Assembly (NCBI GenBank): GCA_965248675.1 | Contig: CBDFJZ010000008.1 | Coordinates: 1,533,256 to 1,597,255 of the forward strand | From: Dehalococcoidia bacterium | GTDB lineage: Bacteria > Chloroflexota > Dehalococcoidia > UBA2979 | Reading direction: 5' to 3' | DNA length: 64,000 nucleotides | In this document: piece by piece, positions 1 through 64,000 of the stretch | Numbering within the stretch: position 1 is the first letter of the stretch | Layout of the letters: each line of letters starts with the position of its first letter | Made by a program: the position numbers and the translations under genes | The notes under the pieces: generated by a model | Told to the model about the DNA's origin: nothing | The model's input: only the letters and a program-made list of their open reading frames with translations | The model's database searches: none

Positions 1-1163
<1,163 letters not shown>

Positions 1164-1185
1164 GCGGCACCGCAGGAATGCGTGT

Positions 1186-2145
1186 TCAAGCTGGACCCCA
1201 ATAGCGCTCGGTCAGCAGCCCGAGGCGGCGTCGGGTCTCGACCGGCACCAGCTCCTTCGGCGTGATCAACGCACCGCCCAGCCCGTCGCGACACTCGCAC
1301 TCGGGCAGCGACCGGTCGAGCGACGCGATCGCGTGGCTGACTGCCTGCTTCGCGTGCTCCGCGTTCGCGCGCAGGTTCTCGAGGATCAGCTCGGAGCTGA
1401 CGTCCGCCTCGGTTTCGTGCCAGACGTCGTAGTCGGTGATCAGGCAGAGCGAGGCGTAGCAAAGCTCCGCCTCGCGAGCGAGCTTTGCCTCTGGCAACGC
1501 CGTCATGCCAATGATCGAGGCGCCCCAGGATCGATAGAGCGCTGATTCCGCGCGCGTGGAGAACGCGGGGCCCTCCATCACAACCAGCGTCCCGCCTCGA
1601 TGGGCGGCGACGCCGGCCGCTTCGGCGCCAGCGGCGAGCGCCTCGCAGAGCGTTGGGTCGAACGGATCGGCGAACCCGATGTGAGCGACGATCCCCTCGC
1701 CGAAGAAGCTGGAGCGCCGGCCGCGGGTGCGGTCGATCAACTGATCCGGCACCACCGCGTGACGCGGCGCCAGCTCCTCGCGGAGCGATCCCACCGCGGA
1801 CACGGTCATCACCTGCTGCGCGCCGAGCGCCTTGAGCGCGTGGATGTTCGCATGCGCCGGCAGCTCCGACGGCAGGATCCGGTGACCCTCGTCGTGCCTC
1901 GAGATGAACGCAACGCGACGGCCGTGCAGCGTCCCGATCGTGATCGCCGAGCTGGGCGCGCCGAACGGCGTCTCCATGCGAACGCGGGAGACATCGGAAA
2001 GCCCGCTCAGCGCGTAGAAGCCGGTCCCGCCGATCACCCCGATCTCGGCCTGGGCGAGGGTGCTCGGGGACGCGGCCGGCTGGTCGGCGGTGGCTACCAA
2101 ACGATCTGCTCCACTGCGTGCGCGGCGCGACCCCGCGCAACCCAC
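1186..2145 (-). CDS. mtnP: S-methyl-5'-thioadenosine phosphorylase
   Basis: IGVIGGTGFY...TPFG...GRRVAFISRHDEGHRILPSELP..ANIHALKALG...TALPEAKLAREAELCYASLCLITDYDVW matches the MTAP/PNP family. True start is probably internal (TTG at 2100). Confidence 0.85.
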   Translation of the reverse strand: MGCAGSRRARSGADRLVATADQPAASPSTLAQAEIGVIGGTGFYALSGLSDVSRVRMETPFGAPSSAITIGTLHGRRVAFISRHDEGHRILPSELPAHANIHALKALGAQQVMTVSAVGSLREELAPRHAVVPDQLIDRTRGRRSSFFGEGIVAHIGFADPFDPTLCEALAAGAEAAGVAAHRGGTLVVMEGPAFSTRAESALYRSWGASIIGMTALPEAKLAREAELCYASLCLITDYDVWHETEADVSSELILENLRANAEHAKQAVSHAIASLDRSLPECECRDGLGGALITPKELVPVETRRRLGLLTERYWGPA

Positions 2146-2349
2146 CGAGGATACCCGCAGAGCGTCCCCCGACCCGGATTCAGCGGCAATCGGGGCTCGT
2201 CAGACGGCGGCTGGTGCGCGCTGTCGATCTTCTGACGATTGCACCTCCCGCAGAGCATCTGCGGATGCTCGGTGGCATTCCGCTCTCGGACGAGGCTCGT
2301 CGTTACCATCGAGTATCGGTCGTCTCTCCTTCGCGGCGCGTCGTGTCGC

Positions 2350-2752
2350 TCAGCCCTCCTCGAGCTCGTCCGCCAAATGAGCACGGCGTTCGCGAAGCCC
2401 GAACACGAGGCCGGCTCCAAACGCTCCGTAGGCGGAGAGGAACACGAGCATCACCTGCCAGAGATGCGCGTAAGCATCGAACGTCAATACGAACAGCACA
2501 ACGCTTGCTGAGCCCGCAAGCTGTATCCAAATCGACCAACCCGCCGGAGCTGCATACACACCGGCCACCGCAGCGATCGCCAGTCCGTACACGAGCCGAA
2601 CCAGGAGCGGCGCGCTGAGGCCGGCGGCGCCGAAGACGAACGCCGGTCCGACTGACTAAGGCGAGCAAGATCGCCAGGCTCACGGCCCAGTATCGACGGT
2701 TCGTCTCGCCGATGACGAAGAAAATGACCAGGCTGCGCACGGTCCGCCACAT
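2350..2752 (-). pseudogene. Small multi-pass membrane protein, reading frame broken once
   Basis: ATG 2752: MWRTVRSLVIFFVIGETNRRYWAVSLAILLALVS. The hydrophobic continuation (GPAFVFGAAGLSAPLLVRLVYGLAIAAVAGVY...LRERRAHLADELEEG) is in another frame, which is track ORF 2350..2592. Shift near 2648..2656. Confidence 0.45.
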
Positions 2753-2854
2753 CGGGACCCCGAGACGATTATCGACACGTTGCGACCATCTCTGGCGGTG
2801 ATTCTCGGGACTGGCGGCGGGTATCATCACCCTCCAGCGGACGCACGCAACGAG

Positions 2855-3418
2855 ATGGGAACGACGGTGACCCTCGAGCGCATCAGCCCGGATGGCGTGC
2901 ACGAGGCGCGGGGGTACACCCACGTCGTGAAGTTCGGCTAGGGACGCCTCGCCTTCATCTCCGGCCAGGTCGGCGTCACCCCCGACGGCGAGGTGGTGGG
3001 CGACGATCTCGAGGCGCAGACGCGCCAGGCGTTCGCCAACCTCGGCGCGGCGCTCGATGCGCTCGGCGCGACGCCCTCGGACGTCGCGAAGATCACGACG
3101 TTCGTCGTCAACTGGTCGCCCGATCTCCGCCCGGCGCTCACCGCGGGTCGCGTCGAGTTCTTCGGCGACGAGCCACCCGCGAGCACGTTGGTCGGCGTCC
3201 AGGCGCTCGCCACCCCGGCACTGCTCGTCGAGGTGGAGGCGACGGTCGTCCTGCCGGATCCGCTAGTACTGCAGCAGCGCTTCGATCGGATGCGGCGCCA
3301 GCGGCCCGCGGCCGCCGAGTTCCGTCAACTCGATCACGAATGCGAGCCCGGCCACCGTCCCACCGAGCTCCTGAACGAGGCGCACCGTCGCGGCCGCGGT
3401 GCCGCCCGTCGCCAATAG
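2855..3418 (+). pseudogene. RidA/YjgF-family deaminase with an in-frame TAG at 2939..2941
   Basis: ATG 2855: MGTTVTLERISPDGVHEARGYTHVVKFG[TAG]GRLAFISGQVGVTPDGEVVGDDLEAQTRQAF...LVEVEATVV, all in one frame. The track only shows the part after Met 2993. The 3' end is uncertain because the ORF runs on over apt. Confidence 0.7.
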
Positions 3419-3787
3419 ATCGTCGATCACAACCACCCGGTGCCCGGCGACCGACGGATCGCGATGCAGCTCGAGCGAATCCTGGCCGTACTCCAGCTCG
3501 TAGAAGACCGAGGCGCGGTCCGCGGGCAGCTTGCCTGGCTTCCGCACGGGGACGAACGGGAGATCGAGGCGTTCCGCCACGGGAACACCGAACAGAAAGC
3601 CGCGCGCCTCGATCCCCGCGATCAGGGTCGCCTCCCAGCCGCGCGCGGTCTCGGCGAGTCGATCGTTCGCTTCTCGGAGCGCGGCAGGGTCGTGGAGCAG
3701 CGGGGTGATATCACGAAACATGATCCCCGGCTGCGGAAAGTCGGGGATCGTGCGAATGAACGCATCGAGGTCGGCTGCGCTGGTCAT
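3263..3787 (-). CDS. apt: Adenine phosphoribosyltransferase
   Basis: 174 aa. IPDFPQPGIMFRDITPLL...IEARGFLFG...VVIDDLLATGGTA is the classic Apt PRPP-binding motif set. Confidence 0.9.
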   Translation of the reverse strand: MTSAADLDAFIRTIPDFPQPGIMFRDITPLLHDPAALREANDRLAETARGWEATLIAGIEARGFLFGVPVAERLDLPFVPVRKPGKLPADRASVFYELEYGQDSLELHRDPSVAGHRVVVIDDLLATGGTAAATVRLVQELGGTVAGLAFVIELTELGGRGPLAPHPIEALLQY

Positions 3788-3881
3788 CCGACGGCATCGT
3801 TGTCGTCCCGCGCCCGACGGTCAACCCGATCGTGCCGCCGAATCGTTGACCACGCTCGGCACCGCCTCCTAGCATCGCTGA

Positions 3882-4691
3882 GTGAACCCCGTCAGATCCT
3901 TCCCGCACTCGACCGGCGATCCCTTCGCGGCGGTCGCGCCGTTTTACGATCTCGATCTCGAGGGCTACGACGAGGACGTTGCGTTCTACCGCCTGCTCGC
4001 GGAACAAGCGTCCGACGGGGGCGTGCTCGAACTCGGCTGCGGCACGGGCCGCGTCGCCCGGGCGCTCGCTGGCGACGGCTACGAGGTCGTCGGCGTCGAC
4101 ATCAGCGAGCCGATGCTGGAGATCGCGCGAGCGTCCGCCGGGGCGGCAGCGCCAACCTGGCTGCAGGCCGACCTCCGCACGCTTGACCTCGAGCGCGAGT
4201 TTCCGCTGGTGCTTGTCCCGCTCGGTGGCCTCCAGCACATGGCGGAGTTGAACGACCTCGTCGCCGCGCTCGCCTCGATCCGCCGCCATCTGGCGCCCGA
4301 GGGGCTCGCCGCGGTCGACGTCGAAGCCCCCCTGCCCGATGACTTCACGCCCGGGCCTCAGCCGCTGATCGAGCACTGGACGCGCGAGTGGCGACCGCGG
4401 GACGGCGCGTCTCCGCTAATCGTCTCCAAGCTCGTCAACGTCGAGGCGCATCCGGCGCTTGGGCGTCGCACGGTGACCTGGCATTTCGACGTCCAGGGCC
4501 TGGAGGCGCCGCTCCACCGCGTCACTACGCGGTTCGACCTCCGCACGATCACCTACGGCGAGCTGGAGCTCGCTGGCAGGCTCAGCGGCCTCGAGGTCTA
4601 CGCAGCCTGGGGCGACTACGAGATGACCCCGTTCCGCGATGGCGCGGAGCGACTGGTGGTGGCGTTCACGCGTTCGGAGGACGGCCCGTGA
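3882..4691 (+). CDS. Class I SAM-dependent methyltransferase
   Basis: 269 aa. Motif I VLELGCGTGRVARALAGDGYEVVGVDISEPML. Confidence 0.75.
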   Translation: MNPVRSFPHSTGDPFAAVAPFYDLDLEGYDEDVAFYRLLAEQASDGGVLELGCGTGRVARALAGDGYEVVGVDISEPMLEIARASAGAAAPTWLQADLRTLDLEREFPLVLVPLGGLQHMAELNDLVAALASIRRHLAPEGLAAVDVEAPLPDDFTPGPQPLIEHWTREWRPRDGASPLIVSKLVNVEAHPALGRRTVTWHFDVQGLEAPLHRVTTRFDLRTITYGELELAGRLSGLEVYAAWGDYEMTPFRDGAERLVVAFTRSEDGP

Positions 4692-4755
4692 GTATCATCG
4701 CGCCCGCCGATGGAGCAAGCATTGATCAGGTGATTGACACGATCGGGGTCACCCG

Positions 4756-5814
4756 GTGAGCGTCATCGCGCTCGATGGGATGGGGGGCGACCTCGGCGCC
4801 GAGGCGACCGTCGCCGCGGCGATCGCTGCCGCTTCGGACGGTCAGGAGGTGCTGCTCGTCGGCGACGAGGCGGTGCTCGGTCGCGAGATCGCTCGTCACG
4901 GCGCGGCGCCCTCGACGCTGAGCATCGTGCACGCAGCGGACTCGATCGGCATGGGCGAACAGGTCGCGCGCGAGGTACGGCGCCGCCGCGAATCGTCGAT
5001 CTGGGTCGGCATGGAGCTGCTCAAGAGCGGCGAAGCCCAGGCGTTCGTGTCGATGGGCAACACCGGCGCGATGCTGGCCGGAGCGCTGCTGGCGCTCGGC
5101 CGCATTCGAGGCGTCGAGCGGCCGGGCCTCGCGATCCTGCTGCCCACGCCCGGCGGGCCGTCGTTGCTGATCGATGGCGGCGCGAACGCCGAGGCGCGCC
5201 CGAATCACCTGCGGCAGTTCGCGGAGATGGGCTCGGCCTACATGCGCGCCATGTACGGCTATGACCGCCCGCGCGTCGGTCTGCTCTCGATCGGCGAGGA
5301 GGCCTCGAAAGGATCGTCGCTGATCGTCGACGCACACGCGCTGCTCCGCGTCGAACCGCAGATCAATTTCATCGGGAACATCGAGGGTGGCGACGTCATC
5401 GCGGGTGAGTATCAGGTGGTCGTGACCGACGGTTTCACGGGCAACAACGCGCTGAAGCTGATCGAGGGCACGGTCCAGATGATGTTCGACGTGATGCGAC
5501 GTCAGGCGACCGCCTCGATCCGCGGACGCCTCGGCGGAGCGTTGCTGCTGCCGGCCCTGCGCGAGGTGCGCGATCGGCTGGACTATCGCCGCTACGGCGC
5601 GGCGCCACTGCTGGGTGTCAACGGCAAGGTGTTCATCGGTCACGGCCGCAGCGATGCGGGGGCGATCGCGAACGCGATTCGGTCGGCCGAGGAGGCCGAT
5701 CGCCACGGCGTGCTCGATCAGGTGCGCGCCGCGATCAGCGCCGAGGGGCATCCGGTCCCGTCCGACAGTGGTCTCGAGGGGCCGCCAGCCGAGATCGCGC
5801 CGGCTGCCGACTGA
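4756..5814 (+). CDS. plsX: Phosphate acyltransferase PlsX
   Basis: IALDGMGGD...FVSMGNTGAMLA...LLIDGGAN...GLLSIGEE..KG...NFIGNIEG..I......VVVTDGFTGNNALK, matching PlsX along its full length. Confidence 0.9.
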   Translation: MSVIALDGMGGDLGAEATVAAAIAAASDGQEVLLVGDEAVLGREIARHGAAPSTLSIVHAADSIGMGEQVAREVRRRRESSIWVGMELLKSGEAQAFVSMGNTGAMLAGALLALGRIRGVERPGLAILLPTPGGPSLLIDGGANAEARPNHLRQFAEMGSAYMRAMYGYDRPRVGLLSIGEEASKGSSLIVDAHALLRVEPQINFIGNIEGGDVIAGEYQVVVTDGFTGNNALKLIEGTVQMMFDVMRRQATASIRGRLGGALLLPALREVRDRLDYRRYGAAPLLGVNGKVFIGHGRSDAGAIANAIRSAEEADRHGVLDQVRAAISAEGHPVPSDSGLEGPPAEIAPAAD

Positions 5815-5820
5815 GCCTCG

Positions 5821-6147
5821 CTACTCGAAGCTCGGAACCGGTGACTGCGCGCCCGCCTCGGCCGGATCGGAGCCCATTGCGCCAGCCGCCGGCGCGAACC
5901 GCCACCAGAGGCGCATCGAGTCTCGCAGCGACTCCACCGGGTCGTCCGCCCCCTCGAGGCAGGTGCCGAGATGCTCGTCGAGCACGAGCGCGCCGACGGT
6001 ATCGATGCTCGATCGGACGGCCATGAGTTGGGTGATCATATCCTCACAGGAGCGCTGATCCTCGAGCATCTTGCTGATGCCGCGAACCTGACCCTCGATT
6101 CGTCGCAATCGGGCGTGGATCTGCTCGCCGGTAGGCTGATCGCTCAT
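5821..6147 (-). CDS. CsoR/RcnR-family metal-sensing repressor (C-H-C ligand pattern)
   Basis: MSDQPTGEQIHARLRRIEGQVRGISKMLEDQRSCEDMITQLMAVRSSIDTVGALVLDEHLGTC. This is a DUF156 fold with Cys..His..Cys at the CsoR Cu(I)-ligand positions. The track ORF extends to 6204; Met at 6147 is the preferred start. Confidence 0.8.
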   Translation of the reverse strand: MSDQPTGEQIHARLRRIEGQVRGISKMLEDQRSCEDMITQLMAVRSSIDTVGALVLDEHLGTCLEGADDPVESLRDSMRLWWRFAPAAGAMGSDPAEAGAQSPVPSFE

Positions 6148-6224
6148 CGAAGTCCCCTTCATCCGCGGGAGCGGGGCCGATCGGTCCCGCTGGGGCGGGT
6201 TCATTATCCCCTACCGGGTATGGG

Positions 6225-6253
6225 TTGACATACCCCATGGGGGTATATAGAAT
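6225..6253 (+). promoter_or_regulatory. Sigma-70-like promoter TTGACA-N17-TAGAAT upstream of trxA
   Basis: TTGACA at 6225..6230, 17-nt spacer, TAGAAT at 6248..6253, about 85 nt upstream of the trxA ATG. Confidence 0.55.
6230..6246. promoter_or_regulatory. CsoR-type operator palindrome ATACCCC-ATG-GGGGTAT
   Basis: Perfect 7+7 inverted repeat inside the promoter spacer. It resembles published GC-rich CsoR operators (ATACCCC..GGGGTAT type). A weaker TACC-G-GGTA half-palindrome lies at about 6211..6220. Confidence 0.55.
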
Positions 6254-6338
6254 TTAGACCGGCGGTGCGGGAATGTCAACGAAACTGACCCCAACACAAT
6301 AACCCGCCGTATGAATACCCGATGGGGAAGGATGGGCG

Positions 6339-6665
6339 ATGGCACACCCGACTGACACGAGCGACAGCACCTTTGATTCGGACGTGATCCAGTCAGATAT
6401 GCCAGTACTGGTGGACTTCTGGGCGCCGTGGTGTGGTCCGTGTCGCATGGTCGCGCCGGTCGTGGAGGAGCTCTCCGACGACTACGACGGCAAGGTGAAG
6501 TTCGTCAAACTGAATACCGATGAGAACCCGGTCGTGGCCGGCAAGTACGGGATCCGCTCGATCCCCACGCTGCTGATCTTCAAGGGCGGCGAAGCGGTCG
6601 GCCAGGTGATTGGCTTCCGCCCGAAGAGTGACCTGGCGAAGCACCTCGACGAGGTCGTCGCCTAA
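6339..6665 (+). CDS. trxA: Thioredoxin
   Basis: 108 aa. [15 protein letters not shown] active site and [13 protein letters not shown]. Confidence 0.95.
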
Positions 6666-6708
6666 CGTCATCGCCGCGTTCCAACCGACCGACCCAATCG
6701 AATAGAAA

Positions 6709-6735
6709 GGGGCTGCCCAGCGGGCAGCCCCTTTT
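6709..6735 (+). terminator. Rho-independent terminator of trxA
   Basis: GGGGCTGCCC-agc-GGGCAGCCCC followed by TTTT. Confidence 0.8.
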
Positions 6736-6838
6736 GTTGGGTGCGCAGACCCGTGCGGGCGGGTCGATGACGCTGGCGGTGCGCCGTCGATGACGGGACG
6801 GCTACGCTGGCCGCGTCGATCGGCGGGCCGCCCGCGAA

Positions 6839-7926
6839 GTGGAGCGCAAGCCTGTGGTGTCTGAATCTGAGCTTCTACTGCTCGACGCCGCGCTATCTGC
6901 GCACAGGTTGCAGCGGGTGGGGGAGCCCGAGCGGATCAGCGTCGGGACGCTCAACCGCAACTACCGCGTTCCAACCGACGACGGAGTGCTCTTCGCTCGA
7001 TGTCATCGCCCCGACCTCGAGGTCGACCGCATCCGACGGGAGCACGAGCTCGTGCGCTGGGTGGTCGATCACGATGTCCCGGCGACTCTGCCAGGTCACT
7101 TGCGAACGGCGAGACGGTGATCGAGGTAGGCGACAGTCGGTGGTCACTCTTTCCGTGGGTAGCGGGTCGCGTGCCCATTCGCGGTTCGATGACGCCTCGA
7201 GAGGCCGAGTCCATCGGCGCGGCGCATGGACTGACCCAACGGGCGCTGCTCGAGCATCCGGAATCGGCGGGGATCACCCTCCAGGGCTTGAGCGATCAAC
7301 TCGCCTGGGATACTGGTCGCTCCTTGGAAATGATCAAGCGAATCGAGCGTCAGGCGGCCCGCGCCCCCGAGCATCGAGCGGTGGTCGAGGTGCTCTCGTT
7401 TCAGCGTCAGCTACTGGAGAGCGGCGCGGCACGGTCCTTTTCCGAGTTGAGCGATCTTCCGTGCCAGCTGCTACACGGCGACTTTCACGATCAGCAGGTG
7501 CTGCTCGACGATGACGCCTCCGTGGTGGCGGTGGTCGACTGGGAGCTCATCCGACCGGCCGCCCGCGTGTGGGAGCTGATCCGTTCGCTGAGCTTCTCTC
7601 ACGTATTGGAAACCGATCTCCTGGAGCACTACGTCAGCGGCTTTCGGAGACACGTCGCGCTGACCGAGGACGAATGTCGCGGTGGGATCGAACTGTGGTG
7701 GCAGACGCGGCTGCACGGCACCTGGGTCTACGAGGCCTACTTCCTCGAGCAGAATGACCGGACCGGCCCGCTCTTCGAAGAGACGGTCGCCATCTCCGGC
7801 GCTTCGCGGATGAACGATGGCGAACCGAGATCGCGGATCGGCTCGCCGCCGCAAGCAAGCCGGCCACAACGTAGGTCGGCGCTCCAGCTCTGGATGGCAG
7901 CGGGTGGGCGAGCTCGCGCTAGATGA
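6839..7926 (+). pseudogene. Aminoglycoside/homoserine-kinase-type phosphotransferase (APH family), frameshifted
   Basis: N-terminal part is in ORF 6839..7120 (GTLNRNYRV...). The rest is in ORF 7000..7926 (LANGETVIEVGDSRWSLFPWV...LLHGDFHDQQVLLDDD..VVAVVDWE, the Brenner/DxD motifs). Shift near 7085..7105. A second shift near 7785 is possible (alternative tail HLRRFADERWRTEIADRLAAASKPATT*). Confidence 0.6.
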
Positions 7927-8470
7927 TGTTGCGCGGCTCGTTCGTCGCGCCGCCCCCACGCCGAGCGTCTGAGGGGCTCTCAGCCGAACCGTCTTCGGCC
8001 CCGTCGGCGCGGTGGCCCTTCTCCACGCGCCGCCCCTGCTTCTCCTCGAGGCGCATCAGCGCGCGGCCCTTGTCCGGGTGCGGATCCGCACGCATCCCGT
8101 AGGCCTCGCGGCCTTCGTGGTCCTCTGGCAGGTGTTCGGTGACGGGAAGACCTTCCTCGTCGCAGAACAGCAGTCAGTGGCAGTATTTCCAGCGCTGCAT
8201 CTCCTCGCAGGGGCAGATCCAGATCTTCTTTTCGATCTCCTCCTGCTTGTCCTCGAAGAACATGCACGGGCAGAGCGGCTTGCCAACCTCGTCGATGTTC
8301 TTGGCGAGGCCGATCACCAGGAAGTCGGTGATCTCTCGCTGCGGGTGGAGGTAGCTGCCGCTCTTGTTCGCGAAGTTCTCCACGAACTTCGTCATCTTCG
8401 CGATGTTCTCCGGCGAGGCCTGCGCGAGATCCTCCTCGGACGGGCGGTCGATGGTCATGAGCACTCCCAA
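7919..8470 (-). CDS. Ferredoxin:thioredoxin reductase catalytic-subunit homologue with in-frame TGA (candidate selenocysteine) at 8176..8174
   Basis: KMTKFVENFANKSGSYL...GKPLCPCMFFEDKQEEIEKKIWICPCEEMQRWKYCH[TGA]LLFCDEEG... The TGA sits where the CPC/CPC/CHC motif needs its last Cys. My codon-by-codon translation shows the frame open for 84 more codons to TAG 7921..7919. Confidence 0.7.
8141..8161 (-). other. SECIS-like hairpin 12 nt downstream of the UGA
   Basis: mRNA 5'-GACG-A-GGAA-GGUC-UUCC-CGUC-3': 4 bp, a bulged A, 4 bp, and a GGUC tetraloop. The loop starts about 21 nt after the UGA. Confidence 0.55.
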
Positions 8471-8574
8471 TCGACCCGGCAGCGAGGCCGGGCGTTCATC
8501 CTATCGGACCCTTCGCCCCTCGGGATGCGCGAGTGGCCTCGGACGCGCGCGCAGGGCGTCGGTAGAATCGCGCG

Positions 8575-8671
8575 GGGAGTGGATCGTGACCGGTGTTGCG
8601 CGCGGTCTTCAAAACCGTTGTGGGGCTACGTCGTAGTCCTGGGTGGGTTCGACCCCCACGCACTCCCGCCA
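8575..8671 (+). tRNA. selC: tRNA-Sec (anticodon UCA)
   Basis: 97 nt, folded by hand. Acceptor GGGAGUG(G)/(G)CACUCCC. D-arm CGUGAC-CGGU-GUUGCG (6-bp stem, 4-nt loop). Anticodon arm GCGGU-CUUCAAA-ACCGU. About 24-nt variable arm. T-arm GUGGG-UUCGACC-CCCAC. G73 and an encoded CCA. Confidence 0.85.
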
Positions 8672-8800
8672 CGAAGACGCCCGGTGAGGCGATTCCGCGC
8701 GTCGGATGTGCGTCCGAGCCACCGCTGCCTGCGACACAGACATCGCGAGTAGATCATCCCTGCGCGGCGACTCCACTTCCGAGCCTCGAAGGAGGAACAG

Positions 8801-8925
8801 GTGAGCGAGACAGAGCGACTCTTCGAGGGCGTGCGGATCGTCGAGTTCGGGCAATACGTCGCCGTCCGTACGCGGCAGAGCTATTCGCTCACGGCGGAGC
8901 GGACGTCGCGGTCCTCGGCGAGTAG
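8801..8925 (+). pseudogene. 5' remnant of a family III CoA-transferase gene
   Basis: GTG 8801 preceded by GAAGGAGG: MSETERLFEGVRIVEFGQYVAV. After a shift at CC 8866..8867 it reads PYAAELFAHGGADVAVLGE then TAG. Only about 41 codons remain of a gene that is normally about 400 codons. Confidence 0.5.
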
Positions 8926-8953
8926 CGCGCGTCCCTCGAGCCGCGGGCGTGAT

Positions 8954-9892
8954 CTAGAACGTAATCACACAACGACCACGGGTGCCGCCAGCCTCGAGGC
9001 GGGCATGCGCCTCGGCCGCCTGCTCTGGCGTGTAGGTCGCCGCGACGCGCAGGGTGACGAGGCCGTCCTCCGTCTGTTGCCGCAGGCGATCGAGGAGATC
9101 CACCCGACGGTCGTAGTCGCGCACCATCGTTCGGTGGAACGCGATCCCGCGCTCGCCGGTACCGCCCCAGCCACGCACCGAGGCGAACCCGCCGCCGTCG
9201 GCGACCGCTCCCACCGCGAACTCGTTCTGGACCGCGCCGTCAGCGAGGCCGTCCACGCCGTCGGGAGCGACCTTCCGGATCTGCTCGGCGATGTCGTCTC
9301 CCCGAGGTACGACGACGTCGGCGCCCAGATCTCGAACCAGCTGTTCGTCGACGCTGGACGCGTCCGCGATGACACGCAGGCCGTCGGCCTTTGCGAGCTG
9401 CACGACGTAGCCGCCGTAGCATCCCGCGGCGCCCGTGACGGCCAGCGTCTGCCCTGGCTGCAGCCCAAGCTGGTCGAGCGACTGGCGCGCTGTGAGCCCG
9501 TTCATCGGCAGCGTGGACGCCTCGACGTGCGTGGACCCCGCAGGTGCTCTCGCCACCGCGTCGGCCTGCAACACGATGCTCTCTCGGTAGGCGCCGTGGC
9601 TCCCGCTTGGGAGCACCATCGCCATCACCGCGTCGCCGACGGCGAGATCGGTCTCGGCGCCGTCCCCGATCTCGTCGATCACCCCCGCCGCGTCCATCCC
9701 CGGGACGTAGGGAGGCGGCCCCTTTCGCAGTGCCTCCGCCCGTGAGCCGTCGCGCACACCGGTGTCCGTCGGGTTGACCGCGACGCCGCGCACGCGCAGC
9801 CGTACCTCGCCCGGCCCGGCGTGGACCTCAGGGACGTCGACGACCTGCAGTACCTCCGGCGCTCCGAACTCGATCACTCCGACTGCTCGCAT
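8954..9892 (-). CDS. Zinc-type alcohol dehydrogenase / NADPH:quinone oxidoreductase family (MDR)
   Basis: 312 aa. GEVRLRVRGVAVNPTD...GMDAAGVIDEIG...TLAVTGAAGCYGGYVVQLAK. Confidence 0.85.
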   Translation of the reverse strand: MRAVGVIEFGAPEVLQVVDVPEVHAGPGEVRLRVRGVAVNPTDTGVRDGSRAEALRKGPPPYVPGMDAAGVIDEIGDGAETDLAVGDAVMAMVLPSGSHGAYRESIVLQADAVARAPAGSTHVEASTLPMNGLTARQSLDQLGLQPGQTLAVTGAAGCYGGYVVQLAKADGLRVIADASSVDEQLVRDLGADVVVPRGDDIAEQIRKVAPDGVDGLADGAVQNEFAVGAVADGGGFASVRGWGGTGERGIAFHRTMVRDYDRRVDLLDRLRQQTEDGLVTLRVAATYTPEQAAEAHARLEAGGTRGRCVITF

Positions 9893-9937
9893 CGCTCCCC
9901 GCCTTCCTCGTGGTCCCGATCGCGCCTGCCGTCGTCG

Positions 9938-11176
9938 CTACGAAACAACGCCCGCGCCCCGCAACTGCTCGAGGCGCTCGGCGCTGAATCCGAGGTCCGA
10001 CTCGAGAATCTCGTCGGAGTGTTCGCCCATCAGCGGCGCGCGCTGGATCGGCACGCGACTGCCGGACATCCGTGGTCCCCAGCCGAGCAGCCTGATCTCG
10101 CCGTGCTCGGGATGATCGAGCGTGTGCACGAACCCGCGCTCATTGAGGTGTTCGTCGCGGAACAGATCGCGCGTGTCGAAGTTCTTGCCGACGGGGACGC
10201 CGGCTTCACCGAGGATCCGCATCACCTCGTGCTTCGTGTGTCGCTGCGTCCACTCCGCCACGATCTCGTAGAGCGCATCGGCGTTGGTGATCCGCGCCTC
10301 GATCGTGTCGAAGCGCGGGTCCGAGGCGAGCTCCGGCTGCCCGATCGCCTGCGCCAGCGCCACCCACATGTGCGGCCGGGAGCACATCACGAACGCGTAG
10401 TCGTTCGGGCCGCGCGGCCCGAACGACTCCTGGGGCTCGGCGGGCCCGCACGGGTAGAGGTTGGTGGTCGCCGTACCGCCGTTGCCGTTGCGCTGTGCCA
10501 CGGCGTTGCCCCAGTCAGCGCCAATCGCCACCTGCGTGCGCATGTAGTAGGTCATCGCCTCCTGCATCGAGATCTCGATGTGTTGGCCCTCGCCGGTGAC
10601 CAACTTCTGGACGTAGGCGGCGGTGATCGCGAGCGCGAGCTGCACCCCCGTGCCGGCATCGCCGACCGTCGGGCCGGGGCGCATCGGTGGTCCGTCCGCA
10701 TCGCCGGTGACCGAGAATGCGCCCGCCGTCGCCTGGGCGACCATGTCGAAGCACTTGTAGTCGGAGTACGGCCCCGAGGTGCCGAACCCCTTCAGTTGCG
10801 CGTAGATGATGCTGGGATTCGCCTGCTTCATCGCGTCGTAGCCGATCTCCAGCCTCTCGACGACGCCCGGCCCGTAGTTCTCCACGAAGACGTCGTAGTG
10901 CGGCGCCATGTCGAGGATGATCTGTCGCCCCTCGGGCTGCTTGAGGTCGAGCACGATGCTCCGCTTGTTGCTGTTCCAGTTGATGAAGTACGGCGCGTTG
11001 CCCTCACCGCGGGCTCCACCGCGCCCTGGATCCCCAAACCCCGGCGGTTCCACCTTCACCACGTCCGCGCCGAGCCAGGCGAGCGCCTGCGTGCACGACG
11101 TCCCCGCCTCGTACTGCGTCATGTCGAGGACGCGCAGACCCTGGAGGGCTGTGTCCTGAGTCGGTTGGCTGGTCAT
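9938..11176 (-). CDS. Family III (CaiB/BaiF) CoA-transferase
   Basis: LQGLRVLDMTQYEAGTSCTQALAWLGADVVKVEPPGFGDPGR...VGDAGTG. The track ORF extends to 11257; Met at 11176 is preferred. Confidence 0.85.
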   Translation of the reverse strand: MTSQPTQDTALQGLRVLDMTQYEAGTSCTQALAWLGADVVKVEPPGFGDPGRGGARGEGNAPYFINWNSNKRSIVLDLKQPEGRQIILDMAPHYDVFVENYGPGVVERLEIGYDAMKQANPSIIYAQLKGFGTSGPYSDYKCFDMVAQATAGAFSVTGDADGPPMRPGPTVGDAGTGVQLALAITAAYVQKLVTGEGQHIEISMQEAMTYYMRTQVAIGADWGNAVAQRNGNGGTATTNLYPCGPAEPQESFGPRGPNDYAFVMCSRPHMWVALAQAIGQPELASDPRFDTIEARITNADALYEIVAEWTQRHTKHEVMRILGEAGVPVGKNFDTRDLFRDEHLNERGFVHTLDHPEHGEIRLLGWGPRMSGSRVPIQRAPLMGEHSDEILESDLGFSAERLEQLRGAGVVS

Positions 11177-11427
11177 CGCGCGTCTCCTCGGAGCGTCATC
11201 GGTTGTCGAGGCGGCGTCGGTGTTCGAGGGGGGGTCAGCGGAGCCGCTGCGGCTCACCTGTCCGCGGTCGAGAAGATCGAGCGCTCGCCCAGCGGGAGCC
11301 TAGCAGCACTCGGCCATGAGCCCCCGAGGTTCGATCCCTGCGCAGCCCGGCCACCAGCCTCGAGCGGTGAAGCGTCTAACCGCGGCGATCGCTCGCGGGC
11401 GCTGCCAGGCGGCCGCCGCGATGCGAG

Positions 11428-12693
11428 CTAATCGTCCCCGTGGGCTTCCTTCACCTGCGCAAAAGCGATATCGGTCACCGCCAGCGTGCGCTCGATGTCT
11501 TCGTCGCTGTGCGCCGTCGAGATGAACCAGTTGTGGGTCGGGTGCAGGTAGACGCCACGCTTCGCTGCTTCGCCTGTGAACATCATCGCCCGCGGGATCT
11601 CCATGTTGGCGGGATCGTCGCCCACGAAACGCAGCGCCGGGACCTGGACCGGGCCGGCCTGCTGAATCGCGATCCCGTGCGCCTGGGCCTGCGCATCCAA
11701 CCCCTCGCGCAGCAGCGTGCCGGCGCGCCTGATCTGCGCCGTGCCATCCGTCTCCTGCAGCGTCGTGATCGTCGCGATCGAGGCGGCCATCGCCACCCCG
11801 GAGAACCAGTACGAGCCGGTCGCGAAGAACTGTCCGGCCGCCTCCTCGAGCTCCCGCTTCGCGACGACCGCTGAGAGCGGGTAACCGTTGGCGATCGCCT
11901 TGCAATAGGCGGAGATGTCGGGCTCGATGCCATACGACGCCCAGCTACCGCCGAGGTCGAGGCGGAAGCCGGCGCGCACGTCGTCCAGCACGAGCACCGC
12001 ACCGGTCGCGTCGCAGAGGTCGCGCACGCCTTGCACGAACTCCTGGTCGGGCGCCGTCCAGGTCCCCGTTGCGTCGTATTCCACCGCGGATACGACCACC
12101 GCCGCGAGGTCGTCGCCGGCCTCGTCCGCCGCGGCACGCACGCTCTGCAGATCGTTGTAGGTATAGGTGAGCTGGAAGTTGGCGTCGGAGGGCGTCATGC
12201 CGGCAGCGCCGCTCATCCAGGTCGATCCCCAACCGTGGTAGGCGCGCTCGCCTCGAAGCGTGGTGCTCTTGCCCGTCTTGGTGCGGGCGACCTGCAGCGC
12301 GAAACGCGTCGCGTCCGAGCCGTTCTTCGCGAACCATGCCCAGTCGCCATGGTCGATCAAGCCGGTCATCAACTCGGCTAGCTCGATGATTCGCTCCGTC
12401 GGTGCGTTGAAGCAGTCGCCCTCGGCCGATTGCGCGGCTACGGCCCGCTCCACGCTCGGATGACGGTGCCCGAGGACGATCGGGCCGTAGGAGCACATGT
12501 AGTCGATGTACTCGTTGCCGTCGGCGTCCCAGATGTGGCTGCCCTCGCCACGCGCGAAAAACTGCGGGAAGCCCTCGGGCAGCCTCGTCGCGGACTGGTG
12601 ACCGTACATGCCGGCCGGCAGCACCGCCGCCGCGCGCTCCCGCAATGCCGCGTCCCGGTCGTAGCTGTTCAGCCGTTCATCCGTCGCGGTCAT
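11428..12693 (-). CDS. Class III PLP aminotransferase (GSA-aminomutase-like)
   Basis: 421 aa. YIDYMCSYGPIVLGH...NGSDAT...YHGW...VLVLDDVRAGFRL...AYCKAIANGYPLSAV (PLP-Lys). Confidence 0.85.
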   Translation of the reverse strand: MTATDERLNSYDRDAALRERAAAVLPAGMYGHQSATRLPEGFPQFFARGEGSHIWDADGNEYIDYMCSYGPIVLGHRHPSVERAVAAQSAEGDCFNAPTERIIELAELMTGLIDHGDWAWFAKNGSDATRFALQVARTKTGKSTTLRGERAYHGWGSTWMSGAAGMTPSDANFQLTYTYNDLQSVRAAADEAGDDLAAVVVSAVEYDATGTWTAPDQEFVQGVRDLCDATGAVLVLDDVRAGFRLDLGGSWASYGIEPDISAYCKAIANGYPLSAVVAKRELEEAAGQFFATGSYWFSGVAMAASIATITTLQETDGTAQIRRAGTLLREGLDAQAQAHGIAIQQAGPVQVPALRFVGDDPANMEIPRAMMFTGEAAKRGVYLHPTHNWFISTAHSDEDIERTLAVTDIAFAQVKEAHGDD

Positions 12694-12961
12694 CGGGTGC
12701 CACGCCTTCCATTACGTCCCTGATCGCTGATTCGCTGATCCCCAGCGACGAGGGGTCTAGGGCAGCCGTGCACATCGGCGCGAAGAGGCGGGCCAGGCGC
12801 TGCAGCTCCGGCTCGTTGACCTCGGGGTCACCTCGCTCTGTGATCGACTCGACCCGCGCCCCGTCCGGGGGATGGCAGCCCGCGAGTCGGCTCAGGCCGC
12901 CGTGTCGCGGTGGCGAGCTGGGTGCACTCAGCGGAGTACGATCGTGCTGGTCCATAGTTGA

Positions 12962-13338
12962 CATTCTGTCACCATCCGCGCAGAGACAGGCGTCGGCATC
13001 CGCAACGCCGCGATCGCGATGACGCTCGTCTGGTGGCCCGGCTGCGCGCGGCTGCTCCGGGGCCAGTTCCTCGCCGTGAAGACCTGCGATCACGTCGTCG
13101 CCGCCGAGTCGTTGGGCGCCAGCCGTCTGCGTCTCATGGCCAGACACATCCTGCCGATCGCCTTCACGCCGCTGCTGGTCGTTTCGACCATCGACCTCGG
13201 CGGCGTCGTGCTGCTGGCCGCCTCACTGAGCTTCATTGGCCTGGGCGCCGTCCACCGTTCCCCGAGCGGGCGCGACGGGACCTTCTCGCTCGGCGCGACG
13301 CGCGCGGCCATCTACCCTCCCGCGCGGCGAATCGCTGA
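12962..13338 (+). pseudogene. 3' remnant of a DppC/OppC-type ABC permease
   Basis: GIRNAAIAMTLVWWPGCARLLRGQFLAVKTCDHVVAAESLGASRLRLMARHILPIAFTPLLVVSTIDLGGVVLLAASLSFIGLGA, then the frame is lost (PPFPE appears in another frame). No N-terminal two-thirds is present. A stop lies at 12959..12961. Confidence 0.55.
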
Positions 13339-13512
13339 CCGGCAGCCGAGCCGATGCACGCCAGTCCGGACGGCAGATCGATTCAGCAGACGTGGGCTCC
13401 GGCCCTGACGCAGTTCGGTCCTCGCGTTCGCCTACCGTCGAGGTAGTCTGGCCGCCTCGGCCGTGTGAGCGCCGCCCGAGGCACGCGTCGAACGTCAGAC
13501 CTGGAGGCAGCG

Positions 13513-14307
13513 ATGGCATACGTCCTGTACGAGAAGCGCGGTCACATCGGCGTCATCACGCTGAACCGTCCTGAGCGCATGAACGCCCTCGGGCGCGAGT
13601 TGAGCGCCGATCTGCGCGAGGCGGAGGCGGAGTTCATCAACGACGACGACGCCTGGATCGGCATCTACACCGGCGCCGGCGACCGCGCCTTCTGCGCCGG
13701 ACGCGACCTCAAGGAAGCGGCCGAACAGGACGCCTCGGGCGAGGGGGCGGCTGCCGCGTCGACGACTAGCGCCAGCCCGCCGATCAGCCGCTTCGAGCGG
13801 ATCGCGCCCGATCACGGCAAGCCCACGATCGCCGCCATCAACGGCGCCGCGTACGGCGGCGGGCTCGAGAAGGCGCTCACCTGTGACATCCGCATCGCCG
13901 CCGAGGGGGCGCGGATGGCGCTCGCCGAGGTGAAGGTCGGGCTCTGCCCGCCCGGCGGTTCGTTCAACCTTCCGCGCCTGGTCGGCCTCTCGAACGCGAT
14001 GTGGCTGCTGCTCAGCGGCGAGCCCGTGGACGCCGACGAGGCGCTGCGGATGGGCCTCGTCACCCGCGTAGTGCCTCAGGCCGAGCTCATGCCAACGGCG
14101 CTGGCGATGGCCGAGACGATCGCCGCGAACGCGCCACTCGCCGTCCGGGCGACGCGAAAGCTGGCGCACCTCGGCCTCGAGATGCCGATGGACTACGCAC
14201 GGCGCATGGGCGCGTCGCTGATCGAGTCGGTCTGGACGTCCGAGGACTCGGTCGAGGGCGCGCGGGCGTTCGCCGAGAAGCGCGCGCCGGAGTGGCGGAT
14301 GCGCTGA
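13513..14307 (+). CDS. Enoyl-CoA hydratase/isomerase (crotonase)
   Basis: MAYVLYEKRGHIGVITLNRPERMNAL...FCAGRDLKE...AAINGAAYGGGLE. The track ORF starts at 13465. Confidence 0.85.
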   Translation: MAYVLYEKRGHIGVITLNRPERMNALGRELSADLREAEAEFINDDDAWIGIYTGAGDRAFCAGRDLKEAAEQDASGEGAAAASTTSASPPISRFERIAPDHGKPTIAAINGAAYGGGLEKALTCDIRIAAEGARMALAEVKVGLCPPGGSFNLPRLVGLSNAMWLLLSGEPVDADEALRMGLVTRVVPQAELMPTALAMAETIAANAPLAVRATRKLAHLGLEMPMDYARRMGASLIESVWTSEDSVEGARAFAEKRAPEWRMR

Positions 14308-14415
14308 TCGACAGCCCCGTCGATCCCGAGGCCGCCGCTCTGCCCGAGGTGAGAGCGCGGACAGGACGGCGCGGCAATCCCGGGATCACCGAGGCGCCTT
14401 CGGGTCAGTTCTTGG

Positions 14416-14859
14416 ATGGGCGAAATGACAACTCGATCGCTGCCCGATGTGCTCGTGTCCATTCCCGAGGGCGTCCTCGATCTGAGCTGGGGACACCCAT
14501 CGCCCCGGCTGCACGCCGTCGGAGCGATTCGGGACGCCGCGGCCCACGTCCTGGAGCTGAACGGCGTGGTTGCCCTGCAATACGGCGCGGAGCAGGGGTT
14601 CGGCAAGCTATTGGAGTCCCTCGCCGCGTTTCTGTCAGCGCAAGACGCCTACGCGATGCAGGTGGAGCCGGAGTCCCTGTTCATGACCGCGGGCGCCTCG
14701 CAGGCGCTCGACCTCGCGTGCACGGCGCTCGCGCAGCCCGGCGACACGATCTTTATCGAGGAGCCCACCTATTACCTCGTCTCGCCCTTTACGAGGTCGA
14801 TCAACTCGAGGAGGCCATTGAGCACCTCTCCCGCGCGGTGGCGGCGTATCCGGGATTAG
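14416..14859 (+). pseudogene. Class I/II aminotransferase with a large internal deletion
   Basis: The N-terminal ~120 aa (...LQYGAEQGFGKLLESLAAFL...LFMTAGASQALDLACTALAQPGDTIFIEEPTYYL) is followed, in a shifted frame, by only a C-terminal-looking tail LALYEVDQLEEAIEHLSRAVAAYPGLAP*. About 250 codons appear to be missing. Confidence 0.5.
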
Positions 14860-15022
14860 CTCCGTAGGCGCTTCGATTGGTGCGCAGCCCGGGTGCCGCC
14901 GAACGTGACCGTCGGGCACGAACCGCCGCGCTCTGGGGCAACCCCTGATCAGCTCGCAATGTGTTCGTGCGACAACGCGCTGCCCGCTGCGGCTATGCTC
15001 GCCCCACATCGAGGAGCCGACC

Positions 15023-15865
15023 ATGACGACGACCGAACGATCTGGGACCCGCGCGGCGGCACGCACCCTTCCGCCGATCGCCGAGCGCGACCTGACCGAG
15101 GTGCTCTGGGAGCAGACCGACGAAGGCGTGCTGGCGATCACCCTCAACCGCCCTGAACGGCTGAACGCGCTCAGCTTCCGGCTGCTGCGCGAGGTGCAGC
15201 AGCTCATCGATCACGCGGCCGCGACGCCGGAGGTCCGCGTCGTAACGCTGCGCGGCGCCGGCGAGCGGGCGTTCTGCTCGGGCGACGACCTGAAGGGCAT
15301 GAACCCCGAGCCGGGCTACGACAGCTCGGAGACGGTGCACCAGCCACTGCTGCTCTCGATCCGCGAGCTGCCGAATCCCGTCGTCGCGCTCGTCACCGGC
15401 TATGCCCTCGGGCACGGCTGGGAGCTCGCCTCGGCCTGCGACATGCGCCTCGTCGCCGACAACTGCGAGGTCGGCGACCACCGCGTGCAACGCTCGATCG
15501 CGATGAACGGCGGGACCTCCTGGTTCGTGCCGCGACTGGTTGGGCGCGGCCGAGCGCTGGAGCTGTTGATGACGGGCCGCCACCTCAACTCAGAGGAGGC
15601 GGTCGACTGGGGCTGGGCGAACCACGCCTGGCCGCTCGACGAATTCGACGAGCGCTCTGCGGAGTTCGTCTCGATGCTCGCGCAGTTGCCGACGATCGAC
15701 GTCGGTGTCTTCAAGGCAGCGGTCGACTACTCCGCGGAACACAGCCTCCGTGACTCACTCGCACACGAGCTCGAGGTCAGCAAGCGCACTGCGGGCACCG
15801 ATGACGCCGCCGAGGGCCGCGAGTCCTGGTGGCAGAAGCGGGTGCCGGAGTACCACGGGCGCTAG
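15023..15865 (+). CDS. Enoyl-CoA hydratase/isomerase (crotonase), second copy
   Basis: GVLAITLNRPERLNALS...RAFCSGDDLKG...VVALVTGYALGHGWELA. Confidence 0.85.
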   Translation: MTTTERSGTRAAARTLPPIAERDLTEVLWEQTDEGVLAITLNRPERLNALSFRLLREVQQLIDHAAATPEVRVVTLRGAGERAFCSGDDLKGMNPEPGYDSSETVHQPLLLSIRELPNPVVALVTGYALGHGWELASACDMRLVADNCEVGDHRVQRSIAMNGGTSWFVPRLVGRGRALELLMTGRHLNSEEAVDWGWANHAWPLDEFDERSAEFVSMLAQLPTIDVGVFKAAVDYSAEHSLRDSLAHELEVSKRTAGTDDAAEGRESWWQKRVPEYHGR

Positions 15866-15902
15866 CGCCTGACGGAGACGTCGACACACTGGGCAACTCA
15901 CG

Positions 15903-17183
15903 GTGGCGTGGATTGCGTATGTTATTGAGCAGCAACCGCGGACGGAGGGTCCGCAGGGAGGTGTTCCAGTGGTTGATTTCGCAGACACGCCAGAGATGGC
16001 CACGTTCCGCGACGAAGTCCGAACCTTCGTCAAGCAGCACCATCCGCGGCGGCTCGCCGCCGAGGCGATCTACGACACCGGCTGGGGCAACGACATCGGC
16101 ACGCTCACTCGCGAGCAGCGCGAGGAGCTGATCGCGCCCTGGCGCGCCGCGATGTCGGAGCAGGGCTGGATCTCGCCGGCGCTGCCGAAGGAGTACGGCG
16201 GCGCCGACCTCTCGCCGATCGAGCAGTTCGTCCTCAACGAGGAGTTCGCGAGTCTCGACGCCACCACGGTCGGCATCCGCCAGGACCTCGTCTCCGTCCT
16301 GATGCTCTACGGCACGGACGAGCAGAAGGCCGAGCACCTGCCGGGCCTGCTCTCGGGCAAGGTGCGCTGGGCACAGGGCTACTCGGAGCCGGGCTCCGGC
16401 TCCGATCTCGCCTCGTTGCAGACGCGCGCCACGCGCGACGGCGACGAGTTCGTCGTCAACGGGCAGAAGATCTAGACCTCCGGCGCACACCGTGCGCACT
16501 GGCTGTTCGGGCTCTTCCGCACCGACCCGGAGGCGCCGAAGCATCGCGGGATCTCCTACCTGCTGATGAAGATGGACACCCCCGGCATCACGCCGCGGCC
16601 GATGGCCCAGATGACCGGTGCGGCGGAGTTCAACGAGGTCTTCTTCGAGGACGTGCGCGTCCCCGCCAACAACCTCATCGGCGAACTCAACCGCGGCTGG
16701 TACGTCGGCGCTACGCTGCTCGACTTCGAGCGCTCCAGCATCGGCAACGCGATCGGCACGCAGAGGACCCTGGACGGGCTGCGCACGCTGCTGGTGGACG
16801 AGCAGCGCGCGAACAGCGGCCGTTCGAGGCTCGGCGAGCCCTCGGTGCGCTCCGCCCTCGCCGACCGCTACGTCGACGCCGAGGTCGCCGCGCTCTTCTC
16901 GTACCGCGTGTTCACGATGCACAACCGCGGCCTCGTTCCCAACTACGAGGCGTCGGTCGGCAAGATCTTCAACACGGAGATGATGCAGCGGATCGGCAAG
17001 ACCGCGATGACCGGCCTCGGGCTGTACGGGCAACTCGCCGGGACGGACGACGACTACACACCGATGCGATCGCGCTGGCAGCAGTACTACATGGGTGCGG
17101 TCGCCGCCACGATCGGCGGTGGCACCTCGGAGATCCAGCGCAACGTCATCGCCACCCGCGGCCTCGGATTGCCGAGGGGCTAA
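15903..17183 (+). pseudogene. Acyl-CoA dehydrogenase interrupted by one in-frame TAG (16473..16475)
   Basis: ORFs 15903..16475 and 16566..17183 share one frame with no other stop between them. The junction reads FVVNGQKI[TAG]TSGAH, where ACADs have the conserved Trp (GxKxW[IT][TS]xG). Confidence 0.8.
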
Positions 17184-17194
17184 CCGACGAGGGC

Positions 17195-18835
17195 TCACCT
17201 CGAGACGTGCGCGTGGCTGCGGTTGAATCCCGGGCTCCACTGCGCGGGGTCGACCGGGAATGGAAGCACCCCGATCCGCCGGGTCCAGTCGTCATACGAC
17301 TGGATCATCCGGTCGGCCTGGGAGCGATTCCGCTCGGCGAGGTTGTTCAGCTCGGTCCGGTCCTCGTCCATGTCGTAGAGCTCCCACTCGCCCTCGATCT
17401 CGCTCACGAGCTTCCAGTTCTCCGCGCGCATGGCGCGGCTGCCCTCGTGCTCCCAGAAGATCGGCCGCTCGCGCGTCCACTCGCCCCGCTCGATCAGCGG
17501 TAGGAAGCTCTCACCCTCGATCGGCGTGATCTGGTGGCCGTTGAACTCCGAGGGGTAGCTCGCCCCGGCCGCGTCGATACAGGTCGCGCTGATGTCGATC
17601 AGGTGCGTCGGCTGGTGGACGATGCGGGCCTCATTGATCCGTCCCGACCACGACACGATCAGCGGCGTCGAGATGCCGCCCTCGTGCACCCACCGCTTGA
17701 ACAGGCGGAAGGGCGTGTTGCTCGCGTTGGCCCAGGGCATGTCGTAGCTCATGAAGGTGTCTGCCGGGCCCGGACGCAGCTCCGGGTCGTTGCCGACTTT
17801 CATCTGCCGCCCATCGCGCAACGGCATCGCGTACCGCGACGGCGGGACCGCCGGCCCATCCTCCGCGAGGAACTCCGCGCAGCCACCGTTGTCCGCCAGG
17901 AACATGATCAGCGTGTTCTCGAGCATCTCGCGCTCGCGCAGCCTGGCGAGGATGCGTCCGATCCCCTGGTCCACCCGGTCGATCATGGCGGCGTACACCG
18001 CCATCCGCAGGTCCTCCCAGTCCCGGTTCGGTACGTCGCCCCAGTCGGGCGAGTCCTCGTGCCGAGGTGAGATCTCCCACTTGGAGTCGAGGATCTTCAT
18101 CCCCTTCAGCTCCTCGTGGCGGTTCGTTCGTAGCGTGTCCCAGCCCTGGCGGTACTTGCCTTCGTACTTCGCGATCTCCTCCTCGGGCGCGTGGAGCGGC
18201 CAGTGCGGCGCCGTGTAGGTGACGTGCAGGAAGAAGGGCCGATTGTCCTCGGCCGCATCGTCGATCATCTGCGCGGCGTTGTCGCTGATCGCGTCCGTGA
18301 GGTAGAAGTCGTCGCCCAGCGTATCGAGGTCGATCAGCGTGTCGTCGCGCATCAGCGTCAGCGGGCTGAAGTAGTTCGCCGCGCCCGCCACAATGCCGAA
18401 GAACCTGTCGAAACCACGCTGCGTCGGCGTCGGATGCGTGGTGGCGCCCGGCGTCCACGAGGCGGGGTCCATCAGGTCGTACCCACCGCCGACGTGCCAC
18501 TTGCCGGTCATGAGCGTCGTGTAGCCCTGCGAGCCCAGCACCTCGGCGATCGTCACGCAGCTCTCGTTCAGATACCCCTGGTACGCGGGCATTCCGAGGT
18601 CCGCAACCATGTGCCCGACGCCCGTCTGTTGAGGATTCAGCCCGGTCAGCAGCGCGGCGCGTGACGGGCAGCAACGCGCTGAGTTGTACATCTGCGAGAA
18701 GCGCAGCCCGCCCGCGGCGAGGCTGTCGAGGTTGGGCGTGGCGATCTCGGAGCCGTAACAGCCGAGGTCGGAGAACCCCATGTCGTCCGCCAGGATCACG
18801 ATGATGTTCGGACGGGACTTTGGCTCCTGCGTCAT
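17195..18835 (-). CDS. Arylsulfatase (formylglycine-dependent)
   Basis: 546 aa. NIIVILADDMGFSDLGCYG...SARCCPSRAALLTG (C-x-P-x-R FGly motif)...GKWHVG. Confidence 0.9.
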   Translation of the reverse strand: MTQEPKSRPNIIVILADDMGFSDLGCYGSEIATPNLDSLAAGGLRFSQMYNSARCCPSRAALLTGLNPQQTGVGHMVADLGMPAYQGYLNESCVTIAEVLGSQGYTTLMTGKWHVGGGYDLMDPASWTPGATTHPTPTQRGFDRFFGIVAGAANYFSPLTLMRDDTLIDLDTLGDDFYLTDAISDNAAQMIDDAAEDNRPFFLHVTYTAPHWPLHAPEEEIAKYEGKYRQGWDTLRTNRHEELKGMKILDSKWEISPRHEDSPDWGDVPNRDWEDLRMAVYAAMIDRVDQGIGRILARLREREMLENTLIMFLADNGGCAEFLAEDGPAVPPSRYAMPLRDGRQMKVGNDPELRPGPADTFMSYDMPWANASNTPFRLFKRWVHEGGISTPLIVSWSGRINEARIVHQPTHLIDISATCIDAAGASYPSEFNGHQITPIEGESFLPLIERGEWTRERPIFWEHEGSRAMRAENWKLVSEIEGEWELYDMDEDRTELNNLAERNRSQADRMIQSYDDWTRRIGVLPFPVDPAQWSPGFNRSHAHVSR

Positions 18836-19093
18836 CGCCGCCGCTCCTCAGTAGACCGCTATGCCCAGCTCAACTCCGCGCCGTTCGCTTGTGGCGCCCG
18901 CGAGATCTGGCGGCACGCGAACGCAGCCTGGGTGCACGAAGCGTGATGCCGCAGCCTTCATCTGACGCATGTTGAGCCGCCCCAATTCTCTGCGCTCGGT
19001 TCGGGCGGGTGCGGTGCGGCAGCTTGCAGAGGATTCGAGTGGGAGCCTCTGTGTCAAGCGGCGGGCGGTGCAGTAGCGCCAGAGTGTCCGTTG

Positions 19094-19135
19094 ACACTGC
19101 GCAGCCGCCGCCGGCGCGAAGCGTCCTCCGAGCGG
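19094..19135. repeat. Direct repeat copy A (ACAC..CAGCCGCCGCC..GCGCRAAGCRTCCTCCGAGCGG)
   Basis: About 80% identical to copy B, 455 bp downstream. The core TCCTCCGAG also recurs at 19294..19302. Confidence 0.6.
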
Positions 19136-19548
19136 GGGCGCGAGGGAGCCCTTGCTTCAACCGCCTATGCTGACCGGGAACATCTCGGATAGGTGGAGGT
19201 ATCGGGACCTCCCTCCCGAGTTCCCATCCCAACAGCGTGTGCCTATCGGTACCGGAAGCGGCTCGTTCAAGAGGCCGCGTACAGCCTCCAACCTCCTCCG
19301 AGACGGAACACCCCGCCCGCCGGCCACCGAAGCTGGTGGCGGGGCGCGCGGTCCCCTGGCTTTGAGGGGTCCCGGGGACACCGTCCCCGGGCGAGGGTGT
19401 CGGGGGCGAGTGCCCCCGACGAACGAATCGACCTCCAGCGCCCGCGCGCAGCACTGCGCCAGCCGCCCACCTCGCCGATCGTGCGGTCACCTCCGGCGCG
19501 CCCAGTCGCGCCAGCGACGCCAAAACCCTTCGTCGCTTCGGCGGCCAC

Positions 19549-19596
19549 AACACCACAGCCGCCGCCGCTGCCGGGCGCAAAGCATCCTCCGAGCGG
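19549..19596. repeat. Direct repeat copy B
   Basis: acaccacagccgccgccgctgccgggcgcaaagcatcctccgagcgg compared with copy A acactgcgcagccgccgccggcgcgaagcgtcctccgagcgg. Confidence 0.6.
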
Positions 19597-19665
19597 AGCG
19601 GTGAGACCAGATCCGCGCGCTCTCGCCGTTCGAATCTCGTTGCGTCTTGTTTACGTGCGGAAAGG

Positions 19666-20481
19666 CTAGTTCGGCGTCGGCGCCGCCATGCCGATCTCGG
19701 CCGGCGCGGCGCCGAACTCCTCGAGCACGTCCTCGGTGTAGCGAATGCCGCCCGTCACGGCGCTGGGGTCGCCCGTCACGAGGGCCAACGCGGCCTCGGC
19801 GATGCGTTCGACGGGCTCCGAGCTGTCCAGCATCTCCTGGCTGTACGTGCGACCGAACATCTGCCCCGGCGTCGCCACGACCTTGTCCGGCGACAGCGCG
19901 TTCGCCGAGATCTTGTGCTCGTACATCTCTGCCGCCAGCCCGGTCGTGAACCGCTCGATCGCCGCCTTCGTCATCCCGTACACCGCGCCGTCAGCCGAGC
20001 TCTGGCCCGCCTTCGGGTGCAGCGCGGCGCGAGACGAGATGTTGAGCACGGAGCCGCCGCCGCGCTCGATCATCCCCGGCAGCGCGAGCTGGCAGAGGTG
20101 GAACGGCGCCTTCACGAGGATCTCGAACATCCGGTCGTAGTAGCGCTCGGAGAACTCGATCGTGCCGCCCGGCACCAGGATCGCCGCGTTGTTCACCAGC
20201 ACGTCCACCTGGCCGTAGGTGTCGAGCGCCGTCTGCACGAGCTGTTCGCGGTCCTCGGCCTTCTGGAGGTTCGCTGGGACGGCGGTTGCTTGGCCGCCGG
20301 CCGACTTGATCGCGTCGGCAACCGTGTTGACGGTGCCGGGGAGCCGTTCGTCGCGGACCTCGACGGTGCGCGCGGAGACGATCACCTTCGCGCCGTCGAT
20401 CGCGAACCGCCGCGCGATCGCCTCGCCGATGCCTCGTGACGAGCCGGTCACGATCGCTACTTTGCCGTCCAGGGCACCCAT
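19666..20481 (-). CDS. Short-chain dehydrogenase/reductase (SDR)
   Basis: GKVAIVTGSSRGIGEAIARRFA...NNAA...YGMTKAA (the TGxxxGxG, NNAG-like and YxxxK motifs). Confidence 0.9.
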   Translation of the reverse strand: MGALDGKVAIVTGSSRGIGEAIARRFAIDGAKVIVSARTVEVRDERLPGTVNTVADAIKSAGGQATAVPANLQKAEDREQLVQTALDTYGQVDVLVNNAAILVPGGTIEFSERYYDRMFEILVKAPFHLCQLALPGMIERGGGSVLNISSRAALHPKAGQSSADGAVYGMTKAAIERFTTGLAAEMYEHKISANALSPDKVVATPGQMFGRTYSQEMLDSSEPVERIAEAALALVTGDPSAVTGGIRYTEDVLEEFGAAPAEIGMAAPTPN

Positions 20482-20593
20482 GCTGCTCTCCCCTCAGAGT
20501 CGTTGTTCGGTCACGAACGGTAGCAGGCAGCGCCCGATCCCGATCCACGTCGACTGCCCCCCGCCTCATGGCGTGGTCTGGCGCCGGTTCGCG

Positions 20594-21589
20594 TCAACTC
20601 ACCGGCTGCACCGTCCACAGCGGCGACTGGCCGCTCGCCACCCGCGCCGCGTTGGTGACGGCGTTCTCCGCCGCGTTGTGCTCCGATTCGAGCGCCCGCG
20701 TGGCGAGGTGAGGCGTCACCACGACGTTCGCCATGTTCGGCAGCGGATTGTCTTCGGCGATCGGCTCCACCTCGGTCACGTCCAGCCCGGCGCCGAAGAT
20801 CTCGCCGCCCTCGAGCGCCCGGATCAGCGCCGTCTCGTCCACCACCGAGCCACGACAGGTGTTGACGAGGATCGCCGTCGGCTTCATTGACGCGAACTCG
20901 CGATCCGACACCAAGTGCCGCGTGCTGCTGTCCAGCGGCACGTGCAGCGTCACGATGTCCGAGCTCGAGAGCAGCTCCTCGAGCGGTACCCGCCTCGCCC
21001 CGGCGGCCTGCACGTACTCGTCGTCGAAGTCGACGACGTCGGCGTAGACCAGCTCGCACTCCCAGCCCGCGAGCCGCTTTGCGACGCGCGAGCCGATCCG
21101 CCCGAGGCCGACGATCCCGACGCGCTTCCCGACGAGCGTGTGGTATTCGCCCCGATTGCCGTCGACGCCCGCCATCCAGGTCCCGGCCTTCGCGCTGTCG
21201 ATCTGCACGTCGAATTTGCGGTTGACCGCGAACATTAGCGCGATCGCGTGCTCGGCCACCGCCACGGCGTTCGCGCCACCGTTGTTCGACACGTCGACGC
21301 CCAGATCTGCGAGCGCCGCGATGTTGAGGTAATCGGTGCCCGCGGAGAAGGTCTGGATCAGCCGCAGGTTCGGCAGCTTCGCGACGACCTCGGGTGTCAA
21401 CAGGCGCGAACCGGCGGGGAGGATCGCGATCGCATCCCCGCACGCCTCGATCACTTCGCGCTCCGGTAGCTCGCTGCTCACGAAGCGGAGGTCGAGGCCG
21501 CCCAGCCGGTCGGCGACCGCCTGACACTCGCCCATCCGGATCTTCGCGCCCGGGTTCTCGCGGCCGAGCATCACGACGACGCTGGACAT
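20594..21589 (-). CDS. D-isomer-specific 2-hydroxyacid dehydrogenase
   Basis: GKRVGIVGLGRIGSRVAKRL...LLSSSDIVTLHVPL...LVNTCRG..VDE.AL..AL. Confidence 0.85.
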   Translation of the reverse strand: MSSVVVMLGRENPGAKIRMGECQAVADRLGGLDLRFVSSELPEREVIEACGDAIAILPAGSRLLTPEVVAKLPNLRLIQTFSAGTDYLNIAALADLGVDVSNNGGANAVAVAEHAIALMFAVNRKFDVQIDSAKAGTWMAGVDGNRGEYHTLVGKRVGIVGLGRIGSRVAKRLAGWECELVYADVVDFDDEYVQAAGARRVPLEELLSSSDIVTLHVPLDSSTRHLVSDREFASMKPTAILVNTCRGSVVDETALIRALEGGEIFGAGLDVTEVEPIAEDNPLPNMANVVVTPHLATRALESEHNAAENAVTNAARVASGQSPLWTVQPVS

Positions 21590-21627
21590 GGAGAGGCTCC
21601 TTCTCGATCAGGCCGTCGTTCGCCGCG

Positions 21628-22812
21628 TCACGCGGTCACAGGCGAGCCGCTACGCGCCTCCGCAGTCCGGAACGCCGGCATCACCGCGCTCGCGAACAAC
21701 TCGAGCTGCTCGATGATCACCCGCTCTGGCGTCCCCATGCTCGCCTGCACGTTCACCATCTCCATCCCTGGACAGGCATCCGCGAGCTCCTCGAGGTACT
21801 CGACGAAGCCCTCGGGCGGCCCGCAGTACCAGCTCCGGCTCTCGCACGCCTCCTCGAGGCCAGGAATGCCTGCCTCTGCCCAACCGCCTCGCTGGGCGAC
21901 CGCATCCAGCTGTTCGTCGCTCAGACCTCGGAAGAAGCCGAGCGGCGCGAACATCTTGATGTGTTCCTCGTAGAAGGGCGTCGCCTCCTTGATCGCCTGC
22001 TCCTTCGTGTCGGCGATGTGGAAGTTGACGCCGATCGCCAGCCCCGTGCCCAGCTCCGCCTCGACCCCGGCGCGCGCGAGTGCGTCGCGGTACGCCGCGA
22101 CCGGCCCCTCCGACATCAGCGCCGAGCCGCCGCCGACCACGCCCTTGATCCCGTGCTTGACCATGAAGTCGAGGCCGCGCTCGCTCGCACTCACGATCGG
22201 TTGCCAGCACTCCACCGGGTGCGTCGGCCGCGGCACCAACGACAGCTCCTCCAGCTCGTACCCGCGGTACGGCACCCGCGGCGGCAGGTCGTAGTGCTTG
22301 CCGTGGTGCGAGAATGACTCGTTCTTGAAGGCCTTGAAGATGATCTCGGTCTGCTCTTCGAAGTAGTCGCGGTTCTCGTCCTGGTCGAGCATCGGCCCGC
22401 CCAGGCTCTCGACCTCCCGCGTGTGATACCCGCGGCCCAGCCCGAACACGATCCGCCCGTCGGTCAGGATGTCCGCCGTCGCATAGTCCTCGGCGAGCCG
22501 CAGCGGGTGCCACATCGGCGCGATGTTGAACCCGCAGCCGATCTTCAACCGCTCGGTCAGGTGCGCCAGGTGCACGCCCAGCATCAGCAGGTTGGGAATG
22601 ACCTCGTAGCCCTCGTGCTGGAAGTGATGCTCCGCTATCCACAGCGTGTCGTAGCCGTGCTCGTCCATGCAGCGCGCCATCGCTTCCGCCTTGTCGAACA
22701 CCGTCGCGAGGTGCTCGTTGGAAAAGCGGCGGTCGTTGACCGGCGTCGCGTCCTGCCCCATGTCTGGCAGGTCGACGTGCCCGGCGTAGAGGGAAGAGAA
22801 GCGCGTGATCAT
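21628..22812 (-). CDS. LLM-class (luciferase-like) flavin-dependent oxidoreductase
   Basis: YDTLWIAEHHFQHEGYEVIPNLLMLGVHLAHLTERLKIGCGFNIAPMWHPLRLAEDYATADILTDGRIVFGLGRGY. Confidence 0.85.
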   Translation of the reverse strand: MITRFSSLYAGHVDLPDMGQDATPVNDRRFSNEHLATVFDKAEAMARCMDEHGYDTLWIAEHHFQHEGYEVIPNLLMLGVHLAHLTERLKIGCGFNIAPMWHPLRLAEDYATADILTDGRIVFGLGRGYHTREVESLGGPMLDQDENRDYFEEQTEIIFKAFKNESFSHHGKHYDLPPRVPYRGYELEELSLVPRPTHPVECWQPIVSASERGLDFMVKHGIKGVVGGGSALMSEGPVAAYRDALARAGVEAELGTGLAIGVNFHIADTKEQAIKEATPFYEEHIKMFAPLGFFRGLSDEQLDAVAQRGGWAEAGIPGLEEACESRSWYCGPPEGFVEYLEELADACPGMEMVNVQASMGTPERVIIEQLELFASAVMPAFRTAEARSGSPVTA

Positions 22813-22937
22813 GGGGACCTCCTGGGAGCGCGGCAGCGACTCGTCGCGCCGCGCGCACAGTAACAGGCGGGTGAGGGCGCGGTCAGTTGGTTTCGAGCAG
22901 CGAGCGGACGCACAGGTGTACGCGCGTCGTCCTCGAA

Positions 22938-23711
22938 TCAGGAGGTCGTAGCGGAGGTTTCACCCATGTCGCTGAGCACAGGTTCTACGTTGAGCGGGCT
23001 GATCAGGTCCCGGAATGTGTAGCCAGGTCTGCGCAAGAGCCGCCTGGCGGCGAGCGCGTCAGCGTGGGACGTTCGCATTTCCAGGGTCTTGAAATACCAA
23101 TAGACGGCGAACGACCACACGCCGGCTGTCTCGACCCAGAACACGACGGCTCCGAAGCCGCTCAACCAGGCGATCAGCCCGGCGAGCGTCGCGCTCCCGA
23201 TCATCAGCCCGCCGACGATCAGATAGAGCCGCCGGAAGCGGTCTCGGAGTCCCTCATCTGGTACGAGGTCGAGCGTGTCACCAGAACGCACGAGAGCAAC
23301 GTAGGCGAGGCAGATAAAGAACGTGATGGCGGATCCACCGTGCAGCCACGGCAGCGCGTCGGCGATGTCGGTCGAACGGTTGTCCGGCACCAGTGCAACG
23401 ATCACCAACGCGACTCCACCGATGTTGAGCGCCCAGTTCTCGAAGCCGCTGAATCCCTTGTACACGATCAGCAAGGCTGCAATGGCGATGACCGAGCCCA
23501 CGAACACGTCTCTCAACGCCCCGTCGCCCTTGTGGTAGTAAGCGCTGATGGACCCCTGCAGAGACAGATTATGGAACAGTTCGCCTCCCCACCAGAGAGC
23601 CAGCGGGAGAGCGAACGCCAGGACCATCAACCACATCCGGAGAGTGAAGTACGTCCCCCACCCGACGTTCCACAGATTATGTCGACCAAACGAGAATGGG
23701 TTCAAGTTCAT
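22938..23711 (-). CDS. Multi-pass membrane protein of unknown function
   Basis: From Met 23711: MNLNPFSFGRHNLWNVGWGTYFTLRMWLMVLAFALPLALWWGG..., with about 6 hydrophobic segments. The track ORF extends to 24095 through a Pro/Arg-rich stretch, so the start is uncertain. Confidence 0.5.
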   Translation of the reverse strand: MNLNPFSFGRHNLWNVGWGTYFTLRMWLMVLAFALPLALWWGGELFHNLSLQGSISAYYHKGDGALRDVFVGSVIAIAALLIVYKGFSGFENWALNIGGVALVIVALVPDNRSTDIADALPWLHGGSAITFFICLAYVALVRSGDTLDLVPDEGLRDRFRRLYLIVGGLMIGSATLAGLIAWLSGFGAVVFWVETAGVWSFAVYWYFKTLEMRTSHADALAARRLLRRPGYTFRDLISPLNVEPVLSDMGETSATTS

Positions 23712-24103
23712 GCTTGCCAGTCTCCCCGAGGGCAGCTCCTGCTCTCCAACCCGACGAGCGCTGAGCCGTAGCCCCCGGAACCGCTGAGTCTTACGCGAGG
23801 CGTCGTCGCCGGGATGATAACGAATGTAGTCAAGACGGAACGTTCCGATCGCGGGACTGATCCCGAGCGAAGCTCTCCTCGACGCCGTCGATCCGGGCCC
23901 AACGGCTGATCGCGGGATCGGTGTCGGTGATGTCGGCGGGGGTGTCGCCTTCGTGGGCGGTTGCGGCGTGGGGGAGTCGCTCATCGTGGGCCTGGATCGG
24001 CTCCAGGGGTGCGGGCGTGGCCGCCCGTCGATGGCGTTTCGTGAGCCCCCGGCCAACCCGGCCCGTGGCCGCCGATCCGAGGTGACGGCGCCCATGGGAG
24101 GAT

Positions 24104-26527
24104 CTAGCCCGGCGGCAGGTCCCCCGTAACCCCTGCCTCTACGAGGTCGTCGTACTCCTCACGCGTCACGCCCAGCTCCTCGTGGAACACCTCGAAGCTG
24201 TGCTCGCCCATATACGGAGAGTGGCGCACCAGAGGGATCGCGCGGCCGGAGAACCGCCACGGCGCGACCGCCATCGTGTCGAGGCCCGCCTCCGGGTGCT
24301 CCACCTCCGCCATGAACCCGCGGGCGACGAGCTGCGGCAGCGGGTCCTCGAGGACCTCCGCCAGCCGCATCACCGGCGCCGCGCAGCATCCGAGGGCGTT
24401 CAGCGCCCCAGTTGCCTCGCCGGCGTCCTGCTCCGCGCACCAGGCCTCGAGGATCGCGTCCAGCTCGTCCTCATGCCGCTTGCGCGCCGCCGCGCTCGCG
24501 AAACGCTCGTCCGAAACCAGCTCCGGCATGCCGAGGTGACCCGCCAACGCGCGCCACGCCTCCTCGCTCTCGGCTGCCAGGGCGAGCCAGCGGCCGTCGC
24601 GCGCGGCGTAGATGCCGTGCGGCGCGACGGCCGGATGCCGGTTGCCCATCGGCCCGCGGGTGTTTCCGTTCGCCGACCACTCGAGCACCGCGTCCCCGAG
24701 TTGGGCAGTCATCGCCTCGATCATCGAGAGGTCGATGTATTGCCCCTCGCCGCTGCGCGCACGGTGGTGTACTGCCGCGAGGATCGTCGACGCCAGGTAC
24801 ATCCCCCCGACTGGGTCCGGGATCAGGCCGCCAGTGTTCGCCGCCGGCCCGCCCTCGTAGCCGTGCAGCGAGGAGAGACCGGACATCGGCTCGATCGAGC
24901 CCCCGTTCGCCGGGTACTGCGCGTAGGGCCCGGTCGCGCCGTACCCGGAGAGCGAGGCGAAGATCACATCCGGGCGCTGCTCGCGGAGCGTCTCGTAGGT
25001 CACGCCCCAGTGCGCCATCACGTGGGGGCTGAAGCTCTCGGCGAAGACGTCGAAGCGAGGCACCAGCCGCCAGAACAGTTCGGCCCCGCGCGGATCGCTC
25101 ATGTCGAGGGTGATCCCGCGCTTGTTGAGGTTGGTCCCGTTGAACAGCCCCATCACGTTCCAGGCGCGCTGGGTCCGCGCCGGATCGAGCATGTGCTCCG
25201 GCAGCGCCGCGTCGTACCCGCCGGAGTACGTGCGCCACACGTCCGGCCGCCGCCGCGCCTCGATCTGGACGACGTCGGCACCGAGGAGGGCGAGCAGCTC
25301 GGTCCCCAGCGGTCCCGACCACGCCTGCGTGAACGTCAGCACCCGCATCCCCGCCAGCGGCGCCTCGGCGGGAGCGGGCTTCGCCCCCGTCACCAGCGGC
25401 GCGGCCGCCGCGCGCGCGGGCGCCGGCTCACCCTCGCCATCCCCAAGGCCGGGCGCCGGCTGGTGCAGCCGCCACGGTGTCGCGCTCAGCGTCGCCGGGG
25501 CGCCCGGCATCCGCGCCGAGCGCCCATCGACCACCGTCTCCGCGAAGTACCCGCGCGCCTGGAGGTGCGGGTTCTCGAGGAGGTCGGCCGTGTCCTGCAA
25601 CACGCCGGACACGGAGCGGACCGTCGACAGCGCCTCGAACAGCTCCCAGCGCGGCATCTCCGCGACGCGTTCCGCGATCCGAGGCCGGATCGCGGTCAGG
25701 TGCTCGCGGCGTCGCACGGGATCGTCAAACCGGTCGTCGGCCAGCTCCGACAGGCCGAGCACGTGCATCGCGTCGGTCCAGAACAGACCCTGCCCGAACC
25801 CCGCCAGGATCGGGCCGTCGAGCGCCTCGAGGAACCCCGGGCCGTCGCGGTGGTGTACGTGTACCCGCGCCGTGTAGCCCTCGGGCCCCTCGTAGATCAC
25901 CGCCAGCGACCACGGCACCGAGCTGACGATCGCCGCCTCGAGCTCGCTCGCGTCCACGAGCGCGCCCTCGCCCGAGGTCGTGCGACGCACGACCGCGCCG
26001 GCGGCGCCGACGAAGGCGGCCACCCCGGCGATGTAGTCGAACTGGCGCGCTGGAAGCTGGAGTGGCGGCTCGCCCTCGAAGCCGCAGATGTCGGCCCAGC
26101 CGCTCAGCGCCGAGTGGGTGAGGCTATTCGCTGGCGCGCCGGCCAGCGGGCCGTCGAGGCCGAACGGCGTCACCGAGACGTGCACCGCGTCCGCCCGTTT
26201 CGCCTCGAGCGCGTAGCGCAGCGAGGGCGGCCATGGGACGGCCGTCGTCACGATCACGTCGGCCTCGGCAACGTGGCGCTCCAGCTCCGACGCGTCTCCT
26301 GGTGCGATCAACGATCGCTTGTTCGCGTTGACGTACGCGTGCACCAGCGAGCGATCGGGCCCCGGCACGTCGTCGAGGAACGGCGGTTCCGAGCGCAACG
26401 GATGGCCCTCGGGCGGTTCGAGCAGCAGCACGTCGGCCCCGTAGTCGCCGAACAGCCGCGCGCAGTAGGCGCCCGACAGGCGGTCCGAGAGATCCAGGAC
26501 GCGCAGGTCCTCGAAGGCGCCGGACAT
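24104..26527 (-). CDS. Tandem-fused double family III CoA-transferase (807 aa)
   Basis: Two CaiB/BaiF modules in one ORF: MSGAFEDLRVLDLSDRLSGAYCARLFGDYGADVLLLEPPEG... and ...LAGMRVLTFTQAWSGPLGTELLALLGADVVQIEARRRPDVWR...IPDPVGG. Start Met 26527 lies 12 nt after the upstream stop. The track ORF 24104..26890 overlaps the carboxylase. Confidence 0.8.
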   Translation of the reverse strand: MSGAFEDLRVLDLSDRLSGAYCARLFGDYGADVLLLEPPEGHPLRSEPPFLDDVPGPDRSLVHAYVNANKRSLIAPGDASELERHVAEADVIVTTAVPWPPSLRYALEAKRADAVHVSVTPFGLDGPLAGAPANSLTHSALSGWADICGFEGEPPLQLPARQFDYIAGVAAFVGAAGAVVRRTTSGEGALVDASELEAAIVSSVPWSLAVIYEGPEGYTARVHVHHRDGPGFLEALDGPILAGFGQGLFWTDAMHVLGLSELADDRFDDPVRRREHLTAIRPRIAERVAEMPRWELFEALSTVRSVSGVLQDTADLLENPHLQARGYFAETVVDGRSARMPGAPATLSATPWRLHQPAPGLGDGEGEPAPARAAAAPLVTGAKPAPAEAPLAGMRVLTFTQAWSGPLGTELLALLGADVVQIEARRRPDVWRTYSGGYDAALPEHMLDPARTQRAWNVMGLFNGTNLNKRGITLDMSDPRGAELFWRLVPRFDVFAESFSPHVMAHWGVTYETLREQRPDVIFASLSGYGATGPYAQYPANGGSIEPMSGLSSLHGYEGGPAANTGGLIPDPVGGMYLASTILAAVHHRARSGEGQYIDLSMIEAMTAQLGDAVLEWSANGNTRGPMGNRHPAVAPHGIYAARDGRWLALAAESEEAWRALAGHLGMPELVSDERFASAAARKRHEDELDAILEAWCAEQDAGEATGALNALGCCAAPVMRLAEVLEDPLPQLVARGFMAEVEHPEAGLDTMAVAPWRFSGRAIPLVRHSPYMGEHSFEVFHEELGVTREEYDDLVEAGVTGDLPPG

Positions 26528-26538
26528 CACCAGATTCC

Positions 26539-29500
26539 CTACCAGGTCGGCACGCTGGGCCGGCGGCCACGCCGGATCGGCTCGGACTGTGCCGCCAGCA
26601 GGCCCTGGGTGATCCAGTGCCGCGTCTCCACCGGATCGATGACGGCGTCGATCTTGAACGTCGATGCGGCGTTGAGCGCGCCGCCTCGCTCGTAGGCCTG
26701 CTCGACCAGCCGTTCGTACTCCGCGGCGCGCTCGCCGATGTCCTCGATCGCCGCGAGCTGATCGCGGTTCGACAGGCGCACCGCCGCCTCGAGGTTCATC
26801 CCGCCAAACTCCGCCGTCGGCCAGGCGACGGTGAACGAGGGCGCCCGCTCGTTCCCGAACAGGATCGTGTTCGAGCCGAGGCCGTAGCACTTGCGCAACA
26901 CCACACTGAACCGTGGCGTCTTCACGTTCCCCAGCGTCACGATCAGGTTGCTCGTGCGACGCACCAGCGCCGTCTTCTCCGCCTCAGGCCCGATCATCAT
27001 CCCCGGCGTGTCCACGAGCGTGAGCAGCGGAATGTTCCAGGAATCGCAGATTTTGGCGAAACGCGCCGCTTTGTCGGATCCGAAACTTTCGATCGACCCA
27101 CCCAGGTGCTCGTTGTTGTTCGCGATCACCCCGACCGGGCGGCCCTCGACGCGGACCAGCGCGGTCACCATGCCGTGCCCGTACTCCGGGCGCAGCTCCA
27201 GCACTGACCCGCTGTCCGCCATCAGCTCGATCACGCTCCGCACGTCGTACGCGCTGAGCCGGTTCTCCGGGATCGCGTGGCGCAACAACCGCTGGTCGGC
27301 GCATTCCCAACTTTTCACGGATCCCTGGAAGTACGACAGATACCGCTTCGCCACCCCAATCGCCTCAGCTTCGCTCTTGACGAGGATGTCGACCGTGCCC
27401 GCCGGCACCTGCTCCGACATCGGGCCGATCTCCTCGGGCAGGTAGACGCCCATCCCGCCGCCCTCGATCACCGCCGGCCCGCCCATGCCGATGTTGGCGT
27501 CCTCGGTCGCGATGATCACGTCGCAGATCCCGAGGATCGCGGCGTTGCCGGCGAAGCAGCGGCCGGCCGTCACGCCGATGATCGGCACCGTCCCGCTCAG
27601 GCGCGCCATCAGCTCCCAGGTGCGGAACACCATCCCCGGCATCCCGTCGGTGTCACCGGAGCGGCCGCCCGCGCCCTCGGCGATGAAGATCAGCGGCAGC
27701 GCGAACTCCCCGGCGACCTCCATCATCCGGTCGGTCTTCGCGTGGCCTCGGATGCCCTGCGTGCCGGCGAAGACAGTGTCGTCGTACGAGATCACCGCCG
27801 TCCGCGCCCGCTTCTCGTCGAACAGGGTGCCGTTCACCGCACCGATCCCGGAGACCAGCCCGTCGGCCGGCGTCTTGCGCACCAGCTCCTCCAGCGTGCT
27901 GCGCCGGCTCTGCCCGGCGATCACGAGGTCGCCGTACTCGATCCACGTCCCCTCATCCACGAGGTCGGCGAGGTTCTCTCGCACCGTCCGCCGGTTCTTC
28001 GCGTGGCGCCGTTCGACCGCCTCGGGCCGGTTCTCGTCGAGCAGGAACGGCCGCCGGTCGAGCACCGCCTGCAGATCGGGGCGGATGTAATCGATCGCCG
28101 CTGGGGCCTCGCCGGCCTCCGCGGGGCCGCCGACGTCCGCCTCCTCGACGAAGGCCAGCGGGTGATCCTCGTAGACCGTATCGCCGACCGCGACGGCGAG
28201 CCGGCGCACGATGCCGCCCAGCGGCGAGCGCACGAGGTGCTCCATCTTCAGCGCGTCCATGACGCAGACGACCTGCCCCTCGCGGACCGTGTCGCCCTCG
28301 GCGACGAGGATCTCGCGGATCGTGCCCTGGATCGGTGCCCGCAGCGGCGCGGTGTTCGGCGGTCCGATTGGCTCCGGCTTGTCGCCGCGGGCGCCCATCG
28401 TCACCACGTCGGCGGCGTCGCCGGAGCGGTAGAAGTCCAGCCCCGCCAGCGGGTCGAGCGGTCCTTCGGGAGCGCGCGCCGGCTCCGAGGCTGTCGCGGT
28501 CAGCAGCTCCGCCGCGTGCACGTCGATCCAGCGCGTGTCGATCCGCCCCGCCGCGAAGTCGTCGTGCGCGATCACCGCGCGTAGGAACTCTAGGTTAGTC
28601 TCGGCGCCGGCGATGCGGAACGCCCCGAGCGCCAACGCCAGGCGCCTGACGGCGCTCCCGGAGTCCGCCGACGTCGAATGCGCGATCACCTTCGCCAGCA
28701 GCGAGTCGAACGCGGGGCTCGAGGCGTAGCCGGCGTATCCGTTCGTGTCGACGCGCGTGCCCGGCCCCGAGGGCGGCAGAAACACCGTCAGCGTCCCACC
28801 GGCCGGGCGCACGCCGCCGTCTGCCTCCATCCGTTCGAGATTCACGCGCGCCTGGATCGCGTACCCATGCGGCGCCGGCGTCTCATCTAGCCCAAGCGCG
28901 CCCAGCGTCTCGCTTCCGGCGATGCGCAGCTGCGCCTGGACGAGGTCGACGCCGGTCACCTCCTCGGTGACCGTGTGTTCGACCTGCAGCCGCGCGTTCG
29001 CCTCGATGAAGACGCAGTCGCCGCCGTCGAGGTCAACGAGGAACTCGAACGTGCCGAGGCCCTCGTAGCCGGCCGCTTCGGCGAGCCGCACGGCATACGC
29101 GGTGATCGCCTCGCGCACCTCGGCGCTCAGCCACGGACTGGGCGCGATCTCGATCAGCTTCTGGTGACGCCGTTGCACGCTGCACTCGCGCTCGCCAAGG
29201 TGACGCACCGCCCTCGCGCCGTCGGCGATGATCTGTACCTCCACGTGCCGTGCCCGCTCGATCAGCCGCTCCGCGTAGACGCTGTCGTTACCGAACGCGT
29301 TCAGCGCCTCGGACTGGCAGCGCGCCAGCGCCTCCTCGATCGCCGCCGCGTCGGTCACCACGCGCATGCCGCGCCCGCCGCCACCGCCGACCGCCTTGAG
29401 GATCATCGCGGCGCCGTCGCCCAGCCCCGCGAAGAAGGTACGTGCCTCGTCGAGGCCGACCGCGCCATCGCTCCCCGGCAGCACCGGCACGCCGTGCTCC

Positions 29501-29886
29501 GCGGCGAACGCCCGCGCCCGCGCCTTGTCCCCGAACAGCGCGAGGGCCTCAACGGACGGCCCGACGAAGGCGATCCCGGTATCCGCGCACTGTTGGGCGA
29601 AGCCTGGATTCTCGGCCAGAAAGCCGTACCCGGGGTGGATCGCGTCGCAGCCGGTTTCGCGCGCCGCGAGCAGAATCTGCTCCGCATCGAGGTAGGCGCG
29701 CGGGCCCGAGCCCGCCAGCGGGCGTGCTTCTGGTGTGGCCTCGACATGGAGCGACGTCGCGTCGTCCTCGGAGAAGACGGCGACGGCGGGGATCTCCAGC
29801 TCAGCGGCGGCCCGTGCAATGCGGACCGCGATCTCGCCTCGATTCGCGATCAGCAGCTTACCCAGCGCCACGGAGCCCCCCGACAT
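26539..29886 (-). CDS. Single-chain biotin-dependent acyl-CoA carboxylase (BC - BCCP - CT)
   Basis: 1115 aa. The N-terminus is biotin carboxylase (LLIANRGEIAVRIARAA...ATP-grasp). The biotinyl domain is EGQVVCVMDALKMEH. The C-terminal ~500 aa is a carboxyltransferase (ISYDDTVFAGTQGIRGHAKTDR...IFIAEGAGGR...GGSIESFGSDKAARF). Confidence 0.9.
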   Translation of the reverse strand: MSGGSVALGKLLIANRGEIAVRIARAAAELEIPAVAVFSEDDATSLHVEATPEARPLAGSGPRAYLDAEQILLAARETGCDAIHPGYGFLAENPGFAQQCADTGIAFVGPSVEALALFGDKARARAFAAEHGVPVLPGSDGAVGLDEARTFFAGLGDGAAMILKAVGGGGGRGMRVVTDAAAIEEALARCQSEALNAFGNDSVYAERLIERARHVEVQIIADGARAVRHLGERECSVQRRHQKLIEIAPSPWLSAEVREAITAYAVRLAEAAGYEGLGTFEFLVDLDGGDCVFIEANARLQVEHTVTEEVTGVDLVQAQLRIAGSETLGALGLDETPAPHGYAIQARVNLERMEADGGVRPAGGTLTVFLPPSGPGTRVDTNGYAGYASSPAFDSLLAKVIAHSTSADSGSAVRRLALALGAFRIAGAETNLEFLRAVIAHDDFAAGRIDTRWIDVHAAELLTATASEPARAPEGPLDPLAGLDFYRSGDAADVVTMGARGDKPEPIGPPNTAPLRAPIQGTIREILVAEGDTVREGQVVCVMDALKMEHLVRSPLGGIVRRLAVAVGDTVYEDHPLAFVEEADVGGPAEAGEAPAAIDYIRPDLQAVLDRRPFLLDENRPEAVERRHAKNRRTVRENLADLVDEGTWIEYGDLVIAGQSRRSTLEELVRKTPADGLVSGIGAVNGTLFDEKRARTAVISYDDTVFAGTQGIRGHAKTDRMMEVAGEFALPLIFIAEGAGGRSGDTDGMPGMVFRTWELMARLSGTVPIIGVTAGRCFAGNAAILGICDVIIATEDANIGMGGPAVIEGGGMGVYLPEEIGPMSEQVPAGTVDILVKSEAEAIGVAKRYLSYFQGSVKSWECADQRLLRHAIPENRLSAYDVRSVIELMADSGSVLELRPEYGHGMVTALVRVEGRPVGVIANNNEHLGGSIESFGSDKAARFAKICDSWNIPLLTLVDTPGMMIGPEAEKTALVRRTSNLIVTLGNVKTPRFSVVLRKCYGLGSNTILFGNERAPSFTVAWPTAEFGGMNLEAAVRLSNRDQLAAIEDIGERAAEYERLVEQAYERGGALNAASTFKIDAVIDPVETRHWITQGLLAAQSEPIRRGRRPSVPTW

Positions 29887-30070
29887 CGAGTCTGACTTCC
29901 CGGAAGCATAGCCTCCTCACGGACCAGTCCGTCATCGCCCAACGACCGTCCGCGGGACCGTTGAGCGGGCGAATGCGAGCCACGTAGCGGGTTGGGTGCG
30001 CGAGCCGAGCACGCGGTTCTGGAGGCAGTCCCACCGGAGGAACACTACCGTGATATAAGGACGGCACCCG

Positions 30071-31522
30071 ATGGCGTTGCCCGGGCGACGACACGAGCGC
30101 CTGGAGACGCCGGAAAGCGGCGCAGCGATGGCGGACGACCAGATTGCATTGATGGCGCACCTGATGCGCCGCGTCGGGGTCGGCGCGACACGCGACGAGC
30201 TCGAACAGCTCGTGACGCGGCCCTACGAAGAGGTCGTCGAGGAGCTGCTCCACCCGGAGCAGCTCAGCGATCCGGACCAGGACGTGCTCGACCGCTACCT
30301 CCCCACCTCGGCCAGTCCCGAGGTGCCGACGGGCTGGGCCTCGCGCTGGATCTACAACCTGGCGAACGGTCCTCGCCCGCTGCGCGAGAAGATGGCGCTG
30401 TTCTGGCACCAGGTGTTCGCGACGGCGTACTTCAAGAGCTCGCACGCCCGCACCTCGGTGGCGCAGATCGACCTCTTCCGCGAGCAGGGGTTGGGCAACA
30501 TGCGCCAGATCCTGCTCGAACTGTCGCGCGATCCGGCGATGATCCACTGGCTGGACAACGCGGAGAATCACGCGCACGCCGTGAACGAGAACTACGGGCG
30601 CGAGCTGCTCGAGCTGTTCTCGATGGGCGTCGGCAACTACAGCGAGGACGACATCAAGGCGGCGGCGCGCGCGTTCACCGGCTGGACGTTCACGCAGCCG
30701 ATTCCGATCTATCCCTACAGCACCACCGACGCCGCCTTCAGGTACGACGAGGCCGATCACGACACCGAGGAGAAGACGTTCCTCGGCGAGACCGTGGTCG
30801 ATGGGGAGGACGTGATCGACGTGATCGTCCGCCAGCAGGCGTGCGCGCGGTTCATCGCGCGGCACCTCTACAGCTTCTTCGTCGCCGACGAGCCAGGGGT
30901 GCCCTCCTGGCACGAGACGCCGCCGCGGGACCCGGCGGCGATCGACGCGCTCGCTGCGACGTTCACGGCCTCGAATGGCGACATCCGCGAGGTGATGCGG
31001 ACGTTGCTGAACTCCGAGTTCTTCAAGGCGGCGCGGTTCCTGCGCGTCAAGAGCCCCGTGGAGTTCGTCGGTGGCGCGATCAAGCTGGCCGGCGCGCCGC
31101 GCTTCCCCGACCGCTCGGTCGCGAAGCTCTCGAACGTGGTGATCCTGATGGGCCAGGCGCTGATGAACCCAACCTCCGTCGAGGGCTGGCACACCGGCCA
31201 GGAGTGGCTCGATTCCGGCACGCTCACCGAGCGCGTCAACTTCGCGGTCCAGCAGGTGACGGACACCTCGAAGCCAGGCATCGCCTCGATCATCGCTCGC
31301 GTCGCTGCCGCCGGCGACGCGACGCCCGAGCAGCTGGTCGATCGCTGCCTCGACCTTGTCGGGCCGCTCGAGGTAAGCGCGCAGACGCACGCGACGCTGG
31401 TCGAGCGCGCCGAGGAGGGCGGTCCGCTCTCGTTCAGCAACGGCGCGAGCGAGGAGGCCGAGGGCCGGATCGGCCGCGTGGTGCAGCTGATCGTGTCCGC
31501 ACCCGAGTACCAGTTCGCTTAG
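30071..31522 (+). CDS. DUF1800 family protein
   Basis: ALFWHQVFATA...MIHWLDNAENHAHAVNENYGRELLELFSMGVGNYSEDDIKAAARAFTGW. Start may be Met 30128. Confidence 0.8.
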   Translation: MALPGRRHERLETPESGAAMADDQIALMAHLMRRVGVGATRDELEQLVTRPYEEVVEELLHPEQLSDPDQDVLDRYLPTSASPEVPTGWASRWIYNLANGPRPLREKMALFWHQVFATAYFKSSHARTSVAQIDLFREQGLGNMRQILLELSRDPAMIHWLDNAENHAHAVNENYGRELLELFSMGVGNYSEDDIKAAARAFTGWTFTQPIPIYPYSTTDAAFRYDEADHDTEEKTFLGETVVDGEDVIDVIVRQQACARFIARHLYSFFVADEPGVPSWHETPPRDPAAIDALAATFTASNGDIREVMRTLLNSEFFKAARFLRVKSPVEFVGGAIKLAGAPRFPDRSVAKLSNVVILMGQALMNPTSVEGWHTGQEWLDSGTLTERVNFAVQQVTDTSKPGIASIIARVAAAGDATPEQLVDRCLDLVGPLEVSAQTHATLVERAEEGGPLSFSNGASEEAEGRIGRVVQLIVSAPEYQFA

Positions 31523-31533
31523 GAGGGCCGGCC

Positions 31534-32697
31534 ATGACCACGAAGCTGTACCGAGACCCCGTGCTCGTGGTGGTCCAGCTCAGTGGCGGGCTGGACTTCA
31601 TGAACACGCTGATCCCCTACCAGAGCGGCGTGATCCGCGACGCCCGCCCCAACATCAGCCTGCCCGTCGAGGACACACTGCCGATCGACGACCAGGTCGC
31701 GTGGCACCCGGCGGCGAGGGCCTTCAAAGAGCTCTACGACGCCGGCAACGTCGCAGTCGTGCAAGGCGTCGGCTGGGAGCTTTCGGACCGCTCCCACTTC
31801 CGCGCCATGGACATCTGGCACACCTGCGAGCCCGACACGATCGCGACCGAGGGCTGGCTGGCGAAGGTCACGCGCGAGTTCGACCCGCACTCCGAGAATC
31901 CGCTGACCGCCGTCAGCATCGGCCGCGGTCTGCCCCGGGCGCTGGCCGCCTCGGGCGTCACCGTCACCTCGGTCGGTGACCTCGACCAGTTCGGGCTGAT
32001 GACCGAGGTCGAGGCCGAGCACGAGCGCGCCAAGGACCTCGACAGCTTCCGGCGCATGTACACGCCGGGGGTGGGCAACGGCCTCGTCAGCGACTACCTG
32101 GCGCAAACCGGGTCGAGCGTGCTGACGAGCGCCGACATGCTGGCCGACGTGCCGTCGCGGTACAGCTCCGAGGTCGAGTACGCGAGCAACCCGATCGCGC
32201 AGGCGCTGCGCGACGTCGCGCGCGTGCACACGGCCCGGCTCGGTACGCGGGTCTTCTACACGCAGCACACCGGCTACGACCACCACTCGAACGAGTCGGT
32301 CGAGCTCCCGCGGCTGCTCACCGAGCTGACCGAGGCGATCAGCGACTTCCTGCAGGACCTGCGCAACCACGACGCGTCCGAGGAGGTCACGGTCCTCGTC
32401 TTCTCCGAGTTCGGGCGACGGATCAAGGACAACGGGTCGGGGACCGACCACGGCTCTGGGGGCGGCGCCTACATCATTGGCGACGGCGTGGCGGGCGGGC
32501 TCTACGCCGAGTACCCGTCGCTCGACCGGAAGGACTGGCTCTACGGCGAGGACCTGCGGCACACGATCGACTTCCGAGGTGTGTACGGCACGCTGCTCGA
32601 CCAGTGGCTGGGGCTCGACTCGACCGCGATCGTCGGCGGCACGTTTGAGCAGATCAACGCCTTCCAGGCGCGGGCCGGGAATGGAGCGGCGCGATGA
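31534..32697 (+). CDS. DUF1501 family protein (sulfatase/alkaline-phosphatase-like fold)
   Basis: AGGAGGG RBS then ATG 31534: MTTKLYRDPVLVVVQLSGGLDFMNTL...DRSHFRAMDIWHT...FSEFGRRIKDNGSGTDHGSGG. It forms the 3' part of the artefactual 901-aa track ORF 29992..32697. Confidence 0.85.
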   Translation: MTTKLYRDPVLVVVQLSGGLDFMNTLIPYQSGVIRDARPNISLPVEDTLPIDDQVAWHPAARAFKELYDAGNVAVVQGVGWELSDRSHFRAMDIWHTCEPDTIATEGWLAKVTREFDPHSENPLTAVSIGRGLPRALAASGVTVTSVGDLDQFGLMTEVEAEHERAKDLDSFRRMYTPGVGNGLVSDYLAQTGSSVLTSADMLADVPSRYSSEVEYASNPIAQALRDVARVHTARLGTRVFYTQHTGYDHHSNESVELPRLLTELTEAISDFLQDLRNHDASEEVTVLVFSEFGRRIKDNGSGTDHGSGGGAYIIGDGVAGGLYAEYPSLDRKDWLYGEDLRHTIDFRGVYGTLLDQWLGLDSTAIVGGTFEQINAFQARAGNGAAR

Positions 32698-33737
32698 CGG
32701 TGGAGCCGAGCGCCGCCCCTGCCAGCGAGGCGGCCACGAACGGCGACTTCGAGGCGCTGCTGCGCGCCGGCTTCCCCTACGAGCGGACGATCGGGATGCG
32801 CCGCGTCTGCTGGTACCCGATCGACATCGCGCTCGGCCAGGAGGGCCGGCTGTACTCGCTCCGCCGCGGACCGTTCGAGGAGGGCGGCGTCGTCAACGTG
32901 CTCAGCCTGGACGACGAGAACCTCGGCACCATCGAGGGTGGCTGGACCTGGCCGGTCGGGATCGTCTGCGACCCGGACGAGCGACTGATCGTCTCCGACG
33001 AGGCGGACCACACGATCACGATCATCAACCGCGAGGGCGAACAGCTCTCGCAGTGGGGCGAGCAGGGCAGCGAGCCGGGTCAGCTCGACCGACCGGCGCA
33101 GATGGCGCTGGACGCCGAGGGCCAGCTGCTCGTCGTCGATGCGATGAACCACCGCGTGCAGCGCTTCACCGTCGAAGGCGACTACATCGACGGCTTCGGC
33201 ACGCACGGCAGCGGCCCCGGCGAGCTCGACATGCCGTGGGGCATCGCGCTCGACGGCGAGGAGTGCATCTACATCGGCGATTGGCGCAACGACCGGGTGC
33301 AGAAGTTCAGCCCCGGCGGCGAGCCGCTGCTCTCCGTCGGCAGCAGCGGCGACGGAGAGGGCGAGCTGAACCGGCCGGCCGGCGTCGCGGTGGACGGGCA
33401 CGGCGACATCTACGTCGCCGACCGCGGCAACAACCGCGTGCTGCTGTTCGATCGCGACGGCCGCTACGTCGAGCGCTTCATCGGCGACGCCACGCTCTCG
33501 AAGCTCGGCCGCGTCTACCTGATGGCGAACGCGAAGCCGCTGCGGCTACGCGAGATGACGCCGCTCGAGAGTCAGAAGCGCTTCCGGGCGCCCGCCTCGG
33601 TGCTCGTCGACGGCGATCGGCTGTTCGTGGCGGACTTCGGCTTCCACCGCGTGCAGATCTACCGCAAGGAGGCCTACCCGCTGAGCGCGGACCAGGTGAT
33701 GCCCGATCCGGGGTCGCCCACGCTCTCGACCGTCTAG
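32694..33737 (+). CDS. NHL-repeat beta-propeller protein
   Basis: Repeated G.L.RP.G.A.D..G...V.D..N.RV..F units (e.g. LDRPAQMALDAEGQLLVVDAMNHRVQRF; LNRPAGVAVDGHGDIYVADRGNNRVLLF). ATGA start/stop overlap with the DUF1501 gene. Confidence 0.8.
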   Translation: MTVEPSAAPASEAATNGDFEALLRAGFPYERTIGMRRVCWYPIDIALGQEGRLYSLRRGPFEEGGVVNVLSLDDENLGTIEGGWTWPVGIVCDPDERLIVSDEADHTITIINREGEQLSQWGEQGSEPGQLDRPAQMALDAEGQLLVVDAMNHRVQRFTVEGDYIDGFGTHGSGPGELDMPWGIALDGEECIYIGDWRNDRVQKFSPGGEPLLSVGSSGDGEGELNRPAGVAVDGHGDIYVADRGNNRVLLFDRDGRYVERFIGDATLSKLGRVYLMANAKPLRLREMTPLESQKRFRAPASVLVDGDRLFVADFGFHRVQIYRKEAYPLSADQVMPDPGSPTLSTV

Positions 33738-33916
33738 GCTCCTCTGCCGTTTCGCTGGCGAATCACACTCTCCCTGGGCTGCTGGCGTGATTGCTGATGA
33801 AGACTCGCGGCGCCGGAATTGCCGCCGGATCATCACACCCGCTATCGTTCGAGCCCTCGCCTCGCGCATAACGCACCGGCCGGCGAGCGACCACCACGCT
33901 GCGAGGTGAGCCCAGC

Positions 33917-36322
33917 ATGGATCTGTTCAGCGGCGTGCGGGTGCTCGAGGTCTCCGAGACGCCGGCGGCTGCGTTCGTCGGCAAGCTGTTTTCGCGCTGG
34001 GGCGCCGAGGTCACAGCGCTGCGCGACCCGTCAACCAACCTCGCCGACTCCGGTTCGTGCGTCTCCGAGGAAGCGCTCTCGGCGTTCCTCGACGGTGGCA
34101 AGCGCCGATCCGAACTCCCCGAGGACAGCGGCGACCGCACCACGACTGTCGCGCGACTGGCGGCGGCCAGCGACATGGTCGTCACCGACGCAGCCCCCGA
34201 CGTCTTCGAGGCGTGGAGGCCGGCGATCGAGGCGACCGATTCGCCTCCGCGGGTGCTGACGAGCATCACTCCGTTCGGGCTGAGCGGCCCTTACCGCGAC
34301 TGGCAGGCGACTCCCACGACGCTCCTCGCGCTCGGCGGCTACTCCTACCTCATGGGCGAGGCCGACGGTCCTCCGCTCACACTGCCCGGGCTGTATCCCG
34401 ACTACCAGGCGGCCCTGATCGCCTACAGCGCGACGACCGCGTCATTCCTCGAGGCGTCGGACGAGATGGAGGTCCTCGAGCTCAGCATCTTCGAGGCGCT
34501 CGTGTCGCTGCATCAGTACTCGACTGTGCAGTGGACCTACAGCCGGCAGGTGCGGCAGAGGAACGGCAACCGCTGGTCGGGGATCCACCCCAATTGTCTG
34601 TTGCCCGTGAAGGACGGCTGGCTCGAGCTCTGCATCGTCGGGAACTTCTGGGAGGCGTTCACGCTGATGATCGGTCGCCCCGAACTCCAGCAGGACGACC
34701 GCTTCTCGACGCCGATCGCGCGTGTCGAGCACGCCGACGAGCTGGACGAGATCGTCGTCCCGATCCTCGCTGAGCGCACGAAGCGTGAGTGGCTGGTCGC
34801 AGGCCAGGAGACCTTCCGCGTCCCGGTCGGGCACGCCGCCACCCTCGAGGAGGTGCTGGACGATCCTCAGCTCGGCGTGCGCGAGTACTGGTCCGGAGTC
34901 CACCAGCCGGACGGGCGCGCGGTGCGGATCGGCCGCTCCCCGTTCCGTATCGACGGCGCACTTCCCGAGGAGCAACCCGTCGTGTCCGAGGGCGCCTGGG
35001 CGCTCGAGGCGCCCTCGGACGCCCCGCGCGTCTCGCCGCCACCGCGCGGATCGAGGCAACCGCCACTCGCGACGCCTCCGCCGGGCGGCCCCCTGAACGG
35101 CATCCGCGTCCTCGATCTGACCCGCGTCTGGGCCGGCCCGCTCGCCGGCCGCATCCTCGCCGACCTCGGCGCCGAGGTGATCAAGGTCGAGGCACCGATG
35201 GGGCGCGGTCCTGCACGCATCCCGCCCGGCTCCGGTCGCCGCATGCTCGCGTCGGGCACGAACGAACGTCCGTGGAATCAGCAAAGCTCGTTCAACAAGC
35301 TGAACCGCAACCGCTACGGCCTCGCGATCGATCTGAAGAGCGAGCAGGGCCGCGATCTCTTCTTGCGGCTCGCAGCGGAGACCGACGTCGTCCTCGAAAA
35401 CTTCAGCGCGCGGGCGATGGACCGCCTCAATCTCGGCTACGACCGCCTGCGCCAGGTCAGCCCATCCCTGATCTACGCCGCGATGCCCGGCTACGGCCGC
35501 AGCGGGCCCTACCGTGACTACGTCGCCTACGGCCCGAGCATCGAGCCGATGACCGGCCTCACGATGCTGATGGGCTACGGCGACGAGGTGCCCCGCGTGA
35601 CCTCGAAGGCGATTCCGGACGCGATCGCCGGCACCCAGGGCGCCGCCGCGGTGTTGACCGCCCTCCAGCACCGATCGCGCACGGGCGAAGGCTGTTTCGT
35701 CGACCTCTCGCAGCACGAGGCGGCGGTCGAGCTGCTGGGCGAGTACTTCGCCGAGTTCGAGCTCAGCGGCGCCGTGCCTCCCGTGGTCGGGAACGGACAC
35801 GTGCGCTGGGCGCCGCACGGCGTCTATCCGTGCAGCACCGAGGACGAGTGGATCGCCGTCACTGTCCGGGACGACCCGGAATGGCGGGCGCTCATCGATC
35901 TGGCGGATCGCGGCTGGGACGAGGACTCGCGGTTCGCCACGCTCGATGCTCGGCGCGAGCACCTCGAGGAGCTCGATCGCGAGATCGCCGGCTGGACGGC
36001 ACGGCTCGATCGCGCGGAGCTGATGCGCCAGCTCCAATCGCGGGCGATCCCGGCCGGCGCGGTCCTCTCCGCGCCGCAGATGCTCGAGGACGGCCATCTC
36101 CAAGAGCGCGACTTCTTCGTCACGCTGGAGCAGCCGGACGTAGGCGCGATCGACTACCCGGGCACGCCGCTGCGCTCGCGCCGCCATCCTCGGGCGGGCT
36201 GGCGTCCAGCGCCGACGCTGGGTCAGGACAACGCCGCCGTCCTCGACTTGATTGGCGTTGCCGCCACGGAGCTGAACGAACTGATGGAGCGCGGCGTGAT
36301 CGCCGACCGCCCACCGGCGTGA
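33917..36322 (+). CDS. Tandem-fused double family III CoA-transferase (801 aa)
   Basis: A degenerate first module (MDLFSGVRVLEVSETPAAAFVGKLFSRWGAEVTAL...) plus a canonical second module (LNGIRVLDLTRVWAGPLAGRILADLGAEVIKVEAPMGRGPAR...IPDAIAG). Confidence 0.8.
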   Translation: MDLFSGVRVLEVSETPAAAFVGKLFSRWGAEVTALRDPSTNLADSGSCVSEEALSAFLDGGKRRSELPEDSGDRTTTVARLAAASDMVVTDAAPDVFEAWRPAIEATDSPPRVLTSITPFGLSGPYRDWQATPTTLLALGGYSYLMGEADGPPLTLPGLYPDYQAALIAYSATTASFLEASDEMEVLELSIFEALVSLHQYSTVQWTYSRQVRQRNGNRWSGIHPNCLLPVKDGWLELCIVGNFWEAFTLMIGRPELQQDDRFSTPIARVEHADELDEIVVPILAERTKREWLVAGQETFRVPVGHAATLEEVLDDPQLGVREYWSGVHQPDGRAVRIGRSPFRIDGALPEEQPVVSEGAWALEAPSDAPRVSPPPRGSRQPPLATPPPGGPLNGIRVLDLTRVWAGPLAGRILADLGAEVIKVEAPMGRGPARIPPGSGRRMLASGTNERPWNQQSSFNKLNRNRYGLAIDLKSEQGRDLFLRLAAETDVVLENFSARAMDRLNLGYDRLRQVSPSLIYAAMPGYGRSGPYRDYVAYGPSIEPMTGLTMLMGYGDEVPRVTSKAIPDAIAGTQGAAAVLTALQHRSRTGEGCFVDLSQHEAAVELLGEYFAEFELSGAVPPVVGNGHVRWAPHGVYPCSTEDEWIAVTVRDDPEWRALIDLADRGWDEDSRFATLDARREHLEELDREIAGWTARLDRAELMRQLQSRAIPAGAVLSAPQMLEDGHLQERDFFVTLEQPDVGAIDYPGTPLRSRRHPRAGWRPAPTLGQDNAAVLDLIGVAATELNELMERGVIADRPPA

Positions 36323-36357
36323 AGGCGAGCGCAGCAGCGCTAGACAGGAGATCCGCC

Positions 36358-37614
36358 ATGCCGGAGCCACTCGAGGGCATCAAAGTCGTGGAGCTGGCGC
36401 GCGCGCTGCAGGGCCCCGTCGCCGGACAGTACCTCGCCGATATGGGCGCCGACGTCATCAAGGTCGAACCCGCGCTCGGCGACGCGAACCGCCGTGTGCG
36501 CAGCCCCTTCATCGATCCGACCGAAGGCGGATTCGGTACCCAGTTCGTCAGCGCCAATCGAGGCAAGCGCTCGCTCTGGCTCGACCTCCGCCGCGAGCAG
36601 TCGATCGATATCGTCCGCCAGCTCGTCGACGGTACCGACGTCTTCCTGAGCAACTATCTGGAGCCGTCCCTGCTCGCGATGAAGCTCGGCTACGACGACC
36701 TGCGCGAGCGCAACCCGGACCTCGTCTACGCGTTGGTCAACGGCTACGGCCCGGTCGGCCCGGACGCGGCGAAGCGCATGCTCGATGGCTCCGCCGCCGC
36801 TCGCGGAGGCCTCTACAACGTCACCGGCCCAAGCGACGGCGGCCCGATGATTCCTGGTTCCACGATCGCCGATACCGCCGGCGCGATGCAGCTCGCGCTC
36901 GGGATCACGACCGCCCTCACGGCGCGGGCGCTACACGGCGGCAGTCAACGCGTCGATACCTCCGGCCTCGGCGCGCAGCTCTGGCTGCAGAAGTGGGAGC
37001 TCGACACCGTCTCACTGACCGGCGATCGCCTCTCCCGCCAGGGCCCGCATAGCGCCAACATCCCGGGCACCTACGGCCTCTACGAGACCTCGGACGGTGC
37101 GATCATGATCGCTTACATCGCCAACGAGGCGGACTGGATCGAGTTCTGCCGATTCGCCGGCCTCGAGGAGCTGATCGCAGATGAGCGGTTCGACACCGGT
37201 CTGAAGCGGGCAGGCTGGGCGCCCGATGGCGGAAAGAGCGAGACTTCGTACGAGATCCGCCCCTACCTCGAGCGCGCCTTCAAGGCGAAGAGCACCGCAG
37301 AGTGGACCGAGTTCCTCGGTGGGCTGACGAAGGTCGTCTGGGACGTCGTCCAGGACTACGAGCAGGTGCTTGGCGATCCCCAGGCGATCGCCAACGGCTA
37401 CTTCGTCGAGCAGGACATCCCCACCGTCGGCCAACGCCGCCTCGTCGGAAACACCGTGCACATCAATGGCGACACCGGACGGGCGAAGCCGCGGCCACCC
37501 GCCCTCGGTGAGCACAACGAGGAGATCCTCGCCTCGCTCGGCTACGACGCCGCCGCGATCGAGGAGATCACCGCCGCCGCCCGCGCAGCTATGAAGCAGC
37601 GGCTCGGCGCTTGA
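36358..37614 (+). CDS. Family III CoA-transferase
   Basis: AGGAG RBS then ATG 36358: MPEPLEGIKVVELARALQGPVAGQYLADMGADVIKVEPALGDANRR...IADTAGA. The track ORF 35830..37614 has a spurious 5' extension. Confidence 0.85.
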   Translation: MPEPLEGIKVVELARALQGPVAGQYLADMGADVIKVEPALGDANRRVRSPFIDPTEGGFGTQFVSANRGKRSLWLDLRREQSIDIVRQLVDGTDVFLSNYLEPSLLAMKLGYDDLRERNPDLVYALVNGYGPVGPDAAKRMLDGSAAARGGLYNVTGPSDGGPMIPGSTIADTAGAMQLALGITTALTARALHGGSQRVDTSGLGAQLWLQKWELDTVSLTGDRLSRQGPHSANIPGTYGLYETSDGAIMIAYIANEADWIEFCRFAGLEELIADERFDTGLKRAGWAPDGGKSETSYEIRPYLERAFKAKSTAEWTEFLGGLTKVVWDVVQDYEQVLGDPQAIANGYFVEQDIPTVGQRRLVGNTVHINGDTGRAKPRPPALGEHNEEILASLGYDAAAIEEITAAARAAMKQRLGA

Positions 37615-37674
37615 GCGGCGGCCGCTCTCGAGGCGCTAGAGCTTGCGCGGCATCCTGCCACGTCGCGTAGCGCC

Positions 37675-38661
37675 GTGAGCAATCGTGGCCGTTCCGTGAC
37701 AGACGTCGATTTTGCCCGCCGTGTGGTTCGGAACTGGCTCTCACCGTCCGATCTCCTGCGGGTCGAACCGCTCACTGGTGGGTTTGTGAATCAGGTGTTC
37801 CGCGTGGACAGCTCCGCGGGGAGCTTCGTCCTTCGGGCGCTTCGAGTGGACGCCGAGCCGCGGGCCGTCGAATGGGAGCACCGACTGGTCGCCTCCTTGT
37901 CGGCACACCTCCCGTTCGTGAAGAATCCTCTCCCGGTGGCGCACGGCTCGCACACGATCGTGCGAGACAGCGGGCGGATCGTCTCGCTCTGGCCATACGT
38001 CGAGGGAGCGGCGGCTGATCCATCAGCATCGGACCAGCGGCACGCGGCTGCCAGGGCGCTCGGAAAGCTCGCGAGGGCGAGCGAAGGCGTGATCGCACCC
38101 GAGCCGAGACCAGGTTGGCCGGCCTGGAGCGACCTCGATTGGCTGGACAACCGCTGGTGGCGCTGGCCACCGGAGCCGGGTTTGTCGATCACCGCCGAGC
38201 AGGCCGAGCAGGTAGCCACCGCCCTCGACCGGACGCCCGTCGTCCTTGACACCCTCGCCGCCGCGAACCTGCGTCGGCGTCCCCTGCATGGTGACTACGC
38301 GCCGTCGAACCTCCTGGTTGGGGCCGCGGGAGATGTGGTCGCGCTGCTCGATCTTGATGAGTGCCGCCTCGATTGGGGGGCATGTGACCTCGCGGACGCC
38401 GTCTGGGCGTTCTGCCGTCGGCGTGACGGCTCAGGGCTTGATGGCGAGGCCGCCGCCGCGTTCGTTGACGAATACCGCGCCGCTGGCGGACCGCTGGACG
38501 CGGACGAGCGAGCAGCGCTGCCAGACTTGATTCGTGCTCGCCGGCTCTGGGAGGCACTGTTCGATCTTGGCGACTTCCAGCGCGGCTACTCCTCCGATCT
38601 CGCTTACTTCGCGGCGGGCCTGCGCGCGCTTCGATCAGTCGAGGAGCTCCGGAGCATTTGA
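37675..38661 (+). CDS. Phosphotransferase enzyme family (APH-like kinase), second copy
   Basis: GGFVNQVFRV...PLHGDYAPSNLLVGAAGDVVALLDLDE (HxDxxxxN and DxD motifs). Confidence 0.7.
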   Translation: MSNRGRSVTDVDFARRVVRNWLSPSDLLRVEPLTGGFVNQVFRVDSSAGSFVLRALRVDAEPRAVEWEHRLVASLSAHLPFVKNPLPVAHGSHTIVRDSGRIVSLWPYVEGAAADPSASDQRHAAARALGKLARASEGVIAPEPRPGWPAWSDLDWLDNRWWRWPPEPGLSITAEQAEQVATALDRTPVVLDTLAAANLRRRPLHGDYAPSNLLVGAAGDVVALLDLDECRLDWGACDLADAVWAFCRRRDGSGLDGEAAAAFVDEYRAAGGPLDADERAALPDLIRARRLWEALFDLGDFQRGYSSDLAYFAAGLRALRSVEELRSI

Positions 38662-38689
38662 TCGGGATGATGACCGGCGGTCAGAGGGG

Positions 38690-39211
38690 CTAGGAGGCGG
38701 GCTCCGCGGTCGGCTCGGGAACGACTTCCGCCACCGGATCACGTGAGGGCAGGAGCAGCACCTGGCCAACCTCGATCACGTTCGGGTTCACGAGGTTGTT
38801 CAGCTCGACCAGCGCGGTCGCGGTGGTGCCGTGGCGCACCGCGATCTCGTGGAGGACGTCGCCCGAGACGACGGTGTAGGTCGTCGACGTGACATCGGGA
38901 GGCACGGACACGGGTGGCGGCACGGGCGGCTCGGTGTCGACCGGCGCTACGGCCGGGGCGGCCGTCGCGATCGCATCGATTTCGACGCTCGCAGCGACCC
39001 CGGCGGCGTCGCCGCGTGGCAGGTCGCTCATCACCTGGTCGTCCGAACCGCGGCGATCGAGGAAGAGTGCGATATTCGCCACCGAACCCGCCACGATCAC
39101 CAGGAATCCGACCCCGAGGATCAGGTTCCGAGCGATCAGCGGCCACGCAGGCTGCGCGACGCGAGCGCGAGCCGCTGGTTGGGGCGCGGCGGCGGATTCT
39201 GACGTAGTCAC
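38690..39211 (-). CDS. Membrane-anchored LysM-domain protein
   Basis: N-terminal TM segment (LILGVGFLVIVAGSVANIALF), a Pro-rich linker, and a C-terminal LysM (YTVVSGDVLHEIAVRHGTTATALVELNNLVNPNVIEVGQVLLLP). Confidence 0.75.
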   Translation of the reverse strand: MTTSESAAAPQPAARARVAQPAWPLIARNLILGVGFLVIVAGSVANIALFLDRRGSDDQVMSDLPRGDAAGVAASVEIDAIATAAPAVAPVDTEPPVPPPVSVPPDVTSTTYTVVSGDVLHEIAVRHGTTATALVELNNLVNPNVIEVGQVLLLPSRDPVAEVVPEPTAEPAS

Positions 39212-39311
39212 CCCCGGATCATCGGGTCATGGCGAGCACGTGTGAAGGTCCGCACGTTTCCGCGTACGAACGGCCTCCCTGAGACGATCCGGCTGAATCC
39301 GCCTACAGAGC

Positions 39312-40872
39312 TCACGGTCGATAGCTCGGGCCGGCGTTTGGGCCGAGTTGGGTCTTGATCACGTTCTGCGCCATGTCCGCGAACTCGCAGATGATCGCGC
39401 GCGTGTCTCGAGGATCGATCAAGTCGAGGCCGCTCGCCTCGGCGGTCCGGAACGGTGAGGACAGCGCCTGGAACTCCGCCTCCAGCTCGAGCCGTTTCGC
39501 CTCCGGATCGGGCGCCGCCTCGATCACGCGGCGGAACGCCGCGGACGTTCCGCCCTCGATGTGCATTGAGCCCCAATGTCCCGAGAGCCACGCGTAGCGC
39601 CGGTACAGGTGTGGCCCCGGCCGGTACTGCAGGCTGCCCGCCAGTCCGTACGACTGGCGGCAGATCACCGAGATCCACGGCATCTTGCTCTGCGCGATCG
39701 CATACACGAGGCGCGCCCCGGCCCGCTCGATCCCCACCTTTTCCGACTCGAGCCCGACCATGAACCCCGGATCGTCCATCAGCACCACCATCGGCAAGTG
39801 GAACGTGTCGCAGAGCTGCACGAGGCGGCTCGACTTCTCCGCCGCCGCCACGTCCATCGAGCCGCCTCGGTGGTTCGGGTTGTTGAGCATCACCCCCACC
39901 GGGTACCCGCTCGCCCGCGCCAGTCCGATGATTCTCGACGTCCCGTACTCCGGCGACACCTCGAAGAACGACCCCTCGTCGAACACCCCCCCTCGAGGAT
40001 CACGCGCGGGTTGTACGGCTGCCGCTTGTCCCGAGGGATCAGCGACAACAGCCGTTCGTCGCGACGCGCCGGATCGTCCGACTGATCGCCCTGCGGCGGC
40101 ATCTCCCAGACGTTGTCCGGCATGTAGCTCAGGAACTGCTTCACCTGGGCGATTGCGTCCGCCTCGTCCTCGGCGGCGTTGTCGACACCCCGCTGATCTG
40201 AGCGTGGATCTGGGCACCCCCGAGGTCGTCCTTGTCGATGTCGTAGCCGAGCGCCGCCTTCACCACCGGCGGTCCGCCGGGGAACACCTGTCCGGCCCCC
40301 TTCGCGATCACGCTGAAATGGCTGAGCGGGGGAATCGGCGCCAGCCCGCCGGCGGCCGACCCCAGCACGGCCGTCGCTACCGGCGCGATGTTCAAGATCG
40401 CGCAGATCGACTCGAACTGGGCGCCGTCGGGGATGTAGGTGCGACCGATCTCCGCGAATTCAGTCACGCTGCCACCCGCGCCATCGAGCAGGTTCACCGT
40501 CGGCAGCCGCAGCTCCATGGGGCCGGGATGGCCGTGCCCCATATCGACGCCAGCGCTATGGGCGCCGGCCGAGCCGCCCCGGATCGTGAAGTCCTGCCCG
40601 GCCACGTAGATGCGGCGTCCGCCGACCTTCGCGATCCCTCGCACCCCCGCCGACGGCTTCACGTCGAGGAGCGCTCCGTCGTCGTCGTACGTGGCGCTGC
40701 CCCGCAGCTTGCCTATTTGCTCGAACGAACCGGCGTCGACCAGCAGTTCGATCCGCTCGCGGATGTTGAGCTTTCCTTGCCGCCGCTGACGTTCGAGGCC
40801 TTCCGGTCCCCCCATTTGCTCGGCGAACGCGTACCGGCGATTCAGCTCATCGACGTCGGGCTGCCAGGTCAT
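39312..40872 (-). pseudogene. Acyl-CoA carboxylase carboxyltransferase (PccB/AccD-like), two frameshifts
   Basis: Three frame segments. (1) 40872->~40190: ...VAGQDFTIRGGSAG...GGAQIHAQISGV. (2) VDNAAEDEADAIAQVKQFLSYMPDNVWE...PRVILEG. (3) VFDEGSFFEVSPEYG...NNPNHRGGSMD...MDDPGFMVG. Shifts at about 40184..40191 and in the C7 run 39986..39992. Confidence 0.8.
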
Positions 40873-41052
40873 TGCGGACTCCTCGGATCGTACGGACGCG
40901 CTGTGATCGGATCGTCACGGCAGTCTAGTCGGAGCACGGGCGTGCGGTAGATCGTTGTCCCGCGGCGCAGAAGGTACGCGACCGGACGCAGCCGTCGATT
41001 ACGCGTGTGCCACGCTCCCGCCGTTGTCGCTCACCACACACGGGGAAAAACA

Positions 41053-42768
41053 ATGAGTTCTGAACGACAGACGCGCCGACGAGCTTTCACCAGCTACCGA
41101 AGCGCACGGGTTTCGCGCCGCTCCGCACTCCGCGGTTTCACCGTTGGCGCCGCCGGCCTCGCGGGCGCAGTCTTGATCGGTTGCGGCGACTCCGACGACG
41201 CCACCAGCACGCCCGACGCGGGCGGCGGAGGCGGTGGAGGCGGCGGAGGCGGTGGTTCCGCCGCCTCCACCGAGGCGCCGGCCGCCGCTACGCGAGGCGG
41301 ACGCCTGATTCACGGTCTGCCCGCTGGCGTGCTCAACAACCTCGATCCGAGTACCGGTCAGAGTGGCGGCGAGCACAAGCACTTCTGGACGATGTTCAAC
41401 TCGCTGGTGGACTACAGCCGCAACGGCGAGCCGGACCCCGCCTACTCGCTCGCGGAAACCTGGGAGATCGAGTCGCCGACGAAGATCGCCTTCACGCTGC
41501 GGCAGGGCATCAAGTTCCACAACGGCGAGGAGTTCAACGCCGAGGTCGTGCGCTGGAACGTTGAGCACATCCAGGATCCCGCGACCAAGTCTGCTGCGGC
41601 TGGTCAGATGGCGCCGATCCACAACGTCGAGGTGGTTGACGACAACCACGTCAACTTCGAGCTGGAACGACCGAACGGCGCGTTGCTGACGCTGCTCGGC
41701 GACCGTGGCGGGCAGCAGCTGCCCCCGGTCGCCGCCGAGGCGGCCGGCGATCAGTTTCGGGCTCGCCCCGATCGGCACCGGCCCGTTCCGCTTCAAGGAG
41801 TGGGTGCAGGACTCGCACATCGAGATCGAGCGCAACGAGGAGTACTGGCGCACGGACATGGCCGGAAACAAGCTCCCCGCCATCGATTCGCTGCGCTGGC
41901 AGATCATCCCCGAGACCTCGGTGCTGCTCGCCAACTTCAAGGCGGGCGACGTGGACATCATCACGCCCGCCTCCTCGCAGCTCGACGAGCTCGAGGCGGA
42001 CGAAAACGTGCAGCTGGCCAAGTTCGTCGGCAGCGGCTGGTCGGGCATGTACTTCAACACCGCGTTGCCCCCAACCGACGACGTCAACTTCCGGCGGGCG
42101 ATCGCCTGGGCGATCGACCGCGAGGCAATCAACGAGGCGATCTTCTTCGGCCGGCGCGAACTCCGCGAGAGGATGGGGATCATCACCCCCGCCCTCCCCT
42201 GGGCCTTCCCTGGTCCGTTGAGGGTGCTCCCGAGTTCGACCTGGAGAAGGCCCAGGAGTTCCTCGCCGCGAGTGGCTACCCGGACGGCGCATCGTTCCGC
42301 GTCGTCGTCGGTACCTCTGCCACTTACGCGGCGCGTGCGGAGCTCTGGCAGTCGATGCTGAAGGAGCTCAACATCGACCTCCAGTTCGAGCAGGCTGCGG
42401 ACTTCACGTCGCAGATGTGGGTCGAGTTCAACGCCAACGCGCTGCTCGCCGGATTCAGCCTCCGCGCCGACCCGGACGGCACGATCGGCGAGGTCGTCCA
42501 CTCCGAAGGCTTCTACAACGCAGGTCACTCGGTGAACCCCGACCTCGACGAGGCGATTGAGCGCGCTCGATCGAGCTACGACCTCGAGGAGCGCGCCGAG
42601 GAGTATCGCACCGTCGAGGAGCTCCTCGCTCGGGACATCTACGGCGTATATGTGGGTTACGGGGTGGGGTTCCGGGCGGCCACTCAGCGGGTCGGCAACT
42701 TCGAGTCGATCTTCGGCGCCGAAGGCAAGGAACGGTACGACGAGTTGCTGGACAACGACTTCGCCTAA
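41053..42768 (+). pseudogene. ABC transporter substrate-binding lipoprotein (family 5, peptide/nickel type), two compensating frameshifts
   Basis: Tat-like signal plus lipobox (RRSALRGFTVGAAGLAGAVLIGCG), then a poly-Gly linker. The middle ~450 nt reads correctly only in another frame (FGLAPIGTGPFRFKEWVQDSHIEIERNEEYW...). Shifts at TTT 41755..41757 and CCC 42208..42210. Confidence 0.8.
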
Positions 42769-42897
42769 CCCTCGGGAAAGCCTCCACTGCCTGTGAGCGG
42801 TGGAGGCTCGGGCGAACGTAGATTGGAAGCGGCTCGCGTCCTCGGCGGAGGTTGACGGCGCGACTGCTGCCCGACGGTTGCGGAAGGACCGCCGACG

Positions 42898-43866
42898 ATG
42901 AGTTGGCGCTACTTGATGGCCCGCGTCGCGCAGACGCTGCTGGTGATCCTGATCGTCTCGATGATGACGTTCTTCATGCTGAGCGTCCTCCCCGGCGATC
43001 CGGTGACGGCACAGATCGGCCCCGAGGCGGGCGGCTTCTCCGACGAGCTGCTTGAACAGGCGCGGAAGGAGCTCGGCCTCGATAAACCGCTGCCGCTGCA
43101 GTACACCAGTTGGCTCGGCCGGATGTTGACCGGCGACTGGGGGCAGTCGATCCGCACCAAGGAGGACGTGCTGCCGGCGCTTGCCGATCGCGCACCTGTG
43201 ACGTTGCAGTTGACGGTCCTCGCGATGCTGATCTCGCTGGCGATCAGCCTCCCGATCGGAATCATCGCCTCGCTTCGGCGCAACAGCTGGGTCGACCGAC
43301 TGGCGACCACGGGCGCCGTGGCCGGCGTGGCGCTGCCGAATTTTTGGTTCGCCATCTTGCTGATCCTGCTGTTCTCGGTGCGCTTCGACGTGCTCCCGCC
43401 ATCCGGCTACATCGACCCGCTCGATGATCCAGTGGACGCGTTGAAGCACCTCGTCCTGCCGGCCCTCGTCCTGGGCATGGCGCAGTCCGCGACGATCATG
43501 CGCCAGATGCGCTCGAGCATGCTCGAGGTGATGAACCAGGACTACGTGCGGACGGCCCGAGCGAAGGGGTTACGACCGTCTCGGGTCGTGCTGGGCCACG
43601 CGCTGCGCAACGCGTTGATCCCGGTGATCACGCTGCTGGGCCTGCGACTCGCGAACATCCTCGGCGGCACGATCATCATCGAGCAGGTGTTTGCCCTGCC
43701 CGGCATGGGCCGGCTCGCCGTGCAGGCCATCTTCTTCCAGGACTTCCCCGTGGTCATGGGCTTCGTGCTGCTGATCGCGCTGCTCGTGCAGATCGCGAAC
43801 CTGGCGACAGACCTCTCGTACAGCATCATCGACCCGCGGATCCGCCTCGAGGGTGGCCGCGCGTGA
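42898..43866 (+). CDS. ABC transporter permease (DppB/OppB type)
   Basis: 322 aa. ...YVRTARAKGLRPSRVVLGHALRNALIPVITLLGL (EAA loop). Confidence 0.9.
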   Translation: MSWRYLMARVAQTLLVILIVSMMTFFMLSVLPGDPVTAQIGPEAGGFSDELLEQARKELGLDKPLPLQYTSWLGRMLTGDWGQSIRTKEDVLPALADRAPVTLQLTVLAMLISLAISLPIGIIASLRRNSWVDRLATTGAVAGVALPNFWFAILLILLFSVRFDVLPPSGYIDPLDDPVDALKHLVLPALVLGMAQSATIMRQMRSSMLEVMNQDYVRTARAKGLRPSRVVLGHALRNALIPVITLLGLRLANILGGTIIIEQVFALPGMGRLAVQAIFFQDFPVVMGFVLLIALLVQIANLATDLSYSIIDPRIRLEGGRA

Positions 43867-44756
43867 CCGCCGAAGTCCAGCGCTCGGATCCCGCACCGTT
43901 CTCCGAGCTGGGCGTTCGCTCGACCCCCGGGTTCGCCCGTCGATTCGTCCGCCAGAAGGGTGTGCCGCTGGCCGGGTCGGTGGTTGCCCTCGTGATCGTC
44001 TCGGCGATTATCGCTCCGCTGCTCGCCCCCTACGATCCGATCGCGACGGCGCCAAGGGAATCGCTCGATGGCCCGTCCAGCAGCCACTGGTTGGGCACTG
44101 ATCAGCTCGGGCGCGACGTCCTGAGTCGGATCATCTTCGGGAGCCGCGTCTCGATCCTGGTCGGCGTCGTCGCCGTCGGCGTCGCGCTCACCGCCGGCGT
44201 GCCACTCGGACTGATCTCTGGGTACTTCGGCGGGATCGTCGATCACGCGATCATGCGCGCGATGGACGCGATCATCGCCTTCCCGGCCCTGGTACTCGCG
44301 CTGGCGATCGTCGGCGCCGTGGGGGCGGGCACGACCCAGATCATGGTCGCGATTGGTATTTCCTCGGTGCCGCTTTACGCACGGCTCACCCGCGGGCAAG
44401 TTCTCTCGATCCGCGAGCAAGACTACGTCGAGGCGGCCCGCTCGCTCGGTGGATCGGACCTGCGCGTGCTCGCGCGCCACATCTTGCCGAACTCGCTCTC
44501 GCCGCTGATTGTCCAGGCCTCGCTGGGAGTCGCCTTCGCGATCCTTGCCGAGGCCGGGCTCAGCTTCCTCGGCGTCGGTGTGCAGCCTCCGTCGCCGACG
44601 TGGGGCGGGATGCTGAGCACCGCGCTGCCGCTGATCGAACGCGCGGCCTACTTATCGATCTTCCCCGGGATCGCGATCTTTATCACGGTGCTGGCGATCA
44701 GCATGCTCGGCGACGCGCTCCGCGACGTCCTCGATCCGCGGTTGCGCGGTAGCTGA
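43863..44756 (+). CDS. ABC transporter permease (DppC/OppC type)
   Basis: 297 aa. ...YVEAARSLGGSDLRVLARHILPNSLSPLIVQASLGVAFAILAEAGLSFLGVGVQPPSPTWG. GTGA overlap with the upstream permease. Confidence 0.9.
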   Translation: MTAEVQRSDPAPFSELGVRSTPGFARRFVRQKGVPLAGSVVALVIVSAIIAPLLAPYDPIATAPRESLDGPSSSHWLGTDQLGRDVLSRIIFGSRVSILVGVVAVGVALTAGVPLGLISGYFGGIVDHAIMRAMDAIIAFPALVLALAIVGAVGAGTTQIMVAIGISSVPLYARLTRGQVLSIREQDYVEAARSLGGSDLRVLARHILPNSLSPLIVQASLGVAFAILAEAGLSFLGVGVQPPSPTWGGMLSTALPLIERAAYLSIFPGIAIFITVLAISMLGDALRDVLDPRLRGS

Positions 44757-44773
44757 GCGCCGTTCCGCGTTCC

Positions 44774-44852
44774 GCGACTCCCAAAGGCGGATCGATGGCT
44801 GAGCCCGGTTCGGCGTCCACGACTCCGAAGGGCAGATCGATGGCTGAGCCCG
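44774..44852. repeat. Imperfect 34-nt direct repeat, 45-nt period, duplicating a start-codon region
   Basis: gcgactcccaaaggcggatcgATGgctgagcccg (44774..44807) compared with acgactccgaagggcagatcgATGgctgagcccg (44819..44852); 30/34 identical. Confidence 0.7.
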
Positions 44853-45084
44853 CCGCGCCGACCGCTGCCGAGATCCGCGAGGCCTTCGCCGCTGGCTGTC
44901 CGGATTGTGTGGCAGCCGGAACCACCTGGGTGCACCTGCGCATCTGCCTCCAGTGTCGTCACGCCGGTTGCTGCGACGACTCCCCGGAGACGCACGCCAG
45001 GAAACACTGGCAGGAAACGGGGCACGAGGTGATCCAATCGCTCGGGCCGGGGAGATCTGGCGCTGGAACTTCGCGACCGACTAG
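44840..45084 (+). pseudogene. UBP-type zinc-finger protein, frameshifted near the 3' end
   Basis: CPDCVAAGTTWVHLRICLQCRHAGCCDDSPETHARKHWQETGHEVIQSLGPG. The expected tail EIWRWNFATD* is in the +1 frame. Shift in G-run 45049..45052. Start could also be 44795. Confidence 0.6.
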
Positions 45085-45106
45085 GCGGTGCTCTAGGCGC
45101 CGGTCG

Positions 45107-46057
45107 CTATCCTTCGAGGCTCCCCTCGAACGGGCTGATGCAGCGGAAGCCGACATTGCTCGCGCTGCTGTCGGCGGTGAGCGCCATCCGTGCGGCGGGC
45201 CGGTAGCGCCGGCAGTAGCTGGCGTGGCAAAGGAACGACCCGCCCTTGAGCGTCTTCAGATCGCCGTCGCTGGGACCGACCGGATCGAGGACGTTCGGCA
45301 GTTGATGACTGCCGGTCTCGAACCAGTCGGCGCACCACTCCCAGACGTTGCCCGTCATGTTGTGCAGCCCGAACCCGTTGGCCGGGAAGGCGGTCGCCGG
45401 ACAGGTGCCGTACCACCCATCGCCCTGCTCGTTGTCGGACGGGAACACGCCCTGCCAGACGTTCATCCGGTGTTCGCCGCCCGGAGTGAGTTCGTCACCC
45501 CACGGGAAGGCGGCGCCCTCGACCCCGCCGCGTGCGGCGCGTTCCCACTGCGCCTCGGACGGCAGCCGCTTGCCGGCCCACGACGCATACGCCGCGGCGT
45601 CTGTCCAGCTCACATGCACCACGGGGTGATCGCGACGATCGTCGATTTCGCTCTGCGGTCCCTCCGGGTGACGCCAGTTCGCTCCCGGTACCTCGCGCCA
45701 CCATGGGGCGTCGACGGAGCCTCGGGTCGGCGGGAACTCGTCGGGAAGCAGGCCGCCGAAGACGAATGACCAGCCGAACTGTTCCGCCTCGGTGGCGTAA
45801 CCGCTGGCGTCGGTGAACGTCGAGAACTCGTCGTTGGTGACGGTTTGCACGTCCATCATGAACGGCGAAAGCGTCACTCCGCGGACCGGACCCTCCCCGT
45901 CCGCCGGGTACGCGAGCTCGTCCTCCGACCCCATCAGGAAGCCGCCACCAGGGATCGCGACCATCGAGGTGTCGGGCGATTGGGCCGTCGGCGCCGGCTC
46001 GAAGGCGAGCGGCTGACCGGCCGGCCTCGAACCGTTCGGGGCGCAGCAGTTGCTCAT
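45107..46057 (-). CDS. Formylglycine-generating enzyme (SUMF1/FGE family)
   Basis: MVAIPGGGFLMGS...VTNDEFSTF...HPVVHVSWTDAAAYASWAGKRLPSEAQWERAARGG...GNVWEWCADW...LKGGSFLC. The track ORF runs to 46300; Met 46057 is preferred. Confidence 0.85.
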   Translation of the reverse strand: MSNCCAPNGSRPAGQPLAFEPAPTAQSPDTSMVAIPGGGFLMGSEDELAYPADGEGPVRGVTLSPFMMDVQTVTNDEFSTFTDASGYATEAEQFGWSFVFGGLLPDEFPPTRGSVDAPWWREVPGANWRHPEGPQSEIDDRRDHPVVHVSWTDAAAYASWAGKRLPSEAQWERAARGGVEGAAFPWGDELTPGGEHRMNVWQGVFPSDNEQGDGWYGTCPATAFPANGFGLHNMTGNVWEWCADWFETGSHQLPNVLDPVGPSDGDLKTLKGGSFLCHASYCRRYRPAARMALTADSSASNVGFRCISPFEGSLEG

Positions 46058-46193
46058 CGTCGCGACATCGTAACGCCGGAGTGTGCCGGATCGGCCCGGC
46101 GACGCTGATTCGAGCCACCTGCCGATACGATGCGCCTGAGTTGCAGCGACCCAGCGGCATCCGCATCCGGCGGACCGCAGCCGAAAGGGCGTC

Positions 46194-47276
46194 ATGGAGC
46201 CTGAGTTCGTCCTGTACGACCTTCGGTTTCGCGCGCGGGTGATCGATCTGCGACGCCGCGTGTTCGGTGGGAGCCGCTCGTTCAACGAGGCGTACTTCAA
46301 TTGGAAGTACGAGCAGAATCCGTACTTGAAGGATCCGCTGTTTTCGATCGCGCTCGATGACGACCGCGTGGTCGGGATGCGTGGCTTCTACGGCGCACGG
46401 TGGGTCGCCGACGACGCGGCAACCTCGACGTTCATCCCCGTCGGCGCTGATACCGCCGTCGATCCGGACTACCGAGGCCGCTGGATCATGCAGCGGATGC
46501 TCCGTTCCGCCCGTGACGAGTTCGCTGGGCGTGGCTACGAATTCGCGTTCAACTTCAGCGCAAACCAGGCGATGCGCATGCTGTCGCTGCGCGCCGGATG
46601 GCGCCGCCTCGCACCGTACGATGATGCCCAGCTCACGCGCCAGACGCGCCGTGGCGCCCGCGCTTGGGTCGCACGGACCGGACAGCGCCTCCGACGACGG
46701 CTGAACCTGCGATCTCCCGAGTTCGCCTCGCTCGATCGGCTCGGATCACCGCTGGCGGGCGACGTGACCGTCGCGAGGGAAGTCCGTCCGGACGCGATGG
46801 CGGATCTCGTCGCGCACCGGCGGGGACCGCAGATCGGTCACGTGAGGGATGCTGACTTCTATGCATGGCGGTTCCACGACCCTCGGTTCGCGTACCGGTT
46901 TCTGTTCATCGGGAGCGAAACCGAGCTCGAGGGGTTCTTCGTGCTGCAGCAAGCGCGTGGAGGCGGCGTCGTCAGCGTCGTCGACTGGTGCGCGAAGAGC
47001 GCGGCCGTTCGTTCCCACCTGCTGCGGGCACTCGTCGCGACCACGATCGGCCGTATCCAGATCTGGGCGGCCACGCTGCCTCACGACTTCCTCGGGGAGC
47101 TGCACGCGGCGGGGTTTCGCGAAGGCGGGCACGTGGATTCGGCGAAACGTCCGCTGCCCGGCATGCTGATTGGGGCGACCGGAACGGCGGCTCCGGAGAG
47201 CTGGCAACTCGGAGGACAGGCGTTGGTCGAGACGGAGCACTGGGAGCTCCGAATGATCTACTCGGATGCGTACTAG
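46194..47276 (+). CDS. GNAT-like acetyltransferase (FemAB/CelD-like type)
   Basis: 360 aa. ...VVGMRGFYGARWV...VDPDYRGRWIMQRMLRSARDEFAGRGYEFAFNFSANQAMRMLSLRAGW. Assignment is by motif resemblance only. Confidence 0.5.
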   Translation: MEPEFVLYDLRFRARVIDLRRRVFGGSRSFNEAYFNWKYEQNPYLKDPLFSIALDDDRVVGMRGFYGARWVADDAATSTFIPVGADTAVDPDYRGRWIMQRMLRSARDEFAGRGYEFAFNFSANQAMRMLSLRAGWRRLAPYDDAQLTRQTRRGARAWVARTGQRLRRRLNLRSPEFASLDRLGSPLAGDVTVAREVRPDAMADLVAHRRGPQIGHVRDADFYAWRFHDPRFAYRFLFIGSETELEGFFVLQQARGGGVVSVVDWCAKSAAVRSHLLRALVATTIGRIQIWAATLPHDFLGELHAAGFREGGHVDSAKRPLPGMLIGATGTAAPESWQLGGQALVETEHWELRMIYSDAY

Positions 47277-47283
47277 AGCCTGG

Positions 47284-48062
47284 CTACCGCTCGCCGGTGA
47301 CCGGGAAGAACACCTCGTAGCCGGCGTCGGCGTAAGGAAACACAAAGCTACCGACGGCCTCCATCTCGCCGGCGTACACGCCGAGCGCGGCCAGCTTTCG
47401 CTCGTGAAAGCCCTCGGTCCGCACCAGCAGCGCTGGGGCTCGTCGCCACTCGTGGATCGGGCCGGCCGCGAGCTGAGCGACGGCGCGGAACCGGCCGCGC
47501 GGTGTCACGAGCCACGGCACCCGCCCCCAGTAGCGGACGGGGTATTCGTAGAGCCTCGCGGTCAGGTCGCCGAGCAGCGATCGCGCCGCCTCGCTGAGCG
47601 CGCGGTGATCGGCGTGCGTGTCCGCCTGAGGGGCGTAGATCTCCTCCGGCTCGAGCTCGCCCACAAGCGAGCGTAGGGCGTCGTCCAGGCGACCTCGCTC
47701 CGCCTCGAGCGATCCATCCTCGAACTCGAGAAAGCGAATCCGGCTGGTTCGAGGCCCAGCACCCGCCCCGCCTCGACCGCCTCGACGCGCCGGATCCGTG
47801 CCAGCTCGTCGCCACCGTGTTGCAGCGAACGCAGGCCGCGACGTCCATCGGTCGCAATCACGACCGTGACCTCGGTGCCGGCCATCGCTTTGCGCGCGAT
47901 CAGCACGCTGCAGCCGATCGCCTCGTCGTCCGCGTGCGGCGCGAGGATCAGCGCCCGGCCCGTGGCGATCGAGGCCGTGCGGTCGTTGCCGCGCGCGATC
48001 AGACGCCGTTGGAAGAACCGCGCGGCGCGCGGACGCAACGGGCGCAACAGGCGCCGGATCAT
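47284..48062 (-). pseudogene. PIG-L/LmbE-family N-deacetylase, frameshifted
   Basis: ALILAPHADDEAIGCSVLI...VVIATDG (PIG-L motif) is in ORF 47562..48062. The continuation SRIRFLEFEDGSLEAE...EIYAPQADTHADHRAL is in ORF 47284..48081. Shift near 47746. Confidence 0.7.
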
Positions 48063-48152
48063 CCTGTCCTCGCGATCTCACAACGCCGCGGTCGCATAGA
48101 GTACGGCGTTGACCCTCGTGCGCGCCTCGAGTGCGGCGGAGAGGACCGGTTG

Positions 48153-49300
48153 ATGCGCATCGCGTTTGTCCTGACCGAGTTCCCGGTGATCTCTGAGCTG
48201 TTCATCGTCCGTCAGCTCACTGGCCTCCTCGAACGCGGTCACGATCTCACGATCTTCGCTGAGCAGGCCCCGACGCGACCCGACACGAGCGGATCGAGGA
48301 GTTTCGCCTCCTCGAGCGCATGCTCGCTCGTCCGGCCGTCGCCGCGCGAGGGGTCGCGCGGCGCGGGCGGCAGGCGCTCAACCTCCGGCTGATCCCGCTC
48401 GCGCGGGGCTGGGAGCGCTGCGGCCCGTTCGACGTCGTCCACGCGCACTTCGCGCCGAACGGCGTATCCGCGGTCGATCTCCGCGCCGCCGGCTGCTTCA
48501 CGGCACCCGTCGTCACCAGCTTCCACGGCTACGACATCAACGTGCTCCCGGGGACCAGGGGCGGCGCGGGATACGCGCGGCTGTTCGCCGAGGGTGACGC
48601 GTTCACGGCCAACTCTAACTTCCTCGCCGCGCGCGCGGCGGCGCTCGGATGTCCGAGGGACCGGATGCACATCATGCCGATGGGCGTCGATCGGCCCCCG
48701 ACTGCGATGCCGCCCCGCCCGAACGATGGCGTCACGCGGGTGCTCACCGTGGCTCGACTCACCGAGGAGAAAGGCCTGCGAGATGGGATCGCGGCCGTGG
48801 GCAGCCTCGCGAGGGCCGGCGCGCCCGTATGCTACCGGATCATTGGCGACGGTCCGCTCGAGGGCGAGCTCCGTGCGATGATTGCGGAAGAAGGCTTGGC
48901 ACAGGTCGTCTCATTGACCGGTTCGGCTTCCGAGGCCGAGGTACACGAGGCGTTCCGCGACAGCGACCTTTTTCTCCTCCCCAGCGTGCGCGCCGCCGAT
49001 GGTTCGGAGGAAGGCCAGGGGCTCGTGCTCCAGGAGGCGCAAGCGATGGGGCTTCCGGTGATCACCACGGCACTCGGGGGCATTCCGGAGGGCGTTGACG
49101 ACGGCCAGAGCGGGTTCCTCGTGCCTCCCGGCGACGTGCCTGCGATGGCGGCGAAGCTGGACGAAGCTTGCCGCGATCCGGAGCTGCGCGACCGCATGGG
49201 CCGCAACGGACGCTGGCTGGTCGAGCGAGGGTTTGACATCGAGCCGCTCAACGACCGCCTGGTCGACCTCTACCGCGAGACGATCGGACGAGCGTCCTGA
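48153..49300 (+). pseudogene. GT4-family glycosyltransferase, frameshifted near the 5' end
   Basis: MRIAFVLTEFPVISELFIVRQLTGLLERGHDLTIFAEQAP, then a frame change (about 48262..48290, possibly C-run 48268..48271) into ...HERIEEFRLLERMLARP...VVHAHF...EEKG...LLPSV...EGQGLVLQEAQAMGLPVITT..GGIPE. Confidence 0.75.
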
Positions 49301-50427
49301 TGCGGCTGTTCGTCTACCACGAAAACGCGGAGAGCGTTCCCGCCCTGCTTGACGCGCTCGCGCGCCAGGTCGACGTGCACGCCCTCCGCGTGGTCAGCCC
49401 GTCGTGGTACGTGCAAGCACGCCGCGGACAGACGACCGGCTTCTACTGGGATGGCGCTCCCGACTCCCCGCACCAGGGCCTGGCGCTCGTCCCCGGCGTG
49501 CGCCGGTTCTCCAGGTTGTCTGCCTTGATGCTCCGCCGCTCGTATCGCGCCGCGGTCCGCCGCGACGGCACGCCCGACTATCTGCTGATCGACTCGCCCT
49601 ACCTCGAACCCTGGACCGCTTCGGTTGATGTGCCGCTGGTCTACCTCGCCGCCGATCCTTACCGCTTCTATGCGTGGCCACGGAGGCGAACCGAGCAGCT
49701 CGAAGCGAAGATCCTCGCGCGGGCGCACGCGACATTCGCGGTCTCCAATCTGCTCGCCGACGATTTCAGGGCCGCGGGCGCCGACCCGGTGTTTCGGTCT
49801 CCGACCGCTGTCGGCGCCGATTTCATCGCAGCGGCCCGCGGCGCTACCTCGATGCCAGCCGATCTGGCGGCCGTGCCGGCTCCGCGCGTCGGCATCGTGG
49901 GCAAGATGAACTCCACCTACGACTGGCGGCTAATCGAATCGCTTGCGGATGCGAGGCCGGGGGTCTCATTCGTCCTGATCGGGCCGAATCGCGAGCAGGA
50001 CCCCTCGGAACGGCGGCGGATCGAACGGGCGATCGCCCGTCGCAACGTGTTCCCGTTGGGGCTGAAATCCCACGACGAGCTCCCGTCCTATCTCAACGGG
50101 ATGGACGTGCTGTTGAATCCGCTCGAAGTCCGCGATCACAACGATCGGCGGTTTCCGCTGCGGCTGTGCGAATACCTGACCACCGATCGCCCGATCCTCA
50201 CCACGACCATCAACGAGGCGCGCTCATTCGCGCCCCACGTCGTGCCGGTCGGCGACGTTGACGAGGCGTTCGCCGCCCTCGATGCCTCGCTCGCCGGAGA
50301 GGTAGCGGTCGACGTCGAGGGTCGTCGCGCCCGGCTGCGCGACAACACCTGGGACGTGCGCGCGACGGACGTGCTGGCGGCGCTGCGATCGGTCAGCGCA
50401 GCAGCGCGCGCGCGTCGTCGCGGTTGA
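49300..50427 (+). CDS. Glycosyltransferase-like protein (GT1/GT4 C-terminal-domain type)
   Basis: 375 aa. ...RVGIVGKMNSTYDWRLIESLADARPGVSFVLIGP...LNGMDVLLNPL...LCEYLTTDRPILTT. TGATG overlap with the upstream GT gene. Family assignment is tentative. Confidence 0.5.
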   Translation: MRLFVYHENAESVPALLDALARQVDVHALRVVSPSWYVQARRGQTTGFYWDGAPDSPHQGLALVPGVRRFSRLSALMLRRSYRAAVRRDGTPDYLLIDSPYLEPWTASVDVPLVYLAADPYRFYAWPRRRTEQLEAKILARAHATFAVSNLLADDFRAAGADPVFRSPTAVGADFIAAARGATSMPADLAAVPAPRVGIVGKMNSTYDWRLIESLADARPGVSFVLIGPNREQDPSERRRIERAIARRNVFPLGLKSHDELPSYLNGMDVLLNPLEVRDHNDRRFPLRLCEYLTTDRPILTTTINEARSFAPHVVPVGDVDEAFAALDASLAGEVAVDVEGRRARLRDNTWDVRATDVLAALRSVSAAARARRRG

Positions 50428-50491
50428 ATCAGCGCCAGCGTTGGCACTTCGGTACGCTGACGGCGCGGCGGGCAGATGCTGGGGGGCGGGC

Positions 50492-50821
50492 GTGAAGCTG
50501 TGCATCGTGATCGTGCCCGGATCCGATGGTGATCGATTGCTCGATCGCCTGAGCGAGGCCGAATTTGGCGCCACAAAGATCGGATCCAGCGGTGGGTTCC
50601 TGCGCCGCGGATCCGTGACCGCCTTCGTCGCGATCGACGACGAACGCGTCGGCGACCTGATCGCGCTGTTGCATGAGCACTTCCCGGAGGTGACCGAGAC
50701 CGTGCCGATCAGCGCGCTCCCGCTGGCCGACGAGTGGGGTCAGCCGACCGACATGGTCGATGTGCGGGTTGGCGGCGCCGTCGTGTTCGTGCTCAAGCTC
50801 GAGCAGTTCGCGCGGATGTAA
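50492..50821 (+). CDS. darA: PII-like cyclic-di-AMP receptor (DarA/YaaQ, DUF970)
   Basis: From GTG 50492: VKLCIVIVPGSDGDRLLDRLSEAEFGATKIGSSGGFLRRGSVTAFVAIDDERV...VRVGGAVVFVLKLEQF. It parallels B. subtilis YaaQ throughout. The track ORF starts at 50441. Confidence 0.7.
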   Translation: MKLCIVIVPGSDGDRLLDRLSEAEFGATKIGSSGGFLRRGSVTAFVAIDDERVGDLIALLHEHFPEVTETVPISALPLADEWGQPTDMVDVRVGGAVVFVLKLEQFARM

Positions 50822-50831
50822 CGCCCGAGGC

Positions 50832-52991
50832 CTACTCGACCACCTGCAGCTGAAGGGTCGTCTGGGCCGTTCCGCCGTGGCTGAAGAGCAGCGTCCAGGT
50901 GATCCAGTCGTCGCCGATGTAGCCGGCATCCGGCTGGTAGGTGACGGTCCCCGCGCCCGCGTTCATCGAGGTCGATCCGTGGCTACCGTCTGTCACGCTG
51001 TCGAGCTGGACGAAGGAGCTGGCGGTGACGACCTGAATCGTCACCTGACCGCCGGCCTGGACGATCACCGGGCCAACAGGCGCGACCGGCCCCGCCTCGA
51101 CGGTGATGCTGACGGTGGCGGTGGCCTCGCCGCCGCGCCCGTCCGACGCGGTGTAGGTGAACGAGGTCTGCCCGGCGAAGCCGTCCGCCGTGTAGGTGAC
51201 GGTGCCGTCGCCGTTGTCCACGACCGACCCGCCGGCTGGCTGAGTCAGTGAGCTGATCGACAGCTCGTCGCCATCGGGATCGGTGTCGTTGGCGAGCACG
51301 GCGATGATGATCGGGTCGTTCTCGAAGGTCGCGCCGCTGTCGTCGACGGCCTCGGGTGGCTGGTTCTCGCCGCTGCCCCCGCCGACGGCGTCGCCCATCG
51401 TCACGGTGACGGTGGCGCCCTGATCGACGCCCTCGGCGTCGGGCACGGTGTAGCCGAACGAGTCGACGCCCTCGCACTCGATCGGCGGCGTATAGGTCAG
51501 GGTGCCGTCGCCGTTGTCGGCCGCGGTGCCGAGCGAGGCGGGCGAGACGCTGGAGATGACCAGCGTGGTGACGCCATCGCCGGCGTCGTTGGCGAGCGGA
51601 CTGATCACGATCGGCCCGTCGCAGGTCTCCAATTCGACGCTGTCATCGCTGACGAACGGGGGATCCTCCGTGCCGCCCTCTTCGCCGCCGCCAGCTTCGC
51701 CGCCACCGCCAGATCCGCCGCCTCCGCCCGATGGCGGTCCCGCGAGCGCGCCGCCGCCGACGGCGACGACCACCGTCGCGATCGCGTCTTCGTGGCCCGG
51801 ATCGACGATGCCGTCGGTGATCTCGTAGCTAAAGGCATCGACGCCGGTGAACTCCGGCTCCGGCGTGTAGATCACCCTGCTCCCGAGGATTGCGACCACG
51901 CCGTGGGCGGGCTGCTTGGTGGAGCGGATCGTCAGCGGATCCCCGTCGGGGTCCTCGTCGTTCTCGAGGACATCGATGATTGTGGCTGAGCCGTCCTCGG
52001 CGACCGCGGCGTCGTCGTTGGCGATCGGCGGGTCGTTCTGCGGCTCGACGATGATCCGGAAGCTGCACAGCTCCGGGCCATCGGGCGTCATCACCGTGTA
52101 TGTGAAGCTATCCGGACCGTGGTAATTCTCGTTGGGGATATAGGTCACGCTGCCGTCGCCGTTGTCGATCAACTCCCCGAACTGTGGCGCGTCGAAGCCG
52201 ATGAGCGTCCCTCCGGCCCCAAACGGCACCAGGCGCGCGACCAGCGGGGTGTCTTCGAGCACGATCCCGCCGGTGGCGCCGCCGATCGCCTTGAGCCAGA
52301 CGAAGTCGAAGACGTTCAGGTTCGCGGCGGTCAGCGTATTCACTCGCGCCGGCGCGCCGGGGATGAACGTGAGGTAGCGCTGCTGCGCCACCTTCCAGAC
52401 GTTCATGGTCGCGGTGTTGAAGAGCTGAGAGGCGATCAGGGCCTCCGGAATCGTGGTCCCGCTGACGCCGAGCGTCAGGCCGTCGGCCGGCGGAATCTCG
52501 AAGCGTTGCGGTTGATCGGCGATCTCGATCGTCGGCGCGCCAGCGAGCAGGCCCGGCGTGCTCACGAGCGTCGTCGCGCTGGTGCGCCGCGCGAAAACGA
52601 TGCTCTCGGGGCGAAGGTTCAGCGACGTGATCGTCTGGGCGAAGGCCGGCGCGCCCGGCACGTAGGTGCGCCAGCTCTGCGAGGCGACATGGAACATCGC
52701 GAGCGACGCAACCTCGAACGGCTGCGCGCCGGCGAGGAGCTGGGGGTCGTTGGTGCCCGCGAAGCCGACGGTGATGCCGTCGGCGTGGGGGACGGGAAAG
52801 GCGCCGGCGATCGTGCTCGCCGAGAGGCCGGGTTGGGCCGACGAACCGCCGGCGATCAGCACGGCCGCCGCGACCACGGTCAGCGCGAGTGCGAGTCGCG
52901 CAATCAGCTTCGAGAACGTTCGCCGAGCGTGCACATGTCCTCCGCGCGATCCCACCCGTTCAGTAGGGCGGGCGGAGCTGAGCGGCGTCAT
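50832..52991 (-). CDS. Secreted cadherin-like / Ig-like repeat surface protein
   Basis: 719 aa. Signal-like N-terminus, a Gly-rich linker (PPSGGGGGSGGGGEAGGGEEGG), and repeated ...NDPPxAxDD...TIxVLANDxDPDGDxLxI...GxVxYTPxxxFxGxDSFTYT units. Confidence 0.7.
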   Translation of the reverse strand: MTPLSSARPTERVGSRGGHVHARRTFSKLIARLALALTVVAAAVLIAGGSSAQPGLSASTIAGAFPVPHADGITVGFAGTNDPQLLAGAQPFEVASLAMFHVASQSWRTYVPGAPAFAQTITSLNLRPESIVFARRTSATTLVSTPGLLAGAPTIEIADQPQRFEIPPADGLTLGVSGTTIPEALIASQLFNTATMNVWKVAQQRYLTFIPGAPARVNTLTAANLNVFDFVWLKAIGGATGGIVLEDTPLVARLVPFGAGGTLIGFDAPQFGELIDNGDGSVTYIPNENYHGPDSFTYTVMTPDGPELCSFRIIVEPQNDPPIANDDAAVAEDGSATIIDVLENDEDPDGDPLTIRSTKQPAHGVVAILGSRVIYTPEPEFTGVDAFSYEITDGIVDPGHEDAIATVVVAVGGGALAGPPSGGGGGSGGGGEAGGGEEGGTEDPPFVSDDSVELETCDGPIVISPLANDAGDGVTTLVISSVSPASLGTAADNGDGTLTYTPPIECEGVDSFGYTVPDAEGVDQGATVTVTMGDAVGGGSGENQPPEAVDDSGATFENDPIIIAVLANDTDPDGDELSISSLTQPAGGSVVDNGDGTVTYTADGFAGQTSFTYTASDGRGGEATATVSITVEAGPVAPVGPVIVQAGGQVTIQVVTASSFVQLDSVTDGSHGSTSMNAGAGTVTYQPDAGYIGDDWITWTLLFSHGGTAQTTLQLQVVE

Positions 52992-53126
52992 CGGAGTCCT
53001 CCCCGACAGGCGGAAGGAGGAGCCCGCGACCAGACCGAGTGCACGCGGAGGTCAGCGAGCTGACGAGGGTGTCGTGCAGCTCGCTACAGATGCCAGCGAC
53101 GGCGAGCGCTGCGTTCGCGCTATCGG

Positions 53127-53182
53127 AGGAGGCGAAGGTGCCCTTCGCGTTACGTGCCAAGGAGGCGAAGGTGCCCTTCGCG
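53127..53182. repeat. 23-nt unit repeated with a 33-nt period across a stop codon
   Basis: AGGAGGCGAAGGTGCCCTTCGCG at 53127..53149 and again at 53160..53182, spanning the 3' end of the 53150..54142 gene. Confidence 0.7.
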
Positions 53183-54142
53183 GGGGGAGGTCGTGAGCTC
53201 GCCGCCCTCGAGCACCCGCAGGTTGCCGCGGGCGCCAGGATCGCGGACGGGCGAGATGAAGCCGGTTTCCATCGAGCCGTTGATCGCCGCGAGGAGCGCG
53301 GCCTCGTGCGGAGCGAACCGCTCGTCGACGCGCCAGCTTGCGGGGTTGGCGATGCGGATCGCCTCGAGATCGATGAGATCGTCGTCGACGAGCTCCGATC
53401 GTTCGGCGATGCCGCCGGCCGGTTCGAGTACGAGCTTCGAGTTGCCGCCTCGATGCGAGAACTTTGCTCGTCCCGCGGTGGCCTCGATCGTGATTCGGCA
53501 GTCGTCATCGGGGTGCGAGTGCAGGGTGAGCGCGCTGAGGGCGGTGTCTCCGTGGCGGATCTGGACCACGGCGGTGGCCGGCAGGTCGGTGCGTGCGCGG
53601 AGGCTGGAGACGACCAGCTGGGAGGCGGGTTCGGGCTGGAGGCGGGTAATCAGGGCAGCGCCGGCGTTCAATCCAACGTCGAGGCCGAGCGCGGCGCTGA
53701 GATCGATCTGGACGAGGTTCGGTTCCCAACCGGCGCCGCCGATCGTCAGGTTCGTCAGGAGATCGAAGCCGGCGTGGTTCAGTTCGGGGCGGATCGTGTT
53801 GAGGCCAGCGGCACCGAGGGAGACGGCGTCGACGGCGGCGCGGAGGGTGCGCGCATTGGCGATATCGCCGCGCAAGAGGATCGCCGCGCCCTGTTCGGCG
53901 GCGAGCTGGAGGAGCGCTTCGCGATCAGGAGCGTCGCCGATCAGGACCGTGTCGTACTCCACGGCGCGGAGCATCTCGCGGAGGTGCTGGTAGCAGGGGA
54001 GGCCGGTAGCGGTGCGGGCGCGGACGAGCGCGGCCGGGCGATCGTCGCCGATGGCGACGGGGCGGAGGTCGGTGCGGAGCGAGATGGCGCGGATCAGCCC
54101 GGCGGTTTGCTGATCCCATCCGCAGACGGCGAGGCGGTTCAT
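53150..54142 (-). CDS. Hypothetical protein (weak Gfo/Idh/MocA-like N-terminus)
   Basis: 330-aa ORF with coding-like composition: MNRLAVCGWDQQTAGLIRAI...YDTVLIGDAPDREALLQLAAEQGAAILL. No diagnostic motif recognised. Confidence 0.4.
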   Translation of the reverse strand: MNRLAVCGWDQQTAGLIRAISLRTDLRPVAIGDDRPAALVRARTATGLPCYQHLREMLRAVEYDTVLIGDAPDREALLQLAAEQGAAILLRGDIANARTLRAAVDAVSLGAAGLNTIRPELNHAGFDLLTNLTIGGAGWEPNLVQIDLSAALGLDVGLNAGAALITRLQPEPASQLVVSSLRARTDLPATAVVQIRHGDTALSALTLHSHPDDDCRITIEATAGRAKFSHRGGNSKLVLEPAGGIAERSELVDDDLIDLEAIRIANPASWRVDERFAPHEAALLAAINGSMETGFISPVRDPGARGNLRVLEGGELTTSPREGHLRLLGT

Positions 54143-54267
54143 ACGAGGACCTTATGGAGCAGCCCTGAGTGGCGGCGTCGGGGAAACCCCGCAGCCCGCG
54201 GCTGACGGTCCCGTGCGCAGCGCCCGGCCGTCACCGATTCGTCAGTCTGACGATCGGGCGTGGCCCC

Positions 54268-54295
54268 TAAAGGATGGGTGGGCCGACGCCGATGA
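54268..54295 (+). promoter_or_regulatory. Sigma-28 (FliA)-type promoter upstream of flagellin 1
   Basis: TAAA-N16-GCCGATGA (consensus TAAA-N15-GCCGATAA), about 100 nt upstream of ATG 54393. Confidence 0.6.
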
Positions 54296-54392
54296 TTTGG
54301 GCTGAGACACCCTGTCGGTGGCTGTGCCGATGGGATTCAGGGTAAGCCGGTACGGCTGCCGGCGGCCCAGGGGCACAGGAGGCCAAACCACC

Positions 54393-55575
54393 ATGGGAAT
54401 GTTCATCAACACGAATGTGTCGGCACTGAACGCTCAGCGAAACCTGAGCGCGACGGGCGCCAAGATGAGCAAGGCGCTGGAGCAGCTCTCCAGTGGTTTG
54501 CTCATCAACCGGGCGGCCGATGACGCCGCCGGTCTGGCGATCAGCGAGAAGATGCGGGCCCAGATCCGCGGTATGCAGATGGGTCTGCGCAACGCCCAGG
54601 ACGGCGTTTCGATGATTCAGACCGCTGAGGGTGCGCTCAACGAGACGCACGCGATTCTCCAACGCATGCGCGAGCTGACGGTGCAGGCCGGTTCGACGAT
54701 CCTGTCGACCTCGGACCGTACCTCGGTCGGCGAAGAGCTGCTGACGCTGCGGAACGAGCTGGACAACATCGCCACTCGCTCGCGATTCAACGGTCTGAAC
54801 CTGCTGACCGGTGCCCTGTCGGTGACGTTGGCGACGGTCTTCGTGGACTCGGCCGGCGTTGTCGGTGCGGCGTCGATCGCCCTCGATGTCTCGGGGGGCG
54901 GATGCCGGGACGACGTACGCGATCGCCAACGGCGCTGGCGCCGACGTGACGATCACGAACAACACCACGAACGTGGCGCAGACGATCACGCTAGCGGCCC
55001 AGGGCGGCACCGTTGGCGACATTCAGGTGGCGAACTTCGACGCGCTGGGAATCAAGCTGACGCTGACGCAGAACATCGCTGGTGCGCTGACGGGCACCGA
55101 GATGGCGGTCGACATCGCGGCGCAGACGCCGATCACGACGGACGCCGGCAGCGGAGCGGCGACGTTCCGTGTTGGCTCTGAGATCACGGACAACGTGACG
55201 GTGTCGTTCAACGACCTGCAGTCGACCGCGCTCGGTGGTGCTGGTACGGAGCTGAACACGCTGGTGGCGGACAACACCGCGGTGTCGACGGTCGCGCTGG
55301 CGGACGCGTTGCTCGGTGCGCTGGACACGGCGATCAGCCAGGTCGGCACTCAGCGCGCGAAGCTGGGTGCGGCTCAGAACCAGATGGAGTCGGCGATCGC
55401 ATCGGTCGCGGTCTCGGTCGAGAACCTGAGCGCGTCCGAGTCACGAATTCGTGACGCGGACATCGCGATGGTGTCCTCGGAGCTGGTGACGCGTCAGATC
55501 ATGCAGCAGGCGGGCGTTTCGGTGTTGGCGCAGGCCAACCAGGCTCCGCAGAGCGTGCTCGCGCTGCTGCAGTAG
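54393..55575 (+). pseudogene. fliC: Flagellin paralogue 1, one frameshift in a G6 run
   Basis: MGMFINTNVSALNAQRNLSATGAKMSKALEQLSSGLLINRAADDAAGLAISEKM... The C-terminal half (ADAGTTYAIANGAG...RIRDADIAMVSSELVTRQIMQQAGVSVLAQANQAPQSVLALLQ) is in ORF 54859..55575. Shift at GGGGGG 54893..54898. Confidence 0.85.
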
Positions 55576-55612
55576 ATCCGAACCCAGAGATCAACCGGCC
55601 ATGACGTCGGCC

Positions 55613-55657
55613 GGTAGAGAAGCGCCCCCGCGATTTCGCGGGGGCGCTTCTCTACCG
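55613..55657 (+). terminator. Long perfect hairpin after flagellin 1
   Basis: GGTAGAGAAGCGCCCCCGCG-attt-CGCGGGGGCGCTTCTCTACC. No U-tract follows. Confidence 0.55.
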
Positions 55658-55754
55658 CCCACGATCCAGCGCTGACCGCGACCAACGTTCGTCCTATCGC
55701 GTCGCCGGGCTCTGTGCGGTGCACGCACACCGTCCCGAGGTCTGTCGCGGCTTC

Positions 55755-55784
55755 CCGTTTCAGCGGAAGCCGTTTCAGCGGAAG
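55755..55784. repeat. Perfect 15-bp tandem duplication
   Basis: CCGTTTCAGCGGAAG x2. Confidence 0.8.
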
Positions 55785-56029
55785 CCAGACTGGCAGGACC
55801 GGACGGAAGAATCACCGGCCGCCCAGGTCAACCGTTGCGGTACGTGCGCCCTTTCCGGCTCGACCACCCCGCGTGAGGTAATGTCGACAACGACCTCGAG
55901 GATTACTGGCGTGCAGACGACGCCTGGCGTCGGGTCAAGCTGTACCTGCTCTCGCGCGGGCTTGCGGAGACGGAAGACCCCACGTAGGCGGCGCTCCCGC
56001 TGGCGTCTGACGTCCGCAGCGAACTCTGG

Positions 56030-56293
56030 GTGAGCTGCTTCGTGGCCGATGCACTCCCCGAGATTGCCGCACGCTTCCCCAATCAGTGGCTCGAGCCAAC
56101 GGATATCGAGGGCGACCGCGAGATCTACCGCTTGCTGATGACCAGCGTCCTCGACCGGGCGGACGGCCTGGTCGCGGCCGCCGGCGCTGAGCTCGGTGCG
56201 CTCGGTGGCGACGAACCGACCGAGCCGCGTCCGGACCTCGCGGGGTTGCTCGACCCGTCGCGGCTGATGCTCCCGCTGCTGCCCGCCGCCTGA
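56030..56293 (+). CDS. Hypothetical protein between the flagellin genes (possibly longer, see findings)
   Basis: 87-aa ORF with strongly G/C-biased third positions: ...ALPEIAARFPNQWLEPTDIEGDREIYRLLMTSVLDRADGLV... The same frame upstream also reads protein-like but is separated by TAG 55984..55986. Confidence 0.3.
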   Translation: MSCFVADALPEIAARFPNQWLEPTDIEGDREIYRLLMTSVLDRADGLVAAAGAELGALGGDEPTEPRPDLAGLLDPSRLMLPLLPAA

Positions 56294-56750
56294 CCCGCGC
56301 CCTCTTCGATTGTCGCCGACGCGGAACCTCAAGCGCCGGCTCAGTCACCGCCGGTGGCGCTGGTCGACGCGGCCGCCGAGCACGGCTGGCAGCTGGAGCG
56401 GGATCAAGCGATCGAGATCGTGCGCCGGTTGTCGCCGGCGAGGCCGCCGTTTTTCCGCTGCAAGTGCAGTCGCCTCCGATGCTTTGCGCACGGGGCTCTT
56501 ATCCAGTCGAGACAGGGTCGCGGGAACGTCGGGGTCTTCACCGGACTCGATCGGGTGGGTCTGGTCAGGCGGCGCGCGGTTCGCGGCAGCGACCGTAGTG
56601 GGCTCCCCAAGCAATCGACCATCGGCCGGTCAACGGTCTGACGATGATTCATACGAATTGGCCGGTGCGGCCGGCAGGAGCTGGTTGCAGGACCAATGAT
56701 CGCGCCGGCAGGGAAGCCGGCGAGACGGCGAAGGAGGCTGGGAGACCACC

Positions 56751-57926
56751 ATGGGAATGTTCATCAACACGAACATTGCCGCGATCAACGCTCAGCGAAA
56801 CCTGAACGTGACGGGCGGCAAAATGAGCAAGGCGCTGGAGCAGCTCTCGAGTGGTTTGCGCATCAACCGAGCGGCGGACGACGCGGCCGGCCTGGCGATC
56901 AGCGAGAAGATGCGCTCGCAGATACGCGGCATGAAGATGGGTCTGCGCAACGCCCAGGACGGCGTTTCGATGATCCAGACCGCCGAGGGTGCGCTCAACG
57001 AGACGCACGCGATCCTGCAGCGCATGCGCGAGCTGACGGTGCAGGCCGGGTCGACGATCCTCTCGACCTCGGACCGCACGTCGGTGGGTGAGGAGCTGCT
57101 GACGCTGCGCAACGAGCTGGACAACATCGCGATCCGCTCTCGCTTCAACGGTCTCAACCTGCTGACCGGCGCGCTTTCGGTGCAGACGGTGGCGGCGATC
57201 CCCGACATCGCCGGTGCCAGCACCGGTGTCGTCGCGGTCGGGATCGACGTCTCAGGCGGCGAAGCCGCCGTGACGTACAACGTGACCGACGGTGGCGCCG
57301 GCGCGGTGACGGTCACGAACGCGACCACGAGCGTGGCGCAGACGATCACCGCGGCGGCGATGGCCACGGCGAGCGGGGTGCAGACGCTGAACTTCGACGC
57401 GTTGGGCGTAAAGCTGACGCTGACGCACGACGCGACGACGAACGCCGTCACGGCGGCGGAGCTGAGCGCCGGCGTGGCTTCCGCGATCGCGACGACGGGC
57501 CAGGGGAACGCGACGTTCCGCGTCGGCTCCGAGGTGACGGACAACGTGACGGTCGGGTTCAACGATCTGCGTTCGTCAGCGCTCGGCGGTGCCGGTACCA
57601 CGCTGGACACACTCGTCGCCGACAACCAGTCGGTCGCGACGACGACCCTGGCGGACGCGCTGCTGGGGGCGTTGGACACGGCGATCGGCCAGGTCAGCAC
57701 CCAGCGTGCGAAGCTGGGTGCGGCGCAAAACCAGATGGAGTCGGCGATCGCATCGGTCGCGGTCTCGGTCGAGAACCTGAGCGCGTCCGAGTCACGAATT
57801 CGTGACGCGGACATCGCGATGGTGTCCTCGGAGCTGGTGACGCGGCAGATCATGCAGCAGGCGGGCGTTTCGGTGCTGGCGCGGGCGAACTCGTCGCCGC
57901 AGGCGGTGCTGGCGCTGCTCCAGTAG
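56751..57926 (+). CDS. fliC: Flagellin paralogue 2 (intact)
   Basis: 391 aa. MGMFINTNIAAINAQRNLNVTGGKMSKALEQLSSGLRINRAADDAAGLAISEKM...LSASESRIRDADIAMVSSELVTRQIMQQAGVSVLARANSSPQAVLALLQ. Confidence 0.95.
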   Translation: MGMFINTNIAAINAQRNLNVTGGKMSKALEQLSSGLRINRAADDAAGLAISEKMRSQIRGMKMGLRNAQDGVSMIQTAEGALNETHAILQRMRELTVQAGSTILSTSDRTSVGEELLTLRNELDNIAIRSRFNGLNLLTGALSVQTVAAIPDIAGASTGVVAVGIDVSGGEAAVTYNVTDGGAGAVTVTNATTSVAQTITAAAMATASGVQTLNFDALGVKLTLTHDATTNAVTAAELSAGVASAIATTGQGNATFRVGSEVTDNVTVGFNDLRSSALGGAGTTLDTLVADNQSVATTTLADALLGALDTAIGQVSTQRAKLGAAQNQMESAIASVAVSVENLSASESRIRDADIAMVSSELVTRQIMQQAGVSVLARANSSPQAVLALLQ

Positions 57927-57957
57927 CCGCACGCCTTCGAGGCCTCCACAGACGTCG

Positions 57958-57989
57958 AGCAAGCCCCCGCGGCCACGCGGGGGCTTGCT
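57958..57989 (+). terminator. Hairpin after flagellin 2
   Basis: AGCAAGCCCCCGCG-gcca-CGCGGGGGCTTGCT. It shares the GCCCCCGCG/CGCGGGGGC core with the flagellin-1 hairpin. Confidence 0.55.
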
Positions 57990-58018
57990 GTTGCCGCGAG
58001 GGAGCGACACCCGAGGCG

Positions 58019-59393
58019 CTAGTCGATCCGTTCGATGAGGACCGCGGCCAGACCGAGGAACGCGAGGAAGCCGATCAGATCGGTGGTCGTGGTGACCCAG
58101 ATCCCCGCTGGAGAGCGCCGGATCCTGCTTGAGCCGGTGCAGGGTCATGGGGATCACGACGCCGGCGACGACGCCAACGATCACATTCACGAGCAGGGCG
58201 AAGCCGACGATCGCGCCGAGCCAGAGGTTGCCCTGCCAGGACGGTGATCGCGGCGCCGCCGCCGCCGGTGACGACGCCGACGACGAAGCCCGCGGCGAGT
58301 TCACGGCCGACCACATGGAGCGTGTCGCGCACGGCGAGGCGGCCGAGGGCGAGCGAGCGAACGACGACGGTGACGGTCTGGATGCCGGCGTTGCCGCCGA
58401 GGCCGCCGACGACGGGTAGGAACGCAGCGAGGACGGCGACGCGGGCGAGCGTGTCCTCGAACTGCGAGACGACCCAGGCGGCGGCGAGCACGGTGAGCAG
58501 GTTGACAGCGAGCCAGGGGAGGCGGTGACCGATCGAGCGGCGGATGCTGCGGAGGTCTTCGTCCTCGTTCACGCCGACGAGGCGGAACATGTCCTCGGTG
58601 GCTTCCTCCTCGAGGACGTCCATCAGGTCGTCGGGGGTGAGCGAACCGATCAGGTGGCCGTGTTCGTCGACGACGGGGAGCGCGAGCAGCTTGTACTGCT
58701 TGAGGGTGCGCGCGGCGTCTTCCTGGTCGGTTTCGGCGGTGACGCTGATCGGGTCGGTGACCATCAGCTGATCGGCGAGCGTGTGCGGCTGCGCGGCGAG
58801 CAGCGTGCGCAGGTTGAGGACGCCGCTGAGGCGTCGGTCGTCGTCGCACACGTAGAGGTAGAACGGCTGGCTGACATCGAGCGGAGCCCCGCGGAGTTCA
58901 GCGAGGATCTGCTGGGTGATCGACGTTCCAAGACGGTGACGAGCTGCCCGGTCATGCGGCCGCCGGCGGTTTCGTGGTGTTGGACCAGCAGCGCATCGAT
59001 CGCGTCCCGGCGCTCGCCCGGCAGGGCGTCGAGCACCGCGGCGGCGGTTTCGTCCGGGAGCGCCTGAATGACGTCCGTCGCGACGTCGTCATCCTCGAGG
59101 GCGAGCGTTTCGACGATCTGGTCGGGCGGGAGACCGGCCAGCAGGTTGCCTCGGAAGTGGGATTCGACGTAGTCGAGGGCTTCGGCGGCCGTCGCGGCGT
59201 CGGGCTGGAGCAGGACCCGGGCGCGTTCGTCGTCGTGGAGTCGCTCGAGCGCGTCGGCGAGCTCGGCTCCGTGCAGCGAGCGAGCGAAGTCGGCCGCGCC
59301 GCGGACGTCGGCCGCGGCGAGCATGGTCTCGAGGGTGAAGTCGGGACGTTCGTCCGCGGACGGGGAGCCCGGAGGCGGCTGGTCGCTGGTCAC
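58019..59393 (-). pseudogene. mgtE: Magnesium transporter MgtE, three frameshifts
   Basis: Four frame segments: N-domain (...LHDDERARVLL...DDDVATDVIQALPDE), CBS pair (FYLYVCDDDRRLSGVLNLRTLL...LALPVVDEHGHLIG), TM part (...FLPVVGGLGGNAGIQ...), and tail (WQGNLWLGAIVGFALLVNVIVGVV...DPALSSG / IWVTTTTDLIGFLAFLGLA). Shifts near 58928, 58236..58243 and C-run 58103..58106. Confidence 0.85.
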
Positions 59394-59502
59394 GGTTCGT
59401 CCTCGCGCGCGTCGCTAGCGTAGGAGACGGGTGCGCGAGCGAGGGAGCGAGGGGGCGGCGATTCGCGGCGGTGGTGGCCTTGGGGCGACCCGGGGCGCCG
59501 CG

Positions 59503-59952
59503 CTAGCGTCGTCGGCCGCTGAAGAAGCCGCGCACGCTGTCCCACATGCCGCCGCTGCCGACGCCCTCGAGGAAGCTGTCCCAGGCCTGCTCGGCCTTCA
59601 CGGCGCGGTTCCGGCCGCGGATCCGGTCATCGATGATGTCGCGCACGCGACCCTCTTCGCCGGCATCGAGCCAGAAGCCATGCTCCTGCTCGCAGGTGTC
59701 CAGTTCGAGGTCGTAGGCGCGGTAGTTGAACGCGACCATCGGTTCGCCGCAGACCGGGCAGCTCAGCTGGGAGTCGCGGCGGGCGTAGTCGATCATCCCG
59801 CTGCGGTGGCCGTGATCTTCCGTCTTGGTGGCCTCGAGCTCGTCGAGCTGGTGGTGATCGAGCCAGCGGCCGTTGCAGTCGGGGCAGTGATCGACCTCGA
59901 TGCCGTGCATGTGCTCCTCGATGAGTGGCGTCTGGTCGCGCGGACACTGCAT
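59503..59952 (-). CDS. Zinc-ribbon protein (TFIIB-type zf, two CxxC pairs twice)
   Basis: MQCPRDQTPLIEEHMHGIEVDHCPDCNGRWLDHHQLDELE...LSCPVCGEPMVAFNYRAYDLELDTCEQEHGFWLDAGEE. It is the 3' end of the spurious 428-aa track ORF 59503..60789. Confidence 0.7.
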   Translation of the reverse strand: MQCPRDQTPLIEEHMHGIEVDHCPDCNGRWLDHHQLDELEATKTEDHGHRSGMIDYARRDSQLSCPVCGEPMVAFNYRAYDLELDTCEQEHGFWLDAGEEGRVRDIIDDRIRGRNRAVKAEQAWDSFLEGVGSGGMWDSVRGFFSGRRR

Positions 59953-60110
59953 AGCGGGTCGTCCCGTCGGGGGTTGGTGGGTGATCTCAATCGTATCAGG
60001 CGATCGCCCTCGGAAATGGCCGCGCGGGTTGGTGGATCGCACCCGGCTGCGCGACATCCGCGTCTCCGCGACCTGCGCGGTGTACTTCGGCGGGCGAATG
60101 ACGTACCTGA

Positions 60111-60150
60111 TCGACGGTCGACGACGGTCGACGACGGTCGACGACGGTCG
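60111..60150. repeat. 10-bp tandem repeat x4 (ACGACGGTCG)
   Basis: tcgacggtcg acgacggtcg acgacggtcg acgacggtcg: three perfect copies plus one 1-mismatch copy, in the divergent intergenic region. Confidence 0.85.
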
Positions 60151-60249
60151 GCGCGAGCGGCTCGAGGACGCGCGAGCGGCTAGGCGACCGCGCGTTTCCG
60201 ACGGTAAGGTGCGCTCACCGCCGCGATCGCAGGGTGAGAGGGCCGATCG

Positions 60250-60753
60250 ATGACCGAGCAGACCGCGGTCGATCAGCGATTGTTTCGCGATGTGATGGGA
60301 ACGTTCGCGACCGGCGTCACGGTCGTGACGCTGAACGTCGATGACGAGCCGCGGGGGATGACCGCGAACGCCGTCGTCTCGCTTTCGCTGGATCCACCGC
60401 TGGTCGTGGTGTGCGTGCAGGATGGTGGATCGATGCACCCGCTGTTCGACCGCGCGGACGCCTTCGGCGTGAACATCCTGGCCGCCGACCAGCGCGCGAT
60501 CTCCGATCTGTTCGCCAGCCACGGTGAGCCCGAGGAGCCGATGGACGGGTTCGAGTACACAATTGGCAGCGCCGGCGTGCCGTTGCTGACGGGGACGCTG
60601 GCCCACGCGCAGTGCCGAATCACGGATCGCATGCCCGGTGGCGATCACACGATCGTGATCGGCGAGGCGGTCGAGGTCGGCTTCGGCGCCGAGGACGCGG
60701 CGCCGCTGGTGTTCTATCGCGGCGGGTACCGGGATCTGGCTCCCAGTACATAA
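60250..60753 (+). CDS. Flavin reductase (FMN-binding split-barrel domain)
   Basis: FRDVMGTFATGVTVVTL...MTANAVVSLSLDPPLVVVCV...GDHTIVIGEAV. Confidence 0.85.
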   Translation: MTEQTAVDQRLFRDVMGTFATGVTVVTLNVDDEPRGMTANAVVSLSLDPPLVVVCVQDGGSMHPLFDRADAFGVNILAADQRAISDLFASHGEPEEPMDGFEYTIGSAGVPLLTGTLAHAQCRITDRMPGGDHTIVIGEAVEVGFGAEDAAPLVFYRGGYRDLAPST

Positions 60754-60882
60754 CGACCGCGTTCCCGCGGTCCGGGGGTTCCCCCTCATACGAGCAGCCG
60801 GCGAGCGGCATAGTCTCCAATCGCATCATTAGCATTACAGAGGAACGCCCGGTCGCCGGCCGCCCGGGGGCTGGGAGGTGCG

Positions 60883-61986
60883 GTGGCGATCGAGTCGATC
60901 GGCGGCCCGAGCGAAGCCCTCGATGCCGAGGCGGCCGCCGCGCGTCCCAACCGCCGCGCCGACGTCGACCAGTTCGCAGCGGTGCTGACACGCCACCTCG
61001 ACCGTCCGCGGAGCGAGATCGCGGCGGTGCGGGCGGAGATCGCGTCGTTCCGAGGTGGTGGCGCGCTGTTCGCGCCGGCCGAGCGTGAGATCCCGGTCTC
61101 GACCTCGGCGTCGGAAGCGGCGCCGCGAGACGCGGCGGCACTGGCGGCGCGCTATGCCACGGGCGACTTGGACGATCCGTACGGCTGGCGGGCGATGGCG
61201 CGGCAGACCGCGGACGAGGTGATCGGGCCTGGCTACGGCTCGTTGTTCGAGCGCCAGATCGCGCAGGAGTCCGGTTTCGCCCCGGACGTGGTGTTCGGGA
61301 TTCGGCGCTCGAGCGCTGGCGCCGAGGGCATTGCGCAGCTGATGCCGCAGTACTACCCGACCGTCGACCGCGCCGATCCGGCTGCGGGTTTGCTGGCCGG
61401 CGCCCAGACGATGCGGCACTACCTGACGGCCTGGGACGGCGACGTGCGCAAGGCGCTCGCCTCGTACAACGCCGGGCTGGGACACGTCCGCTCGCTGGTC
61501 GAGGCGTACGGCGATCGCTGGGAAGATGCGTTGCCGGCCGAGACGAAGCAGTACCTGTCGGCGATCCTCGGGACCGACGCGCCACGATACGACCCGGCGC
61601 AGCCGTCCGAGGTGGCGGTGTTCGGCGGGCGCGGCCCGGGTGGGGTGCTGAGCGTCCCGGTCAGTGCCAGCTCGAGCCGCAACGGGCCGACCTGGATCGA
61701 TTACTTCGCGGCGGGCGGCGGCGAGGTGGACGCGCCGTCGGCCGGACAGGTGGTCGCCGTCGACCAGATCGGCGGTTTTCACTCCGTGTTGATCGATCAC
61801 GGCAACGGGTGGCGCAGCTCGCTGTTCGGCCTCGGCGCGGTCGCGCCACGGGTGGGCGACACGGTGCGGCGTGGCGAGGTGCTCGGATCGCTGCCCGGGG
61901 CGCCGGAGACGGCGGCGCAGTTGCGCCTCGCGATCAGTTACGAGGGCCGCGCACTCGATCCTCGACGGTACGTGCTACCGGTCTGA
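60883..61986 (+). CDS. Bifunctional peptidoglycan hydrolase: SLT lytic transglycosylase + M23 (LytM) peptidase
   Basis: SLT: FERQIAQESGFAPDVV...SSAGAEGIAQLMP...ALASYNAG. M23: VLIDHGNGWRSSLFGL...VGDTVRRGEVLG...RLAISYEGRALDP. Confidence 0.8.
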   Translation: MAIESIGGPSEALDAEAAAARPNRRADVDQFAAVLTRHLDRPRSEIAAVRAEIASFRGGGALFAPAEREIPVSTSASEAAPRDAAALAARYATGDLDDPYGWRAMARQTADEVIGPGYGSLFERQIAQESGFAPDVVFGIRRSSAGAEGIAQLMPQYYPTVDRADPAAGLLAGAQTMRHYLTAWDGDVRKALASYNAGLGHVRSLVEAYGDRWEDALPAETKQYLSAILGTDAPRYDPAQPSEVAVFGGRGPGGVLSVPVSASSSRNGPTWIDYFAAGGGEVDAPSAGQVVAVDQIGGFHSVLIDHGNGWRSSLFGLGAVAPRVGDTVRRGEVLGSLPGAPETAAQLRLAISYEGRALDPRRYVLPV

Positions 61987-62061
61987 TCCGCATGGTCGCG
62001 TCCCACGGCGAGTGCTACGATCTGCGGCGCGCTGGACGCCCCGCGTTCGCGTGCCATCGAT

Positions 62062-62138
62062 GGTGGGTGTGGCCCAGTGGTTAGGGCGCCAGGTTGTGGC
62101 CCTGGAGATCGGGGGTTCAAGTCCCCTCACCCACCCCA
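62062..62138 (+). tRNA. tRNA-His (anticodon GUG) with encoded G-1 and CCA
   Basis: G-GUGGGUG-UG-GCCC-AGUGGUUA-GGGC-G-CCAGG-UUGUGGC-CCUGG-AGAUC-GGGGG-UUCAAGU-CCCCU-CACCCAC-C-CCA. Confidence 0.9.
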
Positions 62139-62214
62139 TCGACCGTCGAGGCGCGCCTCCGGCCGCTGATCGCCGGTGCTACGATCCCGCTCTGACCGTT
62201 CGAAAGGTGGGCTG

Positions 62215-63378
62215 GTGCGCCGCCGATCGCTTTCGCTGCTGACGCTGGTTCCGCTGCTGCTCGCCGTCGCCTGTGGCGCCTCGGAGGAGGCGCCGGCCGG
62301 CACCGAGGGCGTGAGCGTCGGTGATCGCTACCTGCGTCTGTTCGAGGTCCGTGACTTCGGTGCGAGCCTGTTCGTCTATCAGCAGGAACTCCCGCCGAAC
62401 CTCGCGGAGCTGCTCAATCCGGGCCTGACGGAGGACACCCCCGAAGACGACATCATCGCGATCCCGGTCCCCGCGGAAGGTCTGCTGCTCGGCTCGTACC
62501 ATATCCGCCGCCGTGACGGGACGAACGAGATCTGGCTCGCGTACGACGTGCCCGGCCCCGATCCGGCGGTCGAGCTCGAGCTCCGACAGCTGATGGACCA
62601 GACGCCGTGGCAGGTGACCGGGGGCCAGTCCAACGAGCTGTTCGCGGCGGTGAGCTTCCAGAGCACGGTCTCCGGCGATATCGAGGGCTTCGTCACGGTC
62701 CAGGCGCTGCCCTCGACGCCGACGTTCACGGTGACCGTCGAGCGCGATGGCCAGATTCTCGAGCTGAAGCTGGCTCGCGGCGCGTTCATCCCCGGGATCG
62801 ACGCGCGGTTTCGGGAGCTGACCGACGCGCTCGAGGTGACGGACGTGCTGTCGGACGACCTCGTGCAGGTGGGCGACGTGATCGTCTCGGTGGGTGAGAT
62901 CGCGGTGAAGACGCGGCGCGACCTGTTCGCGGCGCTCCGCGCGCTCGGTGACAGCGGTGAGCCTCGGACGTCCGTGCTCTACCGGCTGACGATCCTGTCG
63001 CCGAGGACGGCGATCGATCCCGTGTTCGTGATCCCGCTCGAGCGGCCGTTGCCGGAAGGCTTCCCGGCGGACTTCCTGGTGGTGGAGGATCTGTCGGTGG
63101 TGGAAGTGTCCTGGGACAGCCAGACCGGCGGCGACATCTACCAGGTGACGATGGTGACGGAGCGTTCGGCGTTCGACGTCGCCGAGGACTACCGCGAGGC
63201 GCTCGCTAGCGCCGGCTGGGAGCTGGTCAGCGACGAAGCGCAGGGCTTCGGCACGGTGCTCAACTTCTCGGATGATCCAAATGGCCTCGTTGGTGTTGCC
63301 AACATCGATCAATTTCCATCTGACGAAACCCTGAACAGCGTGATCCTGCAGATCCAGGTGGGGCGCGGGACCAACTAG
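62215..63378 (+). CDS. Putative lipoprotein with a PDZ-like segment
   Basis: VRRRSLSLLTLVPLLLAVACG lipobox, then ...LVQVGDVIVSVGEIAVKTRRDLFAALRALG. The track ORF starts at 62176. Function unknown. Confidence 0.5.
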   Translation: MRRRSLSLLTLVPLLLAVACGASEEAPAGTEGVSVGDRYLRLFEVRDFGASLFVYQQELPPNLAELLNPGLTEDTPEDDIIAIPVPAEGLLLGSYHIRRRDGTNEIWLAYDVPGPDPAVELELRQLMDQTPWQVTGGQSNELFAAVSFQSTVSGDIEGFVTVQALPSTPTFTVTVERDGQILELKLARGAFIPGIDARFRELTDALEVTDVLSDDLVQVGDVIVSVGEIAVKTRRDLFAALRALGDSGEPRTSVLYRLTILSPRTAIDPVFVIPLERPLPEGFPADFLVVEDLSVVEVSWDSQTGGDIYQVTMVTERSAFDVAEDYREALASAGWELVSDEAQGFGTVLNFSDDPNGLVGVANIDQFPSDETLNSVILQIQVGRGTN

Positions 63379-63404
63379 CCCCTCGGTTCGCGACGGCGAC
63401 CACA

Positions 63405-63484
63405 GGGGTTGTTCTGACGCCTCACGGCAGGGCTGTTCAGGTGCCCGACGGCGGGGTCGTTCTGACGCCTCACGGCAGGGTTGT
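63405..63484. repeat. 32-nt direct repeat, 48-nt period
   Basis: GGGGTTGTTCTGACGCCTCACGGCAGGGCTGT (63405..63436) compared with GGGGTCGTTCTGACGCCTCACGGCAGGGTTGT (63453..63484). Confidence 0.75.
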
Positions 63485-63526
63485 CGATTCGCTGACTGAG
63501 CGTCTTCCCCGGTGCGGTGACCGCCG

Positions 63527-63907
63527 GTGCTTCCCGATGATGGACTCGGGAGTTCAGGCGTGGCCGATCTTCGCGTACAGAAGCCCGATCCGACCACCGA
63601 TCGGCCGCAGGCGGTGTCCCGCGACGGCGGCTCGGGGCCGCGAGAGCGCGGCGAAGAGTCAGCGCATTCCGATGAGCCGCCCGCCGGCGCCGAGGAACTG
63701 GCGGTGGCGCTGGCCGAATCGGATCGCGGACAGGCGCTGACCGCCCGCTATGAGGTGGGCAGCGACGGCGAACCGTTGATCCGGATCGTCGATCAGGCGC
63801 GCGGCGAGACGGTCGCGTTGATCAGCCCGGAAGAGCTGAAGGCGCTGGCCGAGGAAACCGGGCTTCCGCCGGGGCTCCTGGTCCGCGTCAGGTCGTCGGG
63901 GCGGTCG
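63527..63907 (+). CDS. flaG: FlaG-like flagellar protein (no stop before fliD)
   Basis: Own translation, frame opens after TGA 63518..63520: ...EELAVALAESDRGQALTARYEVGSDGEPLIRIVDQARGETVALISPEELKALAEETGLPPGLLV. This resembles the FlaG core (xFxVDxxTGxxVVxVVDxxTGEVIRQIPPEE). Start codon is uncertain (GTG 63527, 63560 or 63614). Confidence 0.45.
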
Positions 63908-64000
63908 ATGGTTCAGAATCGCATCACCTTCGGCGGCCTCGCGTCCGGGTTGGATACCAACGCGATCATCGATGCGCTGATGGACATCCAGCGGCGCCCG
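63908..64000 (+). CDS. fliD: Flagellar filament cap protein FliD, first 31 codons (runs off the right edge)
   Basis: MVQNRITFGGLASGLDTNAIIDALMDIQRRP is the canonical FliD N-terminus (I.F.GLASGLDT..II..LM). Confidence 0.75.
   Translation, partial: MVQNRITFGGLASGLDTNAIIDALMDIQRRP

Follow-up and report, generated by a model that had tools for sequence, protein, structure and literature searches.

A predicted single-selenocysteine form of the ferredoxin:thioredoxin reductase catalytic subunit in a Dehalococcoidia bacterium

Ferredoxin:thioredoxin reductase (FTR) is the textbook example of disulfide cleavage by an iron-sulfur cluster, which binds one of the two sulfurs. The catalytic subunits (FTRc) from cyanobacteria and chloroplasts (1DJ7, 2PU9, and 7BZK) carry the motif CPC-X16-CPC-X8-CHC. 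Far more distant are the FDR-type homologues, including Methanosarcina acetivorans FDR (4TPU) and a Grx-FDR fusion from Desulfotalea (7PWE). These are Fe-S disulfide reductases from non-photosynthetic organisms, and they function without a variable subunit. They occur as rubredoxin or glutaredoxin fusions, and selenocysteine (Sec) is not reported in them.

FTRc has been on lists of bacterial selenoprotein families since the work of Zhang and Gladyshev in 2008 (PMC2398784). It also appears in selenoprotein inventories from 2022 and 2026, and is represented by the NCBIfam model NF041072. This catalogued form, the FtrB double selenoprotein, comes from marine metagenomes (GOS). It has 104 residues with no C-terminal extension (Dataset S2) and contains two Sec residues (CPU...CIU), one of them predicted at the redox-active Cys position that follows the last cluster ligand (CxU). 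A predicted bacterial SECIS lies just downstream.

Here we describe a gene on the minus strand (7919..8458) of a 64-kb window, the whole stretch of Dehalococcoidia DNA that was analysed (64,000 nucleotides). The gene very probably encodes a Sec-containing, single-subunit FTRc homologue, whose in-frame UGA would be read by means of a downstream RNA hairpin. The predicted protein shares with the cyanobacterial and chloroplast subunits its Pfam family, its motif spacing, and a nearby thioredoxin gene. It differs from them by its predicted Sec in place of Cys87, by an additional conserved segment about 45 residues long, and by a tail predicted to be disordered. Moreover, gene content and nearest relatives indicate a non-photosynthetic host, and no domain resembling the variable subunit (FTRv) was found among the approximately 40 window ORFs scanned or pre-annotated.

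The protein and its likely substrate

Translation of the minus-strand frame from 8470 to 7919 yields ...LCPCMFFEDKQEEIEKKIWICPCEEMQRWKYCH, then TGA, then LLFCDEEGLPVTEHLPEDHEGREAYG... A sequence-only reading had identified this frame as an FTRc homologue starting at 8470. The frame and the family assignment both hold: in a profile search with C substituted for U, residues 19-103 match Pfam PF02943 (FeThRed_B) at 82.7 bits (cut-off 22). The start does not: rather than the TTG at 8470, the likely start codon is the ATG at 8458..8456, five nucleotides after a Shine-Dalgarno-like GGGAG that can be read at 8464..8468 on the same strand. (The start codon is GTG in L001, L002, L004, and L005, from other assemblies of the population.) Beyond the TGA, the frame stays open for 84 codons to a TAG at 7921..7919, as first noted, giving 179 residues including Sec95. 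Third positions are rich in G and C on both sides (GC3 of 0.94 upstream and 0.84 downstream).

The motif reads C63-P-C65, X16, C82-P-C84, X8, C93-H94-[UGA95]. Five motif cysteines and the histidine are present, and the sixth cysteine position is the UGA (8174..8176), the only TGA in the frame. As had been proposed, it aligns with the last Cys of CHC, equivalent to Cys87 of Synechocystis FTRc. The first CPC (8264..8272, minus strand) is encoded by TGC-CCG-TGC, and the columns of C63, P64, and C65 are all invariant; Cys65 aligns with Cys57, the thioredoxin-attacking residue of the Synechocystis protein (alignment to 1DJ7). In the second CPC (8207..8215), C82 and C84 are also invariant, and published FTR structures point to these two as ligands of a [4Fe-4S] cluster. 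The third element, C93-H94-U95 (8174..8182), combines a predicted cluster ligand, the catalytic histidine, and Sec; here C93 and H94 are invariant.

Two segments of different character follow Sec95. The first (LLFCDEEGLPVTEHLPEDHEGREAYG..DPHPDKGRAL; 8039..8173, minus strand) is the conserved extension, with many invariant columns; plant and cyanobacterial FTRc proteins have no such segment. The second (residues ~141-179; 7922..8038) is a poorly conserved tail, rich in Gly, Ala, Arg, Asp, and Glu, that varies in length and sequence among homologues and is probably disordered. Fold comparison was made not on the window protein but on P0002, a Cys-form homologue with 70% identity to it. The AF2 model of P0002 (pLDDT 86.7) superposes on 7BZK_A and 1DJ7_A at 1.4-1.5 A rmsd over about 89 residues. 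In the modelled homologue, the extension reaches a pLDDT of about 90 or more and has no counterpart in the PDB, and the segment corresponding to the tail falls below 50.

P0002 is one of several Dehalococcoidia Cys-forms (with P0001 and P0033; 140-160 residues) that belong to the same subfamily and are 65-71% identical to the window protein, extension included. They differ by having TGC or TGT in place of TGA, no conserved downstream hairpin, and Val rather than Cys at position +4. This Cys was considered both as a consequence of RNA constraint and as a resolving thiol; neither idea is supported.

A probable substrate is encoded nearby, as had also been pointed out: trxA (6339..6665, plus strand), specifying a thioredoxin with a WCGPC motif (Pfam PF00085, E = 8e-34). 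An APH-family gene (7000..7926) lies between trxA and the FTRc gene. Substrate and electron donor are inferred, and a different assignment deserves consideration. The selenoprotein might be ferredoxin-dependent without being a thioredoxin reductase, acting on some other disulfide or on a small molecule in the manner of the archaeal and deltaproteobacterial FDR-type proteins. No variable subunit was found among the window ORFs scanned, and the C-terminal extension is specific to the family. Solved non-photosynthetic homologues (4TPU and 7PWE) are named disulfide reductases, and their substrate is something other than thioredoxin. Moreover, among the matches listed, only 19 of 94 related loci have a thioredoxin gene less than 2 kb from the Sec codon. 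However, the core is closest to true FTRc (7BZK_A and 1DJ7_A, both at E = 2e-20; 1.4 A for the modelled homologue) and not to FDR (E = 7e-8 for 4TPU and 3e-3 for 7PWE, with a TM-score of about 0.4). The full CPC/CPC/CH[C/U] motif is retained, including the catalytic histidine, and the conserved redox neighbour, where one exists, is thioredoxin. On balance we regard a substrate other than thioredoxin as unlikely.

The hairpin downstream of the UGA

A bacterial SECIS is a stem-loop that lies shortly 3' of the UGA and has a G in its apical loop. The predicted selenoprotein mRNA can form such a structure, GACG-A-GGAA-GGUC-UUCC-CGUC, at the place given in the sequence-only reading (8141..8161, minus strand). 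Beginning 12 nt past the UGA, it consists of two 4-bp helices, separated by a bulged A and capped by a GGUC tetraloop (8152..8149), and it is part of the minimum free energy (MFE) fold. A possible lower stem (UGUUC.G. /.C.GAACA; 8133..8169, minus strand) also appears in the MFE fold and is less well supported. Of 71 sequences, 69-70 retain its pairs 10-42, 11-41, and 12-40, whereas pair 14-38 forms in 48 and pair 9-43 in only 19.

The architecture had been likened to the SECIS of E. coli fdhF. The likeness is real: in both, the hairpin lies just 3' of the UGA within the coding sequence and has a GGUC tetraloop and one bulged 5' base. Of 5426 E. coli genomes, 5419 contain an exact copy of the 46-nt element used for comparison in their fdhF gene. 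Its stem has 3+3 bp and a bulged U, in contrast to 4+4 bp and a bulged A in the window. Spacing from the UGA is 11 nt (12 nt in the window), and the loop begins after 18 nt (21 nt in the window).

The hairpin is not significant by itself. Its folding energy in isolation is -8.0 kcal/mol, and a 76-nt segment folds no better than shuffled sequence (z = -0.63). Rfam, searched with 8050..8250 both at its gathering cut-off and with E-values as high as 10, returned no SECIS family, only chance miRNA and sRNA matches; a consensus scan for promoters and terminators across 7700..8900 gave nothing useful. The significance of the hairpin comes, rather, from comparison with other sequences.

This comparison sets Sec-forms against Cys-forms. 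The GGTC loop is present in 78 of 86 Sec-forms and 7 of 92 Cys-forms; the full stem, in 70 of 86 and at most 1 of 92; the Gly codon GGT, in 80 of 86 and 15 of 92. Mean MFE is -8.2 kcal/mol for Sec-forms and -5.0 for Cys-forms (p = 1e-16). Paired cells amount to 83.7%, versus 30-54% when the partners are slid. There are 37 double-change cells versus 12 in shuffles, and none of 500 shuffles reaches the observed value. Covariation is moderate, with double changes at 4 pairs; compensatory examples are GACG/CGUC to GAUG/CAUC and GGAA/UUCC to GGCA/UGCC.

Could the hairpin be a by-product of the peptide D-E-E-G-L-P-V/I-T, with read-through dependent on something else? Cys-forms conserve this peptide too, the codons GAR GGN CTN CCN carry part of the complementarity on their own, and the local fold is, as noted, unremarkable against shuffles. 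The amino-acid-matched comparison is among genes that encode the identical E-G-L-P peptide. There, GAA-GGT-CTT is used by 63-64 of 65 Sec-forms, whereas the Cys-forms use GAA in 9, GGT in 4, and CTT in 4 of 21 cases; the full upper stem forms in 63 of 65 Sec-forms but in 1 of 21 Cys-forms. (This codon contrast carries some phylogenetic dependence, because the two kinds of sequence fall in part into clades of their own.) The Sec-form codon choice holds even though third positions in the gene are otherwise 94% G or C. Finally, every Sec lineage has a hairpin at the same place, and independent lineages in which the peptide is GDGLP, EAGLP, EGGLP, or PEGLP each have one of their own. Coincidence with the peptide is very unlikely on this evidence, and the hairpin appears to behave as a bacterial SECIS.

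Conservation of the UGA

Cys occupies the TGA column in 17 of 17 and in 59 of 59 aligned Cys-form homologues, and TGY is found there in 92 Cys-form DNA sequences. Five further assemblies of the organism carry the same TGA, making six in all. An identical 94-residue truncated product is called on contigs of five independent ENA assemblies; these assemblies differ by neighbouring insertions and at two single-nucleotide sites, one of which is a synonymous change 3' of the UGA. A scan for KYCH-TGA-LLF located at least 120 loci, of which at least 94 are further true FTRc genes. Among the matches listed, most come from Dehalococcoidia and other Chloroflexota MAGs, and two from Entotheonella. In 92 of the 94 listed loci, the frame after the TGA remains open for 44-176 codons and reaches the next stop; the other two loci end before reaching it. 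The expectation that orthologues would share the TGA and the downstream frame is borne out across at least 94 further FTRc loci, and the hairpin is conserved in the Sec-forms compared above.

Change within the downstream frame follows the pattern of purifying selection, or coding-type constraint. Between this gene and its close relatives, the 45 codons that follow the UGA differ by 8-18 synonymous and 3-6 non-synonymous changes, resembling the upstream part. Variability after the UGA is 0.15, 0.12, and 0.32 at codon positions 1, 2, and 3.

These observations bear on an alternative in which the UGA is a true stop: the gene would be a pseudogene or yield no more than a 94-residue protein, and the open frame beyond would be left over and decaying. 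Gene callers do report a 94-residue product together with a separate 58-residue ORF from Met122. Elsewhere in the window, TGA works as a stop in the usual way and terminates 14 of 33 confident ORFs; the codon has therefore not been reassigned. Because Sec insertion is never fully efficient, a share of the product is probably truncated whichever reading is right. Against this, TGA is kept across all those further loci, although their cores are up to about 70% different (ungapped, over aligned positions); the 45 codons downstream are under selection equal to that on the upstream part; truncation would leave a protein without one of its two redox-active residues; and the RNA hairpin is conserved in TGA forms only. 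We give a true stop hardly any credence. Least credible of all is a TGC misread during sequencing or assembly: split genes in related assemblies do suggest indel errors, but the same TGA recurs in six assemblies of the population and in at least 94 loci from other genomes and different technologies, long-read errors are not typically base substitutions, and the SECIS codon bias goes along with the TGA.

The window was also scanned for ORFs that are interrupted by a TGA and have high GC3 both before and after it. This returned the FTRc gene and three unconvincing frames: a candidate at 9743 proved to be antisense to real genes, and the remaining two were dismissed by eye.

Proposed decoding, catalysis, and family relations

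A tRNA-Sec gene (selC; anticodon TCA) lies at 8575..8671 on the plus strand, divergent from the selenoprotein gene. It was found by ARAGORN and by Rfam RF01852 (70.8 bits, cut-off 47). Its presence beside the start had been recognised from the outset; the distance, then put at about 100 bp, is 117 bp from the likely ATG. Among the matches listed, 12 of 94 related loci have a divergent upstream tRNA-Sec within 8 kb. Pfam searches found no selA, selB, or selD among about 40 ORFs of the window, nor in 10 large ORFs that neighbour tRNA-Sec at related loci; the scanned ORFs encode CoA-transferases, a sulfatase, monooxygenases, MFS transporters, Maf/TrmA, and similar proteins. Up to 49 selenoprotein genes are reported for Dehalococcoidia (PMC13326102), and Sec decoding in the host is plausible.

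In the proposed pathway, the ribosome would pass the UGA at 8176..8174, with the hairpin (8161..8141) acting as the SECIS. This element would recruit SelB and Sec-tRNA(Sec), the tRNA being made from the adjacent selC. Sec would then be inserted at residue 95, and translation would continue to the TAG.

The catalytic steps follow the mechanism and structures that have been published for FTR. The [4Fe-4S] cluster would be coordinated by Cys63, Cys82, Cys84, and Cys93, and a Cys65-Sec95 selenenylsulfide beside it would replace the Cys57-Cys87 disulfide of Synechocystis FTR. A first electron from ferredoxin would open this bond, allowing Sec95 to bind the unique iron of the cluster. Cys65 would then attack the disulfide of thioredoxin, for which trxA is a nearby source, or of another substrate. 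With the second electron, the Sec95 selenolate would resolve the mixed disulfide. These roles would place Sec at the cluster-interacting, resolving position. More speculatively, the conserved 45-residue C-terminal extension may replace the missing variable subunit.

How does this protein relate to the catalogued FTRc selenoproteins? The sequence-only reading had raised the possibility of a new selenoprotein family. That suggestion must be withdrawn, given the listings since 2008 and the existence of NF041072; for the same reason, the gene is an extension of what is known rather than a surprise. The differences from the catalogued form are nonetheless considerable. The window protein has one Sec, not two, and CPC in the first motif; the GOS form has no His between the last Cys and Sec, and its motif spacing is different. 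Identity between the two is 31%. The window protein scores 50.2 bits on NF041072, below the model's cut-off of 160 and close to its Cys homologues P0001 and P0069 (44-49 bits). Because the catalogued form has two Sec, identity is low, and the model rejects the protein, the window gene is a new member, and arguably a new form, of a known selenoprotein family. No paper was found in the literature that describes a single-Sec FTRc in SAR202 or Dehalococcoidia, or as an FtrB selenoprotein; BSepDB may already list the form.

We tentatively raise the broader possibility of an uncatalogued second form of FTRc selenoprotein: a single Sec at CHU; the attacking Cys retained; widespread occurrence in Dehalococcoidia and in SAR202-type bacteria; and repeated linkage to selC. 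If so, selenium would be bonded to iron of the [4Fe-4S] cluster in the one-electron intermediate. The repeated divergent linkage to selC suggests that FTRc may help to keep the Sec trait in Dehalococcoidia. A natural variant with selenium only at the cluster-binding position, together with its close Cys-form relatives, would provide a probe of the FTR mechanism, suited to studying the intermediate with its Fe-Se bond, the selenenylsulfide's redox potential, and how fast the resolving step proceeds.

Annotation is affected as well. The split into a 94-residue stub and a short second ORF is repeated at no fewer than 94 further loci, nearly all of which belong to MAGs of uncultured organisms. The result is systematic mis-annotation of a whole subfamily of redox enzymes.

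Finally, the matched sets of Sec-forms and Cys-forms show cleanly how the choice among synonymous codons can create a SECIS. Judging from a rough NJ tree, Sec in FTRc may have been gained or lost several times, each lineage building its SECIS from the same few codons. A second Sec-FTRc clade even has the 10-mer GCAGGUCUGC in common with fdhF.

An FTRc gene with an in-frame UGA

On the minus strand, an ORF homologous to the catalytic subunit of ferredoxin:thioredoxin reductase (FTRc) runs into TGA 8176..8174, and translation onward keeps the frame open for 84 further codons, up to TAG 7921..7919. Comparative evidence argues that this is a selenocysteine (Sec)-containing FTRc homologue, and that the sequence-only reading was correct in both its observation and its interpretation; the support is about as strong as possible short of biochemistry. 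That reading's open frame through the TGA stands. Its start at TTG 8470 is less likely than ATG 8458..8456, which follows a Shine-Dalgarno-like GGGAG (8468..8464, minus strand) by 5 nt. The resulting CDS (ATG 8458..8456 to TAG 7921..7919) encodes 179 residues with Cys substituted at the TGA. This product scores 82.7 bits against Pfam FeThRed_B (PF02943; cut-off 22) and hits FTR catalytic chains of known structure (7BZK_A, 1DJ7_A, and 2PU9_A) at E = 2e-20. Its motif reads C63-P-C65, X16, C82-P-C84, X8, C93-H94-[UGA95], with TGC at both Cys codons of the first CPC. These matches, together with relatives that carry TGC or TGT at the TGA position (Cys-forms), confirm the proposed homology, with UGA at the last Cys of the motif.

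In five other ENA assemblies, the gene calls include the identical 94-residue truncated product, and one further contig is recorded as >1 Mb; all copies have the TGA. The start codon is polymorphic among these population copies (ATG/GTG), and codon 110, downstream of the UGA, shows a synonymous CTG>TTG difference between them and the window. The interval between FTRc and the thioredoxin gene trxA varies structurally. In the window it holds an APH-family gene (7000..7926); at the equivalent position, an IS element (HTH_Tnp_1 + rve) interrupts that gene in one copy (L002, 11400-12649), and an HNH/N6_N4 methylase ORF takes its place in another (L004, 10793-11245). Public gene calls for a third copy (L001) split the gene: a 94-residue FeThRed_B product at 10001-10285 (window 8458-8174), and a 58-residue ORF from Met122 in the same frame at 10364-10540 (window about 8095-7919). 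Such splitting is the mis-annotation expected for selenoproteins.

A KYCH-TGA-LLF scan of one genome per GTDB species found at least 120 loci. Among the 120 matches listed, 94 (Sec-forms) have the complete CPC...CxC...CH motif immediately ahead of the TGA; the subsequent frame is open for 44 to 176 codons in the 92 that reach the next stop, and the other two end before it. TGA and downstream frame are both conserved among these 94. Hosts are nearly all Dehalococcoidia/Chloroflexota MAGs (one SAR202 bin among them), along with two Entotheonella genomes; isolate names suggest a sponge origin for several MAGs. Median identity of the cores is 60% in an ungapped comparison. Two MAGs have two KYCH-TGA-LLF loci apiece (L020 and L064 in CAMDAY01; L083 and L103 in JADLFF01), which suggests that a single genome has paralogous Sec-FTRc genes, or else that the bins are mixed; L083 begins at the locus edge, short of where an upstream FTRc motif would lie.

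Over the first 45 post-UGA codons, the window gene and its closest listed relatives (L123, L041, L124, and others) differ by 8-18 synonymous and 3-6 non-synonymous substitutions, a pattern similar to that of the 60 codons before the UGA. Variability at codon positions 1/2/3 across 89 Sec-forms is 0.15/0.12/0.32 downstream and 0.19/0.15/0.33 upstream. Because synonymous excess and codon-position variability both resemble those upstream, the post-UGA region appears to be translated in the FTRc frame. A recent nonsense mutation is made very unlikely by the open downstream frame and coding-type constraint across Sec-forms, and reassignment of TGA in the host is rejected because 14 of 33 confident window ORFs end with it. 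Sequencing error is made very unlikely by the TGA in all population copies and the 94 listed related loci.

The hairpin downstream of the UGA

The SECIS-like hairpin (SECIS, the RNA hairpin directing Sec insertion) has the sequence first described, GACG-A-GGAA-GGUC-UUCC-CGUC (8161..8141, minus strand), and is part of the MFE fold (-8.0 kcal/mol alone). The 76-nt hairpin region folds no better than shuffles (z = -0.63); therefore, the hairpin is not assessable from the window sequence alone. It occurs at the same codons in almost every Sec-form: GAYG-A-GGAA-GGUC-UUCC-CRUC in the main Sec clade; UCGGAA/UUCCGA, CCGGAA/UUCCGG, GGCA-GGUC-UGCC, GGGC-GGUCU-GCCC, or GGGGA-CGGGC-UCCCC as variants; and others in isolated Sec lineages. 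Across 71 distinct sequences, 83.7% of cells are paired in the proposed structure, versus 30-54% with the partners slid. Both-side changes number 37 cells versus 12 in shuffles, the observed value being reached by 0/500 shuffles.

The decisive control comes from the Cys-forms, 92 distinct genes from a metagenome scan for KYCH-TGY-LLF. Sec-forms exceed Cys-forms in use of the Gly codon GGT (80/86 versus 15/92), GGTC at the loop position (78/86 versus 7/92), and the full in-register stem (70/86 versus at most 1/92); mean MFE over nt 12-39 is -8.2 versus -5.0 kcal/mol (p = 1e-16). Among E-G-L-P genes only, GAA, GGT, and CTT are used by 63, 64, and 63 of 65 Sec-forms versus 9, 4, and 4 of 21 Cys-forms, and the upper stem is complete in 63/65 versus 1/21. 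(These codons end in A or T; other third positions of the FTRc gene are 94% G/C.) The hairpin codons are favoured in Sec-forms and not in Cys-forms; the RNA constraint is therefore confined to UGA genes. By comparative criteria, the hairpin is most plausibly a SECIS. Rfam holds no family matching the region.

The likeness to the E. coli fdhF SECIS noted earlier (bulged U, GGUC loop, similar distance from UGA) was borne out in the fdhF sequence, verified in 5419/5426 E. coli genomes. Both hairpins have a GGUC tetraloop and one bulged 5' base, but that of fdhF starts 11 nt after the UGA, with 3+3 base pairs and a bulged U, whereas the window hairpin starts at 12 nt, with 4+4 base pairs and a bulged A. 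The 10-mer GCAGGUCUGC is common to fdhF and the second Sec-FTRc clade.

Cys occupies position +4 from Sec (codon 99, window 8162-8164; U-L-L-F-C) in 60/86 Sec-forms; Cys-forms have nearly all Val, and Cys in 1/92. This Cys is not obviously an RNA constraint, because both TGC and TGT occur and GUG (Val) would give better pairing in the lower stem. It may have arisen once, at the base of the main Sec clade.

Probable Sec decoding and proposed chemistry

ARAGORN and Rfam (70.8 bits; cut-off 47) both identify a tRNA-Sec gene (selC; 8575..8671, plus strand). It points away from the FTRc gene, whose ATG is 117 bp distant (window 8459-8574 between), close to the 100 bp first estimated. Twelve of the 94 listed relatives have tRNA-Sec within the 8-kb locus (L013, L018, L020, L088, L115, and L120; also L019, L042, L075, L102, L123, and L125), always upstream and divergent; the distance to the UGA ranges from 383 to 4676 nt and genome GC from 44 to 76%. 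In six of the 12, the tRNA-Sec start is 383-406 nt from the UGA, a spacing similar to the window's. Chance linkage is estimated at about 0.3% per locus, assuming a single-copy gene and a 3-Mb genome. The Sec machinery genes selA, selB, and selD were found neither among roughly 40 window ORFs scanned or pre-annotated nor among large ORFs adjoining tRNA-Sec in related loci. BSepDB records Dehalococcoidia MAGs with 46-49 selenoprotein genes (PMC13326102). Such selenoprotein-rich MAGs and the tRNA-Sec linkage lend indirect support to the presence of Sec machinery.

The trxA gene (6339..6665, plus strand), noted earlier as a neighbor, lies 1.25 kb from the end of the FTRc gene, and 19/94 listed loci have a thioredoxin gene <2 kb from the Sec codon. 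This linkage favours, without proving, thioredoxin as the substrate.

In Synechocystis FTRc, Cys55, Cys74, Cys76, and Cys85 ligate the cluster, and the active disulfide joins Cys57 to Cys87: thioredoxin is attacked by Cys57, His86 assists, and Cys87 is a ligand of the unique iron in the one-electron intermediate before resolving the mixed disulfide. The mechanism is that reported by Dai et al. (2007), as cited in PMC2398784. Because alignment places Sec95 at Cys87 and Cys65 at Cys57, the catalytic cycle might pass through a Cys65-Sec95 selenenylsulfide and then an Fe-Se intermediate; Sec95, a better nucleophile and leaving group, would hold the resolving position.

Beyond Sec, proteins of the family continue for about 45 conserved residues (LLFxxEEGLPITEHLPEDHEGREIYG..DPxPDKGRAL). 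An AF2 model of a Cys homologue with 70% identity shows this extension with confidence and without a PDB counterpart; the core of the model fits FTRc at 1.4-1.5 A. Among the window ORFs, none was recognised as a variable-subunit gene; speculatively, the extension may serve in its place.

Relation to known FTRc selenoproteins, and other window features

The hedged suggestion of a new selenoprotein family fails, as FTRc was already listed with selenoproteins: Zhang and Gladyshev (2008; PMC2398784) reported the family from two GOS reads, and 'Ferredoxin-thioredoxin reductase, CxU' appears in the inventories of 2022 and 2026. The 2026 entry gives NCBIfam NF041072 ('FtrB family double-selenoprotein') and the value 2, taken here to be a count of Sec residues. 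The GOS proteins have CPU...CPC...CIU and about 104 residues (Dataset S2). They have two Sec, whereas the window protein has one, a retained His, and the C-terminal extension; identity is 31%, and the window protein scores 50 bits against NF041072 (cut-off 160). Single-Sec FTRc is arguably a second form within a family whose selenoproteins were known before. No paper describing that form was found in the literature searched. The gene matters for annotation, could serve as a natural probe of how FTR works, and illustrates cleanly how a SECIS evolves inside coding sequence.

The nearest relatives of the window protein are Cys-form Dehalococcoidia proteins (65-71% identity). In a rough NJ tree, 62 Sec-forms make up one clade and 18 another, near which 3 more lie, and four branch singly among Cys-forms, suggesting several Cys/Sec switches. 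The sequence CLLFCNAEGLPIT belongs to one Cys-form (L129; metagenome contig Ga0209777_10089378) that shares 67% identity with the window protein. It keeps the +4 Cys that characterises the main Sec clade, yet GGC CTC stands in place of GGT CTT and the hairpin codons are lost, suggesting that Sec has reverted to Cys and the SECIS is decaying.

Elsewhere in the window, overlapping minus-strand ORFs (39312-40217 and 40141-40872) divide a single carboxyl-transferase domain between them, the first with its C-terminal half and the second with its N-terminal half; this is a frameshift, whether genuine or due to an assembly indel. An ORF for a flagellin C-terminal domain (54859-55575, plus strand) overlaps ORF 54318-55181, and 54318-55575 may represent another flagellin gene, one that is split; 56751-57926 (plus strand) holds an intact one. 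There are four CoA-transferase family III genes, two of them double-domain (24104-26890 and 9938-11257, minus strand; 33917-36322 and 35830-37614, plus strand), along with sulfatase and FGE-sulfatase, luciferase-like monooxygenase, and genes of acyl-CoA metabolism. Such a gene set, with a GC content of 68.6%, is characteristic of SAR202-type Dehalococcoidia.

Follow-up and report, generated by a model that had tools for sequence, protein, structure and literature searches.

The 97 nucleotides at 8575..8671 are a genuine and ordinary selC gene, detectable by standard tools. They lie in a 64-kb stretch of DNA that was analyzed as a whole and is called the window here. We hold it highly probable that the locus represents a functional selC of an uncultured Dehalococcoidia (Chloroflexota), with a selenocysteine (Sec)-encoding client gene of the ferredoxin-thioredoxin reductase (FTR) family 116 nt away, an adjacency that reflects inherited gene order, and a -10-only promoter that is probably its own. 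The selC gene confirms the UGA in the neighbouring FTR-like gene, hereafter Sec-FTR, as a sense codon. The conserved divergent synteny of selC and Sec-FTR in one Dehalococcoidia sublineage, the invariant G.G pair of the tRNA and the fixed position of the -10 box are modest new points. The features are presented in Table 1.

Table 1. Features of the window discussed in the text (positions counted from the first letter of the window).
Feature	Position	Strand	Evidence
selC, tRNA-Sec gene with UCA anticodon, G discriminator and encoded CCA	8575..8671	+	ARAGORN, RF01852, covariation
Selenoprotein gene, FTR catalytic-chain family (Sec-FTR)	7919..8458	-	PF02943, alignment, PDB FTR chains, third-position GC
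In-frame UGA, codon 95 of Sec-FTR, read as Sec	8174..8176	-	alignments
SECIS-like hairpin GACGAGGAA-GGUC-UUCCCGUC	8141..8161	-	minimum-energy fold
TAGAAT, -10-like promoter hexamer (-12..-7 from G1); promoter function putative	8563..8568	+	sequence, position statistics
Thioredoxin gene in the conserved block, presumed substrate of the FTR-like enzyme	6339..6665	+	TIGR01068
CoA-transferase family III remnant, 41 codons, just downstream of selC	8801..8926	+	N-terminus LFEGVRIVEFGQYVAV, then degenerates
CoA-transferase family III, sulfatase and other catabolic genes (joint list)	9938..11257, 24104..26890, 33917..36322, 35830..37614; 17195..18835; 45107..46300; 21628..22812		

Identity and fold of the tRNA

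The preliminary description had recognized the tRNA-Sec form in the 97 nt and had proposed ARAGORN as a check. The program detected two tRNAs in the window and returned one of them as tRNA-SeC at exactly 8575..8671(+), with the anticodon tca at position 35. The Rfam tRNA-Sec model RF01852 matched 8575..8667 over its full length with 70.8 bits (E = 1.8e-12; gathering score of 47) and was the sole hit of clan CL00001 retained at this position. ARAGORN, RF01852 and the covariation presented below agree on this identity.

The acceptor stem comprises seven Watson-Crick pairs (1-7 with 87-93, G1-G7 / C87-C93), and at the eighth position G8 stands opposite G86, a non-standard pair. The D arm CGUGAC/GUUGCG forms six pairs under the loop CGGU, the anticodon loop is CUUCAAA (UCA, 7 nt, nt 33-39), and the variable arm (nt 46-68) carries a stem of up to eight pairs. 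The T stem GUGGG/CCCAC, of five pairs, is followed by the discriminator G94 and the encoded CCA. Each of these elements had been described before, as an acceptor of 7 bp with G.G at the eighth position, a 6-bp D-stem with the CGGU loop of E. coli selC, a UCA anticodon loop, a paired variable arm of about 24 nt, and a 5-bp T-stem with G73 and CCA. All were found as described in the sequence, the anticodon loop also by ARAGORN and the likeness of the D arm after a check of the E. coli sequence.

Since the folding energy of single sequences was uninformative, with an unexceptional z of -0.94 for the tRNA and a z of -0.86 for the SECIS-like hairpin of the neighbouring gene, we used comparative evidence. 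Thirteen homologous tRNA-Sec genes from related loci, 11 of them distinct, were aligned. Over the 11 distinct sequences, 95.7% of the cells of the cloverleaf held standard pairs and 11 pairs were changed on both sides; none of 500 shuffles matched any observed measure, and slid controls were 45-56% paired. The compensatory changes were mostly found in the D stem and the variable stem. The D stem (columns 11-16 / 21-26) was paired in 100% of the cells, with three pairs changed on both sides and an invariant CGGU loop, and the eight pairs of the variable stem were 97.7% paired, with five changed on both sides. The anticodon loop was invariant in the 13 homologues, as was G94 before the CCA among the aligned genes. 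All 11 distinct tRNAs possess a T stem of five pairs and G.G at the eighth acceptor position. As this G.G occurs everywhere, the bacterial 8/5 layout is kept with a conserved mismatch as its eighth layer, and the eight-pair acceptor stem that defines bacterial tRNA-Sec is present in the window selC only formally.

We compared this gene with the E. coli selC, whose sequence was verified by 100% identity in 5,425 E. coli genomes. Both tRNAs share the UCA anticodon in a CUUCAAA loop, the six-pair D stem with its 4-nt loop CGGU, the long paired variable arm, the five-pair T stem, the G discriminator and the encoded CCA, and both genes are monocistronic with a promoter of their own, a putative one in the window. 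They differ in the eighth acceptor pair (invariant G.G in window-type selC vs C-G in E. coli), in the position of the -10 box (-12..-7 vs -37..-32, where E. coli selC has TATAAT) and in the neighbour of the gene, which is a selenoprotein gene in the window and yicJ or an island integrase in E. coli.

The divergent FTR-like gene and its family

A UGA-interrupted FTR gene divergent from selC had also been claimed. We recovered it with an FeThRed_B domain, a UGA on an invariant Cys and a SECIS-like hairpin, and the claim holds. The gene comprises 179 codons, including one UGA, plus a stop codon, and its start codon lies at 8458 on the opposite strand, 116 nt from selC. The domain (PF02943) was matched with E = 2.2e-23 and 82.7 bits against a cut-off of 22, the FTR catalytic chains of the PDB were matched with E = 2e-20, and the motifs CPC, CPC and CH(C/U) aligned with those of homologues and of FTR structures. 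When 17 full-length homologues with Cys (54-70% identity) were aligned to it, the UGA matched the second, nearly invariant Cys of CHC, and conservation persisted after it (LLF..EGLP.TE.LP.DHEG..YG..DP.P..GRA). Codon third positions have a GC of 0.91 ahead of the TGA and of 0.83 behind it, and this TGA is the only in-frame TGA of the window with a coding signal on both sides. On the alignment and composition evidence, the neighbour is a real selenoprotein gene, with a UGA that would be decoded. A ribosome-binding site, GGGAG, was observed 6 nt before the ATG.

Aligned to solved structures, the UGA takes the place of Cys87 in the Synechocystis FTR catalytic chain 1dj7. The residue at this position binds the 4Fe-4S cluster in a reaction intermediate of plant-type FTR. 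A Sec at the Cys87 position would therefore make the protein a natural test case for selenium beside an iron-sulfur cluster.

The hairpin lies sixteen nt after the UGA and presents an apical loop GGUC at 8149..8152, 25-28 nt past the U of UGA. Of 85 unique Sec-FTR genes among the matches listed, 57 adopt this hairpin, with GGUC at the same distance, as their minimum-energy fold, and paired changes such as GAC/GUC to GAU/AUC were observed across these genes. RNAalifold applied to the 85 SECIS regions gave no useful consensus; the per-sequence folds gave one. The SECIS of E. coli fdhF also has a GGUC apical loop.

In the established bacterial pathway, tRNA-Sec would be charged with serine by SerRS, which recognizes G73 and the long variable arm; SelA would convert the serine to selenocysteine with selenophosphate from SelD, and SelB would deliver the tRNA to UGA codons with a downstream SECIS hairpin. 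One client would be the single-subunit FTR-like protein encoded 116 nt away on the other strand, with UGA for the second Cys of CHC and the GGUC hairpin. A Pfam scan of the about 60 ORFs of the window gave no match to selA, selB or selD. None of the three was present among the genes that separate selC from the FTR gene in the related loci L019, L042, L075, L102 and L123; these genes encode a thioredoxin reductase-like flavoprotein, a formyltransferase, a Maf/methyltransferase fusion, a DUF2851 protein, an epimerase and MFS transporters. The preliminary description had stated outright that the organism can decode UGA as Sec; because the 64-kb window contains none of selA, selB and selD, we infer Sec decoding in this organism, and the statement stands with indirect support.

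No other recoded gene was found in the window. An acyl-CoA dehydrogenase gene (15903..17183, forward strand) is split by an in-frame TAG at 16473..16475, a site at which the family carries Trp (NGQKI*TSG). Contig L001 has an intact copy of 404 aa, and the copies on L002 and L003 are split. A recoding of TAG was rejected here, as a Trp codon is replaced and L001 is intact; either a nonsense mutation at strain level or an error of assembly accounts for the split.

The client of selC is a member of a selenoprotein family known since 2008, when two FTR selenoprotein sequences were reported from the GOS ocean metagenomes (Zhang and Gladyshev 2008, PMC2398784). Recent reviews list FTR selenoproteins with the motif CxU (PMC9312934, PMC13188914). 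The known members and the window protein have in common the FTR catalytic-chain fold family, the Sec in CHC (C-H-U) and a SECIS directly after the UGA. The model NF041072, "FtrB family double-selenoprotein" (CxU), describes proteins with two Sec, whereas the window protein has a single Sec and its CPC cysteines stay Cys. Membership in NF041072 was rejected on 50.2 bits against a cut-off of 160 and on the presence of one UGA only, and because of this score we place the window FTR in a different subfamily. Window-type members measure about 150-180 aa and carry a conserved C-terminal extension. In this subfamily, about 70 residues extend beyond the plant-type catalytic chain, with the pattern LPEDHEGRE.YG..DP.PDKGRAL.RLEE; in the window protein, they belong to the C-terminal tail encoded at 7919..8173 (reverse strand). 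A short conserved end, DEPRN(V/I)I, is common to the window FTR, L013, L041 and L123.

We scanned one genome per GTDB species for K-Y-C-H-TGA-L-L-F and obtained at least 120 stretches, which include at least 97 true Sec-FTR genes, nearly all in Dehalococcoidia or Chloroflexota MAGs. The selenium form of the window's FTR subfamily is widespread, with at least 97 species-level Dehalococcoidia/Chloroflexota genomes as compared to two sequences in 2008. MAGs of Dehalococcoidia that carry 46-49 selenoproteins have been described (PMC13326102). Gene callers miss the Sec, and public assemblies split the Sec-FTR gene into products of 94 aa and 58 aa; at least five ENA metagenome contigs encode an identical 94-aa product, truncated at the UGA, and share the gene order. 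The closest locus among the matches listed was L123, from a Chloroflexota MAG, with an FTR core 95% identical and a tRNA that differs by one base.

A -10-like hexamer at a fixed distance from the tRNA

As had been pointed out before, TAGAAT at 8563..8568 ends six bases (8569..8574) before the 5' end of the tRNA. In 10 of the 13 genome loci, the pattern TAnnnT was observed at -12..-7, and one further locus had it at -13, within surrounding sequences that are otherwise unalike. When metagenome loci were included, it stood at -12 in 31 of 90 unique selC genes and at -13..-11 in 42 of 90, among the matches listed, against a background of at most 6 of 90 at any other offset. Unlike selC, 14 non-Sec tRNAs from the same loci had their hexamers 14 to 55 nt upstream (-14 to -55), with 0/14 at -12. 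The 31 aligned upstream regions gave the consensus G-C-TAnnAT-C and no -35 signal. A consensus scan revealed no full sigma-70 -35/-10 promoter and no intrinsic terminator for selC; the lone terminator-like site was unrelated, inside the FTR gene and on the other strand. These data suggest that selC is probably transcribed from its own -10-only promoter, TAGAAT, and that transcription would start on the first base of the tRNA. On the FTR side, a possible -10 box was observed at 8497..8502, where the minus strand reads TAGGAT, 39-44 nt upstream of the ATG and some 60 bp away from the box of selC; in L013, TACGAT is similarly placed.

Since -12..-7 is the canonical position of a -10 hexamer, the predicted start is G1, and the tRNA-Sec would be leaderless. 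Whether initiation at a -10-only promoter, and not RNase P, sets the 5' end of the tRNA in the window clade and in a clade with linked selA and selB is, judged from hexamer positions, nearly an even matter for us, leaning slightly against. The conserved position would also be compatible with a start 1-2 nt away and a very short leader. The second clade is defined by a different selC type, with GGGAGCGGTC at the 5' end, which carries a -10-like hexamer, mostly TACCAT, at -13..-11 in 12/12 unique genes among the matches listed. In a motif scan, selA and selB were found only beside this type, which they follow (L150, L155, L177, L186, L193, L197, L240, L245 and other loci). Should the box act as a promoter, a selC-selA-selB transcript would open with this tRNA, without a leader. 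Actinobacteria-like selC-selA-selB loci resemble the window selC in having a -10-like hexamer near the tRNA and differ from it in the presence of selA and selB after the tRNA; among the matches listed, 22 window-type selC loci extend 1.5 kb or more past the tRNA, and selA was found in none of them (0/22), with selB and selD likewise missing from the DNA beside selC. A selC-selA-selB transcript has been discussed for mycobacteria (PMC13449736).

Leaderless tRNAs and the window selC have in common a promoter at a fixed distance and a predicted start that coincides with the mature 5' end. Eukaryotic tRNA-Sec is leaderless and transcribed from an upstream promoter. In addition, all tRNAs of Nanoarchaeum equitans are transcribed leaderless (PMC10100707). 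Unlike these known systems, the window selC has a bacterial sigma-70-type -10 box and a start site that is predicted. For E. coli selC, the published start is at -25, and RNase P removes the 25-nt leader at an atypical site (PMC12439589; PMC13449736). A literature search for a bacterial leaderless tRNA-Sec returned nothing. If true, the leaderless reading would provide a bacterial counterpart of the eukaryotic tRNA-Sec and the Nanoarchaeum tRNAs and could bypass the atypical RNase P cleavage demanded by the 13-layer acceptor/T stack; if confirmed, this would be the first bacterial tRNA with a 5' end set by transcription initiation. In one Dehalococcoidia group (L075 4815..5280 and L125 6097..6619), selC lies 13 nt after the stop codon of a thioredoxin gene and has no -10 box. 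From this position behind the thioredoxin gene, the tRNA must be processed, and it is presumably cut out of a thioredoxin transcript.

Gene order and alternative readings of the locus

In one Dehalococcoidia sublineage, we observed a conserved block of methyltransferase, plsX, thioredoxin, Sec-FTR and selC genes, into which csoR-like and APH genes are inserted in the window. The thioredoxin matched TIGR01068 with 132.9 bits (cut-off 96.8), and a thioredoxin gene was found near Sec-FTR and selC in L001-L005, L019, L042, L075, L115, L123 and L125. In L002, a metagenome variant of the locus, the APH-kinase gene that separates FTR from thioredoxin is interrupted by an IS element (11400..12649, HTH_Tnp_1 and rve genes).

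To describe the association, the window's FTR subfamily was taken as the CPCMFF type, with 17 loci of 44-72% GC among the matches listed. Only loci with enough upstream DNA were counted, distances were taken from the UGA, many flanks are clipped by the 8-kb blocks, and related genomes in these counts are not independent samples. Among the matches listed, selC was present within 800 nt upstream in 6/13 loci of the window subfamily vs 0/72 of other subfamilies, within 2.8 kb in 7/9 vs 1/51, and within 5 kb in 5/5 vs 3/26. No selC was found in the 0.8-3.3 kb of upstream DNA available for five loci of the same subfamily (L023, L043, L063, L064 and L124). In the reverse direction, we examined 66 unique metagenome selC loci picked by the conserved 3' half of the window tRNA. 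The preliminary description had judged the adjacency unlikely to be coincidence. This stands for the window's FTR subfamily, with its conserved divergent synteny across genomes of 44-70% GC, and not for the wider set, as most other Sec-FTR genes have no selC nearby and only 3/66 selC loci have an upstream Sec-FTR, among the matches listed. The divergent selC/Sec-FTR pair is well above random expectation and is read as gene order that was inherited, at the margin of a conserved block: selC would end the block, with variable DNA beyond it.

A functional unit, in which a shared divergent control region would co-regulate selC and Sec-FTR, for example by selenium or redox state, is an alternative that we regard as rather unlikely. 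The constant divergent layout is in its favour, with an offset of 430-453 nt between the UGA and the tRNA midpoint kept across genomes of 44-70% GC, as is the observation that selC, where found near Sec-FTR, was always upstream and on the opposite strand, and never downstream of the FTR gene or on its strand, among the matches listed. However, beyond the -10 hexamer, inspection by eye revealed no obvious motif common to the intergenic regions, L123 and L019 tolerate 1-2 kb of inserted DNA between selC and Sec-FTR, and selC stands behind a thioredoxin gene instead in L075 and L125. The counts given above point the same way, as all 72 Sec-FTR genes of other subfamilies are without selC within 800 nt and Sec-FTR is upstream of only 3 of the 66 related selC loci, in both cases among the matches listed. 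A mobile element integrated at the tRNA, which would have brought selC or the FTR gene along, is highly unlikely in our estimation. selC is a classic integration site, with an integrase gene 196 nt after selC in E. coli O157; L151, L152 and L201 carry partial duplicates of the selC 3' part at a distance of 1.9-6.7 kb from the tRNA copy, and in the window the gene order shifts right after selC, where a gene remnant lies. By contrast, the last 26 nt of the tRNA matched only once in the window, even with three mismatches allowed, no integrase was detected among the scanned neighbours of selC, and the FTR side is the conserved side, the other being variable.

A tRNA-Sec-like molecule with a different identity (a Cys-recoding tRNA of the selC* type, an allo-tRNA or a plain opal suppressor, for example) would accommodate the conserved G.G at the eighth acceptor pair and the absence of the Sec-machinery genes from the window. 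We consider it extremely unlikely in view of the discriminator G, an identity element of Ser/Sec tRNAs, where the selC*-type tRNA-Cys carries U73, together with the architecture shared with E. coli selC (6-pair D stem with its 4-nt loop, long variable arm, 5-pair T stem), a score well above the Rfam tRNA-Sec cut-off, and a client with a SelB-type SECIS hairpin and its GGUC loop.

Downstream of selC, synteny ends at the CoA-transferase remnant, which is a called gene of 41 aa with a weak PF02515 match in L001, L002, L004 and L005, and the gene order past selC differs between relatives. Further along, we observed a 129-aa ABC-permease fragment (13019..13408) and a truncated class I/II aminotransferase (14416..14859); the aminotransferase measures 393 aa in L001, and the window seems about 740 bp short of it. 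Judged from these fragments, the DNA past selC seems to be decaying or rearranged. A selC-linked genomic island in the window was rejected, with no repeat of the tRNA 3' end and no integrase among the scanned neighbours. In relatives, partial 3' duplicates of tRNA-Sec, from the anticodon loop to the CCA, were found at 3384..3477 and 5276..5373 of L151, and partial 3' duplicates also at 2514..2543 and 9261..9290 of L152 and at 92..121 and 4150..4179 of L201. Such duplicates are a typical signature of small elements, which would have integrated at selC in these relatives.

Elsewhere in the window, many genes encode CoA-transferases of family III, and two of these enzymes have a double domain and a length of 800-930 aa. 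The window further carries genes for a sulfatase together with its formylglycine-generating enzyme, for several enoyl-CoA hydratases and for a luciferase-like monooxygenase, a catabolic repertoire that we take to be reminiscent of SAR202-type Chloroflexota.

Follow-up and report, generated by a model that had tools for sequence, protein, structure and literature searches.

We analysed a 64,000-nucleotide stretch of DNA from a Dehalococcoidia bacterium, hereafter the window, in which a gene for a single-chain acyl-CoA carboxylase is followed closely on the minus strand by a gene for a double CoA-transferase. The pair, its parts and its flanks are as follows.

26539–29886, minus strand: LCC-family single-chain acyl-CoA carboxylase (BC-BCCP-CT), 1115 aa, from Pfam and the 4rcn_A match
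28522–29862, minus strand: biotin carboxylase (BC, ATP-grasp) part, residues 9–455, from Pfam Biotin_carb_N, CPSase_L_D2 and Biotin_carb_C
28153–28341, minus strand: biotinyl carrier domain (BCCP), residues 516–578, from Pfam Biotin_lipoyl
28246–28248, minus strand: codon AAG of the biotin lysine, Lys547, in ALKME, from the codon read-out
26575–28008, minus strand: carboxyltransferase (CT) domain, residues 627–1104, assigned to the LCC clade and the alpha-carboxylating type from Pfam Carboxyl_trans (positions 2–483 of 493) and PDB ranking
26528–26538, minus strand: 11-nt spacer from the carboxylase stop to the transferase ATG, TAG GGAATCTGGTG ATG
24104–26527, minus strand: two-module (fused BbsEF-like) family III CoA-transferase, 807 aa, from two Pfam CoA_transf_3 stretches and an AF2 model
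25427–26518, minus strand: N-terminal module, residues 4–367, probably a non-catalytic partner; best PDB match 9fn0_A
24125–25357, minus strand: C-terminal module, residues 391–801, predicted to be catalytic; best PDB matches 9fn0_B or D
24815–24817, minus strand: codon of the predicted catalytic Asp571, aligned to D178 of 9fn0_B
29887–30070, no strand: divergent intergenic region between the carboxylase and a DUF1800-DUF1501-NHL operon on the gene map, presumed promoter region
22938–23711, minus strand: membrane protein gene that follows the transferase, judged from relatives to lie probably outside the module

The carboxylase ORF is intact and carries BC, Biotin_lipoyl and a complete Carboxyl_trans domain, in that Pfam order, in one polypeptide, so that the earlier note had both its boundaries and its domains right. 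The layout had also been compared there with that of the mycobacterial single-chain LCC, and this is borne out by a full-length match in the PDB search to the M. avium paratuberculosis enzyme (4rcn_A; E 3e-294). When the CT domain is compared with the ACC, PCC, MCC, GCC and LCC classes by PDB bit score, 4rcn (572 bits) and 5fif (526 bits) stand well ahead of 12S/PCC-beta (about 200) and GCC/MCC (117–124), a ranking that groups the domain with the LCC clade and nearer to PCC/12S than to MCC/GCC; its identity to 4RCN is 54% over 495 columns. The BC part contains GGGGGRGMR, RHVEVQ, ERECSVQRRHQK and EANARLQVEH, which we take, by analogy with the E. coli enzyme, to be biotin carboxylase motifs. The biotin motif, MDALKMEH with Lys547, fits A-[ML]-K-M. 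The ALKME form had been singled out as a departure from the usual AMKM; it proved to be the commonest form among 120 homologues and was dropped as a special motif.

The AF2 model of the transferase (pLDDT 93.5, pTM 0.95) packs both modules as one unit and is confident throughout except for the inter-module linker (residues 379–386, pLDDT below 50). Its best fold match is the Asp-bearing chain of BbsEF (TM 0.93). Asp571 of the C-module, besides aligning with D178 of that chain, whose adduct with CoA figures in the title of PDB entry 9FOL, aligns with the conserved Asp of YfdE and of 4ED9, and the residue is the same in all 57 tandem proteins and all 113 homologues compared. The N-module resembles most closely the BbsEF subunit that has a Tyr at the catalytic position. 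Its own residue there, Asp164, is an Asp in only 4 of 25 clade members and lies in a column that varies across the 113 homologues; we rejected it as a second active site because the column is not conserved. On these alignments only the C-module keeps the catalytic Asp, the N-module probably being a non-catalytic partner. Neither the carboxylase nor the transferase reaches an NCBIfam equivalog cut-off, and all matches of the transferase lie far below theirs (2-methylfumaryl-CoA isomerase, 87 bits against a cut-off of 725). The nearest characterised transferases, namely BbsEF, SUGCT, formyl-CoA:oxalate and succinyl-CoA:mesaconate, handle dicarboxylates or succinyl-CoA.

The carboxylase stop TAG (26541–26539) and the transferase ATG at 26527 are separated by 11 nt, close to the 12 nt given in the earlier note. 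In the divergent region upstream of the carboxylase neither a sigma-70 consensus nor an Rfam element was matched, no riboswitch or other Rfam element was found near the pair, and scans for promoter and terminator consensus sequences did not exceed the shuffled expectation. Downstream of the transferase, the membrane protein gene has no Pfam or NCBIfam match; its 385-aa ORF, whose first 128 codons look non-coding and whose remainder is 61% G+C, was excluded from the module, being absent beside the pair in relatives. The further CoA-related genes reported in the same 30 kb are all present, two of them with lesions:

9938–11257: CoA-transferase
13465–14307: crotonase
15023–15865: crotonase
15903–17183: ACAD, with an in-frame TAG
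33917–36322: tandem CoA-transferase
36322–37614: CoA-transferase
39312–40872: stand-alone CT, split by a frameshift into two overlapping ORFs

We found that the linkage of carboxylase and transferase is conserved, though not universal. In a tree of 116 tandem transferases, a clade of 72 members (support 99) contains all 42 sampled carboxylase-adjacent proteins, and none of the 44 transferases outside it is adjacent to a carboxylase. Among the LCC orthologues of clade A the transferase is adjacent in 13 of 13, the fourteenth clade member having the arrangement COT>ECH>LCC (COT, CoA-transferase). In a second clade of carboxylases, paralogous to the first, the transferase gene lies immediately upstream, an arrangement that spans at least 7 genera and 2 families, and two paralogous pairs occur within single genomes such as G033. 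Subclades of the carboxylase and the transferase match each other: the two have diverged together. Both gene orders exist, COT>LCC in 22 and LCC>COT in 16 of the 38 measured pairs, with gaps mostly below 50 nt (medians of 7 nt for LCC>COT, range 3–39 nt over its 16 loci, and about 20 nt for the other order); the two genes have changed places several times without losing their adjacency, and their order gives no direction for the pathway. Of the transferases in the clade whose flanks suffice for a judgement, 21 have no adjacent carboxylase, 16 of them none within 6.5 kb and five one at 0.3–6.5 kb; a further ten with missing flanking sequence were left unjudged. Likewise, many LCC paralogues lack a CoA-transferase of this clade within some 9 kb, among them four of the six other LCCs of this genome (LCC3, LCC5, LCC6 and LCC7). 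The coupling claimed in the earlier note is thus real and is no local accident, and it escapes the refutation by CT class and neighbourhood that was set there: the CT domain does belong to a known class, LCC, but its transferase neighbour is itself conserved.

The same does not hold for the surrounding CoA genes, which had been read as parts of one route. The crotonases, the ACAD, the other CoA-transferases and the stand-alone CT are not kept with the pair in relatives, and the 4.05-Mb genome holds 114 family III CoA-transferase ORFs, so the presence of such genes within 30 kb is weak evidence for a single pathway and reflects a genome-wide expansion. A Pfam tally of the 116 ORFs that neighbour the pair at 24 loci showed no third enzyme to be conserved; neither a mutase, an epimerase nor an acyl-CoA ligase is among the 25 most frequent families, and ECH_1 occurs only twice. 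Besides CoA-transferases and luciferase-like monooxygenases, the commonest neighbours are uptake systems of the ABC type-5 and MFS families. Such neighbours, with no ligase among the common families, fit activation by CoA transfer. Three acyl-CoA mutase genes are present in the genome, none of them near the locus. The genome also encodes seven diverged LCC paralogues, which argue for diversified substrates. Apart from these it has a separate biotin carboxylase, AccC-like, at C5:213210-214538, and stand-alone CT genes, of which there are more than a dozen.

Both kinds of enzyme are already known; the linkage is the new element, and our literature search found no description of an LCC paired with such a CoA-transferase. 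A homo-hexameric holoenzyme and a kinetic preference for long-chain acyl-CoA are marks of the LCC family, and a hexamer of the present protein would amount to 720 kDa. The structure of LCC was reportedly solved by Tran et al. in 2015; the properties of the enzyme are summarised in PMC6491548. Like MapLCC (4RCN), the carboxylase here is one chain of some 1100 aa that combines BC, BCCP and CT, and the two align over their full length; it differs in being one of seven paralogues in a Chloroflexota genome and part of a conserved pair with a CoA-transferase. For the transferase, the best match in both sequence and fold is BbsEF, the succinyl-CoA:(R)-benzylsuccinate CoA-transferase (9FN0, 9FOL, 9FUN), whose Asp-less subunit corresponds to the N-module and whose adduct-forming subunit corresponds to the C-module. 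BbsEF, however, is made of two chains whose genes lie with those of bbs beta-oxidation, whereas here there is one fused chain at only 24–32% identity, with a carboxylase partner and no bbs beta-oxidation genes nearby. The transferase probably works like BbsEF but, because it is a single 807-aa chain with a carboxylase and unrelated genes as neighbours, we do not class it as a member of that type. The only characterised two-domain family III CoA-transferases are DddD and PtmU4 (PMC6006322). We compared these by architecture rather than by sequence: they too have two tandem family III modules and about 800 aa in total, but the ddd and ptm genes are absent here, and neither lyase nor sulfur-transfer activity is indicated.

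A functional analogy is offered by systems in which the gene of a CoA-transferase is coupled to that of an enzyme acting on the carboxylation state of a CoA ester, namely Frc-Oxc and the E. coli succinate-to-propionate operon ScpA-ScpB-ScpC. In both, CoA is recycled between the product and the incoming acid, and both decarboxylate. The likeness lies in the CoA-transferase, of family III in the case of Frc, that stands beside the carboxylation-state enzyme. Unlike these systems, the pair described here should run in the carboxylating direction, since its partner is an ATP-dependent biotin carboxylase.

Our preferred reading, to which we give about an even chance, is that the pair is a self-contained, co-inherited unit in which the transferase loads an imported organic acid on CoA and the carboxylase then carboxylates it at the alpha-carbon. 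The 807-aa protein would correspond to a heterodimeric family III CoA-transferase fused into one chain, with the N-module as structural and CoA-binding partner and the C-module bearing the nucleophile Asp571. It would put the free acid on CoA from a dicarboxylyl-CoA donor, possibly succinyl-CoA or the pathway's own product, and so without ATP cost. The carboxylase would use ATP and bicarbonate to carboxylate the biotin on Lys547 and move the carboxyl group to the alpha-carbon of the acyl-CoA, yielding a 2-carboxyacyl-CoA, that is, a substituted malonyl-CoA. While the family membership of the two enzymes, their intact catalytic residues, the close spacing of the genes and the conservation and joint divergence of the pair are observed, we infer the order of the steps, the CoA donor and the substrate. 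As MapLCC accepts C2–C16 acyl-CoAs in vitro (PMC6491548), membership of the LCC family does not narrow the substrate.

The reverse sequence, carboxylation followed by CoA transfer, was the order proposed in the earlier note; we find it unsupported, the opposite being at least as likely, and consider it unlikely overall. The transferase would then act on the 2-carboxyacyl-CoA product, either passing CoA to an unrelated acceptor and freeing a substituted malonate or shifting it intramolecularly in the manner of mesaconyl-CoA C1:C4 transferase. It draws on the LCC>COT order in the window and on the fact that the carboxylase product would be a dicarboxylate mono-thioester, the close characterised relatives of the active module all using dicarboxylates; yet more loci have COT>LCC than LCC>COT (22 against 16), and the source of the acyl-CoA would go unexplained because no ligase is among the frequent neighbours. 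Intramolecular family III transferases do exist in Chloroflexota (8apq, 7xkg), but such Mct enzymes are among the more distant matches, as the score of 2-methylfumaryl-CoA isomerase illustrates. A variant with catalytic CoA, in which the carboxylated product donates its CoA to the next free acid, would close the pair into a cycle with the net reaction acid + bicarbonate + ATP -> substituted malonic acid, the ATP-driven mirror image of the formyl-CoA transferase/oxalyl-CoA decarboxylase cycle. In its favour, the two genes travel as a unit of their own, unaccompanied by any conserved third enzyme, and relatives of the transferase do swap CoA between a dicarboxylyl-CoA and an acid; against this, ubiquitous donors such as succinyl-CoA would make the cycle unnecessary, free substituted malonates have no known physiological use in this organism, and the cycle is something that we infer throughout. 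We regard it as quite unlikely.

The adjacency might instead be a by-product of CoA-transferase gene density and of shared ancestry among close relatives. In favour of this stand the 114 family III ORFs in 4.05 Mb and the many clade members and LCC paralogues that are unlinked; moreover, apart from the genome of the window itself, we found no orthologue of the transferase in an even draw of 300 Chloroflexota genomes, a search whose sensitivity is limited because only three candidates were scored per genome. Tandem transferases, however, make up only about 30 of roughly 3,700 genes (gene number estimated), adjacency is confined to one clade (42 inside against 0 of 44 outside) and outlasts at least three changes of order or orientation, and paralogous pairs recur within single genomes, so that this explanation is already disfavoured and, in our judgement, very unlikely. 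Also very unlikely, and slightly less credible still, is that the carboxylase is a housekeeping acetyl/propionyl-CoA carboxylase supplying malonyl- or methylmalonyl-CoA, with the transferase incidental to it. Its CT is of the alpha-carboxylating type, with PCC/12S nearest after LCC, and LCC carboxylates short acyl-CoAs as well in vitro (PMC6491548), but the genome has the six other LCC paralogues, the AccC-like biotin carboxylase and the stand-alone CT genes besides, and most genomes of that family lack the orthologue, any close LCC being found in 23 of 61 relatives, which is not as expected of an essential enzyme.

A conserved, co-diverging pair gives each enzyme a defined partner; it turns the role of the LCC into a directly runnable two-protein assay and offers a lead, open to test, on what both enzyme types do in nature. 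The host is among the uncultured, marine-type Dehalococcoidia, whose paralogue expansions, in CoA-transferases and luciferase-like monooxygenases, match those described for SAR202, a clade for which oxidation of recalcitrant dissolved organic matter in the sea has been proposed (PMC5395668). The seven LCC paralogues, more than a dozen stand-alone CTs and 114 CoA-transferase ORFs of this genome point to carboxylation of CoA esters as a major, little-studied route in such a metabolism. If the closed cycle were true, the pair would carboxylate free organic acids at the expense of ATP, a type of reaction undescribed for biotin enzymes, and SAR202-type bacteria could use it to remodel poorly degradable carboxylic acids of marine dissolved organic matter.

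The carboxylase and the tandem transferase lie head to tail on the reverse strand of the window (G+C ~69%), in a metagenome-assembled genome (MAG) of 4.05 Mb in 8 contigs that is 89% complete. The nearest public relatives of the carboxylase come from MAGs of uncultured Dehalococcoidia (Chloroflexota). The carboxylase ends with a TAG, which is followed after 11 nt by the ATG of the transferase.

26539..29886, reverse strand: carboxylase, 1115 aa, with three biotin carboxylase Pfam domains, a biotinyl domain and a complete carboxyltransferase (CT) domain
ATG at 26527, reverse strand: tandem transferase, 807 aa, with two family III CoA-transferase modules

[quoted passage not shown] The earlier note had proposed a check by CT class; run as a bit-score ranking, it assigns the domain, by sequence similarity, to the LCC clade, with alpha-carboxylating and not gamma-carboxylating enzymes as the next relatives. 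The biotin carboxylase motifs are intact, as is the biotin-bearing K547 in ALKME, a motif that had been taken as unusual and that is no oddity, being the majority form in this carboxylase's family. LCC is a homo-hexamer; in vitro it takes acyl-CoAs from C2 to C16, palmitoyl-CoA having a much lower Km, and it has been tied only loosely to carbon and nitrogen utilisation (PMC6491548). Ahead of the carboxylase gene, the stretch 29907-29923 (reverse strand) contains a strong Shine–Dalgarno-like GAGGAGG and, 7 nt further on, an ATG (29909) in a different reading frame from the carboxylase start codon at 29886; these may belong to a small ORF ahead of the gene or point to an indel in the assembly.

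Both halves of the transferase are complete family III modules. The C-half best matches the Asp-bearing chain of the succinyl-CoA:(R)-benzylsuccinate CoA-transferase BbsEF (9fn0_B, 194 bits), and its Asp571 aligns with D178, which appears in the title of PDB entry 9FOL as the 'D178-CoA adduct'. The N-half best matches the other BbsEF chain (9fn0_A, 128 bits, versus 70 bits to chain B), in which Tyr occupies the catalytic position. All of the 57 tandem transferases and 113 close homologues compared keep the C-half Asp, whereas the equivalent residue of the N-half is variable (D, E, G, S or A), being Asp164 in the window copy. An AlphaFold2 model built with 113 sequences is of very high confidence (pLDDT 93.5, pTM 0.95) and places disorder only in the inter-module linker; the folds it most resembles are those of BbsEF, human SUGCT, formyl-CoA transferases and YfdE. 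Together, the module matches, the Asp conservation and the model indicate a BbsEF-like pseudo-heterodimer with one predicted catalytic centre, in which, unlike BbsEF, the Asp-less and Asp-bearing counterparts are covalently fused in one chain. The transferase reached no NCBIfam equivalog cut-off; the nearest models, for succinate-glutarate, succinyl-CoA:mesaconate and formyl-CoA transferases, all describe dicarboxylate-handling enzymes. In 2018 DddD was named as the sole characterised two-domain family III CoA-transferase, and PtmU4 was characterised in the same paper (PMC6006322).

Downstream of the transferase is a 385-aa ORF (22938-24095, reverse strand) whose first 128 codons are rich in Pro, Arg and Ser and non-coding in appearance; the true gene is probably a 257-aa multi-pass membrane protein that starts at 23711, has a G+C of 61%, below that of the window, and gave no match in a search for its family. 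We rejected this ORF as part of the unit because it is not conserved with the pair.

The adjacency itself is conserved among relatives, as the gene-neighbourhood check suggested in the earlier note revealed. In 12 Dehalococcoidia genomes with a carboxylase 76–79% identical to ours, a tandem transferase (COT) of 61–71% identity follows directly, and the flanks differ. The order is LCC>COT in 13/13 members of clade A of the carboxylase tree, a 14th, more distant member (locus L019) being COT>ECH>LCC. In carboxylase clade B (50–56% identity) the order is COT>LCC, with the tandem transferase lying immediately upstream, in at least seven genera and two families; the window's own genome holds a paralogous clade B pair with members 6 kb apart. 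Three loci (L027, L028, L073) show a third arrangement, divergent or nearby. The gap is short in both orders, with a median of 7 nt (3–39) at 16 LCC>COT loci and ~20 nt at 22 COT>LCC loci. Sampling from the transferase side (60 relatives) placed 16 of 24 strong hits adjacent to or near a carboxylase or carboxylase remnants, and a metagenome scan seeded with the transferase alignment returned 80 loci, ~21 of them with a carboxylase within 150 nt (17 COT>LCC, 3 LCC>COT, 1 divergent). A tree of 116 tandem transferases puts every one of the 42 that adjoin a carboxylase into a single 72-member clade (support 99); of the 44 transferases outside that clade, none adjoins one. Chance adjacency is not credible, since tandem transferases make up <1% of genes and the association is restricted to that one clade. 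Transferase subclades A, B and C match carboxylase clades A, B and C, which suggests from the two phylogenies that carboxylase and transferase were duplicated and then diverged together.

At one locus in a relative's genome (L040 7860-7960; G007:C1, ~2343600), the tandem transferase and carboxylase share one reading frame with a single TGA between open frames of 831 and 1155 codons. Selenocysteine is used elsewhere in this lineage, and the shared frame may be a coincidence. At L015 / L062 (G007:C1:12911-33753) and L059 (G014:C10:90000-109000), intact tandem transferases stand beside carboxylase remnants in several frames, either decaying module copies or long-read assembly errors.

The association has limits. 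Within the 72-member clade the link is lost in some subclades; three transferase homologues of ~50% identity on megabase contigs, and likewise several transferase subclades, have no carboxylase nearby. Most LCC paralogues in the window's genome lack a tandem-transferase partner, and a Pseudohaliea LCC (48% identity) is instead flanked by an ACAD and crotonases. No transferase orthologue was found in a 300-genome phylum sample in which 3 candidates were scored per genome. The module therefore seems to be peculiar to the window's Dehalococcoidia family and a small number of relatives.

When 116 ORFs around 24 pair loci were tallied by Pfam family, no third enzyme proved to be conserved, so the two genes behave like a self-contained unit, frequently placed close to uptake genes. 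Components of ABC type-5 and MFS transporters occur most often around the pair, along with further CoA-transferases and luciferase-like monooxygenases; acyl-CoA ligases are not among the frequent families. A DUF1800–DUF1501–NHL-repeat operon (30071-33737, forward strand) stays beside the pair in the closest relatives (L001, L002, L019, L028); in the window it diverges from the head of the pair, and in L001, L002 and L019 it converges on the tail.

The further CoA-related genes listed for this region in the earlier note are correctly identified, two of them being interrupted in the assembly. The ACAD gene (15903-17183, forward strand) has a single in-frame TAG (..GQKI*TSGA..) where ACADs have Trp, which reflects either recent inactivation or an erroneous base call. 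The stand-alone CT gene (39312-40872, reverse strand) is broken into a pair of overlapping ORFs at 40141..40872 and 39312..40217, which indicates a frameshift. An SBP_bac_5 solute-binding protein gene (40999-42800, forward strand), upstream of two ABC permease genes, is open only in its middle part (fragment 41705-42361) and is probably frameshifted. The proposal that the surrounding CoA-transferases, crotonases and ACAD form one pathway with the pair is not supported, as they are not kept beside it in relatives. The 4.05-Mb genome has 114 ORFs matching family III CoA-transferases (30 tandem), so three more within 30 kb are by themselves no evidence of a pathway. It also has >12 stand-alone CT genes, three acyl-CoA mutase genes and seven LCC-type paralogues, two as a tandem duplicate; examples of the last, by contig, are:

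C8:743464-746829
C8:723448-726837
C8:1029405-1032836
C8:418451-425215
C5:397836-401214

Similar expansions, top hits to DddD included, have been reported in the SAR202 clade (PMC5395668).

LCC requires an acyl-CoA substrate, and family III transferases typically activate free acids, with succinyl-CoA or a product of the pathway as the CoA donor (BbsEF, SUGCT, Frc). Given these properties and the lack of a frequent ligase neighbour, we favour an order in which the transferase would load an imported acid onto CoA and LCC would then carboxylate the alpha-carbon of the acyl-CoA to a substituted malonyl-CoA. The reverse order of the earlier note, carboxylation and then CoA transfer, is a possible alternative, and so is a closed cycle that would take its CoA from the carboxylated product itself.

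Each protein belongs to a known kind, the carboxylase to the LCC family and the transferase to the two-domain BbsEF-like family III CoA-transferases. Their pairing, of which we found no description in the searchable literature, does not reveal a new mechanism. For two enzyme families that are poorly understood, in an uncultured lineage of ecological importance, the pair gives a concrete starting point that can be tested.
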